NCBI GenBank assembly: GCA_023150835.1
Contig: JAKLKB010000065.1
Coordinates: forward strand, 1-48,837
Length of the DNA stretch: 48,837 bases
DNA from: Myxococcota bacterium
GTDB taxonomy: Bacteria; Myxococcota_C; UBA6777
Direction of reading: 5' to 3'
In this document: positions 1-48,837 of the stretch, piece after piece
Layout of the letters: every line of letters begins with the position of its first letter
Numbering within the stretch: position 1 is the stretch's first letter
The notes under the pieces: generated by a model
What the model was told of the DNA's origin: nothing
Databases searched by the model: none
The model's input: the letters and a program-made list of their open reading frames with translations, nothing else
Made by a program: the position numbers and the translations under genes

Positions 1-197
1 TGCACGACGCGCAGACGCTGCCCGTTCCAACTTCCCCCCGTTCACGGGGGGATTGAGGGGGGGCGACAAAAGAAACGGCGATCAGGCTAGACTATCCGGT
101 GTTTCCACCTTAACAAGGCGCGTATGGGGGCTGCCCCTACCTCTTCACGATCACACAACGGGTGGATTTCGTATAAGCTCTATCGTACAAGTCCTAT
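1..197. mobile_element. Composite of nested MITE/REP-like ends (truncated by window start)
   Basis: 1-26 and 101-130 match 33750-33808; GGGGGCTGCCCCTAC hairpin and GGATTTCGTA end of family B (ends ~173); AAGTCCTAT end of family A (~189-197); CCCCCCGTTCACGGGGGG palindrome at ~34-51. Confidence 0.6.
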
Positions 198-204
198 CCC
201 ACAA

Positions 205-275
205 GAGAGAAGAAAAAGCCGTTGAGAGAGAAGAAAAAGCCGTTGAGAGAGAAGAAAAAGCCGTTGAGAGAGAAG
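205..275. repeat. 21-bp tandem repeat x3.4 (GAGAGAAGAAAAAGCCGTTGA)
   Basis: Three exact copies plus a partial copy, upstream of sigma factor 1. Confidence 0.95.
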
Positions 276-513
276 TTTGAAAAAAAGTCGCCGAGAGAGA
301 AGGGGGGCGGGATCTAAAGAAGATGAAAGCAGCAAGAAAGGCCGTTGCTGGGAGGATTCAACCCTAGGCAGAGACAAGAAGTGCGGGCTATTGGCGTGGT
401 AAGTATTCTTTTTGTTGTGGCCAAGGTTGAGTCTTTCCAACAACGGCTTGTGTCGCGAAGATGGCGGTGGTAGGGCGAGTGATGAAGAGATGGATAGCGC
501 AGTGGTTGGGTGA

Positions 514-1050
514 GTGATGAAGTGGATAGCGCGGTGGTTGGGTGAGGATCGAGGGCAGTACGCAGAAGCCGAAGCGTTGTACCGCAGATATCATCCGATG
601 ATGCGGCGTCGTTGTCGGCGGATATTGCGAGATGAAGTGTTGGTGGATGATGCGATGCAAGAGAGTTTTTGGGCCTTGTGTCGGGGGTATGGGAGATTCC
701 AAGGGAATGAAGGCCAGTTGATGGCTTGGTTGTATCGGGTGACGACGAGCCATTGTTTGAAGGTGCTGGAGCGAGAACGTCGATGGGATCGGGTGGTGGA
801 AGCTGTTTGCGAAGAGAGAGCGATGTTTGGTTCGGATGTGGGGGAGTTTGAGTCGGATGTGGTGGTAAGAGAAGTCTTGTTGAAGCTGCCGCCGCTTCAG
901 AGAGAAGCGGTGTTGTATTGGTTGTTGGATGGGATGGCCCAAGAAGAGATCGCAGAGGTGATGGGAACGACACGGCATCAGGTAAGGCAGTGGCTGTCGT
1001 CCTTTGCGCAGAAAGCCAAGATCTGGATGGGATTGGAGGAGAGGGTATGA
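514..1050 (+). CDS. ECF (sigma-70 group 4) RNA polymerase sigma factor, module 1
   Basis: Region 2 (LYRRY..DDAMQESF..AWLYRVTTSHCL) and region 4 (LPPLQREAVLYWLLDGMAQEEIAEVMG) motifs; 178 aa; ATGA overlap with next gene. Confidence 0.9.
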   Translation: MMKWIARWLGEDRGQYAEAEALYRRYHPMMRRRCRRILRDEVLVDDAMQESFWALCRGYGRFQGNEGQLMAWLYRVTTSHCLKVLERERRWDRVVEAVCEERAMFGSDVGEFESDVVVREVLLKLPPLQREAVLYWLLDGMAQEEIAEVMGTTRHQVRQWLSSFAQKAKIWMGLEERV

Positions 1051-2108
1051 AAACAGAACGGATGGAACCTCCAGATGTGCGGCGAGGCCGAGAGCAGGGC
1101 GGTCACGGTAGGCTGTCGGAGTATCAGATGAGTCGGTATATGTTGGGCTTGATGAACGAGGGCGAACGATCGGCATTTGAGGTGATGTTGAAGATGGATG
1201 AGGCGGTGTGTGCGCAGTTTCAGCGTTTTCAGGCATCGTGGGAAGCCGAGAGATTTGATGAGCGACGCCATCGGATGCCTGTTTTTCCGGGTGCGTCAAG
1301 TATTCAAAATCGCCGTGTATGGGGGATCTTGCGTGCAAGCATGGCGGTCGCTGTCTTGGGGCTGGTATTGTGGGGGAGTCGATCGGTGTTTTGGATGCCG
1401 TTGGAGATGGGGCCACGGGTGCAAGGGTATCTCGTGGATGCGGGGAGAGATCTTGCGGATGCGAAGGATGCGAGGAATACGCCCGCTCCAGACACCATGA
1501 GAACGTCTGGTGTGGGAGCGGCGAAAAAGGCGAATGGTGTAGGGGCGAAGAAGAGCGAGCCGATGCGGACGAAAAAGGCGGAGGATGTAGGGGCGAAGAA
1601 GAGCGAGCCGATGCAGACGAAAAAGTCGGAGGATGTAGGGACAAAGAAGATCGGGCCGATGCGAACGAAAGGGAGTGTTGACCGCGTGTGGGCGAGTGGG
1701 ACGGAGCCGACGATGGTTGTGGCGTTGATGCGTGGAGGAAAGATCACGCAAGCGCGGTCGGGGCAGCATTTTTTGAAGGGGGATCGGCTGCGATTGGCAC
1801 ATCGGTGGGAACGGGGGGGGTATGTGTTTTGGGTGCATCGGCAAGGGAAGACGGTGACGCCGTTGTATCCGCGTGAGGGGAAGATGGAGAGCGTGCAAGT
1901 CGTCTCAGGGGAGATGATGTTGTTGCCGGGTTCTTTGGAGGTTTCGGGGGATGGCCGAGAGGAAGAGTGGTTGGTGGCTTGTTTTTCGCGGCGGCCTGTC
2001 TCTTTGGGGCGATTGCGAGCGGCCCTTGTGTCTTTGCCCAAAAAGATGGATCGTCATGCGTTGAGTGTGTGTGATCATCGTTTGCATTTTTTGGTGCGGA
2101 GAGAGTGA
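1047..2108 (+). CDS. Putative anti-sigma factor: N-terminal anti-sigma-like helix region, one TM helix, repeat linker, DUF4384-like C-terminal domain
   Basis: ATG 1047 overlaps the sigma stop (ATGA); LSEYQMSRYMLGLM..ERSAFE resembles degenerate zf-HC2 anti-sigma N-termini; TM ASMAVAVLGLVLWG; C-terminal GDRLRL..GYVFWV..LYP..LLPGSLEV..E motif pattern. Confidence 0.75.
   Translation: MKTERMEPPDVRRGREQGGHGRLSEYQMSRYMLGLMNEGERSAFEVMLKMDEAVCAQFQRFQASWEAERFDERRHRMPVFPGASSIQNRRVWGILRASMAVAVLGLVLWGSRSVFWMPLEMGPRVQGYLVDAGRDLADAKDARNTPAPDTMRTSGVGAAKKANGVGAKKSEPMRTKKAEDVGAKKSEPMQTKKSEDVGTKKIGPMRTKGSVDRVWASGTEPTMVVALMRGGKITQARSGQHFLKGDRLRLAHRWERGGYVFWVHRQGKTVTPLYPREGKMESVQVVSGEMMLLPGSLEVSGDGREEEWLVACFSRRPVSLGRLRAALVSLPKKMDRHALSVCDHRLHFLVRRE
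1523..1673 (+). repeat. In-frame 48-bp (16-aa) tandem repeat x3 in anti-sigma 1 linker
   Basis: KKAEDVGAKKSEPMRT-type units starting 1523, 1571, 1619. Confidence 0.9.
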
Positions 2109-4099
2109 TGGACCCGTGGCGTGCGCGGTTTGCATGGTGGAGAATGGGCTTCTTCCTGTGGTGTTGTGGAAGTGGAGGGCTTGTTCCCGACGTGCGACTT
2201 GCGGAGGCGTCCACGAAAGTTTCGGTGGTTCGGCGATTTGCGTTGTTGGTGGGTCAAGATGATGCAGGCGCACGTGCGCCAAGACTGCACTATGCGAGTC
2301 GGGATGCAGAAAAAATGCAAGAGCTTTTGATCTCGGTTTCAGGATTTCAGAAAGAAGATATCGTCTTACTTCGCCAGACACAGGCGCGGTCTGTGATGGC
2401 AGCGTTGGCGGGATTGCAGCGTCGGATCGCTCGGGTGCGTCGGGCGGAAAAGCACGCAGCGATCTGGTTGTTTGTGTATTATTCGGGGCATGTGAAACGA
2501 GACCGTTTGTTGTTGGGTCGCGGCAGCTTGGGATTTGCGCGGTTGCTTGGGATGATCCGAGGGATGGGGGCGGATCTACGTTTTGTGGTGGTGGATGCGT
2601 GTGAGTCAGGGGGGATGCTTCAAAAAGGCTTGACGTATCGGCGCGAAGGGTTTGCGGTGCCTTTTTTACAAGATCCGCAGATGACGCAGGGCGAGGTGAT
2701 CTTGACGGCGACAGGACAAAGCGAGCAAGCGCACGAAGATCCAACGCTCAAGGGTGGGATCTTTACACACTTCTTGATATCAGGCTTGCGCGGCGCTGCA
2801 GATCAAGATCGCGATCAGCGCGTGACGTTGGGGGAATTGTACCCGTATGTGTATCAGCGGGCTTTGCAACATTCGATGTTTTCGGTGCATGGACCGCAGC
2901 GGGCGCGTTTTGCACAAAGGCTTTCGGGGTACGGAGATCTTGTGTTGGCGCATCTTCGGGGGAGTCCAGCGCGTTTGACGGTCGAAAAAGGCGTTTCGGG
3001 GCGATTCTTTTTGTGGGACAAAAAACGCGAAAAGTTGTTTGCAGAGTGGACACACGGGCCAAAAGAATCGGCTCTCTCGGTGGCGCTGTCTGCAAAACAG
3101 TACATATTGGATTGGCGAAAAGGCACGTCATACAGTCGGATGGCGCTGGATTTACGGACCGAACGGCAGATCGTATTGAAAACCAAGACAGCAACGCATC
3201 TGGTCTGGCGTCCCGCACAAGAGTCGTCGACGGTGGCTTCGTTGGTGCGTTTTCCAAAAGAGTTGCAGGGTGACTTTGTGATCTGGGATCAGTTGCGCCA
3301 GCGGCCCTCTACGCGGGTTGCCAAACGCGCTGGCCATGCTGTTGTGTTGGAACTTCCCGCAGGAGCCTATCTGTTCGAGACACGAGGAACCCAAGGGGCG
3401 CGCCGTTATCCGTTGCGTTTGTCGACGGGGCAAGCGTTTGTGATCCCTGTAGATTGGGCTGTTGCAGAAGATACAGACGCAATCGGTGGAGAGGTTGTAC
3501 CGATGCGTTTGGAGAGGGAGGCTTTTTTAGGGCCGCGCAAGTCTTTTGGCGATCGGGAGCGGGATGGATTTTTAGTGCGATTGTACGAAGAAGTCTGGCG
3601 GCCACAAGCCGAGCAGATGCCGATGTGGGGGAGTGCGTTGGCTTGGTTAGAGGGGGAGGGATTGTTGTGGAGTGGGCGGCCTTTGGGGTGGACTCCGTTG
3701 GCTGGGTATTTGCGACTTCGCGGCGTGGTGGCCCCTGAGGCATCCATGCTTGCAGAGGCCGTTCCGATGGGTGGATACGAAGGGCAGATCGGGGCGATGT
3801 GGACGGTGTGGGAAGGCCGTTTTGCGGCGAGGGAGGGGGCAGAAGAAGGGCAGGTGCAGATCCATTTAGGCGGGTACATGGCCTTTTTACACGATCTTCG
3901 ACTGCGTGAAGCAGCAGGTCTATGGAGTGGGATCTCGTGGGGGATCGGGACAACGGCGCAGATCCATCTATCGGTGGCACGCCAACTTCGGTTGATCGGT
4001 TTGTTGGATTATCGGGGGTTGCGTGCAATCGAGGATCGCCGTTTGACTCGATGGCGCGGCGTGCTGTCTTTTTCGTTGGGATGGCTGCTGCATTTCTAG
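2105..4099 (+). CDS. Exported caspase-family (peptidase C14) protein with C-terminal beta-barrel-like domain, module 1
   Basis: RFALLVG..LHYASRDAEKM, YYSGH (His codon 2489) and VDACESG (Cys codon 2600) dyad; GGIFTHFLISGLRGAAD; signal-like N-terminus; ends with amphipathic strand and terminal F (SFSLGWLLHF); GTGA overlap with upstream stop. Confidence 0.88.
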   Translation: MMDPWRARFAWWRMGFFLWCCGSGGLVPDVRLAEASTKVSVVRRFALLVGQDDAGARAPRLHYASRDAEKMQELLISVSGFQKEDIVLLRQTQARSVMAALAGLQRRIARVRRAEKHAAIWLFVYYSGHVKRDRLLLGRGSLGFARLLGMIRGMGADLRFVVVDACESGGMLQKGLTYRREGFAVPFLQDPQMTQGEVILTATGQSEQAHEDPTLKGGIFTHFLISGLRGAADQDRDQRVTLGELYPYVYQRALQHSMFSVHGPQRARFAQRLSGYGDLVLAHLRGSPARLTVEKGVSGRFFLWDKKREKLFAEWTHGPKESALSVALSAKQYILDWRKGTSYSRMALDLRTERQIVLKTKTATHLVWRPAQESSTVASLVRFPKELQGDFVIWDQLRQRPSTRVAKRAGHAVVLELPAGAYLFETRGTQGARRYPLRLSTGQAFVIPVDWAVAEDTDAIGGEVVPMRLEREAFLGPRKSFGDRERDGFLVRLYEEVWRPQAEQMPMWGSALAWLEGEGLLWSGRPLGWTPLAGYLRLRGVVAPEASMLAEAVPMGGYEGQIGAMWTVWEGRFAAREGAEEGQVQIHLGGYMAFLHDLRLREAAGLWSGISWGIGTTAQIHLSVARQLRLIGLLDYRGLRAIEDRRLTRWRGVLSFSLGWLLHF

Positions 4100-4129
4100 G
4101 TCGTTCACGGCTTAAAACTTTTTTCTCTG

Positions 4130-4245
4130 TAGGACTTACGCAGTTCGATACGAAAAAGGCCCATGTTCGGGCGCGGGCGGTTCGCGAACCGCCCCTACAA
4201 CGGGTTGATTCTTCACGCTTTCCCTCTTCAACTGCGTAACTCCTA
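4130..4245. mobile_element. MITE family A copy (TIR TAGGACTTACGCAGTT / AACTGCGTAACTCCTA) with internal GTAG-type REP hairpin
   Basis: 15/16 matching terminal inverted repeat; internal GGGCGGTTCGCGAACCGCCCCTAC palindrome. Confidence 0.8.
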
Positions 4246-4252
4246 TCTCTGG

Positions 4253-4403
4253 TAGGGCTTACACGGTTGGATAATGTTTGGGGTTTCACCCCCACACCCC
4301 ACGAGAGGGCAAAGCCCTCTTGACCCCGTATTGGCGGGGCGAATAGAGGTTTTTCAAACCAACGACGTCGCCGCTTGGGCGTCCTCGAACGCGGGGGTTT
4401 TTT
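4253..4403 (-). mobile_element. MITE family A copy (twin-hairpin core)
   Basis: Reverse complement matches core AAAAACCCCCGCGTTCG..CAAGCG..TTGAAAA..ACGGGGTCAAG..GGGG..CCCCA; TAGGGCTTACACGGTT end. Confidence 0.75.
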
Positions 4404-4497
4404 CTTCATCGTCATCTCTTAGATGAGCGTAGGCAGTTTTTTCTCTAGCTAAGTTTTTTATTCTTTTACATATTTCTTCTTTGGATGGGAGGCTAGA

Positions 4498-5082
4498 ATG
4501 CGGGTTCGAACCTTTGGTGGATGGGTGCGTTTGGGCGCGTGGTGTGGTGTTTGTTGGGTGGTTATGGGGGTCGCAACGCAGGCGAATGCTTCGGATGCAA
4601 GGCGGTTTGCAGAAAAACTGCATCGAGAGAAGCTGCATTATGGATTCAACAAGGAGGGGAAAGTGGCTTTGCTCAAAGGGGACAAAGAAGCGCATCTGGG
4701 CGTGTTGGGTTCGGGCTATCACAGTTTGTTTCAAGGTTCCGAAGTGGCGCAAAAAGCGGGAAGTCAGGCCCATGCGATGGCGATCAGTGCGACGATCTTG
4801 TCGATCTTGGGCATCGCTGCAAGTGCGACAGGGGCCGCGATCTTTGCGGTTGATCCACAAGGCTTTTTGCCTGAACATCGGCCCGCTCGGGCTGTGTTAA
4901 ATGCCTCGCTTTTGTTTGGTGGTTTGGCCTTGTTGTATGGGTCGATGCTGCTCAACATCCAAGCACAAGAAAAAACCTATTTTGCGATTAAAGCGTACAA
5001 TCGGGATTTAGAGAAAAAGGCGCTGCGCGAATGGAAGCCACACAAACCCCCTCACGGACATCGGCTGTTTCGGGCTGATTGA
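4498..5082 (+). CDS. Hypothetical exported/membrane protein
   Basis: GGGAGG SD then ATG; signal-peptide-like N-terminus (..ATQANA); two hydrophobic helices. Confidence 0.65.
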   Translation: MRVRTFGGWVRLGAWCGVCWVVMGVATQANASDARRFAEKLHREKLHYGFNKEGKVALLKGDKEAHLGVLGSGYHSLFQGSEVAQKAGSQAHAMAISATILSILGIAASATGAAIFAVDPQGFLPEHRPARAVLNASLLFGGLALLYGSMLLNIQAQEKTYFAIKAYNRDLEKKALREWKPHKPPHGHRLFRAD

Positions 5083-5155
5083 TTTGTTTTTCGATCGAGG
5101 GGGGCGGTGAACAGTAGCGCATCGGCTGTTTCGGGCCGATTGATTTGTTTTCGAT
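5059..5155. repeat. ~37-bp direct repeat (period 61) duplicating the 3' end and stop of the 4498 gene
   Basis: CATCGGCTGTTTCGGGC(T/C)GATTGATTTGTTTT at 5059 and 5120. Confidence 0.9.
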
Positions 5156-5159
5156 GCTG

Positions 5160-5325
5160 TAGGAATGATGCAGTTGGCAGCCCCCGTGTTCGTGGACTTT
5201 CAAGCGACAGGGTCGTTGTTTTGAAAAACCGTGATCTCTTCGCCAACACGGGGTCAAGGGAGCCGCGCTAAGGAGGCGGGGCGTGGGGTGCCAACCCACA
5301 AAACCATCGAACTGCGCAAGTCCTA
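5160..5325 (+). mobile_element. MITE family A copy
   Basis: TAGGAATGATGCAGTT ... AACTGCGCAAGTCCTA termini enclosing the conserved core. Confidence 0.8.
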
Positions 5326-5384
5326 TGTTCAAACAAGACCAGCGGCAGCGAAAAATGGAGCGAAAAAAAGAAGGAGACAGCGTC

Positions 5385-5981
5385 GTGGATGTGGTGGAAG
5401 AAAAGAAGCGTTTGCGGGTTGCGTACCAAGCGAGGAGATCGCAGTTAGAGAGGGAGTGGGTTGCACAAGCAAGCGGCAGGATCAGCGATCAAGTCGTTGG
5501 TTTGGGGCTTTTGGAGGGTGCGCGTTGCGTGGGGGGATTTTGGCCGATCGGGCATGAAGTGGATCTGCGGCCAGCATTGGAGCATTTGGAGGCGCGGGGG
5601 GTGGTGATCGGTTTGCCGGTAGTGGTGGGGCCGCGCCGTCCGTTGTGTTTTCGGCGTTGGACGCCACAGACACCGATGCAGCGGGCTGTTTTTGATGTAA
5701 TGATCCCGACCGAAGCAGCCGATGTCTGTGTTCCAGATGCGCTGTTGGTGCCGTTGTTGGCGTTTGATCGAAAAGGGTACCGTTTGGGGTACGGTGCGGG
5801 TTATTATGATCGAACGTTGGAGGCGATGCGCGCCCAAGGTCCGCTCTTGACGGTAGGAGTCGCTTACTCTATGCAAGAGCATCCAAGTTTGCCTGCCGAT
5901 GGGGGTGATCAGCCGTTGGACTGGGTGTTGACAGAGCAAGGCTTGTTGTGTACGAGCGGCAAGGCAGGGGAACGCCCGTGA
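5385..5981 (+). CDS. ygfA: 5-formyltetrahydrofolate cyclo-ligase
   Basis: EKKRLR..RR N-terminus; LLVPLLAFDRKGYRLGYGAGYYDRTL; DQPLDWVLTE; GTG start chosen 8 nt after AAGGAG (ATG 5355 is an alternative). Confidence 0.92.
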   Translation: MDVVEEKKRLRVAYQARRSQLEREWVAQASGRISDQVVGLGLLEGARCVGGFWPIGHEVDLRPALEHLEARGVVIGLPVVVGPRRPLCFRRWTPQTPMQRAVFDVMIPTEAADVCVPDALLVPLLAFDRKGYRLGYGAGYYDRTLEAMRAQGPLLTVGVAYSMQEHPSLPADGGDQPLDWVLTEQGLLCTSGKAGERP

Positions 5982-6011
5982 GATGGCTCGGATGGTGCGA
6001 AGGAGCGTAAG

Positions 6012-6917
6012 GTGACGCAAGAGAAGATTCGGGAAAATGTGTTGGATGAGCTGTTGATGTTGCTGAATCTGGAGAAGATTGAAGAAAATATCTTTCGAGG
6101 GCGCAGCCAAGATCTGGGGTTTGGAAATATCTTTGGGGGGCAGGTTTTGGGACAAGCGTTGTCTGCGGCGCTCCAGACGGTTCCCAAAGATCGGCGCGTA
6201 CACAGCCTGCATGGGTATTTTTTGAGACCGGGAGATCCCGCGATGTCCATCGTGTACGAAGTGGACTGTATCCGCGATGGCAAGAGCTTTACGACCCGTC
6301 GTGTGGTGGCGATCCAAAAAGGGCAAGCGATCTTTTCGATGTCATCGTCTTTTCAGGTCGAAGAATCGGGCTTTGAGCATCAAGACACACCGCCAGAAGT
6401 CGTCGGACCCGAAGGGCTCGAATCGTGGTTGGACTGGGCGCGTGGCATGGAAGATCGTATCCCCCCAAATATCCGGCCCAAACTGCTGTGTGAACGCCCG
6501 ATCGAGATCCGAGTGGTCAATCCTGTGAACCCCTTCAATCCGAGGAAACAACCTCCTGTACGTTATTCTTGGTTTCGCGCCATCCACCCCATGCCTGACG
6601 ATCCTGTGATCCATCGCTACATGTTGGCGTACGCTTCGGACTTTGGTCTGGTTTCGGCCTCGCTGTATCCACACGGCCACACCTATTGGGAACCCGATAT
6701 GCAGGTGACCAGCCTCGATCATGCGATGTGGTTTCATCGAGAGTTTCGGATGGATGAATGGTTGTTGTACGTCACGCAAAGCCCCTCTGCCAGCGGGGCG
6801 CGTGGCTTGAACTTTGGCAAGATCTACCAACACGGCCAACTGGTCGCCTCGACCGCTCAAGAAGGTCTGATCCGCTACCGTGGGAATGAGAGCAGCCGCT
6901 CTTCTCAATCCCCCTAA
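6012..6917 (+). CDS. tesB: Acyl-CoA thioesterase II
   Basis: FGGQVLGQAL, HSLHGYFLRPG, RDGKSFTTRRV, LAYASD, SLDHAMWFH, QEGLIR motifs; AAGGAG SD. Confidence 0.95.
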   Translation: MTQEKIRENVLDELLMLLNLEKIEENIFRGRSQDLGFGNIFGGQVLGQALSAALQTVPKDRRVHSLHGYFLRPGDPAMSIVYEVDCIRDGKSFTTRRVVAIQKGQAIFSMSSSFQVEESGFEHQDTPPEVVGPEGLESWLDWARGMEDRIPPNIRPKLLCERPIEIRVVNPVNPFNPRKQPPVRYSWFRAIHPMPDDPVIHRYMLAYASDFGLVSASLYPHGHTYWEPDMQVTSLDHAMWFHREFRMDEWLLYVTQSPSASGARGLNFGKIYQHGQLVASTAQEGLIRYRGNESSRSSQSP

Positions 6918-7028
6918 TACGATCTCCGAGTGATGTGTACACGAAGGGTCGTGCGTAGGTGCCCTGTTATCGGGCAGCCACAGGGGGCTGCCCCTACATC
7001 TTTACGCTCACAACGGGCGGATCTCGTA
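6918..7028. mobile_element. MITE family B copy (TIR ~TACGAGATCCGC) with GTAG-type hairpin
   Basis: TACGATCTCCG ... CGGATCTCGTA termini; GGGCAGCCACAGGGGGCTGCCCCTAC; inserted right after the tesB stop. Confidence 0.75.
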
Positions 7029-7183
7029 TAACCCATATCGCCCTTGCGGTCGAACTCGGCGAAGTATCCGAGCAGCCGCTCTTCCCAACCCCCCTAACCC
7101 CGCCGCTTTTCGTCTGCACTCCCTCCTGTTTTTTTACAATTATTCACCCGCTTTTTTTCGCAAGTACACTCTTCAGTACAGAG

Positions 7184-7350
7184 AGGAGTTGCGCGGATGC
7201 CAAAAAGGCCGTGTTCGTGGCACCCCAAGCGAGAGGGCCGTTTGTTTTTAAAACGCCTGCTCGTTTCGCCGATACGGGGTCAAGGGGACGCAGTTCCCTT
7301 GTGGGGCGTGGGGTGAAACCCCACACAACAGATCCAACCGCGTCGCTCCC
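7184..7350 (+). mobile_element. MITE family A copy upstream of sigma 2
   Basis: AAAAAGGCCGTGTTCG..CAAGCG..ACGGGGTCAAGGGGACGCAGTTCCCTTG..TGGGGTGAAACCCCACA; degenerate TIRs. Confidence 0.75.
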
Positions 7351-7402
7351 GATCGATGCACAACGCAGATCCCCAACAACGTGTGGCAGGTGGTGTTTGG
7401 GA

Positions 7403-7912
7403 ATGGATGAGCAAGTAGTTTTTGATGATCTCGTTCGGACATATACGGATCGTGTGCGTGGTTATTTTTGGCATGCGTGGCGGCTTTCGGAAGCGGATGT
7501 AGACGAACTCACCCAAGAAGCTTTTTTGGAAGTGTGGCGTGCTTTGCCCGGTTTTCGGTCGGAATGTAGCGTGTTGTGGTGGATCTTGCGGATATGCCGT
7601 CGGATGGCATGGCGGTATGTCAGAAGGCAGCAGATCCGCAGCTTTTTTGGGCTGCGCTCCAACGCACCGCTTGAACATGAGGCGGCGGACGAACGGTTGG
7701 GCGCAACCCTTGAAGCGCGCAGCGAGATTCGCGCTTTGATCTCCGCGATGAAGAGGCTTACTGCTACCGATCGCGAGTTAATTTACCTGCACTACGTCGA
7801 AGACTTGAAGGAACCCGAGATGGCCGAGATATTGGAGATCAACAGACACACGCTTCACACGCGACTCAACCACGCAAGGAGGCGCTTGCATCGGCTCTTT
7901 AGAGCATCCTAA
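7403..7912 (+). CDS. ECF RNA polymerase sigma factor, module 2
   Basis: FDDLVRTY..DELTQEAFLEVWRALPGFRSECS..WILRI; region 4 LTATDRELIYLHYVEDLKEPEMAEILEIN..TRLNHARRRL; ATG 7403 (upstream ORF extension runs through MITEs). Confidence 0.9.
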   Translation: MDEQVVFDDLVRTYTDRVRGYFWHAWRLSEADVDELTQEAFLEVWRALPGFRSECSVLWWILRICRRMAWRYVRRQQIRSFFGLRSNAPLEHEAADERLGATLEARSEIRALISAMKRLTATDRELIYLHYVEDLKEPEMAEILEINRHTLHTRLNHARRRLHRLFRAS

Positions 7913-8017
7913 GAGTGAGCGGTTGGGTCGTTCCTATCACCGCAAAAAGTGATCGTGATCAGGCACGACGCGCCAGTTGAGATGGACAGCTTCACAAAGA
8001 AGCCTTGGGTAGGGAAG

Positions 8018-9010
8018 ATGATCGTGGTCAAAAAACAAGACGAAACAGAAGATGTAAATACCTCGAAAGAATCTGAGTTCTCGGATTTTTTGAGAGAGGC
8101 GATGCAAGACCCAGCTTTCGGTGTCCCTCGGCCCTCCGCAGATCTGCAACAACGGCTGCGTGCCATTCCACAACAACACCCCCGATCTGCCCCGCGTTCT
8201 CGCACGATGTGGGCGGCATTGTTTCCGATCGCAGGAGTGGCCGCTGTGTTGGTGTTCCTTTTCATTGGGCAACCGCCGATCGACCCGATCTCCTCGACTC
8301 CTTCGATGCTTCCTCCACCGATCCCCCCGCCAACACAACGCATCTCCCATCCGTCGGTCGTAAGGCGCGATACGCTCCCCACGCTGCGCAGAGTCGAGCC
8401 GCCCGTAGCTCGACGCGACACACCACCAACATTGCGTAGAGTCGAGCCGCCTGTCGTTCGGCGTGATACACCACCAACGTTGCGTAGAGTCGAGCCGCCT
8501 GTGTTGCGTCGCATGGCGGCTTCTCCTTCGGGACTTGTCGCCAAAGGCACCTTATGGGAGCCCTTGTACGCTCACCAACGAGGAGCAGGACTGCCTAGAC
8601 AATCGAGGGTCTTGCGCAATGGTGTGGTCTTGTACCCCGGCGATCTTGTCCAGTGGACCTACAAGATCAGCGCGCCTGTCTATGTTTTTTTGGTGGGAAT
8701 GAACCGAGAAGGCGAGATCTATCCGCTGTTGCCGCAGCCTCCCGAACCATCTGCCATCCGTCTCGAACGCCTCCAAGGCTCGCTACCCCAAGCGGACGGA
8801 GAAGCACGCGCCTTCCGCTTGGATCACTACGTCGGTGCCGAGCGTTTCTTTGTGTTCCAATCCTCGAAGCCCTTCTCTTTTCAAGAAGTAAAAAGAGAGT
8901 TGCTTTCTGCTTGGGAGATTAGTCAGAAAAAGATAGAAAAGATGGTTCTTGTCTCCACTGTTTGGTCGATCTATACTGTGTACTTTGTCAAAAAAGCACG
9001 CGAAGATTGA
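8018..9010 (+). CDS. Putative anti-sigma factor with TM helix, Pro/Arg repeat linker and DUF4384-like domain
   Basis: Directly after sigma 2; TM WAALFPIAGVAAVLVFLFIG; C-terminal LYPGDLVQW..VYVFLVG..GEIYPLLP..FRLDHYVGAERFFVFQSSKP; start uncertain (7949/7982/8018). Confidence 0.78.
   Translation: MIVVKKQDETEDVNTSKESEFSDFLREAMQDPAFGVPRPSADLQQRLRAIPQQHPRSAPRSRTMWAALFPIAGVAAVLVFLFIGQPPIDPISSTPSMLPPPIPPPTQRISHPSVVRRDTLPTLRRVEPPVARRDTPPTLRRVEPPVVRRDTPPTLRRVEPPVLRRMAASPSGLVAKGTLWEPLYAHQRGAGLPRQSRVLRNGVVLYPGDLVQWTYKISAPVYVFLVGMNREGEIYPLLPQPPEPSAIRLERLQGSLPQADGEARAFRLDHYVGAERFFVFQSSKPFSFQEVKRELLSAWEISQKKIEKMVLVSTVWSIYTVYFVKKARED
8356..8512 (+). repeat. In-frame 48-bp (16-aa) repeat x3 in anti-sigma 2 linker
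   Basis: RRDTPPTLRRVEPPVV-type units, diverged mostly at synonymous sites. Confidence 0.9.
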
Positions 9011-9037
9011 TCGAAAAAACAGTAGAGAGCATCTAAA

Positions 9038-10846
9038 ATGGGAAGAGCAAGCAGCCGTCGGGATGTCAAACGAGCGTTGAAGTGCGTTTCTCTTGTGATC
9101 TTTGGGACTCTTTTGTGGGGAGCACAGGCCGAAGCTTCGACCGATCGAAGCGCCGAGGCAGACCAGCACAAAAAGCCCCGAACCAACAGCAATCCCAACA
9201 AACATCACAAGGGGCGCGATGTTCGCTTGGCGCTGGTGATCGCCAACGAACACGGATGGGGAGCCGAGCCGCGCCTTGCTTATGCTGTCAAAGGTGATCT
9301 TCGTCGGATGCGTGATGCTTTGCGGCATCTGGGCTTTTTTTTACCCCCTGCTTTGGTGTTGGGAAACCAAGATCCTCAAGCCATCCGTACTGCTTTTGCG
9401 ACTGTCAAGCGTTTGATTCAAGAAAAAGGCGTGACCACGTTTTTCTTTTATTATAGTGGCCATGCCGACAAAAACCACCTTCACACAGGGCCTCCACCGA
9501 TGTCTTGGGGGAGCGCATCTCCGCTTACGCCAGACCCCAAAGCCCCGATCTCTTACGCAGAGTTTGCTTCCTTTCTACAAGACTTGCGGATCCCAAGGCG
9601 CTTTGCATTGATCGATGCTTGCTATAGCGGCATGATCGCCAAGCATTTTGGTAACGCTGTGAACTTTCGCCGCGCCATCGCGCAACAACAACTCCCCAAA
9701 GGCGTCGAGCCGATCTTTGTGTCGGCGGATCTCAAAAAGTACCTACATCAAAACGATCCCAACGCGCAAACCATCCATATCCTTGCATCGACCGCAGATG
9801 ATCAACTCGCCTTTGAATCCCAAAAGCTGAAAGGATCGATCTTTACACATCATTTTTTGCGTGGACTCGCAGGGCGCGCAGAACGCGGCAACAAAGGGAC
9901 GATCTCCATGGACGATCTCGCCAACTATGTGCGTCCCCTTGTGGCCCGCGACACTCACGGGCAAACGCCCACCGAATGGAAGCTTCATCAAGGCCGCGAT
10001 GCCTACGCCTTGGCTGCCACGTATAAAAGCATCCTTGAGATCCCGACAGCCCTCCAAGGACGTTTCAAAGTCCTGATCGGTGACGCCCAAATTTCGTGGA
10101 ATACCGCGCAACGCACGGTTGCGAAACTGCCTGTGGTCGTAGGAAAAGGCATCTTGTTCCACCAAGACGCAAAGACCAAACGCTGTCGCTCGTATGCGTT
10201 GGAGGTCGCCCCTTCGCAACGGATCGAGCTTCTACCCGCGCTTTGGCAGGAGATCCCCTGCCATCAAATAGGTGTGGGAGCCAAAGGAGAGCCGATCTTG
10301 CCCATGCACTTGATGGAACAGGCCGACCTGACAGAAGATTGGAGCCTCGAATTGCAGGGCGGCATGTGGGGCAGCAACGGTTTGTTTAAACTTCCAGAAG
10401 GCGATCGGATGGGGATGTTGTCGGTGGGGATGCGTTGGCGCTATGCAGCGATCTCGGTGGGCACGGGGCTTGGACCTGTGTCGTTTCTGCAACAAGACGG
10501 AACCTCGAAGGCTTTTTGGCAGAACTGGTTGAACCTACGCGGTGAAGGCGGATATCGCCATCAGTGGGATCGCCTCGACTTGTTTGTCGGGGCGTATCTT
10601 GGGGTGGGCGTGTTGCTGCATGATCTCAATGAACAAGCGATCCCGTCCTTTTCTGTTCAAGGCGGGCTGTTATGCCAATTGGGGATCTGGTTGGATCAGC
10701 GATGGGCGCTGTTGGTCTCCGCAGAAGGTGGCGGGCATCCTGCCTTTGTGCAAGAAGCGCAACATCGCGTGTTTCGGTTCTTTGCGACCTACAGCCTGCG
10801 CGTGGGCGTTCGCTTTCGCTTTGGCCCCAACCGCTTACTGTTTTGA
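9038..10846 (+). CDS. Exported caspase-family (peptidase C14) protein with C-terminal beta-barrel-like domain, module 2
   Basis: Signal peptide ..LLWGAQAEA; RLALVIAN, FYYSGHAD (His 9461), LIDACYSG (Cys 9620), GSIFTHHFLRGLAG; C-terminal amphipathic strands (YSLRVGVRFRF). Confidence 0.88.
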   Translation: MGRASSRRDVKRALKCVSLVIFGTLLWGAQAEASTDRSAEADQHKKPRTNSNPNKHHKGRDVRLALVIANEHGWGAEPRLAYAVKGDLRRMRDALRHLGFFLPPALVLGNQDPQAIRTAFATVKRLIQEKGVTTFFFYYSGHADKNHLHTGPPPMSWGSASPLTPDPKAPISYAEFASFLQDLRIPRRFALIDACYSGMIAKHFGNAVNFRRAIAQQQLPKGVEPIFVSADLKKYLHQNDPNAQTIHILASTADDQLAFESQKLKGSIFTHHFLRGLAGRAERGNKGTISMDDLANYVRPLVARDTHGQTPTEWKLHQGRDAYALAATYKSILEIPTALQGRFKVLIGDAQISWNTAQRTVAKLPVVVGKGILFHQDAKTKRCRSYALEVAPSQRIELLPALWQEIPCHQIGVGAKGEPILPMHLMEQADLTEDWSLELQGGMWGSNGLFKLPEGDRMGMLSVGMRWRYAAISVGTGLGPVSFLQQDGTSKAFWQNWLNLRGEGGYRHQWDRLDLFVGAYLGVGVLLHDLNEQAIPSFSVQGGLLCQLGIWLDQRWALLVSAEGGGHPAFVQEAQHRVFRFFATYSLRVGVRFRFGPNRLLF

Positions 10847-10904
10847 GCCCTTTTTCTTCCCATGCCGTTGCCACGGGCGGCTTTCTCTTCTCGCTCCTTG
10901 ACCT

Positions 10905-10982
10905 GATAAGAGTCGCTTGTTGGACGGTTTTTGGGGTTTCACCCCACACCCCACAAGGGAGCGCGGCTCCCTTGACCCCGCA
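10905..10982 (-). mobile_element. Partial MITE family A copy (twin hairpin) between convergent genes
   Basis: TGGGGTTTCACCCCA and CAAGGGAGCGCGGCTCCCTTGACCCCG. Confidence 0.7.
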
Positions 10983-10986
10983 TTTT

Positions 10987-12192
10987 TTAAGGGGTGGGAG
11001 GGAGGGGATCGCAAAGCCAAGAGGTGACAACAAACCATCCTGCGAGGGTGGTGATGCGGGAGGTGGTGGCGGTGCGTCGGGTGCGGTCGTCGGGATAACA
11101 TCGGCGTTGGGGATGGGAGTAGACAAAGTCGTAATCTTTGTTGGGAGCGACGTTGAAAAAGACCGCAAGTCCTGTGCTTTGGGTGGAGGTGGCGCTGCTT
11201 TGCCCGGGGTCAGGGATGTAGATCGGGCCTGTTCCTGAGGCGGGTGTCATCACGACAGTCCCGCCGACCACGGGCTTGAGGAAGGGATCGAGTTCTTGGA
11301 TCTCGGCACCGACTTGGGCCTTTGTCCAGTCGAGAGTGTTGACGCCAAGCAAAGCGGCGATCTGGGTTGCGGTGGTTTTGGTGAACATCTCCGCACGGAT
11401 TCTTGGGATGCCCCGAGAAAAAGTCTTTGAATCAACATAGAAAGGAAACATCATGGGAACGAGATCGCGCACACTATCCTCGAAGGTGACGGCGATCTCT
11501 GTATCATAGGGAACCCCTGAGAGGACGTAGCTTCCGTCTTGGGCAGAGAGAACACACGGTGTACTCGGGCGTTGGTAGAGGCAGACCTTTACACCGCCAA
11601 GTGTGGGGTTTCCGGGCGCAAAGAAGTCTGCGACGATACCTTCCAAAACAAAGGTCTTGGTGGCTTGTTCGGGAGAAGGTTCGCTGAGTGTTTCAGGAGA
11701 AAGTTCGCTGCTGTGTTCGCTTGGGGTGTCGGGAGAAGGTTCGCTGCTGTGTTCGCTTGGGGTGTCAGAAGAAAGTTCGTGGTTTTGTTGATCCGCGAGG
11801 GGTTCGTTGTGGTCGGGAAGGAGGGGTTCTTGGGCGTCGGGTATCGCGTCAGAGGTTGATTCGGAGGGGGTGGTGTCGGAGATCGGCTCGGAGGCGTCGG
11901 AGATCGATTCGGAAGGGGTGGTGTCGGGTGGGCTGGGTTCTTGGGCGCTCTCGGGTGAAGAGGGTTCGGTGGATGGTTCGGATACTTCGGTGGGTTGGGG
12001 TTCTTTGGCGCTCTCGGGTGATGCGTCGGTGGTTTTTTCGGTGGTGGCCTCGGTACTGGTGGGGACTTGGCAAGCCGACCATGTACTGACAACGAAGAGA
12101 AAGGCGATAAGAGATCCGAACCATCGGACATTTGAGAGAGGCGCGAGGCGCGAAGAAGCGGTGTACGAAGTGATGTGTTGTGTGGGCTTCAT
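10987..12192 (-). CDS. Putative lipoprotein: acidic Ser/Pro/Glu linker plus carboxypeptidase-regulatory-like beta-sandwich domain(s)
   Basis: Lipobox-like WSAC after hydrophobic stretch; long EPS-rich region with in-frame 36-bp repeats (~11695-11780); LEGIVADF..LGGVKVC..DGSYVLSGVP. Confidence 0.7.
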   Translation of the reverse strand: MKPTQHITSYTASSRLAPLSNVRWFGSLIAFLFVVSTWSACQVPTSTEATTEKTTDASPESAKEPQPTEVSEPSTEPSSPESAQEPSPPDTTPSESISDASEPISDTTPSESTSDAIPDAQEPLLPDHNEPLADQQNHELSSDTPSEHSSEPSPDTPSEHSSELSPETLSEPSPEQATKTFVLEGIVADFFAPGNPTLGGVKVCLYQRPSTPCVLSAQDGSYVLSGVPYDTEIAVTFEDSVRDLVPMMFPFYVDSKTFSRGIPRIRAEMFTKTTATQIAALLGVNTLDWTKAQVGAEIQELDPFLKPVVGGTVVMTPASGTGPIYIPDPGQSSATSTQSTGLAVFFNVAPNKDYDFVYSHPQRRCYPDDRTRRTATTSRITTLAGWFVVTSWLCDPLPPTP

Positions 12193-12240
12193 GGAATGAT
12201 CCTATTGGCGTTTGAGAGAAAGGATTGCAGCGGGTCGGGG

Positions 12241-12395
12241 GTGGTTTCGCGGATGATCGTCATGCAAGAGTTGCATCCATACAGACAACCGGCGAGAAAC
12301 AAAAAGTGGTTTCGCGGATGATCGTCATGCAAGAGTCGCATCCATACAGACAACCAGCGAGAAACAAAAAGTGGCTTCGCGAATGATCGTCATGG
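12241..12395. repeat. 65-bp tandem repeat x2.4 overlapping the stop of the 12390 gene
   Basis: GTGGTTTCGCGGATGATCGTCATG.. at 12241, 12306, 12371. Confidence 0.9.
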
Positions 12396-14174
12396 CAAAA
12401 GCCTTTCGGTGTGAAGGAGAAAGACGACGGTTTGAGTCGGGTTGTTTTGCGGCGTAGGGAAGCGAGAGTCTGCCCAAACAAGTGTAGGGGAGTTTGTGGT
12501 TCCTGAGAGAACAAAGCTGCCGTCGGGTTGAGCGAGCAAGCGCCCTTGGGCGGTCTGTGTGTGGGATCCGTGCAAGGTTCGGAAACTACGCCAGCGGCCT
12601 TGTGGATCGAGTGTTGCGAGGAAGATATCGCGGTTGCTTTGGGCTTTGTGATTGGGCGATATCGCAGCGGGGAGTTGGATATCACCTTGGAAATCACCCA
12701 AAAGAGCGATACCTTGGGAGGTTTGTGCAAGACTTTGTAGGCGTACGGCTGAAGTGGCGGTGGTGGCGGTGAGCTGTTGTGTCCATTGAAGTTTGCCTTG
12801 TGTATCCCAATGGGCGATGAATCCGCTGTCTTGGGGGGAAGAAAACAAGGAGAGATGTTCGGAAGAGAACAGTTCGCCCCGGTAGGTTCCGGCCAAGAAA
12901 ACCCCTGATGTTGCGGCATAAAGCGCTTGTGGGATCTCATCGCCTGAGACAGCATAGAAAAGATCGGCCCAGACAGGATGCCCATCGGATCGGACGTGCA
13001 TGATATAGGGATCTTGTCCGTCTGTCATGGCGCGTAGTCCGGCGCTTTTGATGGAGGGTGCAGGGAGCGTCAAGTAAAAGCGATGGGTGATGTAGAGGTT
13101 GTGCGAGGGAGGAGAGGCGGCTGTTTGAGCGAGAGCGATCTTTGGGAGGAGGAACCCTTGGGTCGCGCTTCCGTAGGCCAACGTCCAACGGTCTCGGCCA
13201 TCAAGGTCAAGCCGCGAGAGAAAGTCGGCCCCTTGATACACCGAAGGAGATGGCGTGCTGTAGAGGCGACCATCAAAAAGCAGGAGATCTTTTCCATAGA
13301 ATTGTCCGGCGACATAGAAGGCATCGCTTTCTGCGATCGCAAGGGCGCTTGCGAGGACATCACCCTCTCCGCCTGCCGAACGCGCCCACAGGACATCACC
13401 GTCTTCGTTGAGGCGCATCAGAAAACTGCTGATGCCTTTGTGCTTGGGCAGGCGATGGTTGCCGAGCGTAAGCACCGCGCTGGTGTACGTTCCGAGTAGA
13501 TAGATCCCTGCTTGTGGATGAATGGCGATGGATGTAAGGGCTTCGTCGCCTTCGGCTCCCCATACCTTGACCCATCGTGCCGAGCCTGTGGGTGAAAGGC
13601 GCAACAAAAAAGCTTGGCGGCGGTTGGCTGCTGTGTCAGTCACGGAAAGCCCCGCTAGTTCGGCTTGATCGGCATGAAGCCACCCACCGACGAGAAGGTC
13701 TCCGTTTGGGTGGCGTTGTTGATCGGTGATGGCGATGGCTTGATCGGCTCGGAAAAAGCGTATCCATGGGAGATTGGAGGGGGGTTGTTCTGCGCCGGAT
13801 TCGTGGACTGGTTCGGGGGTGTGTTCTGTGGATGAAGGTTCCGAAGATGTGGACTCTTGGGGGATTTCCGCAGGGTCATCTAGGGTGGTTTCTGGGAGCG
13901 GGAACTCGGAGGTTTCGGATGTGGAGGCATCGGACAGATCAGGTGGTAACGGCTCAGCGGAGTTGGGAGAGCGTAAGCAGAGGCCGCGAAAGCAAGAAAA
14001 TCCGTTGGTGCATTGGCGGTTTGAGCGGCATTGACCGCTTTGATTGATGCAGCCCGCCAAAGCGAACCAAGCGAGCAACGCGAGGAGGAAAAAGTGACTT
14101 GTTGATAAAAAGCCTGTGGATCTGTTCTTCGTGAAAAAGGACTGCGAGAGGAGGAAGACGTGACTTGTTGACAA
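12390..14174 (-). CDS. Putative lipoprotein: Cys-rich N-terminal module plus beta-propeller
   Basis: LLAWFALAGC lipobox; CRSNRQCTNGFSCFRGLC; repeated blades (AFLLRLSPTGSARW, FLMRLNEDGDVLWA, DIFLATLDPQGRW); start uncertain (TTG 14174 chosen because the longer ORF runs through a MITE). Confidence 0.75.
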   Translation of the reverse strand: MSTSHVFLLSQSFFTKNRSTGFLSTSHFFLLALLAWFALAGCINQSGQCRSNRQCTNGFSCFRGLCLRSPNSAEPLPPDLSDASTSETSEFPLPETTLDDPAEIPQESTSSEPSSTEHTPEPVHESGAEQPPSNLPWIRFFRADQAIAITDQQRHPNGDLLVGGWLHADQAELAGLSVTDTAANRRQAFLLRLSPTGSARWVKVWGAEGDEALTSIAIHPQAGIYLLGTYTSAVLTLGNHRLPKHKGISSFLMRLNEDGDVLWARSAGGEGDVLASALAIAESDAFYVAGQFYGKDLLLFDGRLYSTPSPSVYQGADFLSRLDLDGRDRWTLAYGSATQGFLLPKIALAQTAASPPSHNLYITHRFYLTLPAPSIKSAGLRAMTDGQDPYIMHVRSDGHPVWADLFYAVSGDEIPQALYAATSGVFLAGTYRGELFSSEHLSLFSSPQDSGFIAHWDTQGKLQWTQQLTATTATSAVRLQSLAQTSQGIALLGDFQGDIQLPAAISPNHKAQSNRDIFLATLDPQGRWRSFRTLHGSHTQTAQGRLLAQPDGSFVLSGTTNSPTLVWADSRFPTPQNNPTQTVVFLLHTERLLP

Positions 14175-14300
14175 AAAGCCCGCGTTCGTACGAGCACAAG
14201 CGACAGGATCGTTGGTTTGAAAAACCGTGATCTGTTCGCCCCTCACGGGGTCAAGGGGCGAACGTCCCTTGTGGGGTTTGGGGCAACGCCCCACAAAAAT
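14173..14300 (+). mobile_element. MITE family A core between divergent lipoprotein genes
   Basis: AAAAAGCCCGCGTTCG..CAAGCGACAGGATCGTTGGTTTGAAAA..ACGGGGTCAAGGGGCGAACGTCCCTTG..TGGGGCAACGCCCCACA. Confidence 0.75.
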
Positions 14301-14416
14301 AACCCCAGCAAATCGTATCGTTCGAGAGAGAACAAAAAAAAATGCACCCATGCTTTCCAACACACGACACTTTTGGTTAGAGTAGTCTCTCTGCCTTAAA
14401 GATGGAGTACAGCGAG

Positions 14417-17062
14417 ATGTGGAGAAAAAGTACAAGAGCGCTCGGACGAAAGAAAGGGCGGTGTACTTTCTGGTTTGTTATGTTCTTGGGAAGCTTACTG
14501 TTTTCTTGTGAAGACCGCGAACTGCCGTGTTCTTTTTTGGGGAACGTATGCGACGAGTCGCGTCTTTGCGTGATGGGGCAGATCTGTTCGTGTGGTGTGT
14601 GCGTATCCTGCCCGTCGATGGGGAGTATTTGTCGTAGCGACCAAGGTTGCGAAGCGTCCGAGCAATGCGTGTGCGGGGCGTGCGTAGGGCGAAAAGGAAG
14701 AGAAAAGCAGGAACCCACCACACAAGAGAACACAGCCGATCGTTCAGAAAACACGGCAGAGGGGGGAACACAAGAGCAAGGGGCTGAGGACCACAGCGAA
14801 TCACGGATGATCGAGTCAGAGGCTATTTCGGAGGTGACGAGAGAAAAAGGGCGAGTGCGTGTGATCGCGGTGGTGGTGGGTTTGCGCGGAGTTGGGATCG
14901 GGAAGGTGGTTGTGCGGGTTGGGTGGAGCGGAGGGCAGCAGAAGAGAGCAGCGGATCTGTCCGAAGAACGAGGGACTTGGAGTGCGGTGGTGGAGGGGGT
15001 GTCCGAGGCGGAGGCGTTGGCGGTGCAGGCGGAGGCGCTGGACGCGGAGGGGCGGGTGGTGGCGAGCGTGGAGGTGGGAGGGGCAAAAGTCCGAGAGGGT
15101 CAAGAGGGAGTGTGGTGGTTGTGTTTGCGGCCTGCGATGGGGGAGATGCGAGCAGTGAACCGAGCGCCACGTTTGTGGGGGGTGTGGGTCGATCGCGCCG
15201 AAGCCAAAGGTGGCGAATCGATCGAGTTGCGCGTGTGGGCTTCGGATGATGCGCAAGAAAGAGTGCGTGTGTTGTGGGAGGCGGATGTGGGGGAGGTCAA
15301 GGCGCTTGCGGAAGATCACTTTCGTTGGGAGATGGCTGCGACAGTACAGGCCGCGAAGGTTCGGTTGTTGCTGCGTGTGCTGGATGATCGGCAAGGGAAG
15401 ACGGTCGCCTCGGTGCATCTTCCTGTGTTTCGTGCCGGATTGACCGAGAAGATGGTATTTTTGCGTGGGCCGACTTTGCACAACGCACGGGCGATTCGGC
15501 ACCGACTGCAACCTGCGATGACCACGGGGTTTGAGGTCGGTATCGAAGAAGGAGATGGCGGTGCGTTGCGTTATCGTTGGTCAGATGGTGGGGGCGTATG
15601 TGCGGGGCGTTTTGACCATGCCGAGCGAGCATTGCCGCAGTGGACGGCTCCGTCGCAAAAACCCACGCAAGATCGGTGTGTGCTGGTGTTGCAGATCGAA
15701 GATCAAGCGGGCCATACGCTCGAAGAGACGGTCGAAGTGGGGTTTGTCGGGGATACTTGGGCGCTGGGGCTTGCGCGCAACCAGAGTTTGCAACATGCGC
15801 GGATGGCGCGGACCAAGGACGGCGATCTGGTGGTGGTGGGCTGTTATTTGGGGAGAATGGATGTGGCGGGATTGCGTTTGTTGGATGAGACGGGGGTGGA
15901 TGTGAACTTTGTGGCGCGGGTGGATGAGCATGGGAGTGTGCGGTGGCTGTTGGGCATTCGAGGGAAGGGCAGACAGACGATCCGAGCGGTGGCAGCGGCT
16001 CCGGATGGCGATATCGTGTTATGGGGCCATTATACGGGGATGTTGGAGATCGAAGGCCAACAAGTGACATCGGTGGGGCGTGCGGATCTATTTTTGGCGA
16101 GGCTTCGTGGAGACGGAAGTGTTCGATTTATTCGGACGTTTGGGAGTGCGCAAGATGAAGATGCAGGAGGGCTTGCGATCGATGCGGAAGGGACGGTGTA
16201 TGTGTCGGGGTCGTTTGGGGGAACGATCCAGTTGGGTGCGTTTCGGCGGTTGTTGGTGGGGTGGGTGGATGGCTTTGTGGGGGCGATGACGGCGGAGGGG
16301 ACGTGGCTTTGGGTGCATACGATCAACGCGCGCTTTGTGTACATCCGCACGTTGCAGGTGACTGCGCAAAAGCAAGTGTGGGCGGGTGGGATGTTCCAAG
16401 CGGAGGCGACGTTGGGGACGATCAAACTACCTTATAAAGGCACCGAGTATCGGGGAGTTGTGGCGCGGATCGATCCGCAACAGGGATGGGCGGAAGCTGA
16501 GGCGTTTGGAGAAGTGGGGATCCTTGATCCGTTGTTTTGGGTGACGGAGACGGGAGAGTGGGTGTTGTGTGGGCAGTTCAAAGATCGCCTTGTCTTGGGC
16601 GATCTGGTGAGAGAGCGTCCCCATTCGGATCGTCACTTTTTCTTGGCGTTACGTGGTGCAGATCGCCGATGGAGATGGGTACGAACCTTGGCTGAGAAAG
16701 AAAGCGAAGAGGCGATCAATCGGGGAGTTTGCTCGGCTTTGTACGAAGAGAGCGGACAGATCTATGCGTTTGTTGGGACGCCTGCGCATACGACGATCAT
16801 GGGAGACTTTGTGTGTGCCGAGCAAGGCTGCGGAGGAGGGACGTGGCAGCGTTTGGATCGAGACGGTAAGTGGCTGGAGGTCGAGTGCGGAAGCGCGACA
16901 GAGTCGGGTCCGCCCGGGACGGCGATGGCTTTTTCAAAGGCCTCTTGGTTTACGGTGATGTCGTTGTCTGTTCCTGCGTATTTTTGTGGGGGAGGGCCGT
17001 CTGCGTATCCGCTTGGGATCACGCTACGCAAACGCCCACGTATCCTACCTTTGGGGCCTTGA
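14417..17062 (+). CDS. Large putative lipoprotein: Cys-rich N-terminus, Ig-like domains, C-terminal beta-propeller
   Basis: LGSLLFSC lipobox; ~13 Cys cluster; NRAP..ASDDAQ Ig-like segment; blades DLFLARLRGDGSVRF, DAEGTVYVSGSF, DGFVGAMTAEGTWLW; GGAG SD. Confidence 0.78.
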   Translation: MWRKSTRALGRKKGRCTFWFVMFLGSLLFSCEDRELPCSFLGNVCDESRLCVMGQICSCGVCVSCPSMGSICRSDQGCEASEQCVCGACVGRKGREKQEPTTQENTADRSENTAEGGTQEQGAEDHSESRMIESEAISEVTREKGRVRVIAVVVGLRGVGIGKVVVRVGWSGGQQKRAADLSEERGTWSAVVEGVSEAEALAVQAEALDAEGRVVASVEVGGAKVREGQEGVWWLCLRPAMGEMRAVNRAPRLWGVWVDRAEAKGGESIELRVWASDDAQERVRVLWEADVGEVKALAEDHFRWEMAATVQAAKVRLLLRVLDDRQGKTVASVHLPVFRAGLTEKMVFLRGPTLHNARAIRHRLQPAMTTGFEVGIEEGDGGALRYRWSDGGGVCAGRFDHAERALPQWTAPSQKPTQDRCVLVLQIEDQAGHTLEETVEVGFVGDTWALGLARNQSLQHARMARTKDGDLVVVGCYLGRMDVAGLRLLDETGVDVNFVARVDEHGSVRWLLGIRGKGRQTIRAVAAAPDGDIVLWGHYTGMLEIEGQQVTSVGRADLFLARLRGDGSVRFIRTFGSAQDEDAGGLAIDAEGTVYVSGSFGGTIQLGAFRRLLVGWVDGFVGAMTAEGTWLWVHTINARFVYIRTLQVTAQKQVWAGGMFQAEATLGTIKLPYKGTEYRGVVARIDPQQGWAEAEAFGEVGILDPLFWVTETGEWVLCGQFKDRLVLGDLVRERPHSDRHFFLALRGADRRWRWVRTLAEKESEEAINRGVCSALYEESGQIYAFVGTPAHTTIMGDFVCAEQGCGGGTWQRLDRDGKWLEVECGSATESGPPGTAMAFSKASWFTVMSLSVPAYFCGGGPSAYPLGITLRKRPRILPLGP

Positions 17063-17072
17063 TGGGCGGGTT

Positions 17073-18014
17073 CTAGGGGGTTTTGGGAGAGGCGGAGCGT
17101 TCTTGTTTGGCGAGGCGCAAGAGGCGCTGGGGAAAGTCGGTGATGATGGCGTCCACACCGAGGCGGATCATGCGTTGCATGTCTTTTTCTTCGTTGACGG
17201 TCCAGACATTGACGGCAAATCCGTGTTTGCGCGCCCATCGTATGTAGGCTTCGTCGACGATCTTGAAGTTGGGGTGGAGGGCATCAGGGCGAGCGAGAGA
17301 AAGCAGCCACAGATCCCGAAGGTAGAAGGCGGTGTCCTTGCTATAGATCAGACCGCGTGGAAGAGTTGGGGCGATACGTCGGAAACGCCACATCGAAAAG
17401 GGGTTGAAAGAAGAGACGATCACGCGATCTTGCATCTTGTACTTTTGCACAAGACGATAGGTTTCTTGTTCGTGGCCTTGATCGAAGATATCTTCGTTTT
17501 TCATCTCGATATTCAAGATGGCTTTCGGATGTTTTTGATAATACTGCAAGACTTCTTCGAGAGTCGGAGCGAGAGCGCCTCGGAAAGGGGGGGGGACAGG
17601 TTGGCGCGTGCGGATCTGAAAGTACTGCGAGAGATCGACATTGCGGAGTTGTTGGAAAGTAAGCTTGCGGATCACGCCTTGGAGAGGGAGGCGCTTTTGG
17701 AGGGTGTAGTCGTGAAAGACGACGAGTTGTCGATCGGCGGTCATCATCACATCAAGTTCGACGCCATGCGCACCGCCCTCCAGAGCAGCCTTAAAGGAAA
17801 GCATTGTATTTTCGGGAGCTTCTCCTGCGGCTCCCCGATGTCCAAGCAACATCGGGCGACCCCATGACTTGCCGAGTTCTGCGGTGGAGCGGGGCCACCA
17901 TGCTTTCCACCAGATCATCGTCGACACTCCTAACAAAAGAAAGGCGAGCAAAAGCATTCCGAACCACCGACGGCGGCGGAGAGGTTGTGTTGAAGGGGGG
18001 GGCGGCGTGTTCAT
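17073..18014 (-). CDS. Glycerophosphodiester phosphodiesterase with N-terminal membrane anchor
   Basis: GHRGAAGEAPENT, ELDV..TAD..VVFHD, LNIEMK, VSSF, VWTVN, GVDAIITDFP. Confidence 0.93.
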   Translation of the reverse strand: MNTPPPPSTQPLRRRRWFGMLLLAFLLLGVSTMIWWKAWWPRSTAELGKSWGRPMLLGHRGAAGEAPENTMLSFKAALEGGAHGVELDVMMTADRQLVVFHDYTLQKRLPLQGVIRKLTFQQLRNVDLSQYFQIRTRQPVPPPFRGALAPTLEEVLQYYQKHPKAILNIEMKNEDIFDQGHEQETYRLVQKYKMQDRVIVSSFNPFSMWRFRRIAPTLPRGLIYSKDTAFYLRDLWLLSLARPDALHPNFKIVDEAYIRWARKHGFAVNVWTVNEEKDMQRMIRLGVDAIITDFPQRLLRLAKQERSASPKTP

Positions 18015-18184
18015 GCAGAGCGGTCTCCGTGTAGAGGATTAGATCGTTCAGTTCACCGGCATCGAGCCGAGGAAAGGTGGTGTGTTCATGCAGAGCGGTC
18101 TCCGTGTAGAGGATTAGATCGTTCAGTTCACCGGCATCGAGCCGAGGAAAGGCGGTGTGTTCATGCAGAGCGGTCTCCGTGTAG
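18007..18184. repeat. 75-bp tandem repeat x2.4 duplicating the SD and start codon of the phosphodiesterase gene
   Basis: TCATGCAGAGCGGTCTCCGTGTAG at 18011, 18086, 18161. Confidence 0.92.
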
Positions 18185-18469
18185 GGGGTCTGGTGTTTGG
18201 GGGAGAGCGGCTGTTTGTTTTTTGCGGATGCGGTAGAAAGATCGCCACCCACAACACAGGGCTTTTGCAGCGGCTGTTTGTTTTTGCGGAGGCTGTGGGT
18301 CGGGCTGCGGTTTCGCGGGTTATTTTTTTGCGGAGGCTGTGGGCCGCCGCGTGCTGCGGGTGCGAGGATGGAGTCGTCGGGGGGCGTGCGTCAAGAGCGT
18401 TTTGTGTTGCGTGCTGTGGTGGAAGGTGTGTAGAGTGCATCCGAAAGGCTCGGAGGATAGGAGGTTTGT

Positions 18470-19150
18470 TTGAGACCGATACAGTTGATCATCTTCGATC
18501 TGGATGGCACGTTGATCGATTCGTCGCATGATATCGTGGCGGCGATGCAACAGCTTCTGCGCGAGTTGTATCTTCCTGCTCTTGGTTCGGCGCAGATCAT
18601 GTCTTTTGTGGGGCAAGGCGTGGACTGGTTGGTGCGTCAGTGTTTGGCGGCGTGTGGTGTGGCAGGCGAGAATGCGCTGCGGTCGGCGGTGGAGCGGTAT
18701 CGTCAGCTTTACAGCCAAGATGCTTTGCGCTACACGCACTTGTATGTCGGGGTGCGTGAGACATTGGAGCGTTTGCGTTTGGGAGGTTTTGACATGGCGG
18801 TTTGCACCAACAAACCCGAGAGTATTGCGCGCAAAGTTCTCGATGGATTGGGGCTTTCGGGATATTTTCTGGCTTTGTTGGGAGGAGACAGCTTGGAGAA
18901 GCGCAAGCCAGATCCTGCGCCGTTGCGATTGTTGATGGAGTTATTGGATGTGGAGGCGGCGCAGACGTTGATGGTGGGGGATAGCGCGTACGATATCGCA
19001 GCGGGCCACGCAGCGGGGACGTGGACGTGTGCTGTGACGTACGGATTCCACGATATCGCAAGTGAAGGGCCTCCGCAGCCGAACGTGGTGATCTCGCAAT
19101 TTTCGGATCTGTTGTCGGTTCTTGGACTCGAAAACAGCGGAGGTGCGTGA
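18470..19150 (+). CDS. gph: HAD-family phosphoglycolate phosphatase
   Basis: FDLDGTLIDS, CTNKP, KPDPAP, MVGDSAYD motifs; AGGAGG SD before TTG. Confidence 0.88.
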   Translation: MRPIQLIIFDLDGTLIDSSHDIVAAMQQLLRELYLPALGSAQIMSFVGQGVDWLVRQCLAACGVAGENALRSAVERYRQLYSQDALRYTHLYVGVRETLERLRLGGFDMAVCTNKPESIARKVLDGLGLSGYFLALLGGDSLEKRKPDPAPLRLLMELLDVEAAQTLMVGDSAYDIAAGHAAGTWTCAVTYGFHDIASEGPPQPNVVISQFSDLLSVLGLENSGGA

Positions 19151-19441
19151 TGTCTTGTTGCGCCTCTGTTTGGATGGTGTATGCGAGTGTTTAGAACGTG
19201 CATGGGCGACACGATCGGTTGCGCCTCTGTTTGGATGGTGCGGTGCGCGTCTCTGTTTGGGTGAGGTGTCTTGAAGTGATGCGGGTTTTCTTTTAGGGTG
19301 GGGGCTTTGGTCGATCGGGTGCGCGTTGTGCGCTGCACCGTGTTTGCGGTACAGGGATGATGCAGAGGTCTGTTGGATATCTTCGTCGTCGCCTTCAAAA
19401 AAAGCGTATTTGTTTTGCAGGGATGATGCAGAGGAGGTCGT

Positions 19442-21643
19442 ATGTTTGGGTGGGTTTTGGGTGGTGCTTGGAGAACACAGCGGGCGTGTTGTTTGCGGCG
19501 TGTATGGGGTCTTTGCGCGTGGTTTGTGTTGTGGGTGGCTTGGTGGGGGATTGGTGTCGCAGCAGCGTCTGAGAAGCGCGGGCAGTGGGGGCATTCAGAG
19601 CTTGGCGAAGCGGTGTGGTACGCTCACCCCCAAGAGATGGATCGGGCTTTGCGTGGTCGAATGACGCCTGTGATCGTCGATGCCAAGGGCTTTTCGCGTG
19701 TGGGTGTGCGTTGGGATGCCCATCCGTCGCTGGAATGGGAGGCGCGTTTTCGGAGCCAAGGCAAAACATGGGGCGTGTGGTTGCCGCTGTCTGTGACGTG
19801 GAGAGCTTCCTTGGATGTCGATACATCGACCTTTAACGGCCATATCGATGTCCCCGATGGGCGCGCTACAGAAGTTCAACTGCGCCTCTTGGGGTCGGTT
19901 TGGCCGCGCTTTGTGGCGGTTGAAGCGATCGATCGCGTTGGTCCTGCCGCTCCGCATAGCCAACAATCCTCGCCGATCAGCTTGTTGCCGAACCAAGCTC
20001 TCACGGGGCCGTTCAACGCTCGCAGCGTGTGGGGGGCCGCTGCTGCCAAATGCACGACTTCAAATCCGACGAAAAATCGCATCGCTGTTCATCATACCGT
20101 CACCCCCAACAACGAAACGGGTTCGACCATTGTCACGCGGCTGCGCGGGATCCAGAGCTTTCATCAAAACACTCGTGGCTGGTGCGATATCGGCTACCAT
20201 CTGCTTGTTTCGTGGGACGGTCAGGCTTGGGAAGGAACCCCCGCAGAGCTTTTGGGAACACACGTCGGCGGCCAAAATACGGGAACGTTGGGCATCTCGT
20301 TTCTCGGAGACTTTACTTCGACAGAGCCGCCTTCGGTGATGACTTGCACAGGCTCCAAGCTGATGGATTGGGGCGTGAAGACATTTGGGGTTCCGCGTAC
20401 ACGCACGTCGATTATGGGACACCGCGAGTTTCCATCGCAAAGCACAGGATGTCCGGGCGATCGGCTACTTGCGCAAGTGACCAACATGATCCAGATGTCT
20501 TCTTCGGGAACGTGTACTGCCCCCCCCCCGCCCAAGTGCGATTATGTCCAGACCAACACGGCCAGCTTGAATATCCGACCCCAGTCCAACACCAACCAAC
20601 CCCCCATCGGAACCATCCCTCAAAACACCTGCCTCAAAGTCCTCAACAAAACCACCACAGGGCAGTCCGTCTCGGGCAATACCACTTGGTACGAGATCTC
20701 CTACAACAACGTGACGGGCTGGATCTCGGCCTATTATGCGCCTTGTACGGATTGCGGTCCTGCTCCTACCCCCGAAGGGACGCTTCAGGGCTTTGTGTAC
20801 GACGACGCGAACAGCGACAAAAGCCTGCGCCTTGAGGCCGTCACCCTCAAACTCAATAACGGCCAAACCGCCCAGACCAATGCAAAAGGCGAGTTTCGTT
20901 TTACCCTCAAGACGGGCGTTTACACGATCAATGCTTCCAAATCAGGTTTCCAAACCGCAACCGCCCAAGCCACCGTCGAAGACGCCAAGACCGCAAATGT
21001 CGAGATCGCGATGAAAAAGGCCGCCACTCCCGACAATAAGCCCCCCATCGTCATCCTCAGCGCTCCCAAAGATGGCGCAAGCCTGCCCGAAGGAGATATC
21101 GATGTCAGCGGAAAAGCGACCGACGATGTAAAAGTCGATCGCGTCGAAGTCAACGGCACTCCCGCAACCTTGAATGCCGATGGCACGTTCTCTGCGACGC
21201 TTTCTCTGATCGCAGGAGTACACACGATCACCGCCGCTGCATTCGATGCCGCTGGAAACAAAGGCGAAGCCAAGATCTCTATTACTCTCACTTCGACACA
21301 AGAACCCGTCGCCGAAGACTCCCCCGAACCTTCGGCAGAAGCCGCCACTCCCGAAGAAGCCGCTCCCACCGACGCTTCCGAAGACAACCGCGAAGACCGT
21401 CTCGTCCTTGAGTCACTCCCCGAGACCGCCCAAGTCGACAAAGGCCAAAGCGATACACCCTGCAAGCTCAACAGCGAATGCCCCAACGGACAGCTTTGTC
21501 AAAATGGCCGTTGCACCACAATCAACGGCGCTTCCGGCGGCTGCAATTGCCAGTCTTCCACCCCGACTGCTCCGTCTCTTGCGGTGTTTTTGCTGCTGTT
21601 GTTGGCCTTGTGCGTCCGACGACGCCATCCCTCCGCCCGCTAA
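19442..21643 (+). CDS. Surface N-acetylmuramoyl-L-alanine amidase (Amidase_2/PGRP-like) + SH3 + carboxypeptidase-regulatory-like + Ig + MYXO-CTERM-like tail
   Basis: IAVHHT, GWCDIGYH, GISFLGDF, GHRE..TGCPG Zn ligands; SH3 (SLNIRP..TWYEISYNNVTGWIS); C-terminal GGCNC..LAVFLLLLLALCVRRR. Confidence 0.88.
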   Translation: MFGWVLGGAWRTQRACCLRRVWGLCAWFVLWVAWWGIGVAAASEKRGQWGHSELGEAVWYAHPQEMDRALRGRMTPVIVDAKGFSRVGVRWDAHPSLEWEARFRSQGKTWGVWLPLSVTWRASLDVDTSTFNGHIDVPDGRATEVQLRLLGSVWPRFVAVEAIDRVGPAAPHSQQSSPISLLPNQALTGPFNARSVWGAAAAKCTTSNPTKNRIAVHHTVTPNNETGSTIVTRLRGIQSFHQNTRGWCDIGYHLLVSWDGQAWEGTPAELLGTHVGGQNTGTLGISFLGDFTSTEPPSVMTCTGSKLMDWGVKTFGVPRTRTSIMGHREFPSQSTGCPGDRLLAQVTNMIQMSSSGTCTAPPPPKCDYVQTNTASLNIRPQSNTNQPPIGTIPQNTCLKVLNKTTTGQSVSGNTTWYEISYNNVTGWISAYYAPCTDCGPAPTPEGTLQGFVYDDANSDKSLRLEAVTLKLNNGQTAQTNAKGEFRFTLKTGVYTINASKSGFQTATAQATVEDAKTANVEIAMKKAATPDNKPPIVILSAPKDGASLPEGDIDVSGKATDDVKVDRVEVNGTPATLNADGTFSATLSLIAGVHTITAAAFDAAGNKGEAKISITLTSTQEPVAEDSPEPSAEAATPEEAAPTDASEDNREDRLVLESLPETAQVDKGQSDTPCKLNSECPNGQLCQNGRCTTINGASGGCNCQSSTPTAPSLAVFLLLLLALCVRRRHPSAR

Positions 21644-21690
21644 ACGCCTCTCTCGCCACTCGCACAACACTTCCCGTTCCAAAAAGAGTC

Positions 21691-22015
21691 CACGGAAAAC
21701 ACGGAAAGCACGGAAAGAAAACAAGCTGTGTCTACAGAACGCGGCTACGGGAAGTTTCACGCTTTGGAAAACACGGAAGGCACGGAAAGAAAACAAGCTG
21801 TGGCTACAGAACGCGGCTGCGGGAAGTTTCACGCTTTGGAAAACACGGAAGGCACGGAAAGAAAACAAGCTGTGGCTACAGAACGCGGCTACGGGAAGTT
21901 TCACGCTTTGGAAAACACGGAAGGCACGGAAAGAAAACAAGCTGTGGCTACAGAACGCGGCTACGGGAAGTTTCGCGCTTTGGAAAACACGGAAGGCACG
22001 GAAAGAAAACAAGCT
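21691..22015. repeat. 72-bp tandem repeat x~4.5
   Basis: GGAAAACACGGAAGGCACGGAAAGAAAACAAGCTGTGGCTACAGAACGCGGCTACGGGAAGTTTCACGCTTT, near-identical copies, no spacers. Confidence 0.95.
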
Positions 22016-22173
22016 AAAAAAAACAGCGCAGCGTTTTTGGGGGTTCTGGCATCTCAATCGGCATCGTTTTGGCGTGGTCTATCTTTTCGTGAATTCGCGT
22101 CAAGGAATGCCTGAAAAAGGTGCTCTTTCTTCTGCGTAATGCCGTCCGAAAAAAGTGTAAGGTGAGGTCGCTG

Positions 22174-22932
22174 ATGCAAGCAGAGTATGTACTCTTTAAT
22201 CTTGTGATCTTGTCGGGGCCGATGTTTCTAAGTTTTTTGCGTCCGACGTATTTTTTGCATCGATGGAAAGCGGCGTGGTGGAGTGTGGCGATCGTGGCGT
22301 TGCCCTATCTTGCGTGGGACAGTTGGGTGACGGGAAGCCATTGGTTTTTCAACGCGCAATACACGCTGCCGTTTCGTTTGGCGGGATTGCCGTTGGGTGA
22401 GATCCTGTTCTTTTTTGGGGTGCCGTTTGCGTGTTTGTTTAGCTGGGAGACGTTGTTTAAGCCGACGCCACAGCCATCTCGTGTGGAATGGCTGCGATCG
22501 GTTCGGAGCGTTGGGATCTTTGTGCTTGTTCCGTTGGGAGTTGCGCTGTATGCTTGGGGCAAACAGTACACAGGCTTGGTCTGTTTGGCTTTGGCGAGTG
22601 CGGCGTGGTTTGATCGTTGGATCGAGAGCGATCTGCTGTTGATGCCGCGTTTTTACGGCTTTTTGTTGATGGTGATCGGCTTGACGGTGATCTTTAATGG
22701 TTATCTGACAGCGCGTCCGATCGTGACCTATGATGCGGCGTTTCAGCTTGATCTTCGACTGGGTACGATCCCAATTGAAGACTTTTTCTTTGGGATATCG
22801 CACGTGATTTGGTGCGGTGCGTTGTTTGAGTGGCTCAAGCTGCGTTATCCTTCTGAAGTGGCCTACCCATCGACGCATCGAATGGTCGAACGTTCGCCGT
22901 CTGTACTGGAAGTCTCGCCTTCTCCGAGGTAA
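22174..22932 (+). CDS. Lycopene cyclase domain protein (fused CrtYc/CrtYd-type)
   Basis: Two membrane repeats with LPLGEILFFFGVPFACL and IPIEDFFFG motifs; FNGYLT; GGTGAGG SD. Confidence 0.85.
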   Translation: MQAEYVLFNLVILSGPMFLSFLRPTYFLHRWKAAWWSVAIVALPYLAWDSWVTGSHWFFNAQYTLPFRLAGLPLGEILFFFGVPFACLFSWETLFKPTPQPSRVEWLRSVRSVGIFVLVPLGVALYAWGKQYTGLVCLALASAAWFDRWIESDLLLMPRFYGFLLMVIGLTVIFNGYLTARPIVTYDAAFQLDLRLGTIPIEDFFFGISHVIWCGALFEWLKLRYPSEVAYPSTHRMVERSPSVLEVSPSPR

Positions 22933-22944
22933 GACGATGTCTTT

Positions 22945-23099
22945 GGTAGCATCGGTGGTAAGGACTCGTTGGGCTGGCATCGGTAGCGTCGGTGGTAAGG
23001 ACTCTTTGGGCTGGCCTCGGTGGTAAGGACTCTTTGGGCTGGCCTCGGTAGCGTCGGTGGTAAGGACTCGTTGGGCTGGCATCGGTAGCGTCGGTGGTG
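22945..23099. repeat. 37/28-bp tandem repeat x~4.5 between cyclase and Rieske genes
   Basis: GGTAGCGTCGGTGGTAAGGACTC(G/T)TTGGGCTGGC(A/C)TC units. Confidence 0.9.
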
Positions 23100-23141
23100 C
23101 GGATGATTCGAGCGGATCTTTGGATGGAGAGAAACAAACGG

Positions 23142-24209
23142 ATGTTGACGGACAAGTGGTATTTGATCGGACCGACCGAAGAGATCAGGGCAAACAAGAT
23201 CAAGAAGATACGGATCTTGGGAGAGGATATCGTGATCTTTCGCGATGCTGCGGGCGTTCCGTCAGCAATCGAAGATCGGTGTTGTCATCGCAATGTGCCG
23301 TTGTCGATGGGAGAGATCAAGCGCGGGTGTGTGGTCTGTCCGTATCATGGATGGACCTTCAACGGTGCGGGCGAGTGTGTGCATATCCCGTCGTTGGCAG
23401 CGGAGGATCCGATCCCACGGACGGCCAAGGTGCGTTGTTATCCTGTACGCGAGCAGCACAAGTTGTTGTGGGTGTTTGTGGGAGATGAGTCGCGTGCGGA
23501 AAAGACCGCTCCACCGCCGATTCCAGAGATGGATCAATGGCCGTTTGTGGCACGCGAACATCTGTTTGAGGCCGATCTGGAGTCGGCTGCGGAAAGCTTG
23601 TTGGACCCGTACCATATCGCTTTTACGCATCGGGATTCGATCGGGACATTGTTGGGTTCGATCGAAGGCTTGCCACAAAATCCTGACTTTCATATCGAAG
23701 TGGTCGAGGATGGACTGATCGGGCGTTATCAGCGTGAAAATACAAGCTCTTTCTTTGAAAAGCAGTATTTTGGTAATACTCCGCAGGTTCAAGTCCACTA
23801 TCGCTTTTTTTATCCGAATCTTTCACGCCTAGAGATCGTGTTTCGAGATCGGGTGTTGCTGATCCTTGAACACATCATGCAGGTGGACGATCAGCGCGTC
23901 AGCATGACGCAGATCACGTTGTGGAAAAATATCTTTCGGCCTTTTCCTTGGTTTGCGCGCTACTTTATGCGCCGAAAGTCAGACAAGATCGTGGGCGAAG
24001 ATATCGCGCTGCTGCGGGCACAACGCGCCATCATGGACAAGATGAAAGAACAAGAAGGCCGTGTTCGCGAGGTTTCGGTGCGTGGTGATGCGATCTCCTT
24101 GGCTTTTCGCAAGTATTGGCGAGCCAAACTCAAAGAGACTTCTTCGGATGCCCCCGAGATATCAAAGAAACAACCGCCTTTTGAGGCAGCCGATGCGCCA
24201 AACGAGTAA
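23142..24209 (+). CDS. Rieske [2Fe-2S] oxygenase-like protein (VanA-type architecture)
   Basis: DRCCHRNVPLS and CPYHGWTF Rieske ligands; ESLLDPYHIAFTH mononuclear iron motif; late ED. Confidence 0.9.
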   Translation: MLTDKWYLIGPTEEIRANKIKKIRILGEDIVIFRDAAGVPSAIEDRCCHRNVPLSMGEIKRGCVVCPYHGWTFNGAGECVHIPSLAAEDPIPRTAKVRCYPVREQHKLLWVFVGDESRAEKTAPPPIPEMDQWPFVAREHLFEADLESAAESLLDPYHIAFTHRDSIGTLLGSIEGLPQNPDFHIEVVEDGLIGRYQRENTSSFFEKQYFGNTPQVQVHYRFFYPNLSRLEIVFRDRVLLILEHIMQVDDQRVSMTQITLWKNIFRPFPWFARYFMRRKSDKIVGEDIALLRAQRAIMDKMKEQEGRVREVSVRGDAISLAFRKYWRAKLKETSSDAPEISKKQPPFEAADAPNE

Positions 24210-24252
24210 GAGGGGGTCTAACATAGCGATATCTGTTGGAAGCGTACACATA

Positions 24253-24600
24253 CTGGAGCGCTCCGTAGCCAAAAAAGCCGTGTTCGCAAGCGTTCAAGCG
24301 ATAGAGCTGTTGGCTTTGAAAAACGCTGATCGCCCCATTTATACGGGGTCCATAGAGCCGCGCCCTTGGAAGCGGGGTCTGGTACCTCGCCTCATCAAGC
24401 AATACCCAGATCGGTCGCGACTCTCCAACATAAACCTTTTTCGCAAACACCCTTTAAGCGCAGAGGCAACGGTAAAAACCCCCGAATTCGCGGTGTTTCA
24501 AGCGGCGCAGTCGCTGGTTTGAAAAACGCTCGATCTCCCCGCCAACACGGGGGTCAAGGGGCGACAGTCCCTTGTGGGGCGTGGGGCAAAGCCCCACTCA
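24253..24600 (+). mobile_element. Two tandem MITE family A cores (one degenerate ~24253-24392, one ~24474-24600)
   Basis: AAAAAAGCCGTGTTCG..TTCAAGCG..TTGAAAAACG..ACGGGGTC; second copy has CAAGGGGCGACAGTCCCTTG and TGGGGCAAAGCCCCA. Confidence 0.7.
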
Positions 24601-24660
24601 ACCAAACGAAGGCCAAAAAGCTCGTTCGATGACAGCCACCCAACCAAAAAGGAGTCCGAG

Positions 24661-25410
24661 ATGTCAAAAGCCCATGCACTGCCATTGATTGAAAACAAGC
24701 CCGCTGTTCCGAAAGAATTTAACAAGATCGCGAGGCGCTATGATCTTGCGACGTTTCTTAACCAAGGCTACAGCGAAGATCTGCGCTTGAGTGCGAAGCG
24801 GATGGGACTGCGCGGGGATGAGCGTGTGCTGGATCTGTGTTGTGGGACAGGCAAGTCTACACGCGCTTGTTTGGAAGCCCTTCCGAACGGGCAGGTGGTG
24901 GGGGTGGATTTTTCGGAGGGGATGCTGTCGGTGGCGCGGGAGAATCTGCTTGCGACGTACGGAGAACGTGTATCGTTTCAACTGCAAGATGCGATGGCGC
25001 TGGACTTTCCAGACGAGTCCTTTGATGCGATCTACATGGCGTATGGGATCCGCAATATGTCAGACGCCGAGGCGTGTTTGCGCCAACTGTATCGTTTGCT
25101 CAAGCCGGGTGGGCAGGTGTGTTTCCATGAATACTCCTTGGCGGAGCGTTGGTATGCGCGGCCTTATTGGTGGGTGTTGGGGTACGGCTTTGTGGTGCCG
25201 TTTTGCACGGTCTTGACGGGGACATCGCGCATCTTTCGCTACTTGATCAAAAGCGTCGATCGCTTTTTGCGGCCTACTGCTTTTGTGCAAGCCCTCGAAC
25301 GGACGGGCTTTGTGCGTGCCTCTGCGCAGCCATTGCCTTTTTGGCGAGCGCCGATCTTGCACACCTTTCGCGCTTACAAGCCCGAACATCCCCCTGCTGC
25401 GGGAAAATAG
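24661..25410 (+). CDS. UbiE/MenG-like SAM-dependent methyltransferase (CrtT-like by context)
   Basis: FNKIARRYD, VLDLCCGTG, GVDFSEGML, AYGIRN, LKPGG; located immediately before crtU-like gene; AGGAG SD. Confidence 0.85.
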   Translation: MSKAHALPLIENKPAVPKEFNKIARRYDLATFLNQGYSEDLRLSAKRMGLRGDERVLDLCCGTGKSTRACLEALPNGQVVGVDFSEGMLSVARENLLATYGERVSFQLQDAMALDFPDESFDAIYMAYGIRNMSDAEACLRQLYRLLKPGGQVCFHEYSLAERWYARPYWWVLGYGFVVPFCTVLTGTSRIFRYLIKSVDRFLRPTAFVQALERTGFVRASAQPLPFWRAPILHTFRAYKPEHPPAAGK

Positions 25411-25709
25411 ACTTCTATCAGAATAGGACTTATCCCCCTGCTGCGGGAAAATAGACTTCTATCAGAATAGGACTTACGCGGTTGGATGGTTGTGTGGGGT
25501 TGGAACCCCAACGGTGACGCACTACCAAACGACGGGTCAAAAGGACTTACGCGGTTGGATGGTTGTGTGGGGTTGGAACCCCACGCCCCGCAAGGGAACT
25601 GCGTCCCCTTGACCCCGTGAGGGGCGAAGAGAGCACAGGTTTTCAACACAACGGCTCTGTCGCTTGAAGTGTCGCGAACACGGCTTTTTTTGGCAACGGC
25701 GTCACTCCG
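25391..25709 (-). mobile_element. MITE family A copy with duplicated end, plus 44-bp duplication of the methyltransferase stop region
   Basis: CCCCTGCTGCGGGAAAATAGACTTCTATCAGAATAGGACTTA x2; GGACTTACGCGGTTGGATGGTTGTGTGGGGTTGGAACCCCA x2; core in reverse orientation. Confidence 0.8.
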
Positions 25710-25770
25710 ATGCTATGTTGAGAAAAACAGGAAATCCGAGCGTGGCGGTTGTGCAAAGCAAGGAGCAGAG

Positions 25771-27342
25771 ATGGCAAAAGAATCGTTTGGAAAGCGTTGG
25801 ATTCGCGAGCGGCTGGGTGGGTACAAACAGCAGATCAACGTGGTTGAGGCAGACAAACCCGTACAGATGAGAAAAGCCCGTCGGGCGGCGGTGATCGGAG
25901 GTGGGATCGCGGGGATATCCGCTGCATCACATCTTGCCGAACGGGGATTTGGTGTGGCGCTGTTTGAAAAAGAGTCGTACCTTGGCGGAAAAGTCGGCTC
26001 TTGGAAAGCGGATGTGGGAGGCGGTGTCGAGATGCAAATCGAACACGGCTTTCATGCTTTTTTTCGCCAGTATTATAACTTTATAGATTTTTTGAAGCGG
26101 ATCGGTGCGGAAAAATACTTTGAGCCGATCGATGATTATCTGATCCTGACACAAGCTCACGGCAACTTTAGCTTCCAAGGCATCGACACCACGCCGATCT
26201 ACAACTTGTTGTCGATGGCGCGCAAAGGCATCTACAGCTTGCCGAGGATGGCGTTGAATCCAAAAGCGCAAAAGATGCAGGCGTTGTTTCGCTATGAGCC
26301 AGAAAGCACTTTTGCGCAATACGATCAGGTGTCTTTTGCGGATTTTGCGCGTTCGGCGGCCTTACCTGATCGGCTGGTGCGGATCTTTACGAGCTTTGCA
26401 CGAGCGTTTTTCTCGGAGCCTTCGCGGATGTCGATGGCGGAGATGATGAAAGGGTTTCATTTTTATTTTTTAAGCAATGATCTTGGCCTGTTGTATGACT
26501 ACATGAACGAAGACTTTGCGGTATCGCTGCTTGGGCCTGTGTTTGCCCATTTTGAAAAGCATGGCGTCTCGTGGCATCTCAACGCGCCTGTTGAATCGGT
26601 CGAGCGAGAAGGGAAGGGATACCGCGTCAATGGCGTGCCGTTCGATGATCTGGTGATCGCGACGGATGTGGTTGGAACACGGAAGATCGCGGAAAAAAGT
26701 TCGTGGTTGCGCGAAGAAGCTCCGATACTTGCTGCGCAGATGTCCGCGTTGCGTCCGTCGCAGCGATACGCGGTGTTGCGGCTGTGGTTGGATCGCGATA
26801 TCCGATCGGATCTTCCGATCTTTGTCTTTACGGATCGCGAAGTGCTGTTGGATTCGATATCGCTGTATCATCGGATGCAAGAGACTTCACGGCGTTGGGT
26901 CGAAGAAAACGGGGGGAGTGTGATCGAGTTGCACTCGTATGCTGTTCCTGACGCGATCCGCGATCAAGAAGAAGCAAGAGCGCAGTTGATTCGGGAGTTT
27001 GAGACGTATTTCCCTGAGATCAAAGGGGCCGTGATCCGTCACGAGTTCATGCAGTTTCGGCAAGACTTTGCTTCGTTTGCGATCGGTGAATATGCGGGCC
27101 GTCCAACCGTACAGACGGAGATCCCGAACTTATTTTTGGCGGGAGATTGGGTGCGGCTGTCTTGCCCTGCGATGTTGATGGAAGCAGCGCATACTTCGGG
27201 GATGATCGCTGCAAATCACTTGCTTTCCGCGCAAGGTCTGCAACAATACCCCGTCTATTCGATTCCTTTGCGTGGCCTTCTTGCGCCGCATCGGAAACAA
27301 GGTCTTCGTTTGCTCGCTGCCGAACAGCGAGCCGTTGGATAA
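25771..27342 (+). CDS. crtU: FAD-dependent carotenoid phi-ring synthase / isorenieratene synthase-like desaturase
   Basis: VIGGGIAGISAA..FEKESYLGGKVGSW, HGFHAFFRQYYN, FHFYFL, YAVLRLWLDR, GGSVIELHSYA, LAGDW..MLMEAA; crt gene context. Confidence 0.8.
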   Translation: MAKESFGKRWIRERLGGYKQQINVVEADKPVQMRKARRAAVIGGGIAGISAASHLAERGFGVALFEKESYLGGKVGSWKADVGGGVEMQIEHGFHAFFRQYYNFIDFLKRIGAEKYFEPIDDYLILTQAHGNFSFQGIDTTPIYNLLSMARKGIYSLPRMALNPKAQKMQALFRYEPESTFAQYDQVSFADFARSAALPDRLVRIFTSFARAFFSEPSRMSMAEMMKGFHFYFLSNDLGLLYDYMNEDFAVSLLGPVFAHFEKHGVSWHLNAPVESVEREGKGYRVNGVPFDDLVIATDVVGTRKIAEKSSWLREEAPILAAQMSALRPSQRYAVLRLWLDRDIRSDLPIFVFTDREVLLDSISLYHRMQETSRRWVEENGGSVIELHSYAVPDAIRDQEEARAQLIREFETYFPEIKGAVIRHEFMQFRQDFASFAIGEYAGRPTVQTEIPNLFLAGDWVRLSCPAMLMEAAHTSGMIAANHLLSAQGLQQYPVYSIPLRGLLAPHRKQGLRLLAAEQRAVG

Positions 27343-27398
27343 TCGGCGTTGGTGGTTTTCGTACGCCAACACCCCAAACAAAGGAGCGTTGGTGTCGG

Positions 27399-27749
27399 AT
27401 GAGCCGTTATACGGTGACGATCTTGTTGTTGTGTTGCAGCAACGTGTTTATGACGTTTGCATGGTATGGGCATCTGCGCGATATGTCGCATCGACCGTGG
27501 ATTGTGGCGGCGTTGGTCAGTTGGGGGATCGCTCTTTTTGAATATCTCTTACAAGTTCCTGCCAATCGTATCGGTCACGAAGTCATGACCGTCGGACAGC
27601 TAAAGATCCTGCAAGAAGTAATTACGCTGACGATCTTCGTGCCATTTGCCATCTTTTATATGAAAGAAAAACCGACATGGGATTACTTGTGGGCAGGGCT
27701 TTGTTTGTTGGGAGCCGTGTTTTTTATCTTCCGCAGCAAGTTGTTCTGA
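27399..27749 (+). CDS. DMT family small membrane protein (DUF486-type)
   Basis: SNVFMTFAWYGHL, SWGIALFEYLLQVPANRIG, QLKILQEVITL. Confidence 0.9.
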   Translation: MSRYTVTILLLCCSNVFMTFAWYGHLRDMSHRPWIVAALVSWGIALFEYLLQVPANRIGHEVMTVGQLKILQEVITLTIFVPFAIFYMKEKPTWDYLWAGLCLLGAVFFIFRSKLF

Positions 27750-27752
27750 ACG

Positions 27753-27880
27753 TTGGTGTTTTGGTGTTTTGGTGTTTTGGTGTTTTGGTGTTTATGAGAG
27801 TATGTAGAAGCCCGATTGTTTGGGCATCCACAGGGGGATGCCCCTACCTCTTTACGATAACGCAACGGGCGGATCTCGTA
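27753..27880. mobile_element. TTGGTGTT 8-bp microsatellite x5 followed by partial MITE family B
   Basis: GGGCATCCACAGGGGGATGCCCCTAC..GGGCGGATCTCGTA. Confidence 0.7.
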
Positions 27881-27950
27881 TAACGGCGCAAGACGACCAA
27901 AGGGAGTCCTACCGGACGCCCCAGACAAAGGGCGGGAGATCGGGTGATTT

Positions 27951-28514
27951 ATGGAATTTTTGCGAACCCACTTTTTTGGGACGGATCTGGTCGTTGGATT
28001 TTCTTTCCCAGTGTTTTTTTATTTCTTGTACAAAACAGGACATATCGAACGATGGGTTTGGACGTTTTTTTGGGTAGGCGTTGGGATCGGCTTGTTGTGG
28101 GAAATCCCGATCTTTTTGTTGAGCGCAGAGAACGCAAGATACCCGATCATTCGATACCTTCAACCATTGCCAGTCCATCACCTGATCGTGATGTTCTGTC
28201 ATGCGCTGTGGGATGGCGGACTTTTTCTGATGGGAGTTGGCCTTGTTTTTCTTTTTTCGCCATCTGCGCTCAGGCGGTTCTCTTGGAAGGAACTGGCGAT
28301 CTTTTTGGCATGGGGGCAGATCTCGGCACTGTCCGTTGAATTGTTAGGCATTTTCAATGACGGATGGGCCTACATCCCGGGCTATTGGTGGAATCCAACG
28401 CTTTTTCAAGTGAAGCAACAATCTCTCACTTTGTTAATCTTCTTTATTTGGTTGATGGCTTCTCTTGCGTACTACTTTCTTCTTCTGCGATTTCACCAGA
28501 AAAAGCGGATGTAA
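27951..28514 (+). CDS. Hypothetical multi-pass membrane protein
   Basis: 187 aa, ~5 hydrophobic helices, WE and HALWDG motifs; same strand as upstream cluster. Confidence 0.7.
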   Translation: MEFLRTHFFGTDLVVGFSFPVFFYFLYKTGHIERWVWTFFWVGVGIGLLWEIPIFLLSAENARYPIIRYLQPLPVHHLIVMFCHALWDGGLFLMGVGLVFLFSPSALRRFSWKELAIFLAWGQISALSVELLGIFNDGWAYIPGYWWNPTLFQVKQQSLTLLIFFIWLMASLAYYFLLLRFHQKKRM

Positions 28515-28524
28515 GAGTGGCTTG

Positions 28525-28637
28525 TACGGTATCCGAATGATCTACGCAGCAAAGGATAGTGCGCAAACGCCCTGTTGTTGGGCAGCCACGGGGGGCTACC
28601 CTTACGTTTTACGAATATGCGATGGGTGAATTTCGTA
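28525..28637. mobile_element. Degenerate MITE family B copy
   Basis: TACGGTATCCG ... GAATTTCGTA; GGGCAGCCACGGGGGGCTACCCTTAC. Confidence 0.6.
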
Positions 28638-28762
28638 TGATATGGAGAAAAACGAGGGCGGGGTTGGGGATTTTTTCGGAAAGTGCCTTGTGTAAAAGTA
28701 GCGTGGTGGAGAAACGCTTACTGGTCAGCCCGTAAAGCCCAAGAGCTTCAGCCTTGGGTGGT

Positions 28763-30085
28763 TCACAGGTAGCGCTTGGCCCAAGAAGGGATGGGACGGC
28801 CAAGATCGCGATCGGCATCGGGTCGGCTGCCGCTTAGGCCATCACCGCCCCAGCCGTATTCGGAGACTTGGGAGCGGGCGGAACGGGAGAGGTCGCGGTC
28901 GCCGATGGCGATGGCGTGGATGTGGGGGGAAAAGGTGTCGTGTCCGCGTCCACGGCTCCATGCGGCGAATCCTGCTTGGCGGAGACTGCGCACCATGTCG
29001 TCGACAACACCGCGTGAGTGCATGACGGTGCGGATATCAAGGGCACCCCCGCCGTCGTGGGTGCCAGCGCTTCCACGCACGCCGCCCGGGTTATAAGAGC
29101 CTTGGCTGAAAGAGAATTGGAAGTTTTCGTGGCCGTGTTTTTTTTCCATGATCTCTTCGGCACGACGGATCATCTCGACGGTGCGTTTGTTCATGGCGAC
29201 ACCGCGAAAGTTGACGTGGCTATAATCGGCGGTGGGGGGCTTTTGGTCGAATTGTTCAAATCGGCTGAGGGGGGTATCGGGATTTTTGAGGACTTCTTTT
29301 CCTTTTTCAAGTGCGGCCCATGTTTTGGGTCCGACGTTTCCGTTGACAGGGAGTCCTGCGTCTCGCTGAAAGTCTCGCACAGCGCTTTCGGTTTTGGGTC
29401 CAAAGTCGCCGTCGATGGGGCCGGGATTGAAGCCGAGTTTTTTGAGTCGGCCTTGGAGTGTTTCGACGTGACGGCCTTTCGCGCCTTCTTGGAGCGTGAC
29501 GTCGGGCGCATCAAAGCCGTCTTTGGGAGCGGAGGAGGGAGTGGGCTGTGCTGGTGTTGGTTGTGTCGGTGGATGGGGCGCATTCGGTTTGGCTTTTTCG
29601 AGGGCAGCCCATGTTTTGGGTCCGACGATGCCGTCGACGTATTCGCCCGCGTCTCGTTGGAAGGCTTTGACCGCTTTTTCAGTTTTGGGTCCAAAGTCGC
29701 CGTCGATGGGTCCGGGATCGAAGCCGAGCTTTTTGAGTCGGCCTTGAAGGGTTTCGACGTGTTGGCCCTTTGCGCCTTCTTTGAGAGTGACGTTGGGTGC
29801 GTCAAATCCCGATTTGGCGGAGGCTGCGGCGGTGCGTGATCGGGCTTGTGCGGCAGGTGTTTGAGCGAAGCCTTGGGGTGCGGGTGCGCCGACAAGATCG
29901 CGCTGAAGGGCGGGAGCCGCAGCGGGTGGGGTGGGGATGGGGGCGTGAGGGGCGTGAGGGTGATCGTGGCCCTCGTGGTGTTTGGGCGTGGGATCGGGGG
30001 GCGGAGCCAGTTTGCGTGGTTTGGCGATGGAGTCTGCTTGGGGTAGCGGCTTGCGTTCGGGGATGTGGGGGGCAGGTATCTTCAT
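28763..30085 (-). CDS. Peptidoglycan-binding protein (2x PG_binding_1) with M15-like Zn peptidase domain
   Basis: Two LKEGAKG..LQGRLKKLGF.PGPIDGDFGPKTE.AV..FQ..G.VGPKTW repeats; C-terminal QGSY..THDGGGALD..GFAAW.R..HIHAIAIGD. Confidence 0.82.
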   Translation of the reverse strand: MKIPAPHIPERKPLPQADSIAKPRKLAPPPDPTPKHHEGHDHPHAPHAPIPTPPAAAPALQRDLVGAPAPQGFAQTPAAQARSRTAAASAKSGFDAPNVTLKEGAKGQHVETLQGRLKKLGFDPGPIDGDFGPKTEKAVKAFQRDAGEYVDGIVGPKTWAALEKAKPNAPHPPTQPTPAQPTPSSAPKDGFDAPDVTLQEGAKGRHVETLQGRLKKLGFNPGPIDGDFGPKTESAVRDFQRDAGLPVNGNVGPKTWAALEKGKEVLKNPDTPLSRFEQFDQKPPTADYSHVNFRGVAMNKRTVEMIRRAEEIMEKKHGHENFQFSFSQGSYNPGGVRGSAGTHDGGGALDIRTVMHSRGVVDDMVRSLRQAGFAAWSRGRGHDTFSPHIHAIAIGDRDLSRSARSQVSEYGWGGDGLSGSRPDADRDLGRPIPSWAKRYL

Positions 30086-30322
30086 GTTGCGCTCACTTTG
30101 TGTTTTGTGGGTTGTGGTGAACAGGCTGGGCTGTTGTTGTACGCGAGTCTATTTTTGCTGATAACGTACCGAGATAGCAAGGATTTTCTTTTGCACATTA
30201 GTGAGGTAAATGAAAAAACGCAGGCGGATGTAATCTTTGGGAGAGAAAATGCAACGTGTTCTATTTCCTTGATCTTCATGGGATTGTTGGTATTGAAGCG
30301 CGGAGCGTTGTGATTGGAAAGC

Positions 30323-31315
30323 TCAAAGAGGGGGGGCGCAAGTGGTGTGGACGTCGATGCGGGCGGGGCGTGCGTGGTGTTGGGGCTGGGTGGGATGTGT
30401 GAGGGTGGTGGATGTGTCGCTTTGGAAGCCGCGCCAGTGGGTGCGTTGTGGGAGGCCGCGATAGGTGAGGTGGACGGTGCCTTGGTAGGAGCTTTGGCTT
30501 TGGATTGTGCGCTTTGTGTCGGAGCAGCGGGTGTTTTGTCGCAAGGTACTTTGGAGGGAGAGGTGGTTTTGTTTGAGGCGATGGAGTTTGTATTGAAGGG
30601 AGTGGACTTGGGTGCAAGGAAAAGAGCCGTTTTGACGGGAGGTGTGTTGGTAGCGCCAACGTCGCAAAGGTCGGTGGGGTGGGGCGGGCCAGCGCAAGAA
30701 GATCAGTTGGATGGCGCGTTCGGTGGCTTTTTTGTGTTTGTTGGTGTGTTCGGCGGGTTGGCCGTAGTGGATGGTGCGGATCGTGTTGTGGGGGTCGAGG
30801 TGGACGCGCCACATCGCGCCGATGTAGACGGCCAGTAAGCCTTTGAGCGTGTTGTTGGCGGGGCGGCCCATCACAAGCAACGGGGTGTATTCGATGGTTT
30901 GCCCTTCGACGATATAGCCCGTTGCGTCGGAAGAAACGACGGCCATTTGATAGGCCGCTCGGATATGGAGATGTGGTGTGGTGGAGGCAGCGTGTTTGGA
31001 AGGAGCGGAGGGAAGGGCGTGTTTGGAAGGAGCGGAAGGAGCAGGAGATGGTGAAGGAGCGGGAGGAGCAGGGGATGGTGAAGGAGCGGAAGGAAGGGGG
31101 GCGTAGATCTGTGTTTCGATGCGTGTGGTGCAGAGGGTTCCGACAGGAGGAAGGGGTGAAGGTGGTGCGGGGCGGCTGGTGGATTGGGCGTTTGAGGGAA
31201 AAGGAAGAAGCAGCGCCGCTTTGGAGAGGAAAAAGCACAGAGCGAAGGAGGGAGGGATTCGAGCGGATATCAGGCGGCTGCGGAAGAAAGGGGCCGGAAG
31301 CAAGGTGGCGTGCAT
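30323..31315 (-). CDS. Hypothetical secreted protein
   Basis: GGAG SD before ATG 31315; signal-like ..LLLPFPSNA; in-frame 27-bp Pro/Ser/Ala repeats (~30990-31097); beta-rich C-terminus. Confidence 0.55.
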   Translation of the reverse strand: MHATLLPAPFFRSRLISARIPPSFALCFFLSKAALLLPFPSNAQSTSRPAPPSPLPPVGTLCTTRIETQIYAPLPSAPSPSPAPPAPSPSPAPSAPSKHALPSAPSKHAASTTPHLHIRAAYQMAVVSSDATGYIVEGQTIEYTPLLVMGRPANNTLKGLLAVYIGAMWRVHLDPHNTIRTIHYGQPAEHTNKHKKATERAIQLIFLRWPAPPHRPLRRWRYQHTSRQNGSFPCTQVHSLQYKLHRLKQNHLSLQSTLRQNTRCSDTKRTIQSQSSYQGTVHLTYRGLPQRTHWRGFQSDTSTTLTHPTQPQHHARPARIDVHTTCAPPL

Positions 31316-31351
31316 GAGGGGTCTCCGTGGTGGTTGGAGCGTGGTGGCTGA

Positions 31352-31463
31352 TACGAAATCCGCAGGGTGTGTGATCGTAAAACGTAGGGGCAGACAGGTG
31401 TGGCTGCCCAACCGTAGGGCATCTACGCACGATCCTTCGATCACATATCTTGCGGATATCGTA
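31352..31463. mobile_element. MITE family B copy
   Basis: TACGAAATCCGCA ... TGCGGATATCGTA; GTAGGGGCAGACAGGTGTGGCTGCCC; clearly homologous to 47061-47180. Confidence 0.8.
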
Positions 31464-31530
31464 TGACTTCAGAGAGAAAGCCGATCGAGACGAGATCCAA
31501 GATGACAAAATCGGACGAGATCTAAGATGA

Positions 31531-31660
31531 CAAAACCCCGGTGTTCGCGAGATTTCAAGCGACAGAGCCGTTTGTTTGAAAAGCGATGGTCGTTTCGCCG
31601 ATACGGGGTCAAGGGGGCTGCGACCCCTTGCGGGGTATGGGGCAGCGCCCCACAAAAAAC
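31531..31660 (+). mobile_element. MITE family A core
   Basis: AAAACCCCGGTGTTCG..TTCAAGCGACAGAGCCG..ACGGGGTCAAGGGGGCTGCGACCCCTTG..TGGGGCAGCGCCCCACA. Confidence 0.75.
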
Positions 31661-31728
31661 AAACCGACTGCATCGCAGCGATCACAGCTCGTTTGCAAGC
31701 TGTCTCCAAAGGTCGGGAGTGGGGGGAG

Positions 31729-33465
31729 TCACGCGGGCTTCAGCAGACGGAGTTGGTGACGTGCGATACGGCGATTGAAGTAATGCAGTTGTTTGAGGAT
31801 ATCAAGGCTGTCGATCTCGAGGAGGGCGGGATCTTGTTCGAGGCGTTCGGGGTGTTGTTTGAGGCGGGTGATGCTTTCGATCTGGGCTTGTCGTGCGTAT
31901 TTGTCGATTTGATCGCGTAGATCGATGACTTGTTGAGCGGCTTGGGCGTCTTTTTCGGTGACGGCGCGGAGAGTGAGTTGGGTGGAGTTCATGAGGCGTT
32001 TTTGGATCTCGACAAAAAGGTCGGTGGGTTCGTGTTCTTTGGTTTTTCGGCGTTGGTGAGCGGCGTGTTCCCAATCAAGGCGCAAGAGTTCTTGGGTGAT
32101 GCGCGAGGCCATGCTTTGGTAAGTGTTGATCACGCGGATCAAGAAGAGGAGTTCTTCGGTTTCGGAGGCGTTCATCTTGTGGACGCCGAGGCGAGAGATC
32201 CAAACGGACATTTTTTGGTGCATGTGTCCGATGCGACCGCCGATTTGGCGCATTTGTCGGATGGCGGCATCGGGTTGTGGGCTGTGGAGTTGTGGGATGC
32301 GTTCGATCATGGAGATGACGCGCTGTCCGTAGCGCAAGATCTCTTTTCGGATCATCACAAGGGCGGTGCGGGCGTCTTTGAGATAAGCATCTTTCATATA
32401 GCGGAGATCGTCGTTTTCTTCGCTGTCTTCGGGTGGAGGGGGGGATATCTTGCAAGCCAACCACGCAAAGAAGGGGACAAAACCGATGAAGAGCGCGGCG
32501 CAGATCACATTAAAGAGGGTGTGAGCGTTGGCGATCTGTCGGGGGGCTTCGTAGGCGATGCGTGCGGCCCCTTGGAGGTGGTGGGCTTGGGGGGAGAGGG
32601 CGGCGACCAAGCGGCTAAAAGGCCCAAGGAAGGGCAAAAACAGCAGGACGCCGAGGGTATTAAAGAGGATGTGGACGATGGCGACTTGGCGGGCTTCAGC
32701 GGTTTGGCGCAAACTGGCGATCAGAGCGGTGACACAGGTTCCGACGTTGGCACCGAGGGCGATGGCAAGGCCGGCTTTGAGATCGAGTAGTCCTTGAGAG
32801 GCCAAGGCGATCACGACGCCGACGGTGGCTGCGCTGCTGTGGACGAGAGCCGTAAAGATCGCCCCTGCGAGCAAGCCAAAGGCCGCATAACGCATCTGGG
32901 CCATCCATTGCAGAAACAGCGGATAATGCTGGAGAGGCTGCATGGATTGGCTCATGATCTCCATGCCCACAAACAGCAATCCGAGTCCGAGCAGTGCGTG
33001 AAAAAGATGGCGGAGGCGTTCGGAAGGGAGAAAGACTTGGCCGGCAAATCCGATCGCAACCAACAGAAGTGCGTACTTGGCGATTTGAAACGCGGCAAGT
33101 TGGGCGGTGAGCGTAGAGCCGATGTTGCTGCCCATGACGATGGCGACGCTTTGCTGCATGGTCATCAAGCCCGCGCCAACAAAGCCGACCAACAACACCG
33201 TCGTGACGGTGCTGCTTTGGGTGAGTGCTGTGGCGATCGTGCCTGTGAGAAGCCCTGCGAATCGGTTGGGTGTAAGTCGTTGCAAGGTGTCGCGGAGATG
33301 ATCGCCAGCTGCAGCTTTCAAAGACTCGGACAGGCGGTCCAATCCGTACAAAAAGATCGAAAGCCCGCCAAACAGTCCGATCAGCAACAAGTGCCATGTG
33401 ATGGATGTTTTCTGTGTCGTGGGCATCGTTGAGGCCCACCAAAAGGCCGCAGAGAAGGTCGTCAT
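31729..33465 (-). CDS. Na/Pi cotransporter family protein with PhoU-like C-terminus
   Basis: GGLSIFLYGL, TQSSTVTTV, GSNIGSTLTA, HSSAAT, GANVGTCVTA, IANAHTLFN; start uncertain (33465/33426). Confidence 0.9.
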   Translation of the reverse strand: MTTFSAAFWWASTMPTTQKTSITWHLLLIGLFGGLSIFLYGLDRLSESLKAAAGDHLRDTLQRLTPNRFAGLLTGTIATALTQSSTVTTVLLVGFVGAGLMTMQQSVAIVMGSNIGSTLTAQLAAFQIAKYALLLVAIGFAGQVFLPSERLRHLFHALLGLGLLFVGMEIMSQSMQPLQHYPLFLQWMAQMRYAAFGLLAGAIFTALVHSSAATVGVVIALASQGLLDLKAGLAIALGANVGTCVTALIASLRQTAEARQVAIVHILFNTLGVLLFLPFLGPFSRLVAALSPQAHHLQGAARIAYEAPRQIANAHTLFNVICAALFIGFVPFFAWLACKISPPPPEDSEENDDLRYMKDAYLKDARTALVMIRKEILRYGQRVISMIERIPQLHSPQPDAAIRQMRQIGGRIGHMHQKMSVWISRLGVHKMNASETEELLFLIRVINTYQSMASRITQELLRLDWEHAAHQRRKTKEHEPTDLFVEIQKRLMNSTQLTLRAVTEKDAQAAQQVIDLRDQIDKYARQAQIESITRLKQHPERLEQDPALLEIDSLDILKQLHYFNRRIARHQLRLLKPA

Positions 33466-33587
33466 CGAGTATCCGAGGTTGCTTGTTTGGTAAGAGGAGA
33501 TGGGGTTGCCTGCGTGACAACAGCGCGACATGATGAAGGCAAAAGGGTGTCGACGCAAGAGCAGGACGCGATGCGGCGGAAAGATGA

Positions 33588-33881
33588 TACGAGATCCGCC
33601 CGTTGTGTGATGGTAAGGATGTCGGGGCAGACCCCATAGGCGTTAGGTGAAGCGGAGGAAAGCCCCCCACCCCGCCCTCCCCCGTGAACAGGGGAGGGAG
33701 CGAAAGTCGGAAGCATCGGGGATTTTGTTTTTTCATGACGCACGCTGTATGCACGAGATGCAGACGCTGCCCGTTCGGTTTCCACCTTAACAAGGCGCGT
33801 ATGGGGGCAGACCCCTGTGTCTGCCCGATTGTCGGGCGTCTACGCACTCTCCTTTGTGGTGTACATCATTTGGATATCGTA
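33588..33881. mobile_element. Expanded MITE family B copy with nested inserts
   Basis: TACGAGATCCGC ... TGGATATCGTA termini; GGGGCAGACCCC repeated on both sides of an insert ending TTTCCACCTTAACAAGGCGCGTA; internal CCCTCCCCCGTGAACAGGGGAGGG palindrome. Confidence 0.7.
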
Positions 33882-34871
33882 TTAGCTGCGTCGTGCGTGG
33901 AGATAAAAGCGCCAAGGTGCGGGATAACCTTCGGCGGTAAGGGAAGGATCGTGCGGGTCGAGGAAGTCGGCGAGGCTGTCGATATCGGCCCAAGGGGTGC
34001 GTCGTTGCTCTTGGGTGGAGAGGGGTGCAGCGAAGAGGCAGCGCAGATCGGTAAATCCAGCGCGCAGCAGCCAATTTTCGAGGCAGCTTTGTGTGGGCAA
34101 GAACCAGATACCACGGGCTTTTGCGTAGCGTTGTCGTGGCATCAGGGCGACGGGATCGTCTCCCGGGATGCCTTGGCAGTCGACGATGATCTCGCCTTGG
34201 GGTGTGAGGGCTTGGTGCATCTTGCGCAAGAGGCCGATGGGATCGGTGTGATGGTAGAGGATACCGAGGCAAAAGATCGTGTCGAAGAAGCCGGTGAACA
34301 GGTCGGTGTGTTCGACGCCGAAGAGTTCAAAGTGAAGGTTATCGAGGCGGGTCCATTGTTGGAGAAGTTGAAAGGCCCAGTAGTGCTTGGCGTAGGGTTC
34401 AAAACCGATCACGCAAGCGGGATCGTGTTGGGCCATTCGAAACATAAAGTAGCCGTTGTGACAGCCGATATCAGCGATGCGTTTGTTTTGGAGGGAGACA
34501 TGAGGGGCGATCCGCGACCACTTCCAATCGGAGCGCCATTCGGCGTCGATAGTGGTTCCAAACAGCGTAAAGGGGCCTTTTTTCCACGGTCGAAAGGTGT
34601 CGAGGGCTTGTGCAAGGAGAAGATGTTGTGACTCGGAGAGGTCGGTGCTTTGGCCGATGGATACGCTGTCTTGGTCGAGTTGCAGGCAGGACGGTGAGAA
34701 GTGGCGTGTTTGGTAGGCGACTGTGCGGCTGTGTGCGAGGTTTGGAGCGTCGAGGAGCGCGTTGCGTTGTGTGCGCAGGTGGCGGATCGCTTCGTGGTGG
34801 AGGGCGTTTTGGGAACATTGTTCGAGATAATCAGGGGCTTGGTATCCGCGATATGCTGGGGGGATCTGCAT
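33882..34871 (-). CDS. cmoB: tRNA U34 carboxymethyltransferase
   Basis: PWKKGPF..IDAEWRSDWKW, DIGCHNGYFMFRM, FDTIFCLGILYH, EQRRTPW, TAEGYPAP; follows cmoA. Confidence 0.93.
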   Translation of the reverse strand: MQIPPAYRGYQAPDYLEQCSQNALHHEAIRHLRTQRNALLDAPNLAHSRTVAYQTRHFSPSCLQLDQDSVSIGQSTDLSESQHLLLAQALDTFRPWKKGPFTLFGTTIDAEWRSDWKWSRIAPHVSLQNKRIADIGCHNGYFMFRMAQHDPACVIGFEPYAKHYWAFQLLQQWTRLDNLHFELFGVEHTDLFTGFFDTIFCLGILYHHTDPIGLLRKMHQALTPQGEIIVDCQGIPGDDPVALMPRQRYAKARGIWFLPTQSCLENWLLRAGFTDLRCLFAAPLSTQEQRRTPWADIDSLADFLDPHDPSLTAEGYPAPWRFYLHARRS

Positions 34872-34880
34872 GGTTTTTCT

Positions 34881-35027
34881 CTCACAGAGGCCGCGTTTCG
34901 GTAGCCATCGAATGGACGGATGTTGTAGAGGATGGGCTTTTGTCTCACAGAGGCTGAGTTTCGGTAGACGTCGAATGGACGGATGTTGTAGAGGATGGGC
35001 TTTTGTCTCACAGAGGCCGAGTTTCGG
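34881..35027. repeat. 63-bp tandem repeat x2.3 duplicating the cmoA stop region
   Basis: CTCACAGAGGC..GTTTCGG at 34881, 34944, 35007. Confidence 0.92.
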
Positions 35028-35787
35028 GGGTGGTTTTGCGTGCCACAAAGGTTGTGAAGCCGTGCATCTTGAGCAGGATATCGACTTCGCGAAAGCCCGC
35101 GTCATAGAGCATGGCGAGTTGTTCGTCTTGAGAGAGGGGGATCAAGACGTGTTCGAGGGCTTCTTTTTTGCGTTCGATCTCGCTGCGTGCGTAGCCATTG
35201 CGTTCTTTGAAGGCTTCGTAGTGGCGGGTGATCGTCTCTTGAAAATGCGGCGAGTGGCATTTGACTTTTTCGCTCAAAAACAACAATCCCCCTGAGAGAA
35301 GGCCATCGAAGACAGAACGCAATAGCGTGGTGCGTTGGTTGATCGGCAAAAATTGGAGGGTGTAGTTCATGACGACGACGCTGCTGTCGGCAAAAGAGAA
35401 CAAGTTGGCGTCGAGGCAATGGAGTTCGACTTTGTGGTGAGAGGCGATGTGGGCGAGTTTTTCGCGGGCTTTGTCGATCATGGGTTGGGCGTTGTCGAGG
35501 CCAACGAGGATGGCGGGGGATTTGAGGAAGCGGCCAAGCAACTCAAGAAAAGTGCCTGTCGAGCAACCGACATCGACGATGCGGGTGTGGGGTTGGTGGT
35601 AGTCTTTGGCCCAATGCGCAGCACAAGCGACGACTTCGCGGTACATCGGGACAGAGCGCGAGACCATATCATCAAAGACGCGGACGACTTCTTCGTTGAA
35701 GGCGAAGGGTTTGGGCCAAGGGCCGCGCTCAAAGAGTTCGTCTTTTTCGGAATCGAGGTAGAGTTGGGCGGGCGCTTTTGGGTCCAT
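35008..35787 (-). CDS. cmoA: Carboxy-S-adenosyl-L-methionine synthase
   Basis: FAFNEEVVRVFDDMVSRSVPMY, DVGCSTG, NYTLQFL, LSEKV, FKERNGYARSEIERK. Confidence 0.94.
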   Translation of the reverse strand: MDPKAPAQLYLDSEKDELFERGPWPKPFAFNEEVVRVFDDMVSRSVPMYREVVACAAHWAKDYHQPHTRIVDVGCSTGTFLELLGRFLKSPAILVGLDNAQPMIDKAREKLAHIASHHKVELHCLDANLFSFADSSVVVMNYTLQFLPINQRTTLLRSVFDGLLSGGLLFLSEKVKCHSPHFQETITRHYEAFKERNGYARSEIERKKEALEHVLIPLSQDEQLAMLYDAGFREVDILLKMHGFTTFVARKTTPETRPL

Positions 35788-36235
35788 CGAAGTCTTGGTC
35801 TCCGCGTCTCGGGCGATGCGTCAAACTGCGCAGCGCAAAGGTTGGGTTCAATCAAAGTCTTGGTTTCTGTGTATGGAGCAAGAGGTCTTTGTTTGTGGGC
35901 CGGGCCTCGGTGAGTGGATGGAGATTGGCGTACGATGAAGATCGTGTCAACTCTAAGGGGGCCGCGATTTGATGGGAGCGGATACGGGCGGAGATTCATG
36001 TGCGAGAAAGCCTCGGGTTGTCAACCCCTGTGGGGTGTGAGAGGGCGGTGGGAGGCGGTGCATCGTTGGAGCGCGTGTTGGAGGGTGAAGGGACGGGCAA
36101 TTGTGCGCACGTTGTTGACGCAAAGGTGAGGATGCAACATGGTAAGAAGTTGGATCGCAAAGTTTGCGGGACGTGCCGTATACGGGACGGTACGCAAGGA
36201 TGGATTGTTCCCCCTCTACGCTGGAGATATCGTTG

Positions 36236-39200
36236 GTGATGTCCTCGAAACGGTCGGCCTGTCCACAATGTGAGACCCCGCTTCAAGACGCTGGCACCTT
36301 GTTTTGTCCGAAATGCTCGTTTCCGCTGATGTTGATTGCGGGAAAATACCGTTTGGAGCGAGCGTTGGAAAAAGGAGGTTTTGGGACGGTCTATTTGGCC
36401 CATCACACGGGCTTAACGCGAGACACAGAGCGGGTGATCAAAGTGATCGAGCCCGGGATGTTTGCCGAAGAAGAAAGCCAGATCCGTTTTCGGCGCGAAG
36501 TGGAATTGACATCAAGTTTGTCGCAGCGCAACAACCATATCGTGCGGATCTACGACGACTTTGGTCGTGAGCCCGAGCTAGGTTATTACTATGTGATGGA
36601 GTATCTGCGTGGCAAGCCGCTTTCTCATGTGATGTGTCCGGGAAAAGCCTTGCATGCGAAGCTGATCTTTTTGTTGATGGAGCAGCTTTGTTCGGCTTTG
36701 GATGCCGCACACCGCGAGCATATCGTTCACCGCGATCTCAAACCCCCCAACATCTTTTTGATCGAGCGCGACAAAAATCCTTGTTTCGTCAAGATCCTCG
36801 ATTTTGGGATCGCCAAGCCGCTTTCGGAGACAGGGGCGGGTGTGACGCGGCATATCTTGGGGACGCCGCACTATATGTCACCCGAACAATGCCTCAACGA
36901 GCCCGTCGATGCGCGTTCGGACCTGTATGCGTTGGGGATGTTGTTTTATCACATGAGTACGGGGACGCATCCGTTCCAAAAGTTAAAAGGGGGTTCTGAC
37001 TTTGCGGTGATGCAGGCGCAGATCTCGCAGCCTGCGATGCCGATGCGCGAGAAGCGCCCCGATCTACCGATATCTGAGGAGCTAGATCGCGTGGTCTTAA
37101 AAGCGATCGAGAAAGAGGCCGATGATCGTTATCCAACGGCGGCTGCGTTTTGGGCGGCCCTGCGGCCCTTTGCACCGCCGCCCTCGTCTTTGTCGGAACT
37201 CCAAGGACTGTTGGCAGAAGCCGTCGCGATCCGTGCGCTCGATATGCGGCGCAGAAATCCCGTCAAACCCGCCACCGTCTCTCTGGGTCCAGATGATGCT
37301 TTGAGCGAAGTCCCCGAAGAGGTCGGAGAGGCTGGGGAGATCGGAGAGGCCGGAGAGGTCGGAGGAGCGAAGCGCTCTTCGGATGAAAAGGTGGAGCTTC
37401 CGCCGCCTTCTTCTCCGACTTCGTACGAGATGTTGGCCGATCCTATCGAGCAGCCTGTGTCGGCAGAGCCTCCTGCGGGGCTATCTGCTCGCCCTGCGTC
37501 GGAGGTCGCGGTTTCTTCGGCGGGTGCGTGGTTGGGGGTCTCTCCTGCTCTGTTTGTGGGGGGCAGCGGATCGGAAAAACCCGCAGGAAACGGACGTAGC
37601 GCAGCCGGTCATCCCAAAGATACGATGCCTTTGGATATGGATGCGCTGGATTTTTTGCATGGAGAAGCGCGTGTAGACGATCTGCGTGCTGCCATGCGAG
37701 CGATGGCTTCCTCGCGTGGCGAGACTTCGCGCCCGTTGCTTTTGTCGGAGGGGGCTTCGCCAGTCTTGGAGATGTCGGCGGATCTATCGCCTGTTTCGCA
37801 GAAGGCAGCGGGTCTCTCGCCTGTATTGGAGAGCGTAGGAGGGGCTTCGCCGTTTCATCCGCTGGTTTCTTCGTCTAGCCTGCCTCCTGATGGAAACGGG
37901 ATGTTCGATCAAAATCGAACAGAAGAGGTGCATTTTACCGAGGACTCGGATCTTTTGGCTCCTCCGCAGCTTTCGGCAGAACAGGTGTTGGCTTTGCGAT
38001 CGGCTGCTCCCACCGAAGAAGTCCACCACTTTGTTTTGCCCGAGCATCGGCCAGCAACGCCTTCTTTTGATTCGCTGTCTGCGACGGTTCCTGTGGGCGT
38101 GGAGAACGAAGAACTCTTGCCTTCCGTTGCGGCCCTTGCTTCCGATGGAATACAGAGCGCCAATGAAGAAATCGAGGTGTCTTCGGAGCGAGCAGGGGCC
38201 TCGCGTGGGGCCGTTTTTGTGCTGTTGCTGGCGATGGTGGCGGTTGCTGTAGGGGTTTGGACGCAGCGAGCCCAATGGTTTGGCTCGTCGACACAGCCGC
38301 TTCAAACAAAGTCCACATCTCGCAGCGGCGAACCCTCGATCAAACAAAGCCATCCCACCGAACCGAACAGCCTTGCGCTACGAAATCAACCATCGCGTCC
38401 GCTCGTTTCATCGGGGCGTCTGGCTTCTGAACCTTCGTCTTTTCTCGAAGAGAGGTCCATCGCGTCCGAACCACCGCAACCTTCGCTTGATGCGGGACAA
38501 TCTGCGATCTTGCCCGAACAACGGGCCACTTCTGCGCCTGATCATCAAATCCTCACCGACGCTGGAAAAGAGGCCGCGTCGATGTCTCCGTCGACGATGC
38601 TGCCTGCCTCGCCGCTACCTGTTCCGAAGCTGGTGGTCTTTTCGCGTGGAGATGCCCAACGGACAGGGGTTTATGATGCGAAGGGACTCCAAGGCTTTCG
38701 CCGTCGGGTGGTGTGGCGCAAGAAGACCAAAGGCAACGTGAACACAAGCCCCGTTGTGGTCGGAAGTGCGGTGTACTTTGGTGCGGATGATGGGTTCTTT
38801 TATGCGGTGCAATTGGCGGATGGCGAAGAGATCTGGAAGCGGAAGATCGGGGCGCGGATCGTGTCTTCGCCGCTGGTGGTTGATGGTGTGGTGTATTTCG
38901 GATCGTGGGATCACTCGCTGTATGCGCTGCGTCGGAAAGATGGGGCGACGTTGTGGCATCACAAAGCCAAAGGCTCGATCGATGGGGCTCCTGCGGCAGA
39001 TCGCGATCGAGTATACTTTGGCAGCGACGATTATCACATCTACGCGGTGGATCGGGCAAATGGGCGTTTGGTGTGGAAGTACAAGACAGGGCGATTGATC
39101 AGCGCTGCGCCGACGTTGTCGGGAGATGCGTTGTTTGTGGGCAGCAACGACGGCTTTTTGTATGCGATGGATGCGAAAAAAGGCAGCGAGCGTTGGCGTT

Positions 39201-39661
39201 TTCAAACCAAAGGGCGGATCTCGGGTGCGGCTGCGGTGGCGGGGGGGGTGGTATACTTTGGCAGCAGCGATCAGTCTGTTTATGCGGTGGATGCGTTGAC
39301 AGGAAAACAGCGTTGGGTCTTTGAGACGGGCGGAGAGATCACGGCTTCTCCCGCAGTTTCGGAAAAAGAGATCTACATCGGCAGTCATGATGGGTCGGTG
39401 TATGCGATCGATCGGGCTTCGGGAAAGCAGGTGTGGCGTTTTCACACACGCGGCAAGGTGTTGTCTTCGCCTGCGATCTGGGGAGAAGAAGTCTTGTTCA
39501 AGAGCCAAGACCGCTACTTGTACGCCGTGAATATCCGCACCAAAAGACGCCATTGGCGGATGCGTTTGGGGTTGTCGTGGGCAGGCGCGGCCCCTGTCCC
39601 CGCAGATCGATTTGTCTTGATCGGTGTTCTCTATCCTGCCGGACTGTGGGCGATCCAGTGA
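36236..39661 (+). CDS. Membrane Ser/Thr protein kinase with N-terminal zinc ribbon and extracytoplasmic PQQ-type beta-propeller
   Basis: CPQC..CPKC; GGFGTVY, VIK, HRDLKPPN, DFG, GTPHYMSPEQ; TM VFVLLLAMVAVAVGVW; repeats VYFGSxDxxLYAxDxxxGxxxW; start estimated from GGAG SD. Confidence 0.92.
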   Translation: MMSSKRSACPQCETPLQDAGTLFCPKCSFPLMLIAGKYRLERALEKGGFGTVYLAHHTGLTRDTERVIKVIEPGMFAEEESQIRFRREVELTSSLSQRNNHIVRIYDDFGREPELGYYYVMEYLRGKPLSHVMCPGKALHAKLIFLLMEQLCSALDAAHREHIVHRDLKPPNIFLIERDKNPCFVKILDFGIAKPLSETGAGVTRHILGTPHYMSPEQCLNEPVDARSDLYALGMLFYHMSTGTHPFQKLKGGSDFAVMQAQISQPAMPMREKRPDLPISEELDRVVLKAIEKEADDRYPTAAAFWAALRPFAPPPSSLSELQGLLAEAVAIRALDMRRRNPVKPATVSLGPDDALSEVPEEVGEAGEIGEAGEVGGAKRSSDEKVELPPPSSPTSYEMLADPIEQPVSAEPPAGLSARPASEVAVSSAGAWLGVSPALFVGGSGSEKPAGNGRSAAGHPKDTMPLDMDALDFLHGEARVDDLRAAMRAMASSRGETSRPLLLSEGASPVLEMSADLSPVSQKAAGLSPVLESVGGASPFHPLVSSSSLPPDGNGMFDQNRTEEVHFTEDSDLLAPPQLSAEQVLALRSAAPTEEVHHFVLPEHRPATPSFDSLSATVPVGVENEELLPSVAALASDGIQSANEEIEVSSERAGASRGAVFVLLLAMVAVAVGVWTQRAQWFGSSTQPLQTKSTSRSGEPSIKQSHPTEPNSLALRNQPSRPLVSSGRLASEPSSFLEERSIASEPPQPSLDAGQSAILPEQRATSAPDHQILTDAGKEAASMSPSTMLPASPLPVPKLVVFSRGDAQRTGVYDAKGLQGFRRRVVWRKKTKGNVNTSPVVVGSAVYFGADDGFFYAVQLADGEEIWKRKIGARIVSSPLVVDGVVYFGSWDHSLYALRRKDGATLWHHKAKGSIDGAPAADRDRVYFGSDDYHIYAVDRANGRLVWKYKTGRLISAAPTLSGDALFVGSNDGFLYAMDAKKGSERWRFQTKGRISGAAAVAGGVVYFGSSDQSVYAVDALTGKQRWVFETGGEITASPAVSEKEIYIGSHDGSVYAIDRASGKQVWRFHTRGKVLSSPAIWGEEVLFKSQDRYLYAVNIRTKRRHWRMRLGLSWAGAAPVPADRFVLIGVLYPAGLWAIQ

Positions 39662-39690
39662 GTGCTGGTTCGGTACGTTAAGAAAGAACG

Positions 39691-41487
39691 ATGCGAGAGT
39701 ACACGGCATACGTAGGAGAAACACACCGAAAGCGCTTTGGGCAGTTTTTTACGCCGCCCGATGTGGCGAGGTGGATGATCGCGTGGGTGTTGAGAGGGCT
39801 AGAGAAAGGCTCTGTCGAGGCGGATGTTTGGGGGAAAGCGAAGGCAGGAGCGGTGGAGGCGGATGTTTGGGGGAAAGCGAAGGTAGGAGCGGTGGAGGCG
39901 GATGTTTGGGGGAAAGCGAAGGCAGGAGCGGTGGAGGCGGATGTTTGGGGGAAAGCGAAGGCAGGAGCGGTTGAGGCGGATGTTTGGGAGAAAGCGAAGG
40001 TAGGAGCGTTGGAGGCAGAGGCTGGGGCGATCTTTGATCCTGCTTTTGGGATGGGGGCTTTTTATGCGCAGACGCCTTCGGGCGTCAGGTTTTCAGGGTG
40101 CGAGATCGATCCCGTCGTGCTGGAGTTTTGGGAGGCGACACACCAAAGAGAAGCGTCTTTTGTGCAGCGACAAGATTACTTGCTTTCATGGGGGCAGAAG
40201 CATCGGCATATCGTGTGCAACCCACCGTATGCGCGTTTTCAGCACGTTGCGGAGCGCCATCGTATCCACGCGGCTTTTGCAGAGCATACGGGCTTGCGTT
40301 TGGCGGGGCATACCAATCTGGCCTCGGCTTTTTTGTTGAAGTCGTTGTCGGAGTTGGAGGGCGGGCGGATGGCGTACCTGATGCCGTTGGAATTTTTGAA
40401 CACAGGCTATGGGCGGCTGGTGAAGGAGCGTTTGTGTTTGTCGGGGCATCTGTATGCGATCTTGCGCCTTGATTGCGAAAAAGACCTGTTTCCCGATGTC
40501 ACGACTTCGGTGGGTATCCTTTTGTTTGATGCGGGGGCTTTGCATACATCCGTGAGGTTTGGCGTGATCGCACGCCGCGAAGATCTACAAGGAGAGGCTT
40601 TTTGGGGGGGGGCAAAAGCCTCGGTGTTGGAGGCGGTGGATGCACAGGAGTCCGATGTTTTGGCAAGATCAGCGAAGTCGTGGGTGAAAGAGATCCCGTT
40701 GGCGTCGCTCGACCCTGAAGACAAATGGCTTTCGCTGTTTCGAGCGCAGACGCCCGTGTTCGATCTGAGGCAGATGGTGAAGTTGTCGGTGTATGGGCGT
40801 TTTCAGCGAGGGATCGCGACGGGGGCCAATGCGTTTTTTACGTTGCGCCCTTCGCGTGTGGCTGCTTTGGGACTTGATCCCCAAAAAGAGTGCGTGGCTT
40901 GCGTGACCAAGAGCGCGCAGGTCAAACGGTTGGTGTTTCGGGAACGCGATTACGCAGCGTTGTGGGAGGCCGATCAGCCTGTGTTGTTGTTGTCGCTTTC
41001 TGCCGAACTCTCGGAAGCAGCAGAGCATTATGTCTCTGTGGGAGAAGCACAGGAGTTGGATCATCGCTTTTTGACGAAGCATCGGACTCCTTGGTACAAG
41101 ATGGAACAGCGCAAGATCGCGCCTTTGTGGCTGAGTGTGTTCTCAAGAGGCGGATACAAGGTGATCTTGAACAAGAGCCATGCGCTGCATTTGACGTGCT
41201 TTCATGGTTTTCAACCCAATGCGTGCGGCGAAAAGCTCGTGGATGCGTTGTTTTTGTATCTATCTTCACAGACAGGGAGAGCGATCATGGCGCTGTCGAT
41301 GCGCAACTACGGTGCGGCCTTGGATAAGTTTGAACCCAACGATCTCAATCAGGCGATGGTTCCGCCGTTGGTCTTTTGGGCGCTTTTTGGCGATGCGCAG
41401 ATCGCGCAAGCGGTCGAAGAGACGGCGAGTACAGGGCGCGTCCCTGCTTGGTTGGAGGTTGCATTAAAAGGGCTGGTGTGCGGGTAG
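39691..41487 (+). CDS. N6-adenine DNA methyltransferase (gamma-type, Eco57I/TaqI-like)
   Basis: GQFFTP (motif X), FDPAFGMGAF (motif I), NPPY (motif IV), RGIATGANAFF, C-terminal RNYG..LDKFEPNDL. Confidence 0.88.
   Translation: MREYTAYVGETHRKRFGQFFTPPDVARWMIAWVLRGLEKGSVEADVWGKAKAGAVEADVWGKAKVGAVEADVWGKAKAGAVEADVWGKAKAGAVEADVWEKAKVGALEAEAGAIFDPAFGMGAFYAQTPSGVRFSGCEIDPVVLEFWEATHQREASFVQRQDYLLSWGQKHRHIVCNPPYARFQHVAERHRIHAAFAEHTGLRLAGHTNLASAFLLKSLSELEGGRMAYLMPLEFLNTGYGRLVKERLCLSGHLYAILRLDCEKDLFPDVTTSVGILLFDAGALHTSVRFGVIARREDLQGEAFWGGAKASVLEAVDAQESDVLARSAKSWVKEIPLASLDPEDKWLSLFRAQTPVFDLRQMVKLSVYGRFQRGIATGANAFFTLRPSRVAALGLDPQKECVACVTKSAQVKRLVFRERDYAALWEADQPVLLLSLSAELSEAAEHYVSVGEAQELDHRFLTKHRTPWYKMEQRKIAPLWLSVFSRGGYKVILNKSHALHLTCFHGFQPNACGEKLVDALFLYLSSQTGRAIMALSMRNYGAALDKFEPNDLNQAMVPPLVFWALFGDAQIAQAVEETASTGRVPAWLEVALKGLVCG
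39814..40017 (+). repeat. In-frame 39-bp (13-aa) VNTR x5 inside the methyltransferase
   Basis: VEADVWGKAKAGA units. Confidence 0.95.
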
Positions 41488-41499
41488 AAGCGGGGCGGT

Positions 41500-41763
41500 T
41501 TGTGTTCGTGGAGGCGGATACAGGGGAGATAGCGAGTTAAAAGCGGGCGGGCTTGTGTTCGTGGCGGCGGATACAGGGGAGATAGCGAATGGGCGATTTT
41601 TGTTTGAGGGCTTGTGTTCGTGGAGGCGGATACGGGGGCGATAGCGAATGGGCGATTTTTGTTTGAGGGCTTGTGTTCGCTGCGGTTTCAAGGGGCGGTT
41701 TGGGGGGGATTGCGTTCGCTGCGATTTCAAGGGGCGGTTTGGGGGGGATTGCGTTCGCTGCGG
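41500..41763. repeat. Two adjacent tandem duplications (~54-59-bp units x3; 39-bp unit containing the maeB stop)
   Basis: TTGTGTTCGTGG(A/C)GGCGGATAC repeats; GTTCGCTGCG(G/A)TTTCAAGGGGCGGTTTGGGGGGGATTGC x2. Confidence 0.85.
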
Positions 41764-44027
41764 AATTTTTTGGCCATGACGGCGGTGACAGCGGAGACGC
41801 TGATGACGGTTTGGAGGTCGCAGTTGCGGGGGAGAGCGTTGACGGGTTCGGAGAGTCCGATCAGGATGGGTCCGACGACTTCCATTTCGCCGAGGTATTG
41901 CATGAGTTGGTAGCTGATGTTTCCGGCGTTGAGGGAGGGGAAGACGAAGACGTTGGCGGGATCTTTGAGGGTGCAGAAGGGGAAGTCATGGAGGTAGGCT
42001 TTGGGGTTGACGGCGATGTCTACGCGCATCTCGCCGTCGATCATCAGGTCAGGGCGCATCTGTTTGGCGATTTGTGTGGCTTTTTGAACCTTGATGGACT
42101 CGCTGTTTCGGGCGCTTCCGAAGTTAGAGAAAGACAGCATGGCGACGCGAGGTGTGATGCCAAGCTGTCGGATCAAGTCGGATGTTGCGACAGCGATGTG
42201 GGCGAGTTGTTCGGCGTTGGGGTCGATATTGACGGTGGTATCGGCAAAGAAGCGGGCTTTGCCTTTTTTATCGAGGATCATGTACATACCGCAGGCGATG
42301 GGGTTGCCTTGGGAGAGGCCGACGATCTGGAGGGCGGGTTTGATGATCTCGGGGTAGTTGTGAGCGATTCCACCGACACATCCGTCTGCGTCACCGCATT
42401 TGACCATCATCATGGCGTAGCGCAGGGTGTCTTGGAGTTGTTGTCGTGCGCCGCTACAGGTGATGCCTTTGCGTTCGCGCAGGCGGATGTAAGTGTCGAT
42501 GTAGTTTGCGGGGATGCTGCCTTCTTTGCGGGGGTCGATGATCTCGTAGCGATCAGGGGCGAAGTCGAGGCCGAGGTGTTGGGCGTGTTGGAGGATGTCT
42601 TGTTGGTTGCCGAGCAGCACGGGGTGGGCGATGCCTTCGTTGATCATGACGTGGCAAGCGCGCAGGATCGTGGGATGATCGCCTTCGGGGAAGACGATGC
42701 GCATCTTTCGTTTTTGGGTGTGAGCCTGCCCAATAAAGCGCTGAACCATCTCGCGTGTTGGGTGGATCAGTCGTTCGAGGCGCTCTTGATAGGCTTCCAG
42801 ATCGTCGAGGGGTTTGCGTGCGACACCGCTGTCCATGGCGGCCTTGGCGACGGCGGGAGCGACGCGGTACAACACGCGAGAGTCAAAGGGTTTGGGGATG
42901 ATGTAGTCGCGGCCAAACTGCAAGCGCTGTTTGTGGTAGGCTTGTAAGACATCGTCGGGGACATCTTCGCGGGTGAGTTCGGCGAGGGCGCGGGTGGCGG
43001 CGAGCTTCATCTCTTCGTTGATGGTGGTGGCGCGGACATCGAGCGCGCCGCGAAAGATAAAAGGGAAGCCGAGGACGTTGTTGATCTGGTTTGGATAGTC
43101 GGAGCGGCCTGTGGCGACGATGGCATCGGGCCTTGTTTGGACGGCGAGGTCATAGTCGATCTCGGGGACGGGGTTGGCCATCGCGAAGATGATCGGGTCG
43201 TGCTTCATGCCTCGCAACATCTCAGGCTTGAGGATGTTGGGGGCCGATAGACCGATGAATACATCGGCTCCTTCGATAACTTGGGCGAGTGTGCGGTGGG
43301 GAGTGTCGGCGGCGACTTCTTCGAGATAAGAACCTTCAGGTTCGCGCCCTTTGTAGACCACGCCGTGAACGTCGGTCAAAAACAGGTTCTCGCGTTTTAC
43401 GCCCAAGGATAGGCAATACCGCGCACACGAAAAGCCCGCAGCACCCGCCCCCGAAAACACCAGCTTCACTTCGTCGATGCGCTTGTTCACGATCTCTAGG
43501 GCGTTGAGCAGCGCCGCCCCCATGATGATCGCCGTCCCGTGTTGATCGTCATGGAACACAGGGATATTCATCTCTTCGCGCAGCCGCTTTTCGATGTAGA
43601 AACAATCGGGTGCGCCGATATCTTCGAGGTTGATCCCGCCAAACGTCGGCTCCAACATCTTCACCCCAAGGATGAAGTCGTCAGCCGTCTTGCTCTTGAA
43701 TTCAAGGTCAAACACATCGATCCCTGCAAAGCGTTTGAACAATACGCCTTTGCCTTCCATCACGGGCTTGCTCGCCAACGGGCCGATATCTCCGAGCCCC
43801 AAAACCGCTGTTCCGTTGGTGATCACCGCCACCAAGTTTCCTTTGATCGTATAATCATAGACCGTATCAGGATCTTTGTGGATCTCTCGGCAAGGCTCCG
43901 CAACCCCCGGTGTATAGGCCAGCGAAAGATCAAGCTGCGTCGCAAAGGGCTTGGTGGCGTTGACTTCCAACTTTCCCGGGCGTCCGTTGGCGTGATAAGC
44001 AAGGGCGTCTTCTCTCGAAAAGCTCAT
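41727..44027 (-). CDS. maeB: NADP-dependent malic enzyme with phosphotransacetylase-like domain
   Basis: LSLAYTPGVAEPC, KPVMEGKGVLFKRFAGID, GGINLEDI, HDDQHGT, TGRSDYPNQINNVL, VAMLSFSNFGS. Confidence 0.96.
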   Translation of the reverse strand: MSFSREDALAYHANGRPGKLEVNATKPFATQLDLSLAYTPGVAEPCREIHKDPDTVYDYTIKGNLVAVITNGTAVLGLGDIGPLASKPVMEGKGVLFKRFAGIDVFDLEFKSKTADDFILGVKMLEPTFGGINLEDIGAPDCFYIEKRLREEMNIPVFHDDQHGTAIIMGAALLNALEIVNKRIDEVKLVFSGAGAAGFSCARYCLSLGVKRENLFLTDVHGVVYKGREPEGSYLEEVAADTPHRTLAQVIEGADVFIGLSAPNILKPEMLRGMKHDPIIFAMANPVPEIDYDLAVQTRPDAIVATGRSDYPNQINNVLGFPFIFRGALDVRATTINEEMKLAATRALAELTREDVPDDVLQAYHKQRLQFGRDYIIPKPFDSRVLYRVAPAVAKAAMDSGVARKPLDDLEAYQERLERLIHPTREMVQRFIGQAHTQKRKMRIVFPEGDHPTILRACHVMINEGIAHPVLLGNQQDILQHAQHLGLDFAPDRYEIIDPRKEGSIPANYIDTYIRLRERKGITCSGARQQLQDTLRYAMMMVKCGDADGCVGGIAHNYPEIIKPALQIVGLSQGNPIACGMYMILDKKGKARFFADTTVNIDPNAEQLAHIAVATSDLIRQLGITPRVAMLSFSNFGSARNSESIKVQKATQIAKQMRPDLMIDGEMRVDIAVNPKAYLHDFPFCTLKDPANVFVFPSLNAGNISYQLMQYLGEMEVVGPILIGLSEPVNALPRNCDLQTVISVSAVTAVMAKKFRSERNPPQTAP

Positions 44028-44050
44028 GGTTTCGACCTCGTGTGCATGGA

Positions 44051-45487
44051 TTAGAAGTGTGCGTTACCGGGGGTGCGTGGGAAGGGGATCACATCGCGGA
44101 TGTTGTTCATGCCTGTGATAAACTGCACCATCCGCTCGAAGCCAAGACCAAATCCAGCGTGCGGTGCGCCCCCAAATCGACGCAGATCCAGATACCACCA
44201 GAGTTCTTCTTCGGCGATCTTGAAGTCTCGCACACGTTGTAGCAAGACATCGTAGCGTTCTTCACGTTGTGAGCCGCCGATCACTTCGCCGATACCCGGG
44301 AACAGCACATCCATCGCCGCAACCGTTTTGTTGTCTTCGTTCAGGCGCATATAAAAGGCTTTGATCTCTTTCGGGTAGTTTCGGACGATCACTGGTTTTT
44401 GGAAGTGCTGCTCGACCAACCAACGCTCGTGTTCGGCTTGCAGGTCTTTTCCCCACTCGACAGGGTAAGTGAACTTGCCCTTTTTGTACGCCTTCGAGCT
44501 ACGCAATAACTCCACCGCTTCGGTGTATGTCACGCGCTCGAACTTGTTGTCGATCACAAAGCGCAAGGTCTCCAAGAGGCCCATCGGACGGCGCTCTTCT
44601 TTCTTCATGTTCTTTTCGAGTTCCGCAAGACGCTGATCCAAAAATTCGAGTTCATCGGAGCAATGTTCGAGCGTGTAGCGGATCAAGTATTGAACGAAGT
44701 CCTCCGCAAGATCCATATCGTCATGGATATCAAAGAAGGCGATCTCAGGCTCGATCATCCAAAACTCGGCAAGATGCCGCGAAGTGTTCGAGTTTTCCGC
44801 CCGAAATGTCGGACCAAAGGTGTAGACCTTTCCAAGCGCAAGCGCGCCGATCTCCGCTTGTAGCTGGCCCGAAACCGTGAGGTTGGTGGGGCGTTGGAAA
44901 AAGTCCGCAGACCAATCATCATGCCCGTCTTCGCCTTTGGGCGGCGTAAAGCCCGGGGGCAGCGTGGTCACTCGAAACATCTCCCCCGCGCCTTCTGCGT
45001 CACTTCCCGTAATGATCGGCGTGTGCATATAAAAATAGCCCCGATCGTTAAAGTATTTGTGGACCGCAAAGGCCACCGCATGACGCACCCGAAACACCGC
45101 ATTCATCACGTTGGTACGCATCCGAAAGTGGGCTTGTTGGCGCAGGTATTCCATCGTTTGCGCTTTGGGCTGCAATACATAGGACTCAGGGTCGGCCTCG
45201 CCCAATATCTCGATCGACTCGGCAAGGACTTCGACCGCTTGGCCCGATCCGATGGATGCGATCACTTTGCCCGTCACAGCGACGCAAGCGTGAAAATGAA
45301 TGCGCTTGAGCAAGGACTCATCCAATTTTTCGTAGTCTACGACGACTTGAAGCTGTTTCATCGTCGATCCGTCGTAGAGAGCAATAAATCGATTGGAACG
45401 AAAGGCCCGAACCCACCCCATAACCGTCACTTGTTGATCGCGGGGAGCCTGTTCAAGGATAGAAGCGATCTCGGTTCTTCTTGGCAT
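44051..45487 (-). CDS. asnS: Asparagine--tRNA ligase
   Basis: LTVSGQL, FGPTFRAENSNTSRHLAEFWMIEPE, GEVIGGSQREER, GFGLGFER; ATG 45487. Confidence 0.97.
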   Translation of the reverse strand: MPRRTEIASILEQAPRDQQVTVMGWVRAFRSNRFIALYDGSTMKQLQVVVDYEKLDESLLKRIHFHACVAVTGKVIASIGSGQAVEVLAESIEILGEADPESYVLQPKAQTMEYLRQQAHFRMRTNVMNAVFRVRHAVAFAVHKYFNDRGYFYMHTPIITGSDAEGAGEMFRVTTLPPGFTPPKGEDGHDDWSADFFQRPTNLTVSGQLQAEIGALALGKVYTFGPTFRAENSNTSRHLAEFWMIEPEIAFFDIHDDMDLAEDFVQYLIRYTLEHCSDELEFLDQRLAELEKNMKKEERRPMGLLETLRFVIDNKFERVTYTEAVELLRSSKAYKKGKFTYPVEWGKDLQAEHERWLVEQHFQKPVIVRNYPKEIKAFYMRLNEDNKTVAAMDVLFPGIGEVIGGSQREERYDVLLQRVRDFKIAEEELWWYLDLRRFGGAPHAGFGLGFERMVQFITGMNNIRDVIPFPRTPGNAHF

Positions 45488-45658
45488 AACAACACCCTTC
45501 ACTAAATGGAGCATGACACGGAGGCATCTTCTGCGCTTCCGATATCGGTCTAGCGTGCATTGGGCGATCGGCGTTGGATCGCTCCGTGTGCAGTATGTGG
45601 ACACGCAGCAAAGCACAAGCCTTGTTTCGATGCAAGTCTGTGATCGGCTCGGCAAAGG

Positions 45659-45892
45659 AGAGTCCACGGAAGGCACGGAAGGCACGGAAAAAAGGCAGGA
45701 AGGGGAGGCAAGAAGAGGAGGCAAGAAGAGGAGGCAAGAAGAGGAGGCAAGAAGAGGAGGCAAGAAGAGGAGGTAGGAAGAGGAGGTAGGAAGAGGAGGT
45801 AGAAGAGGAGGTAGAAGAGGAGGCAGAAGAGGAGGTAGGAAGAGGAGGTAGGAAGAGGAGGCAGGAAGAGGGGGTAGGAAGAGGAGGCAGGA
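45659..45892. repeat. CACGGAA motif followed by a purine-rich GAAGAGGAGG(C/T)A(A/G) 12-13-bp tandem tract
   Basis: About 14-15 imperfect units from ~45705 to ~45892, nearly all purine on the + strand. Confidence 0.9.
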
Positions 45893-45937
45893 ACTTTGGA
45901 AAGCGCGGGAAAGAAGGCCGGAGAGGAGGCGGATGCG

Positions 45938-46879
45938 ATGGAGAAGATGCGGCGATGGCGGATGGTTGGGGGGGCGTTGTATTTTGCGTTGCAAGGTGTG
46001 GCGGTGGGGTTGTGGTGGTTTTGGATGGTGCGGGTGCCGTCGGTGCGAGTATATTTTCGGACGAGTCGGTTGAGCGAGGCGGGTTTGATGGACTTTGCGT
46101 GGCCGGATCTACCGTTGTTGATGGGGGGATCGTGGTTGTGTGCGTGGTGGCTGTGGCGTTGTTCGGAAAGCGTGTGGACGCAACGCGCCGTTTGGGTGGT
46201 GGTGGGGGTGGTGTTGTACCCGACGTTGTATGTGGTGGGGGCGACCTTTTGGACGGGAGGAGAAGGGTGGGCAGCGGCGATGGCGATGGGGGCGGCGTCG
46301 TTGGGGACTTGTCTTGCGGCATGGACGGTGCGGTCGGAAGGTGCGTTGTTTCAAGTCGCTCCTGTGCGGCCTGTGTGGGTGAATATGTTGCGAACATTTG
46401 TGCAGACGTGCGTCTTTTGGGGGATATCTTTGTGGATGGCTCCTTGGTTGGTGTGTAAAGCCGAAGCAGCATGGGGGATCTCGCGCTTTCAAACGCCTGC
46501 GCAGGCATGGCTGCCTTGGGTGTTGTTTGCGGGTGTGGGGGTCGCCAATGTCCTGACGGGTCAGATCATGGGGCGTTTTGGAGAGGGAACGCCGCTGCCA
46601 CTTGAAACAGCGCGGATCTTGGTGATTCGAGGGCCGTATCGGGTGGTGCGCAATCCGATGGCGTTGACGGGCCTGTTTTTGGGGGGGATGGTGGGGTGGG
46701 CGCTTGGATCATGGGGGGTCTTGGCGATGGTCGCGCTGGGTGGGGTGTTTTGGCATGTCTTTGTGCGGCCTATCGAAGAAGCCGATCTGTTCGAGCGATT
46801 CGGACAGCCCTTTGCAGATTACCGCGACAGCGTGCGCTGCTGGATTCCAACGTGGCCGCCTTATCCGCCATCTCCGTGA
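45938..46879 (+). CDS. Isoprenylcysteine carboxylmethyltransferase/PEMT family membrane protein
   Basis: GEGTPLP..LVIRGPYRVVRNPM..EEADL..RFG..Y...V..WIP; GAGGAGG SD. Confidence 0.88.
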   Translation: MEKMRRWRMVGGALYFALQGVAVGLWWFWMVRVPSVRVYFRTSRLSEAGLMDFAWPDLPLLMGGSWLCAWWLWRCSESVWTQRAVWVVVGVVLYPTLYVVGATFWTGGEGWAAAMAMGAASLGTCLAAWTVRSEGALFQVAPVRPVWVNMLRTFVQTCVFWGISLWMAPWLVCKAEAAWGISRFQTPAQAWLPWVLFAGVGVANVLTGQIMGRFGEGTPLPLETARILVIRGPYRVVRNPMALTGLFLGGMVGWALGSWGVLAMVALGGVFWHVFVRPIEEADLFERFGQPFADYRDSVRCWIPTWPPYPPSP

Positions 46880-47060
46880 GGCTGTGGGCTTTTTTTACGA
46901 AAGAACCCGCAGCTTGAAACATCTGCAAACACGACAGACGCCTGCAAATGAGGGTGTTTTCGGCGACGCTTCTTTCGCCGGATTCAGGCTGCCTTGCGTC
47001 GCGGGATGTGATCTGATAAAAGCTTTCTTGGTTTCATCTTAGATCGACAACAATTTCGGG

Positions 47061-47180
47061 TACGAGATCCGCACACGGTGTGATCGCAAAACGTAGGGGC
47101 AGCCCGCTGTGGCTGCCCAACCATAGGGCATCTACAGCGGATTACACGACCCTTCGATCTCACATCCTGCGGATCTCGTA
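47061..47180. mobile_element. MITE family B, best-preserved copy (120 bp)
   Basis: Perfect TIR TACGAGATCCGCA / TGCGGATCTCGTA; internal GTAGGGGCAGCCCGCTGTGGCTGCCC. Confidence 0.85.
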
Positions 47181-47260
47181 CGACGCCTGTCCATACCACC
47201 AATCGTGCTCGACAGACCGCACGTTCTTCTTTCCTCTCACCCAAAACAAGGGAGCCAGAC

Positions 47261-48091
47261 ATGACCGAAACCACGTCCGAACACGCCGACTTGCTCACCC
47301 TCAACGATGAGATCCCTGACGATATCGAAGATCAAGAAGCCCCAACCGACGCGATCTCTGCGCTGTCCTCGCTTCAACCCATCCTCGAGCAGATCTCACC
47401 CGAAGACACCAAAACAGGCCGTGTCTCAGGGGCAAAAGTGACCGCGTATTGCGCGAAACTGCAACAAAAAGCCCAAGGCTACGCGGCAGAACTCGACAGT
47501 ACCTTTGTCCACTCCCCTCGCAATTTTATTGAGCAGTTGCTTCCTTGCGCACGCGCTTATTGGGCCGCCCAAAGCGCACTCGAAAGCATCGATCCCTCCG
47601 CCGTCGATCGCAAAAAGCTTTACAAACAAGCCGGTACACTGAAACAGCGTGTTGTTCGCGCTTTGGAGTTTTATGCCGAAGACGATCCGCAGATCCGATT
47701 CGTACTCGAGGTCATCCGCCCCGGTACAGGCTATGTCGATCGCGCCGAAGATCTCCAAAAACTCTATGCGGCCTTGCAGCCTTACCGTGATCAGCTACTC
47801 CAACGGCAGCTTCTTTCGTTCGAAGACATTGAGCGGATACCCAAGCTCGCAGAACAACTCCTCGAACCCAGCACTTCAGAAACCAAGATCAAGGACGCCC
47901 GCCTGTTGCGTGATCGAGCTTGGACTCTCCTTGTCGAAGCCTACAACGAAGTCATGCACCATCTGCGCTTTGTCTTGCGCCACACGCCCACCGAATTCGC
48001 TCGGCTCGGTTCTCTCTTCTTCCCCCCGTCCACCACACGCGCCACCAAGAAACCCACCCCCGTCAACCCTCCTCCTGCGCCTCAAGGCTGA
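47261..48091 (+). CDS. Hypothetical all-alpha protein
   Basis: AAGGGAG SD; 276 aa, helical pattern, RDRAWTLLVEAYNEV motif, Pro-rich tail. Confidence 0.8.
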   Translation: MTETTSEHADLLTLNDEIPDDIEDQEAPTDAISALSSLQPILEQISPEDTKTGRVSGAKVTAYCAKLQQKAQGYAAELDSTFVHSPRNFIEQLLPCARAYWAAQSALESIDPSAVDRKKLYKQAGTLKQRVVRALEFYAEDDPQIRFVLEVIRPGTGYVDRAEDLQKLYAALQPYRDQLLQRQLLSFEDIERIPKLAEQLLEPSTSETKIKDARLLRDRAWTLLVEAYNEVMHHLRFVLRHTPTEFARLGSLFFPPSTTRATKKPTPVNPPPAPQG

Positions 48092-48103
48092 AGCTCTTTG
48101 CCT

Positions 48104-48344
48104 CGTACGGTCGCCAAAGTACTCGGACAGGTTTTTTGGAAGGGTCGTACGGTCGCCAAAGTACTCGGACAGGTTTTTTGGAAGGGTCGTACGGTCGCCA
48201 AAGCCTGTGGGGAGACTTTGATGGAAGGGGCGTACGGTCGCCGAAGCCTGTGGGGAGACTTTGATGGAAGGGGCGTACGGTCGCTAAAGTACTCGGGCAG
48301 GTTTTTTGGAAGGGTCCTACGGTCGCTAAAGTACTCGGACAGGT
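48104..48344. repeat. 42/43-bp composite tandem array x~6 (unit order A A B B A A)
   Basis: Constant GGAAGGG(T/G)CGTACGGTCGC(C/T)AAAG with two alternative 18/19-nt inserts. Confidence 0.92.
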
Positions 48345-48509
48345 GGCTCATGTTGTGTTTTGAGGTCTTTTTCGAAAAACGTGGTATCCTCGGGCTTCAT
48401 GGCTTGTTTGCCCTTGACATGAGAGGTCTCAGAGGAACGTCTCGCGACATGACCGTTGAAGAAAACAACGAAAACTCTCGGGGGTTCGTTTAAAACAGAT
48501 AGCGATGAA

Positions 48510-48837
48510 GAGGTCACCGACGCAACATAGCGAGGGCAGGCACACCTGCCTGCCCCTACAAAACACCGTGTGATTTCCAACACGTAGGGGCCCCCTGTGG
48601 TTGCCCGCGCTGAGAAGTGTTGCCTCTTGATACCTCTCTCATGGCGTTGGTTTGAACGGACCCATTCGAGGTCACCGACGCAACAGATCGAGGGCAGGCA
48701 CACCTGTCTGCCCCCACAAAACACCGTGTGATTTCCAACATGTAGGGGCAACTAGGTGTGGTTGCCCTCGCTGAGAAGTGTTGCATCTTGATACCTCTCT
48801 CATGGCGTTGGTTTGAACGGACCCACGCGAGGTCACC
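48510..48837. repeat. BIME/REPIN-like tandem of ~160-bp units, each with an inverted pair of GTAG-type REP hairpins
   Basis: GAGGTCACC at 48510, 48668, 48829; GGGCAGGCACACCTGCCTGCCCCTAC ... GTAGGGGCCCCCTGTGGTTGCCC. Confidence 0.85.

Follow-up and report, generated by a model that had tools for sequence, protein, structure and literature searches.

Release of sigma factors across the envelope: known systems and a proposed one

In the RpoE/RseA/DegS/RseP system, an inner-membrane serine protease, switched on by the C-termini of OMPs, makes a periplasmic site-1 cut near the membrane, and an M50 site-2 protease then acts. FecA/FecR/FecI forms a trans-envelope relay of an outer-membrane component, an inner-membrane anti-sigma factor and an ECF sigma factor.

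The closest precedent for the genes described here is DdvA of Myxococcus xanthus, a myxobacterial anti-sigma factor with a periplasmic caspase-fold domain, for which self-cleavage before RseP is proposed (PMC11506125). In DdvA, a protease-like TPR-CHAT domain is fused to the anti-sigma factor and, once two copies have dimerized, would work in trans (PMC11506125). In the type III-E Craspase (Csx29 TPR-CHAT/Csx30/Csx31/RpoE), a caspase-fold protease likewise cuts the holder of an ECF-type sigma factor, and some Csx30 C-terminal domains are DUF4384 (bioRxiv 10.1101/2022.08.17.504292).

How do the triads compare with these systems? We analyzed a stretch of 48,837 nucleotides (the window) from a Myxococcota bacterium of the UBA6777 lineage (contig JAKLKB010000065.1). 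As in RpoE/RseA, an ECF sigma factor would be held by a single-pass anti-sigma factor, and M50/RseP-type genes are present in the genome; unlike RpoE/RseA, the site-1 candidate is a clan CD cysteine protease for which an outer-membrane anchor is predicted and whose gene shares the operon of the sigma factor. The features shared with DdvS/DdvA are a myxobacterial ECF sigma factor, a single-pass anti-sigma factor, a periplasmic caspase-fold domain with a His-Cys dyad, a flexible linker adjoining the membrane helix, and caspase-type cleavage proposed ahead of RseP (PMC11506125). However, the triad protease is a separate Peptidase_C14 protein with its own predicted barrel, the anti-sigma factor carries a small DUF4384-type domain, and the window has no CBASS/CRISPR island. 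A DdvA-type TPR-CHAT anti-sigma factor was ruled out, as neither middle protein of the window has a TPR or CHAT match (Pfam) and the C14 protease is encoded by a gene of its own. Craspase is cytoplasmic, RNA-guided and CRISPR-linked and uses a CHAT protease, whereas the protease here is of the C14 type and predicted to be periplasmic, and CRISPR is absent. The analogy with FecA/FecR/FecI drawn in the original prediction holds functionally but not by family: the outer-membrane component of the triad is a protease instead of a transporter, and none of the six proteins of the two modules matched a family of TonB-dependent transducers, FecR or STN (Pfam). The mechanism had also been called uncharacterised; no published description of a sigma/anti-sigma/barrel-anchored caspase triad was found in the literature, but DdvA is published as a related anti-sigma factor (PMC11506125).

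Two modules and their relatives

The window contains two units, each made up of a sigma factor, a membrane protein that spans the bilayer once and a Peptidase_C14 protein that is exported, at 514-4099 (module 1) and 7403-10846 (module 2); these and all features below are on the + strand. The double occurrence of this gene order had been noted before, together with low similarity between the copies. Pfam confirms the families, and in pairwise comparison the identity is 18% for the sigma factors, 20% for the middle proteins and 25% over 243 residues for the proteases. In module 1 the genes are joined by the ATGA (1047-1050) and GTGA (2105-2108) overlaps noted earlier, both found in the sequence; in module 2 they are instead separated by 36 and 27 nt. 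Terminator-like hairpins, detected by a consensus scan only, lie directly past module 1 (4097-4114) and past module 2 (10864-10881). The adjoining genes are of the housekeeping type (5-FTHF cyclo-ligase and acyl-CoA thioesterase by Pfam), with amidase, transporter and tRNA synthetase genes farther out. Consistent with the earlier statement that the modules lack CRISPR, no CRISPR-like array was seen among the tandem repeats detected here.

The genome (7.56 Mb) carries seven triads. A sigma gene lies directly beside seven of its 12 caspase genes, six times upstream in one operon and once divergently, and since the 7.56 Mb hold only ~35 sigma r4_2 matches, this adjacency is more than expected by chance. 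Triads had been expected in other myxobacteria, and a neighbourhood survey of 80 related loci from GTDB species representatives (14 of them with <2.5 kb upstream) found the same gene order in 60, nearly all in Myxococcota, including Sorangium, Pyxidicoccus and Archangium. A -4 overlap occurs at 19 of 48 sigma/anti-sigma junctions and at 18 of 47 anti-sigma/protease junctions of these related loci. The same genome also encodes two caspase-DUF4384 fusions, and stand-alone DUF4384 proteins adjoin caspases on contig C203.

The sigma factors

Sigma factor 1 (178 aa; 514-1050, starting at GTG 514 or ATG 517) matches Sigma70_r2 (5.9e-12) and r4_2 (5.9e-10) in Pfam and TIGR02937 (5.6e-20) in NCBIfam. 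Sigma factor 2 (169 aa; 7403-7912, from ATG 7403) matches r4_2 (6.4e-11), r2 (1.7e-8) and TIGR02937 (2.6e-22); its open frame extends back to 6959, the added part being without sigma similarity. The presence of Sigma70_r2 and r4_2 makes both ECF (group 4) sigma-70 factors. Their TIGR02937 scores are 71.6 and 79.2 bits (cut-off 42.9), no r3 match is listed for either (Pfam), and no NCBIfam equivalog was reached at cut-off. The triad sigma factors cluster among the 30 sigma genes of the genome, with 2 label changes compared with a shuffled mean of 6.4, and none of 500 shuffles gave a value as low as 2. Upstream of the seven triad sigma genes no shared ECF-type promoter was seen, and the main text of Casas-Pastor 2021 nowhere mentions caspase, C14, CHAT or DUF4384.

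The anti-sigma-like membrane proteins

Middle protein 1 (353 aa; 1047-2108) has a membrane helix at aa 91-109 (nt 1317-1373; hydropathy), followed by a linker of 16-aa repeats, K208-G209 (nt 1668-1673) and a C-terminal DUF4384-type domain. The linker is K/R-rich, predicted to be periplasmic, and encoded by a 48-nt tandem repeat of 3.2 copies (1518-1670; TRF). The protein has a weak NCBIfam anti-sigma match (0.0014) and no Pfam match of its own, and its membership of the DUF4384 family is defined solely by alignment with 54 relatives.

Middle protein 2 (353 aa; 7949-9010) was modelled with AlphaFold2 as short cytoplasmic helices (aa 36-53 and 64-72), one membrane helix (aa 89-107, nt 8213-8269), a disordered linker with K199-G200 (nt 8543-8548), and a folded DUF4384-type domain (aa 202-348, nt 8552-8992) predicted confidently as a β-sandwich. 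A second 48-nt tandem repeat (2.5 copies, 8381-8502; TRF) encodes the Arg-rich linker. The Pfam match to DUF4384 (PF14326; 9.1e-5, 22.9 bits) falls under the 27-bit cut-off. In Pfam the earlier description of the middle proteins as DUF4384-like is weakly supported for module 2, and for module 1 there is no hit.

All 55 aligned middle proteins have one membrane helix (hydropathy); DUF4384 is matched by 37 of them (Pfam, E<=0.01) and zf-HC2 by 19 (Pfam), and 30 contain a complete HxxxCxxC (ZAS) motif. This motif is degenerate in protein 1 and absent from protein 2, and zf-HC2 matches neither (Pfam). The family is of the ZAS type, and the two window copies are zinc-less variants of it. Both have the class I anti-sigma layout, a single membrane helix in a gene directly after that of its sigma factor, and from position and family only, we infer that they would bind these sigma factors.

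The exported proteases

Protease 1 (664 aa; 2105-4099) and protease 2 (602 aa; 9038-10846) both match PF00656 above the Pfam cut-off (3.1e-9 and 1.3e-14). The C14 dyad previously read from YYSGH and DAC is present in both, as H129 (nt 2489) and C166 (nt 2600) in protease 1 and H142 (nt 9461) and C195 (nt 9620) in protease 2, and the catalytic His and Cys are invariant in 75/75 aligned relatives. The solved structures closest in sequence are metacaspases (AtMC4, 2.4e-11; Yca1-type, 4.4e-11), with caspase-1 at 4e-4. In the alignment with metacaspases, D87 and D193, kept in 72/75 and 73/75 relatives, fall on the ND and DSC positions, which we take to form the S1 pocket. This points to a metacaspase-type protease with an acidic S1 pocket, and because of this pocket cleavage is predicted after Lys or Arg. 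The His-Cys dyad and both acidic positions are shared with metacaspases and orthocaspases, which include the solved structures most similar in sequence (MEROPS C14B; AtMC4 6w8s, Yca1 4f6o, GSU0716 3bij), and among which no described member with an Ig-like and OmpA-like barrel fusion, or with sigma/anti-sigma partner genes, was found in the literature.

The AlphaFold2 model of protease 2 (pLDDT 83.4, pTM 0.70) comprises a signal helix (aa 7-31), the caspase domain (aa 63-306, nt 9224-9955), an Ig-like sandwich (aa 312-397, nt 9971-10228) and an eight-stranded barrel (aa 436-594, nt 10343-10819) with pLDDT mostly >85. Foldseek matches the barrel to OmpA (2.0e-9 and 7.1e-9) and NspA (TMt 0.70), and the protein to the caspase-Ig3 region of MALT1 (1.4e-8) as well as to caspases and metacaspase 9. 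The eight strands and the C-terminal aromatic β-signal of the predicted structure are those of an OmpA-like barrel. Outer-membrane barrels had been proposed for both C-termini. The model and the OmpA matches support this for protease 2, the only one for which the barrel was modelled, whereas for protease 1, which has a longer middle region and a C-terminal barrel-like domain ending LLHF, it is the C-terminus of its subfamily that matches the modelled barrel (profile-profile, Prob 99.2%; protease 1 alone only 7%). Both window proteases end in F; the last residue is F, Y or W in 29/75 relatives, and 67/75 have an aromatic residue among their last six. The N-termini, judged by hydropathy and the model helix, are consistent with the signal peptides originally suggested. 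An exported caspase with an OmpA-like C-terminal barrel would be fixed to the outer membrane with its protease domain on the periplasmic side.

A candidate cleavage site

New in this analysis are a conserved K-G in the middle proteins, a similar motif in the proteases and the metacaspase-like pocket aspartates. In the aligned anti-sigma factors the first position is K or R in 53/55 and the second G in 51/55, with R at P3 (R-x-K-G) in 31/55, a median of 17 residues past the membrane helix (range 8-101). In protein 2 the K-G ends the disordered stretch, 2 residues ahead of the first strand of the folded domain (AlphaFold2). The linker measures 58-101 residues in five of the seven paralogues of the genome compared with the usual ~17, through 48-nt minisatellite expansions. 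A cut at K-G would leave the two window proteins with stubs of 93 and 101 residues, which is long for RseP unless further trimming occurs. The geometry is also awkward for the model set out below, the protease being at the outer membrane and the motif ~17 residues from the inner one.

The protease motif (K in 71/75, G in 74/75, R at P3 in 27/75) corresponds to K174-G175 (nt 2624) in protease 1 and K221-G222 (nt 9698) in protease 2. It lies 8-26 residues past the catalytic Cys, where the model shows a loop of low confidence. Because the corresponding residues in a yeast-type metacaspase-1 (7qp0) are T-K-G, it may be an inherited feature of the fold instead of an autoprocessing site. Cognate pairs showed an association of the P3 Arg in the raw counts (25/10/6/2, Fisher p 1.9e-4), which disappeared once only phylogenetically independent pairs were compared (5 pairs, median sign-test p 0.63).

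A proposed caspase-gated sigma switch and its alternatives

The anatomy proposed at the outset agrees with the families and models found: an ECF sigma factor, an anti-sigma-like protein that crosses the membrane once and exposes a DUF4384-type domain to the periplasm, and a caspase that is exported and ends in a barrel. Overall, the original interpretation is partly supported. We regard it as an even call that each module is a self-contained operon in which the outer-membrane-tethered caspase cuts its cognate anti-sigma factor and frees the sigma factor. What the analysis establishes is the order of the genes, their families and conservation, the folds predicted for them and the K-G motif; the binding, the cleavage, the cue and the regulon of this caspase-gated model are inferred. 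The protease would be suspended in the periplasm from its eight-stranded OmpA-like barrel through the Ig-like domain, facing an anti-sigma factor whose periplasmic part would consist of the disordered linker and an Ig-like DUF4384-type domain. An envelope cue would activate the protease, which would cut its cognate anti-sigma factor at (R)-x-K|G, at the boundary between linker and DUF4384 (site 1); an RseP-type protease would then clear the short membrane-helix stub (site 2), and the sigma factor would be released. The seven divergent paralogous triads would act as parallel, insulated channels. The idea of a site-1 protease is strengthened by the conserved juxtamembrane R-x-K-G, the probable Lys/Arg-type pocket and the RseP-type genes.

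Alternatively, the two proteins may bind without cleavage, which we consider unlikely. The DUF4384 domain of the anti-sigma factor would dock on the caspase or Ig-like domain to inhibit, chaperone or monitor the protease, and the sigma factor would be freed when the contact changes, for instance when the protease is engaged elsewhere or lost from the outer membrane; the real substrates would be other envelope proteins. Such docking is consistent with the recurrence of DUF4384 with caspases in the absence of sigma factors (the two fusions and the C203 neighbours), with a protease-side K-G that may belong to the fold, and with the frequent fusion of DUF4384 to protease domains reported by Kato et al. 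(bioRxiv 10.1101/2022.08.17.504292). However, what is best conserved in the sequence of the anti-sigma factors, apart from the folded domain, is a Lys/Arg-Gly within the disordered stretch close to the membrane, a feature more in keeping with a cleavage site than with a docking surface, and the catalytic dyad is kept in all 75 relatives.

We likewise doubt that the protease is merely a co-expressed output, with the sigma pair sensing an unrelated envelope signal, site 1 being cut by a DegS/PrsW-like or other protease, and the operon raising the level of an outer-membrane caspase for the remodelling or breakdown of envelope or foreign proteins. Operon membership proves co-expression, not interaction, the genome encodes many other proteases, and neither a common promoter nor a regulon could be delineated. 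Yet the strict three-gene unit survives very low identity between paralogues, its order is kept in 60/80 loci, overlaps of start and stop codons are common, and the Lys/Arg-Gly motif suits a metacaspase-type pocket. An anti-phage or programmed-cell-death module, in which the sigma factor induces defence genes and the caspase serves as effector of suicide or defence, is suggested by analogy with type III-E Csx29/Csx30/RpoE (some Csx30 sharing DUF4384, as noted above) and the DdvS-controlled island, caspase-fold proteases and ECF sigma/anti-sigma pairs co-occurring in CRISPR-linked systems, but is very improbable given the housekeeping neighbours, tandem repeats devoid of a CRISPR-like array, and a protease predicted to be periplasmic and outer-membrane-tethered instead of cytoplasmic.

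To return to the caspase-gated model, a more speculative extension, which we regard as a long shot, is that the triads are trans-envelope proximity sensors, in which K|G would be reachable only when membranes or proteins come close enough and linker length would set the threshold. If so, linkers stretched by minisatellites would change how far each channel reaches and add Lys/Arg sites, and caspase-gated sigma switches would gauge the geometry or integrity of the envelope.

Two sigma/membrane protein/caspase operons

The original prediction placed two same-strand units, each encoding an ECF sigma factor, a membrane protein and a caspase, at one end of the window, and open reading frame listing, translation and Pfam assignment agree with it. 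In module 1, the sigma gene (514-1050, +; Sigma70_r2 5.9e-12, r4_2 5.9e-10) is followed by a gene for a 353-aa middle protein without a Pfam match (1047-2108, +) and by one for a 664-aa Peptidase_C14 protein (2105-4099, +; 3.1e-9). Module 2 repeats this order, with a sigma gene identified by Pfam (7403-7912, +), a middle protein likewise of 353 aa (7949-9010, +) that matches DUF4384 below threshold (9.1e-5; 22.9 bits for a 27-bit cut-off) and a 602-aa Peptidase_C14 protein (9038-10846, +; 1.3e-14). The copies are as dissimilar as had been noted, sharing 18%, 20% and 25% identity in gene order. The coupling proposed for module 1 can be read in the sequence as ATGA and GTGA overlaps; the junctions of module 2 are short gaps. 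A terminator-like hairpin follows each module, according to a consensus scan alone. Genes for a small membrane protein, a 5-formyltetrahydrofolate cyclo-ligase and an acyl-CoA thioesterase (Pfam) separate the modules, and the remainder of the window consists of ordinary chromosomal genes.

Upstream of sigma 1 lies a tandem repeat at 204-275 (21 nt x 3.4, 100% identity). A second one at 467-546 (32 nt x 2.4) covers the start codon. Part of the gene's 5' end is thereby duplicated, which makes the true start (GTG 514 or ATG 517) uncertain. Directly 3' of module 1, a 194-aa open reading frame (4498-5082, +) encodes a product whose N-terminus is signal-like and which has hydrophobic segments in its C-terminal part; it matches no family in Pfam or NCBIfam and has no counterpart after module 2. 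Elsewhere in the window, two large open reading frames (12390-14435, -, 681 aa; 14402-17062, +, 886 aa) were assigned to no Pfam family at E<=1e-4; the product of the first resembles, when read by eye, a secreted repeat or beta-propeller-like protein. A gene at 36164-39661 (+) encodes a Ser/Thr protein kinase of 1165 aa with a fused PQQ/BamB-like beta-propeller, an architecture typical of myxobacteria. The + strand shows a very pronounced GC skew, positive in most 2-kb windows (about 55% G+C) and reaching 0.39 at 1-2000 and 0.41 at 30001-32000; it persists where large open reading frames are on the - strand and is thus not simply a matter of gene orientation.

Paralogous triads in the source genome

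Genome-wide searches of the source assembly (7.56 Mb, 239 contigs) with Pfam models returned 11 matches to Peptidase_C14, 10 to DUF4384 (E<=1) and 35 to Sigma70_r4_2 (E<=0.01). Their combined coordinates reveal more sigma/DUF4384/caspase triads on contigs C113, C225 and C75, and a divergently oriented variant on C231. In this variant (C231:16000-24500; locus coordinates), the protease gene (2649-4565, -) faces away from those of the sigma factor (4374-4976, +) and anti-sigma (5148-6395, +), and the protease ends in a hydrophobic helix and a Pro-rich tail, with no barrel. A seventh triad lies on C205; its protease (3152-4840, +), overlooked by the PF00656 genome search and assigned to Peptidase_C14 by hmmscan (1.7e-14), has a lipobox (LLAGC) and a barrel-like C-terminus. 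The seven triad sigmas form two groups in a tree of 30 sigma genes, a quick tree with numerous long branches (2 label changes, with a shuffled mean of 6.4 and 0 of 500 shuffles as low).

Seven of the twelve caspase genes of this genome belong to triads. The other five, on C203 and C182, have no accompanying sigma factor; two encode caspase-DUF4384 fusions and two proteins with an FGE-sulfatase-like tail, as judged by eye. Four of these genes without a sigma factor are clustered at C203:23070-34045 (loci L001, L002, L004 and L010), two of them DUF4384 fusions, one with an FGE-sulfatase-like C-terminus and one with C-terminal membrane helices. Interleaved with them are genes for two stand-alone secreted or lipoprotein DUF4384 proteins and one OmpA-C-like protein.

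Conservation of the triad

Does the triad extend to other genomes? A scan with the protease alignment of one genome per GTDB species yielded 560 confirmed relatives, and the best 80 of these loci were analysed. Judged by their record titles, nearly all belong to Myxococcota or 'Deltaproteobacteria' MAGs; Sorangium sp. So ce375, Pyxidicoccus fallax DSM 14698 and Archangium gephyra SDU49 are among them. Upstream genes were detected in six-frame translations with HMMs built from the seven sigmas and the seven anti-sigma C-terminal parts of the source genome. Both lie upstream on the same strand in 60 of these best 80 loci (DUF4384-type gene in 62, sigma in 64), 14 of the 80 carrying less than 2.5 kb of upstream sequence. 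The expectation that similar triads occur in other myxobacteria was correct; Sorangium, Pyxidicoccus and Archangium are among the carriers. The divergent layout of C231 recurs in two further loci of the 80 (L032, L082). Start and stop codons overlap by 4 nt at 19 of the 48 junctions between sigma and anti-sigma genes and at 18 of the 47 between anti-sigma and protease genes, counted in 48 of 59 triads.

Bacterial caspase relatives are abundant: a search among 1.84 billion cluster representatives gave the protease profile 2,967 matches at E<=1e-30, many of them 500-580 aa long and aligned end to end. Word-based searches found few relatives, 14 for protease 2 and nine, all without an informative name, for the anti-sigma profile, and five exactly matching proteins are called 'hypothetical protein', 'DUF4384 domain-containing protein' or 'caspase family protein' in public records.

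A predicted outer-membrane-tethered caspase

The protease was studied in an alignment of 75 sequences (six from the source genome, five word-based matches and 64 of 150 listed cluster matches, picked by eye for end-to-end coverage). The predicted catalytic dyad, His142 and Cys195 in protease 2, is invariant throughout. On this alignment, AlphaFold2 models protease 2 (mean pLDDT 83.4, pTM 0.70) as an N-terminal helix (7-31), a caspase domain (63-306), a beta-sandwich (312-397) and eight long strands (436-594), with residues 33-57 and 218-238 disordered. A Foldseek search of the PDB places the OmpA transmembrane domain on top (2.0e-9, 7.1e-9; NspA TMt 0.70), followed by MALT1 caspase-Ig3, caspases, legumain and metacaspase 9. 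By sequence, the closest solved structures are all of metacaspases, namely AtMC4 (2.4e-11), metacaspase-1 (4.4e-11) and GSU0716 (5.1e-7), with caspase-1 behind them at about 4e-4. Asp87 (72/75) and Asp193 (73/75) correspond to the metacaspase ND and DSC positions, which we take to line an S1 pocket that binds Arg or Lys.

Eight-stranded barrels have both termini in the periplasm, which puts the predicted location of the protease domain in that compartment, on a tether to the outer membrane. The signal-peptide-like N-terminus noticed in both window proteases fits the helix 7-31 of the protease 2 model and recurs, by a crude pattern, in 63 of 75 relatives. The C-terminal residue is Phe in both window proteases; an aromatic residue is among the last six in 67 of 75 sequences and is the very last (F/Y/W) in 29. 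The model supports the proposed barrel for protease 2. For protease 1 it is recovered at the level of the subfamily, whose profile (14 sequences) matches the barrel of the other subfamily (36 sequences, no rows in common) with Prob 99.2% and E 7e-20 (reversed control, Prob 37%); its own C-terminus matches the barrel profile weakly (Prob 7%).

A zinc anti-sigma-type family and its linker-expanded window copies

The middle proteins were aligned as 55 sequences, seven from the source genome and 48 from related loci. All 55 have a single strongly hydrophobic segment, 30 retain the complete zinc anti-sigma motif HxxxCxxC, many with an extra Cys upstream, and 19 and 37 match zf-HC2 and DUF4384, respectively. 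By these sequence features, the family is of the zinc anti-sigma type with a periplasmic DUF4384-type domain. The motif is degenerate in module 1 and absent from module 2. In the AlphaFold2 model of copy 2 (pLDDT 70.5), a pair of short helices precedes the membrane helix (92-106), some 95 residues after it are disordered, and residues 202-348 form a confident beta-sandwich that includes one helix, for which Foldseek returned no match at E<=1e-3 and only weak Ig-like and RhoGDI rows.

One column of this alignment stands out. It holds K in 49 sequences or R in four (53/55); the next residue is G in 51 sequences, and R lies two residues ahead of the column in 31. In the copy 2 model, this motif (K199-G200) is predicted to fall where the disordered linker ends, two residues ahead of the first strand of the folded domain. 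The distance from the membrane helix to K-G has a median of 17 residues (range 8-101, n=55), and five of the seven source-genome anti-sigmas reach 58, 76, 83, 93 and 101. In the window copies, the Lys/Arg-rich linkers (21 and 16 such residues) are built of 48-nt (16-residue) tandem repeats, unrelated in sequence between copy 1 (1518-1670, 3.2 copies) and copy 2 (8381-8502, 2.5 copies; both TRF). Both copies lack an intact zinc motif and have repeat-expanded linkers, and both belong to a set of seven paralogues. The expansions shift the DUF4384 domain well away from the inner membrane, towards the outer-membrane-tethered partner. Near-perfect repeats are unusually frequent throughout the window, in genes and between them (33 TRF rows over 48.8 kb, with periods of 8-158 nt and in many cases 90-100% identity; for instance 18001-18184, 75 nt x 2.5; 21694-22015, 72 nt x 4.5; 39817-40016, 39 nt x 5.1; 45693-45893, 13 nt x 15.7), so the linker expansions may be just one expression of a genome-wide tendency. 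None of these 33 rows resembles a CRISPR array, since whole units repeat without unique spacers.

Proposed regulated proteolysis and its alternatives

The triad is real and widely conserved. Regulated proteolysis of the anti-sigma, with a concrete hypothesis for the scissile bond, is the best-supported reading of it and has about an even chance of being right. A Lys/Arg-specific caspase, tethered to the outer membrane, would cut the anti-sigma of its own triad at (R)xK|G, and once an RseP-type protease had cleared the remaining stub, the sigma factor would be set free. A cut at K-G would leave a short stub of the type accepted by site-2 proteases, and M50/RseP-type genes are found in the source genome. 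The proteolytic switch originally proposed is in part upheld. The analysis establishes the operon and how widely it is kept, the topology and folds predicted by the models, the catalytic dyad, the pocket residues, and the K|G motif and where it sits; binding and cleavage, as well as an activating cue, autoregulation and a regulon, are inferred. A fixed-pattern search found GAAC-N14-19-CGT upstream of none of the seven triad sigma genes.

The motif also has a counterpart in the protease, where K (71/75) and G (74/75) lie 8-26 residues past the catalytic Cys and the -2 position is again R in 27 sequences. They fall in a low-confidence loop of the model, at the place of the inter-subunit loop of caspases. 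In mainstream myxobacterial triads, TRxK|GG of the protease resembles xRxK|GG of the anti-sigma, one pair sharing six identical residues. The protease K-G aligns as well with T-K-G of yeast-type metacaspase-1, and may hence be an inherited feature of the fold and not a processing site. Arg two residues before the K is associated between cognate partners in raw counts (25, 10, 6 and 2 in 43 pairs, Fisher p 1.9e-4; 28, 15, 7 and 3 in 53 pairs), an association not upheld when relatedness is allowed for, with only five independent pairs (underpowered) and a median sign-test p of 0.63.

Might the caspase dock onto the anti-sigma without cutting it? DUF4384 would then serve as a caspase-binding module, a reading favoured by the caspase-DUF4384 fusions and the stand-alone DUF4384 proteins adjoining caspases; given the invariant dyad and the conserved K|G motif, we regard this as rather unlikely. 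A complex prediction with alignments for protease 2 (58-400) and anti-sigma 2 (185-353) scored 0.01 for a mark of 0.32 in a control-free run, and weighs neither for nor against contact between the two. It is similarly doubtful that the caspase is a merely co-expressed output and another protease cuts the anti-sigma. Membership of one operon would by itself require no more than this, but the strict gene order kept among highly divergent copies and the fit of the K|G motif to a metacaspase-type pocket speak against it. That the triad is a defence or cell-death system has a low probability.

Relation to known systems

The closest relative in the literature is the DdvS/DdvA pair of M. xanthus. Its anti-sigma itself bears a TPR-CHAT caspase-fold domain in the periplasm, for which trans-autoproteolysis ahead of RseP has been proposed (PMC11506125). 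In contrast to DdvA, the triad protease is a separate C14 protein with its own outer-membrane anchor, and the anti-sigma bears a DUF4384-type domain. Kato et al. identify certain Csx30 C-terminal domains as DUF4384 and describe DUF4384 as frequently fused to proteases. A review gives CHAT, subtilase and carboxypeptidase as neighbours of group ECF54, with no anti-sigma (PMC8999054). The main text of the ECF re-classification (Casas-Pastor et al., 2021) has no mention of caspase, C14, CHAT, DUF4384 or peptidase; the per-group neighbourhoods in its supplements may bear on the matter. Full-text literature searches found no description of an operon for an ECF sigma, a DUF4384 anti-sigma and a C14 caspase. 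Within the literature searched, the triad is so far undescribed; the earlier view of it as uncharacterised holds for the operon and has to be qualified by DdvA as a published relative.

To our knowledge, almost no bacterial caspase relatives have defined physiological substrates. In the triad operon, a specific pairing of protease and substrate can be put to the test, with a candidate scissile bond and a transcriptional read-out, and orthogonal sets of sigma, anti-sigma and protease could supply parts for synthetic circuits. If the proposed mechanism is true, an outer-membrane-anchored clan-CD cysteine protease would join the short list of ECF site-1 proteases, and what has been put forward for DdvA, a single fused protein, would apply to a large family of split systems, of which one myxobacterial genome can hold up to seven.

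Follow-up and report, generated by a model that had tools for sequence, protein, structure and literature searches.

Operons that join a sigma-70 factor to a metacaspase were noted in 2012 in Myxococcus xanthus DK1622, Anaeromyxobacter, Haliangium, Sorangium, Ralstonia and Fibrobacter (PMC3501461). In the available part of that report, as here, the sigma factor and the C14 protease share one operon and each genome has several such operons, M. xanthus DK1622 having four; that part notes the gene linkage alone, without an anti-sigma factor, DUF4384, barrel, motif or mechanism. Likened by description rather than by sequence, these operons are probably the same family as the one analyzed below. 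In the literature compared, the substrate of the exported caspases that fill myxobacterial genomes is not on record, and the characterized bacterial caspase homologues are mostly defence or death proteases. A tie to the M. xanthus act operon was considered and dropped, as no supporting paper was found.

Several better characterized systems resemble parts of the locus (each of the following reports as far as its text was available). The DdvS/DdvA pair of M. xanthus consists of an ECF sigma factor and a single-pass anti-sigma factor; RseP degrades truncated DdvA from which the periplasmic domain is missing, and that domain, of caspase fold, has been proposed as the site-1 protease (PMC11506125). 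However, DdvA has a TPR-CHAT domain within itself and controls a CBASS-CRISPR island. In the present locus, by contrast, a C14 protein distinct from the anti-sigma and predicted to have an outer-membrane barrel supplies the protease, the predicted periplasmic domain is DUF4384-like, and protease and anti-sigma show a K/R-G site in common. No CHAT or TPR match was found by Pfam in the two 353-aa anti-sigma candidates, which have a DUF4384-like domain of ~130 aa instead. In the Craspase system (Csx29/Csx30/RpoE), a protease of caspase fold cuts within the linker of a protein that binds the sigma factor and so sheds the C-terminal domain; in one group of the Csx30 anti-sigma substrates this domain is DUF4384 (bioRxiv 10.1101/2022.08.17.504292). 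Csx29, in contrast, is a cytoplasmic, RNA-triggered CHAT protease linked to type III-E CRISPR; its site in D. ishimotonii lies between Met and Lys, and the available text describes no TM helix or barrel.

The SAVED-CHAT/PCaspase/PCi/PCc-sigma system of Haliangium ochraceum also encodes a C14 caspase with a sigma factor (bioRxiv 10.1101/2023.06.23.546230). PCaspase is activated by cleavage, and its partner PCi is both cut and inhibitory. Unlike what is proposed here, a second protease and cA3 perform the activation, PCaspase is promiscuous, PCi is CI-2-like and reported to be without homologues, and no envelope localization is described in the part of the report available. Its context is defence, which Pfam scans of our window (the whole 48,837-nt stretch analyzed) did not show: SAVED-CHAT, Cas7-11/Csx29 and cas families were all absent from the 31 ORFs scanned. 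Similarly, LcCaspase cuts its neighbour LcHydrolase at putative conserved sites between Arg and Gly (bioRxiv 10.1101/2025.11.14.688446), and the orthocaspase MaOC1 self-activates after Arg219 (review PMC7475262). These two differ in using Arg rather than Lys, in having no sigma factor described, and in being a death effector or having no known substrate. The preliminary description had taken it as established that characterized prokaryotic caspase homologues cut after Arg/Lys and self-process in the linker after the catalytic Cys. That generalization fits MaOC1 but is too broad: PCaspase requires a second protease, KrAvs12 has a putative Asp site (bioRxiv 10.1101/2025.11.14.688446, partial text), and MALT1 does without a cut in the corresponding loop.

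The window is the forward strand of contig JAKLKB010000065.1 from a Myxococcota bacterium (UBA6777; GCA_023150835.1). It contains two copies of what is likely a widespread three-gene switch: an ECF sigma factor, a likely membrane anti-sigma factor and a caspase-like protease (Table 1).

Table 1. Features of the two sigma/anti-sigma/caspase modules
Feature	Position (nt)	Strand	Details
ECF sigma factor 1	514..1050	+	Sigma70_r2 E 6e-12, Sigma70_r4_2 E 6e-10; TIGR02937 above cut-off
Single-pass anti-sigma candidate 1	1047..2108	+	353 aa from ATG 1047; overlaps sigma stop and caspase start
48-bp tandem repeat, 3.2 copies	1518..1670	+	Lengthens anti-sigma 1 linker
Anti-sigma 1 site MRTKG (Lys208-Gly209)	1659..1673	+	Predicted cut between Lys and Gly; family 67/73
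DUF4384-like domain of anti-sigma 1	1713..2105	+	Homology to paralogues; predicted periplasmic
Caspase 1 (C14)	2105..4099	+	Peptidase_C14 E 3e-9; His129, Cys166; S1 candidates Asp67, Asp164
Caspase 1 loop site LQKG (Lys174 = Cys166+8)	2618..2629	+	In pLDDT<50 segment 137-154 of model
ECF sigma factor 2	7403..7912	+	Sigma70_r4_2 E 6e-11, Sigma70_r2 E 2e-8
Single-pass anti-sigma candidate 2	7949..9010	+	Start codon uncertain; DUF4384 E 9e-5, aa 229-308
Anti-sigma 2 site LVAKG (Lys199-Gly200)	8534..8548	+	Predicted cut between Lys and Gly
Caspase 2	9038..10846	+	Peptidase_C14 E 1e-14; His142, Cys195, Asp87, Asp193; AF2 model pLDDT 83.2
Caspase 2 loop site LPKG (Lys221 = Cys195+26)	9692..9703	+	After helical insertion; in pLDDT<50 segment 151-186
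Third site VGAKG (Lys416-Gly417)	10274..10288	+	Between spacer domain and barrel; predicted release site; pLDDT<50 segment 360-372
Predicted 8-stranded outer-membrane beta-barrel of caspase 2	10325..10822	+	8 long strands in model

Each ECF sigma gene, with regions 2 and 4, adjoins a gene for a single-pass membrane protein. The source genome has seven such modules, and the loop and anti-sigma sites are present in all seven; no common promoter was evident by eye within 150 nt upstream of the seven sigma genes. When loci were surveyed for sigma, DUF4384 and caspase genes, a sigma gene was found at all 49 partner loci with room for one. The partner-domain family comprises 6,424 clusters at 50% identity (E<=1e-10). 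A search of genome contigs with a single protein gave one locus, so the taxonomic breadth rests on six related genomes plus metagenome loci.

The anti-sigma role of the membrane proteins is likely, judging from position and topology. TM-like stretches span aa 91-109 (nt 1317-1373) of anti-sigma 1 and aa 89-107 (nt 8213-8269) of anti-sigma 2; the former also has a weak anti-sigma match (NF052375, E 0.0014), far under the cut-off. Both proteins had been described as carrying a DUF4384-like domain, and this stands with qualification. Anti-sigma 2 scores 22.9 and 26.4 bits against DUF4384 (PF14326), below the cut-off of 27. Anti-sigma 1 has no Pfam DUF4384 match but is homologous to paralogues on C225 and C75 (tblastn E 6e-16 and 1e-15) that pass the cut-off, as three paralogous anti-sigmas do. 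A search of solved structures with the DUF4384 alignment gave nothing below E 0.9. In the ESM Atlas, three clusters at 0.86-0.89, unlabelled or weakly DUF4384, are leads only.

Both caspases match PF00656 above its cut-off and have the fold and His-Cys dyad of clan CD family C14. The model of the caspase 1 domain (AF2, pLDDT 85.7) has a MALT1/caspase fold (MALT1 TMq 0.60), and that of caspase 2 matches AtMC4 (Z 21.0, rmsd 3.0 over 211) and MALT1 (Z 20.8, rmsd 3.2 over 212). The dyad and two aspartates, one in alpha1 and one at Cys-2, are invariant in 63/63 and 54/54 aligned sequences, and the first of these aspartates aligns with the Asp of metacaspases. The same two positions determine the specificity for a basic P1 in MALT1 (Asp365/Asp462) and TbMCA2 (Asp95/Asp211) (PMC4357240). 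The caspases are thus predicted to be Lys/Arg-specific, and also periplasmic. Against a preference for Lys, the characterized bacterial caspases compared are Arg-specific, with two promiscuous; PsCaspase, for example, strictly requires Arg.

All four motifs of the preliminary description, two ahead of the DUF4384-like domains and two in the loops after the catalytic Cys, translate as claimed, and so does the further one ahead of the barrel-like region of caspase 2. By itself, KG is weak evidence within the window, being too common: the four proteins contain 2, 4, 1 and 8 KG dipeptides, where 2.2, 2.0, 0.6 and 2.6 are expected. Conservation across homologues, the check proposed for the motif, holds at all three positions and goes far beyond chance. 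After the catalytic Cys, [KR]G was found in 120/120 caspase homologues (the best 120 of 432 matches), of which 104 have KG and 13 RG at Cys+9 and three have KG at Cys+8. Pruning to <=60% identity leaves 18 homologues, all with the motif. In the caspase-2 relatives (P0121-P0131), a helix is inserted and [KR]G lies at Cys+21 to +27 in 11/11; hence it is the motif that is conserved, not the spacing.

In the partner proteins, located with a motif-free profile, [KR]G precedes the DUF4384-like domain in 67/73 (mean 23.1 and maximum 38 in 1000 shuffles), as against 15/71 in the next window upstream. The six exceptions each retain Lys or Arg before Ser, Ala or Asp, as read by eye. At caspase-2-type loci, also read by eye, the motif is present in 16/20 untruncated partners and absent from four. 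A TM helix precedes it in 68/73 partners. The motif had been placed at the very start of the DUF4384-like domain; it lies not inside but close before the first strand, by ~15 residues in anti-sigma 1 and ~6 in anti-sigma 2. Across the family the motif Lys is 6-17 residues ahead of the domain but 5-114 past the TM helix. Of the two roles suggested for DUF4384, presentation of the site or bait inhibition, this fixed spacing favours presentation. Elsewhere in the anti-sigma linkers [KR]G shows no depletion: Gly follows 10 of 108 basic residues, against 12.7 expected.

The loop and the anti-sigma share a consensus near T-R-x-K-G, with Arg at P3 in 53/71 loops and 39/67 anti-sigmas. A cut after the P3 Arg is disfavoured, because this residue is absent from three of the four named motifs and present in only 39/67 anti-sigmas. 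Raw pairing of P1 between caspase and partner gives 57 K/K, 5 R/K and 3 R/R of 65. No co-variation of P1 (K/R) or P3 (Arg) was detected between caspase and partner (independent pairs, p 0.5-1), a comparison with too few pairs and little power. We found no paper on the K/R-G motif.

We consider it probable that a periplasmic Lys/Arg-specific caspase cuts between Lys and Gly both itself, in the post-Cys loop, and the anti-sigma factor of its own operon, the second cut being the site-1 step before RseP. The common cleavage site of the preliminary description fits the conservation, the acidic S1 candidates, the predicted disorder of the loops and the compartment that both proteins are predicted to share; the cut itself is a prediction. 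In the AlphaFold models each of the three caspase sites is in a segment of low confidence. Against the proposal, conservation by itself does not make a cut site: 113/120 homologues (best 120 of 432) also keep an RG within the folded core (G-L-R-G-A, Cys+60), and yeast metacaspases have KG in the same loop. The MALT1 loop is disordered without ligand, yet activation needs no cut there (PMC4357240).

Among the alternatives, the one that survives best, though unlikely, is that the motif is a pseudo-substrate that enters the S1 pocket and is cut slowly or never. The loop KG would then auto-inhibit the zymogen, the KG-DUF4384 arm of the anti-sigma would inhibit the caspase across the periplasm, and the signal would be loss of contact. 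Mimicry explains as well as cleavage does why the motifs of loop and anti-sigma are almost identical, and the ligand that orders the MALT1 loop does so without any cut. PCi, the model for such an arm, both inhibits PCaspase and is cut by it. But Gly at P1' followed by variable residues is the pattern of reported cut sites, such as those between Arg and Gly in the available text on LcCaspase, and the further copy at the border of the barrel is more readily understood as a cut for release than as inhibitory.

Somewhat less probable still is that another trypsin-like protease, from host, prey, competitor or phage, cuts K/R-G first, and that this first cut arms the caspase, directly removes the DUF4384 domain, or both. 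PCaspase, reported to be activated by SAVED-CHAT and not by itself, is a precedent in the part of that work available, and basic-Gly sites in disordered loops are accessible to many proteases. The S1 candidates of the caspase are, however, acidic and invariant, so a basic P1 is already accounted for by the caspase itself.

It is improbable, too, that R-x-K-G is a binding element or a domain-starting turn, with the signal passing by binding as in TonB-dependent cell-surface signalling and the caspase having other substrates. The conserved RG in the folded core would agree with such a role, and all three sites lie where domains or subdomains meet, positions at which Gly is frequent. But the DUF4384 repeats of P0138 and P0216 fold without the motif, which is therefore not part of the DUF4384 domain. 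Furthermore, one motif stands ahead of three unrelated folds, and Lys and Arg interchange at one position while the neighbours vary. Finally, self-cleavage of the anti-sigma by an N-O acyl shift, or a dipeptide there by chance, is very hard to credit: Ser or Thr directly follows Gly in both window anti-sigmas, self-cleaving anti-sigmas are on record (PMC11506125, in part) and KG is frequent in the window, but Ser, Thr or Cys follows the motif Gly in just 15/67 anti-sigmas, on which count the acyl shift was rejected, and the shuffles exclude chance.

Cleavage by the caspase would also give the third site a function. Caspase 2 is built of a signal-peptide-like N-terminus, the C14 domain, a spacer domain and a predicted eight-stranded OmpA-like barrel, the model of which matches NspA (Z 16.8, rmsd 2.7 over 147 residues), the OprF barrel (Z 15.8), OmpW (Z 15.4) and OmpA (E 2e-8). 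[KR]G precedes the C-terminal module in 116/120 caspase-1 homologues (best 120 of 432; shuffle mean 30.5, maximum 47) and in 10/11 of the caspase-2 subfamily. It is mostly Arg (87/116), whereas the loop and anti-sigma sites are mostly Lys. Caspase 1, which has a duplicated spacer domain and probably a C-terminal barrel, lacks the third site, as do its three orthologues; release from the barrel would thus not be universal.

In the mechanism we propose, the exported caspase would be anchored by its C-terminal OmpA-like barrel (a fold predicted for caspase 2), with its periplasmic placement read from barrel topology. Some envelope signal would activate it to cut itself in the loop and also at the third site in those caspases that have one, the latter cut presumably freeing it from the barrel. 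It would then cut the anti-sigma at T-R-x-K-G, between Lys and Gly, a site that the DUF4384 domain may hold at the fixed distance observed. Loss of this bulky domain would leave a membrane stub open to RseP, and the ECF sigma factor would be freed, by the precedent of DdvA and RseP; the source genome has two RseP-type site-2 protease genes (TIGR00054, above cut-off). Every cleavage, the order of events and the signal belong to the proposal, and the folds and loop disorder to prediction.

The broader picture is tentative, and we would put it slightly short of even: a large family of envelope-spanning switches in which the caspase on its outer-membrane barrel is both sensor and site-1 protease, one R-x-K-G code in loop, tether and anti-sigma drives self-activation, membrane release and sigma induction, and DUF4384 serves proteases of caspase fold in general as a domain that presents the substrate and is then shed. 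If true, bacterial caspases would have a non-lethal, signalling role and join the site-1 proteases, DUF4384 would gain a function and the sigma/metacaspase operons of 2012 would be explained. The motif pinpoints the exact bond at three places, the cognate substrate and a read-out, sigma activity. The system would thus offer a predicted Lys/Arg-Gly-specific protease genetically paired with its substrate.

As to a cytoplasmic domain in the anti-sigmas that would bind the sigma factor, an HxxxCxxC motif occurs in 20/73 relatives and 3/7 paralogues of the source genome, and in neither window anti-sigma. Compensation for the missing third site of caspase 1 by the long linker of anti-sigma 1 is unsupported, because anti-sigma 2 is long as well while caspase 2 keeps its third site. 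The 48-bp repeat of anti-sigma 1 has Lys followed by Gly in its last copy only, and 48-bp repeats are also found in anti-sigma 2, at 8381-8502.

The motifs that the preliminary description had placed at the start of both DUF4384-like domains (MRTKG, 1659-1673; LVAKG, 8534-8548), in both caspase loops after the catalytic Cys (LQKG, 2618-2629; LPKG, 9692-9703) and before the C-terminal module of caspase 2 (VGAKG, 10274-10288) were all found in place. KG occurs 2, 4, 1 and 8 times in the four window proteins against 2.2, 2.0, 0.6 and 2.6 expected. Inside the window alone it is too common to serve as proof, and the case was therefore built on homologues. Seven modules of sigma factor, membrane protein and caspase were found in the same genome; the window has two, and contigs C225, C75, C231, C205 and C113 have one apiece. 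All seven membrane proteins (candidate anti-sigmas) have [KR]G directly ahead of the DUF4384-like domain, and KG is present in the loop of each of the seven caspases. In the paralogous C231 module (18648-22394, locus L022) the caspase is transcribed divergently from sigma and anti-sigma; it ends in hydrophobic helices with no barrel and still keeps the loop and third KG sites.

Coordinates of the two modules and neighboring features in the window
Feature	Position	Strand	Remark
ECF sigma 1	514-1050		co-directional with rest of module 1
Membrane protein (candidate anti-sigma) 1	1047-2108		co-directional with rest of module 1
Caspase 1	2105-4099		co-directional with rest of module 1
Sigma 2	7403-7912		co-directional with rest of module 2
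Membrane protein (candidate anti-sigma) 2	7949-9010		co-directional with rest of module 2
Caspase 2	9038-10846		co-directional with rest of module 2
Long exported-looking protein, no Pfam match	10987-12192	-	beside module 2
Long exported-looking protein, no Pfam match	12390-14435	-	beside module 2
Long exported-looking protein, no Pfam match	14402-17062	+	beside module 2
Intergenic tandem repeat, 21 bp x 3.4	204-275		upstream of sigma 1
Intergenic tandem repeat, 65 bp x 2.4	12241-12394

With the caspase 1 domain as query, 432 matches were obtained, and the best 120 of these were used for counts. All 120 carry [KR]G at Cys+8 or +9 (KG at +9 in 104, RG at +9 in 13, KG at +8 in 3), with the consensus D-x-C-x-S-G-A-[LIF]-[TI]-R-x-K-G-G, as do 18/18 in the set pruned at 60% identity over 50 residues. 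In the caspase 2 subfamily an extra helix is inserted after the Cys and KG is shifted to about Cys+26; it lies within the loop in 11/11 relatives. The conserved feature of the loop is the motif, and its spacing from the Cys varies. In the fungal type I metacaspases of PDB 4f6o and 7qp0, S-T-K-G stands a few residues past the catalytic Cys and aligns with this site.

For the anti-sigma site, a motif-free profile was built from the seven own-genome domains cut after the motif, to avoid circularity, and run over 111 loci. It gave 90 matches; two truncated ones were dropped and the remaining 88 collapsed to 73. [KR]G is present within 26 residues ahead of the DUF4384-like domain in 67/73; 1000 shuffles averaged 23.1 and never exceeded 38, and the adjacent upstream segment has it in 15/71. 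The six that lack it keep, by eye, a Lys or Arg followed by Ser, Ala or Asp. Among the 67, 59 have Lys and 8 have Arg at P1, and Arg stands two residues before P1 in 39. The distance from this Lys to the domain is narrow (6-17 residues; 6-8 in 45/67) and that from the TM helix to the Lys is wide (5-114 residues), which ties the site to the DUF4384 domain. In 68/73 partners a TM helix lies ahead of the motif, and a sigma gene is found in 49/49 loci with room for it. At the caspase-2 loci, 16/20 untruncated partners have [KR]G and four do not (by eye; two truncated rows set aside).

The partner family is large: a threshold of E<=1e-3 gives 11,378 clusters and one of E<=1e-10 gives 6,424. Among its best 150 matches KG occurs in 147/147 long-enough single-domain proteins, a count biased by a profile that included the motif; the others are one protein that is too short and two with DUF4384 repeats, which lack the motif. 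The anti-sigma-like proteins P0138 and P0216 have tandem DUF4384 domains (four in P0138) with no KG ahead of any, and are possibly uncleavable or decoy forms. In the window, both anti-sigma linkers are extended by Lys- or Arg-rich tandem repeats of 48 bp (1518-1670 and 8381-8502), giving a TM-to-site distance of about 90-100 aa against a family median of 17; the last copy is the sole one in anti-sigma 1 with Lys then Gly.

A third site lies past the spacer domain at about Cys+203, where 116 of the best 120 homologues have [KR]G (Arg in 87, Lys in 29; shuffles averaged 30.5 and reached 47 at most), as do 10/11 caspase-2 relatives. Caspase 1 and the three orthologues nearest to it lack this site and carry a duplicated spacer in its place (window 2975-3450 in caspase 1). 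The proposal of a common K|G cut site had called for conservation among homologues, and at all three sites it was borne out; the motif is real and family-wide.

Modeled with AF2 (pLDDT 85.7), the caspase 1 domain adopts a MALT1/caspase fold, and the loop KG lies in the model's sole long segment below 50. In the caspase 2 model (pLDDT 83.2) the internal segments below 50, residues 151-186 and 360-372, hold one KG each. Its eight C-terminal strands best match NspA (Z 16.8, rmsd 2.7 over 147), and also OprF, OmpW and OmpA. Both ends of OmpA-type barrels are periplasmic. The modeled protease domain would thus lie in the same compartment as the DUF4384 domain, which is past a single TM helix. Four residues do not vary among the aligned caspases, namely His, Cys, the alpha1 Asp and the Asp at Cys-2; equivalent Asp positions set the basic P1 specificity of MALT1 and TbMCA2 (PMC4357240).

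A single basic-Gly motif recurs in three exposed loops, and the operon protease is built for basic P1; cutting is the simplest account of this, and the motif is likely a common cut site. Probably, the caspase would i) self-process at the loop site; ii) optionally be freed from the barrel; and iii) make a site-1 cut that sheds DUF4384 from the anti-sigma, leaving a stub for RseP (two genes in this genome) to cleave and so release sigma. Each individual piece has a precedent, the complete pathway none: MaOC1 self-activates after Arg219 (review PMC7475262), LcCaspase cleaves a neighbor at putative conserved R|G sites (10.1101/2025.11.14.688446), Csx30 proteins are sigma-binding substrates of a caspase-fold protease, with a C-terminal DUF4384 in one group (10.1101/2022.08.17.504292), and RseP degrades M. 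xanthus DdvA that lacks its periplasmic domain (PMC11506125).

Several points count against cutting. A conserved RG also occurs in the folded core (113 of the best 120), yeast metacaspases carry KG in the equivalent loop, the MALT1 loop is disordered yet uncut (PMC4357240), PCaspase is promiscuous and depends on another protease for activation (10.1101/2023.06.23.546230), and PsCaspase is strictly Arg-dependent (10.1101/2024.10.24.620036). Caspase and partner motifs showed no co-variation once kinship was counted, in a test of little power. Nor was any [KR]G depletion found in the remainder of the anti-sigma linkers. Bait inhibition, with the motif ahead of DUF4384 blocking the protease, is unlikely. 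Action of an outside protease at these sites is a slightly poorer prospect. A plain docking motif, which the RG of the folded core might recall, is the least probable of the three. With seven paralogous modules sharing one motif, DUF4384 docking is our guess for their insulation.

Cutting by the operon caspase would be a new variant of protease-gated anti-sigma signaling, with a likely shared cut site. Sigma-70/metacaspase operons were noted in 2012 in M. xanthus, Anaeromyxobacter, Haliangium, Sorangium, Ralstonia and Fibrobacter, with no mechanism in the portion available (PMC3501461). Neither motif nor pathway is described in the accessible literature on DUF4384, caspase with anti-sigma/ECF, PCaspase, metacaspase with sigma-70 or caspase-like site-1 protease, a search that excluded most subscription journals, or in the available parts of PMC8999054 and 10.1101/2025.01.12.632604.

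Related genes occur elsewhere in the genome. At locus L142 (3071-14046; C203:23070-34045), a cluster with no sigma gene seen combines exported caspases fused to DUF4384 with free-standing DUF4384 proteins. By eye, two of these caspases have K-S-[LM] at Cys+7 and the DUF4384 proteins have K-T-[LV]-[VL], as if a K|[ST] code were used in place of K|G. Also by eye, contig C182 (307-2328) holds an exported caspase fused to an FGE-sulfatase-like tail, beside which no sigma module was seen, and contig C63 (19051-20229) holds a degenerate copy that has lost the Asp before the Cys and adjoins a reverse-transcriptase-like gene. The three long proteins beside module 2 have Cys-rich and acidic Pro/Ser linkers and propeller-like repeats.
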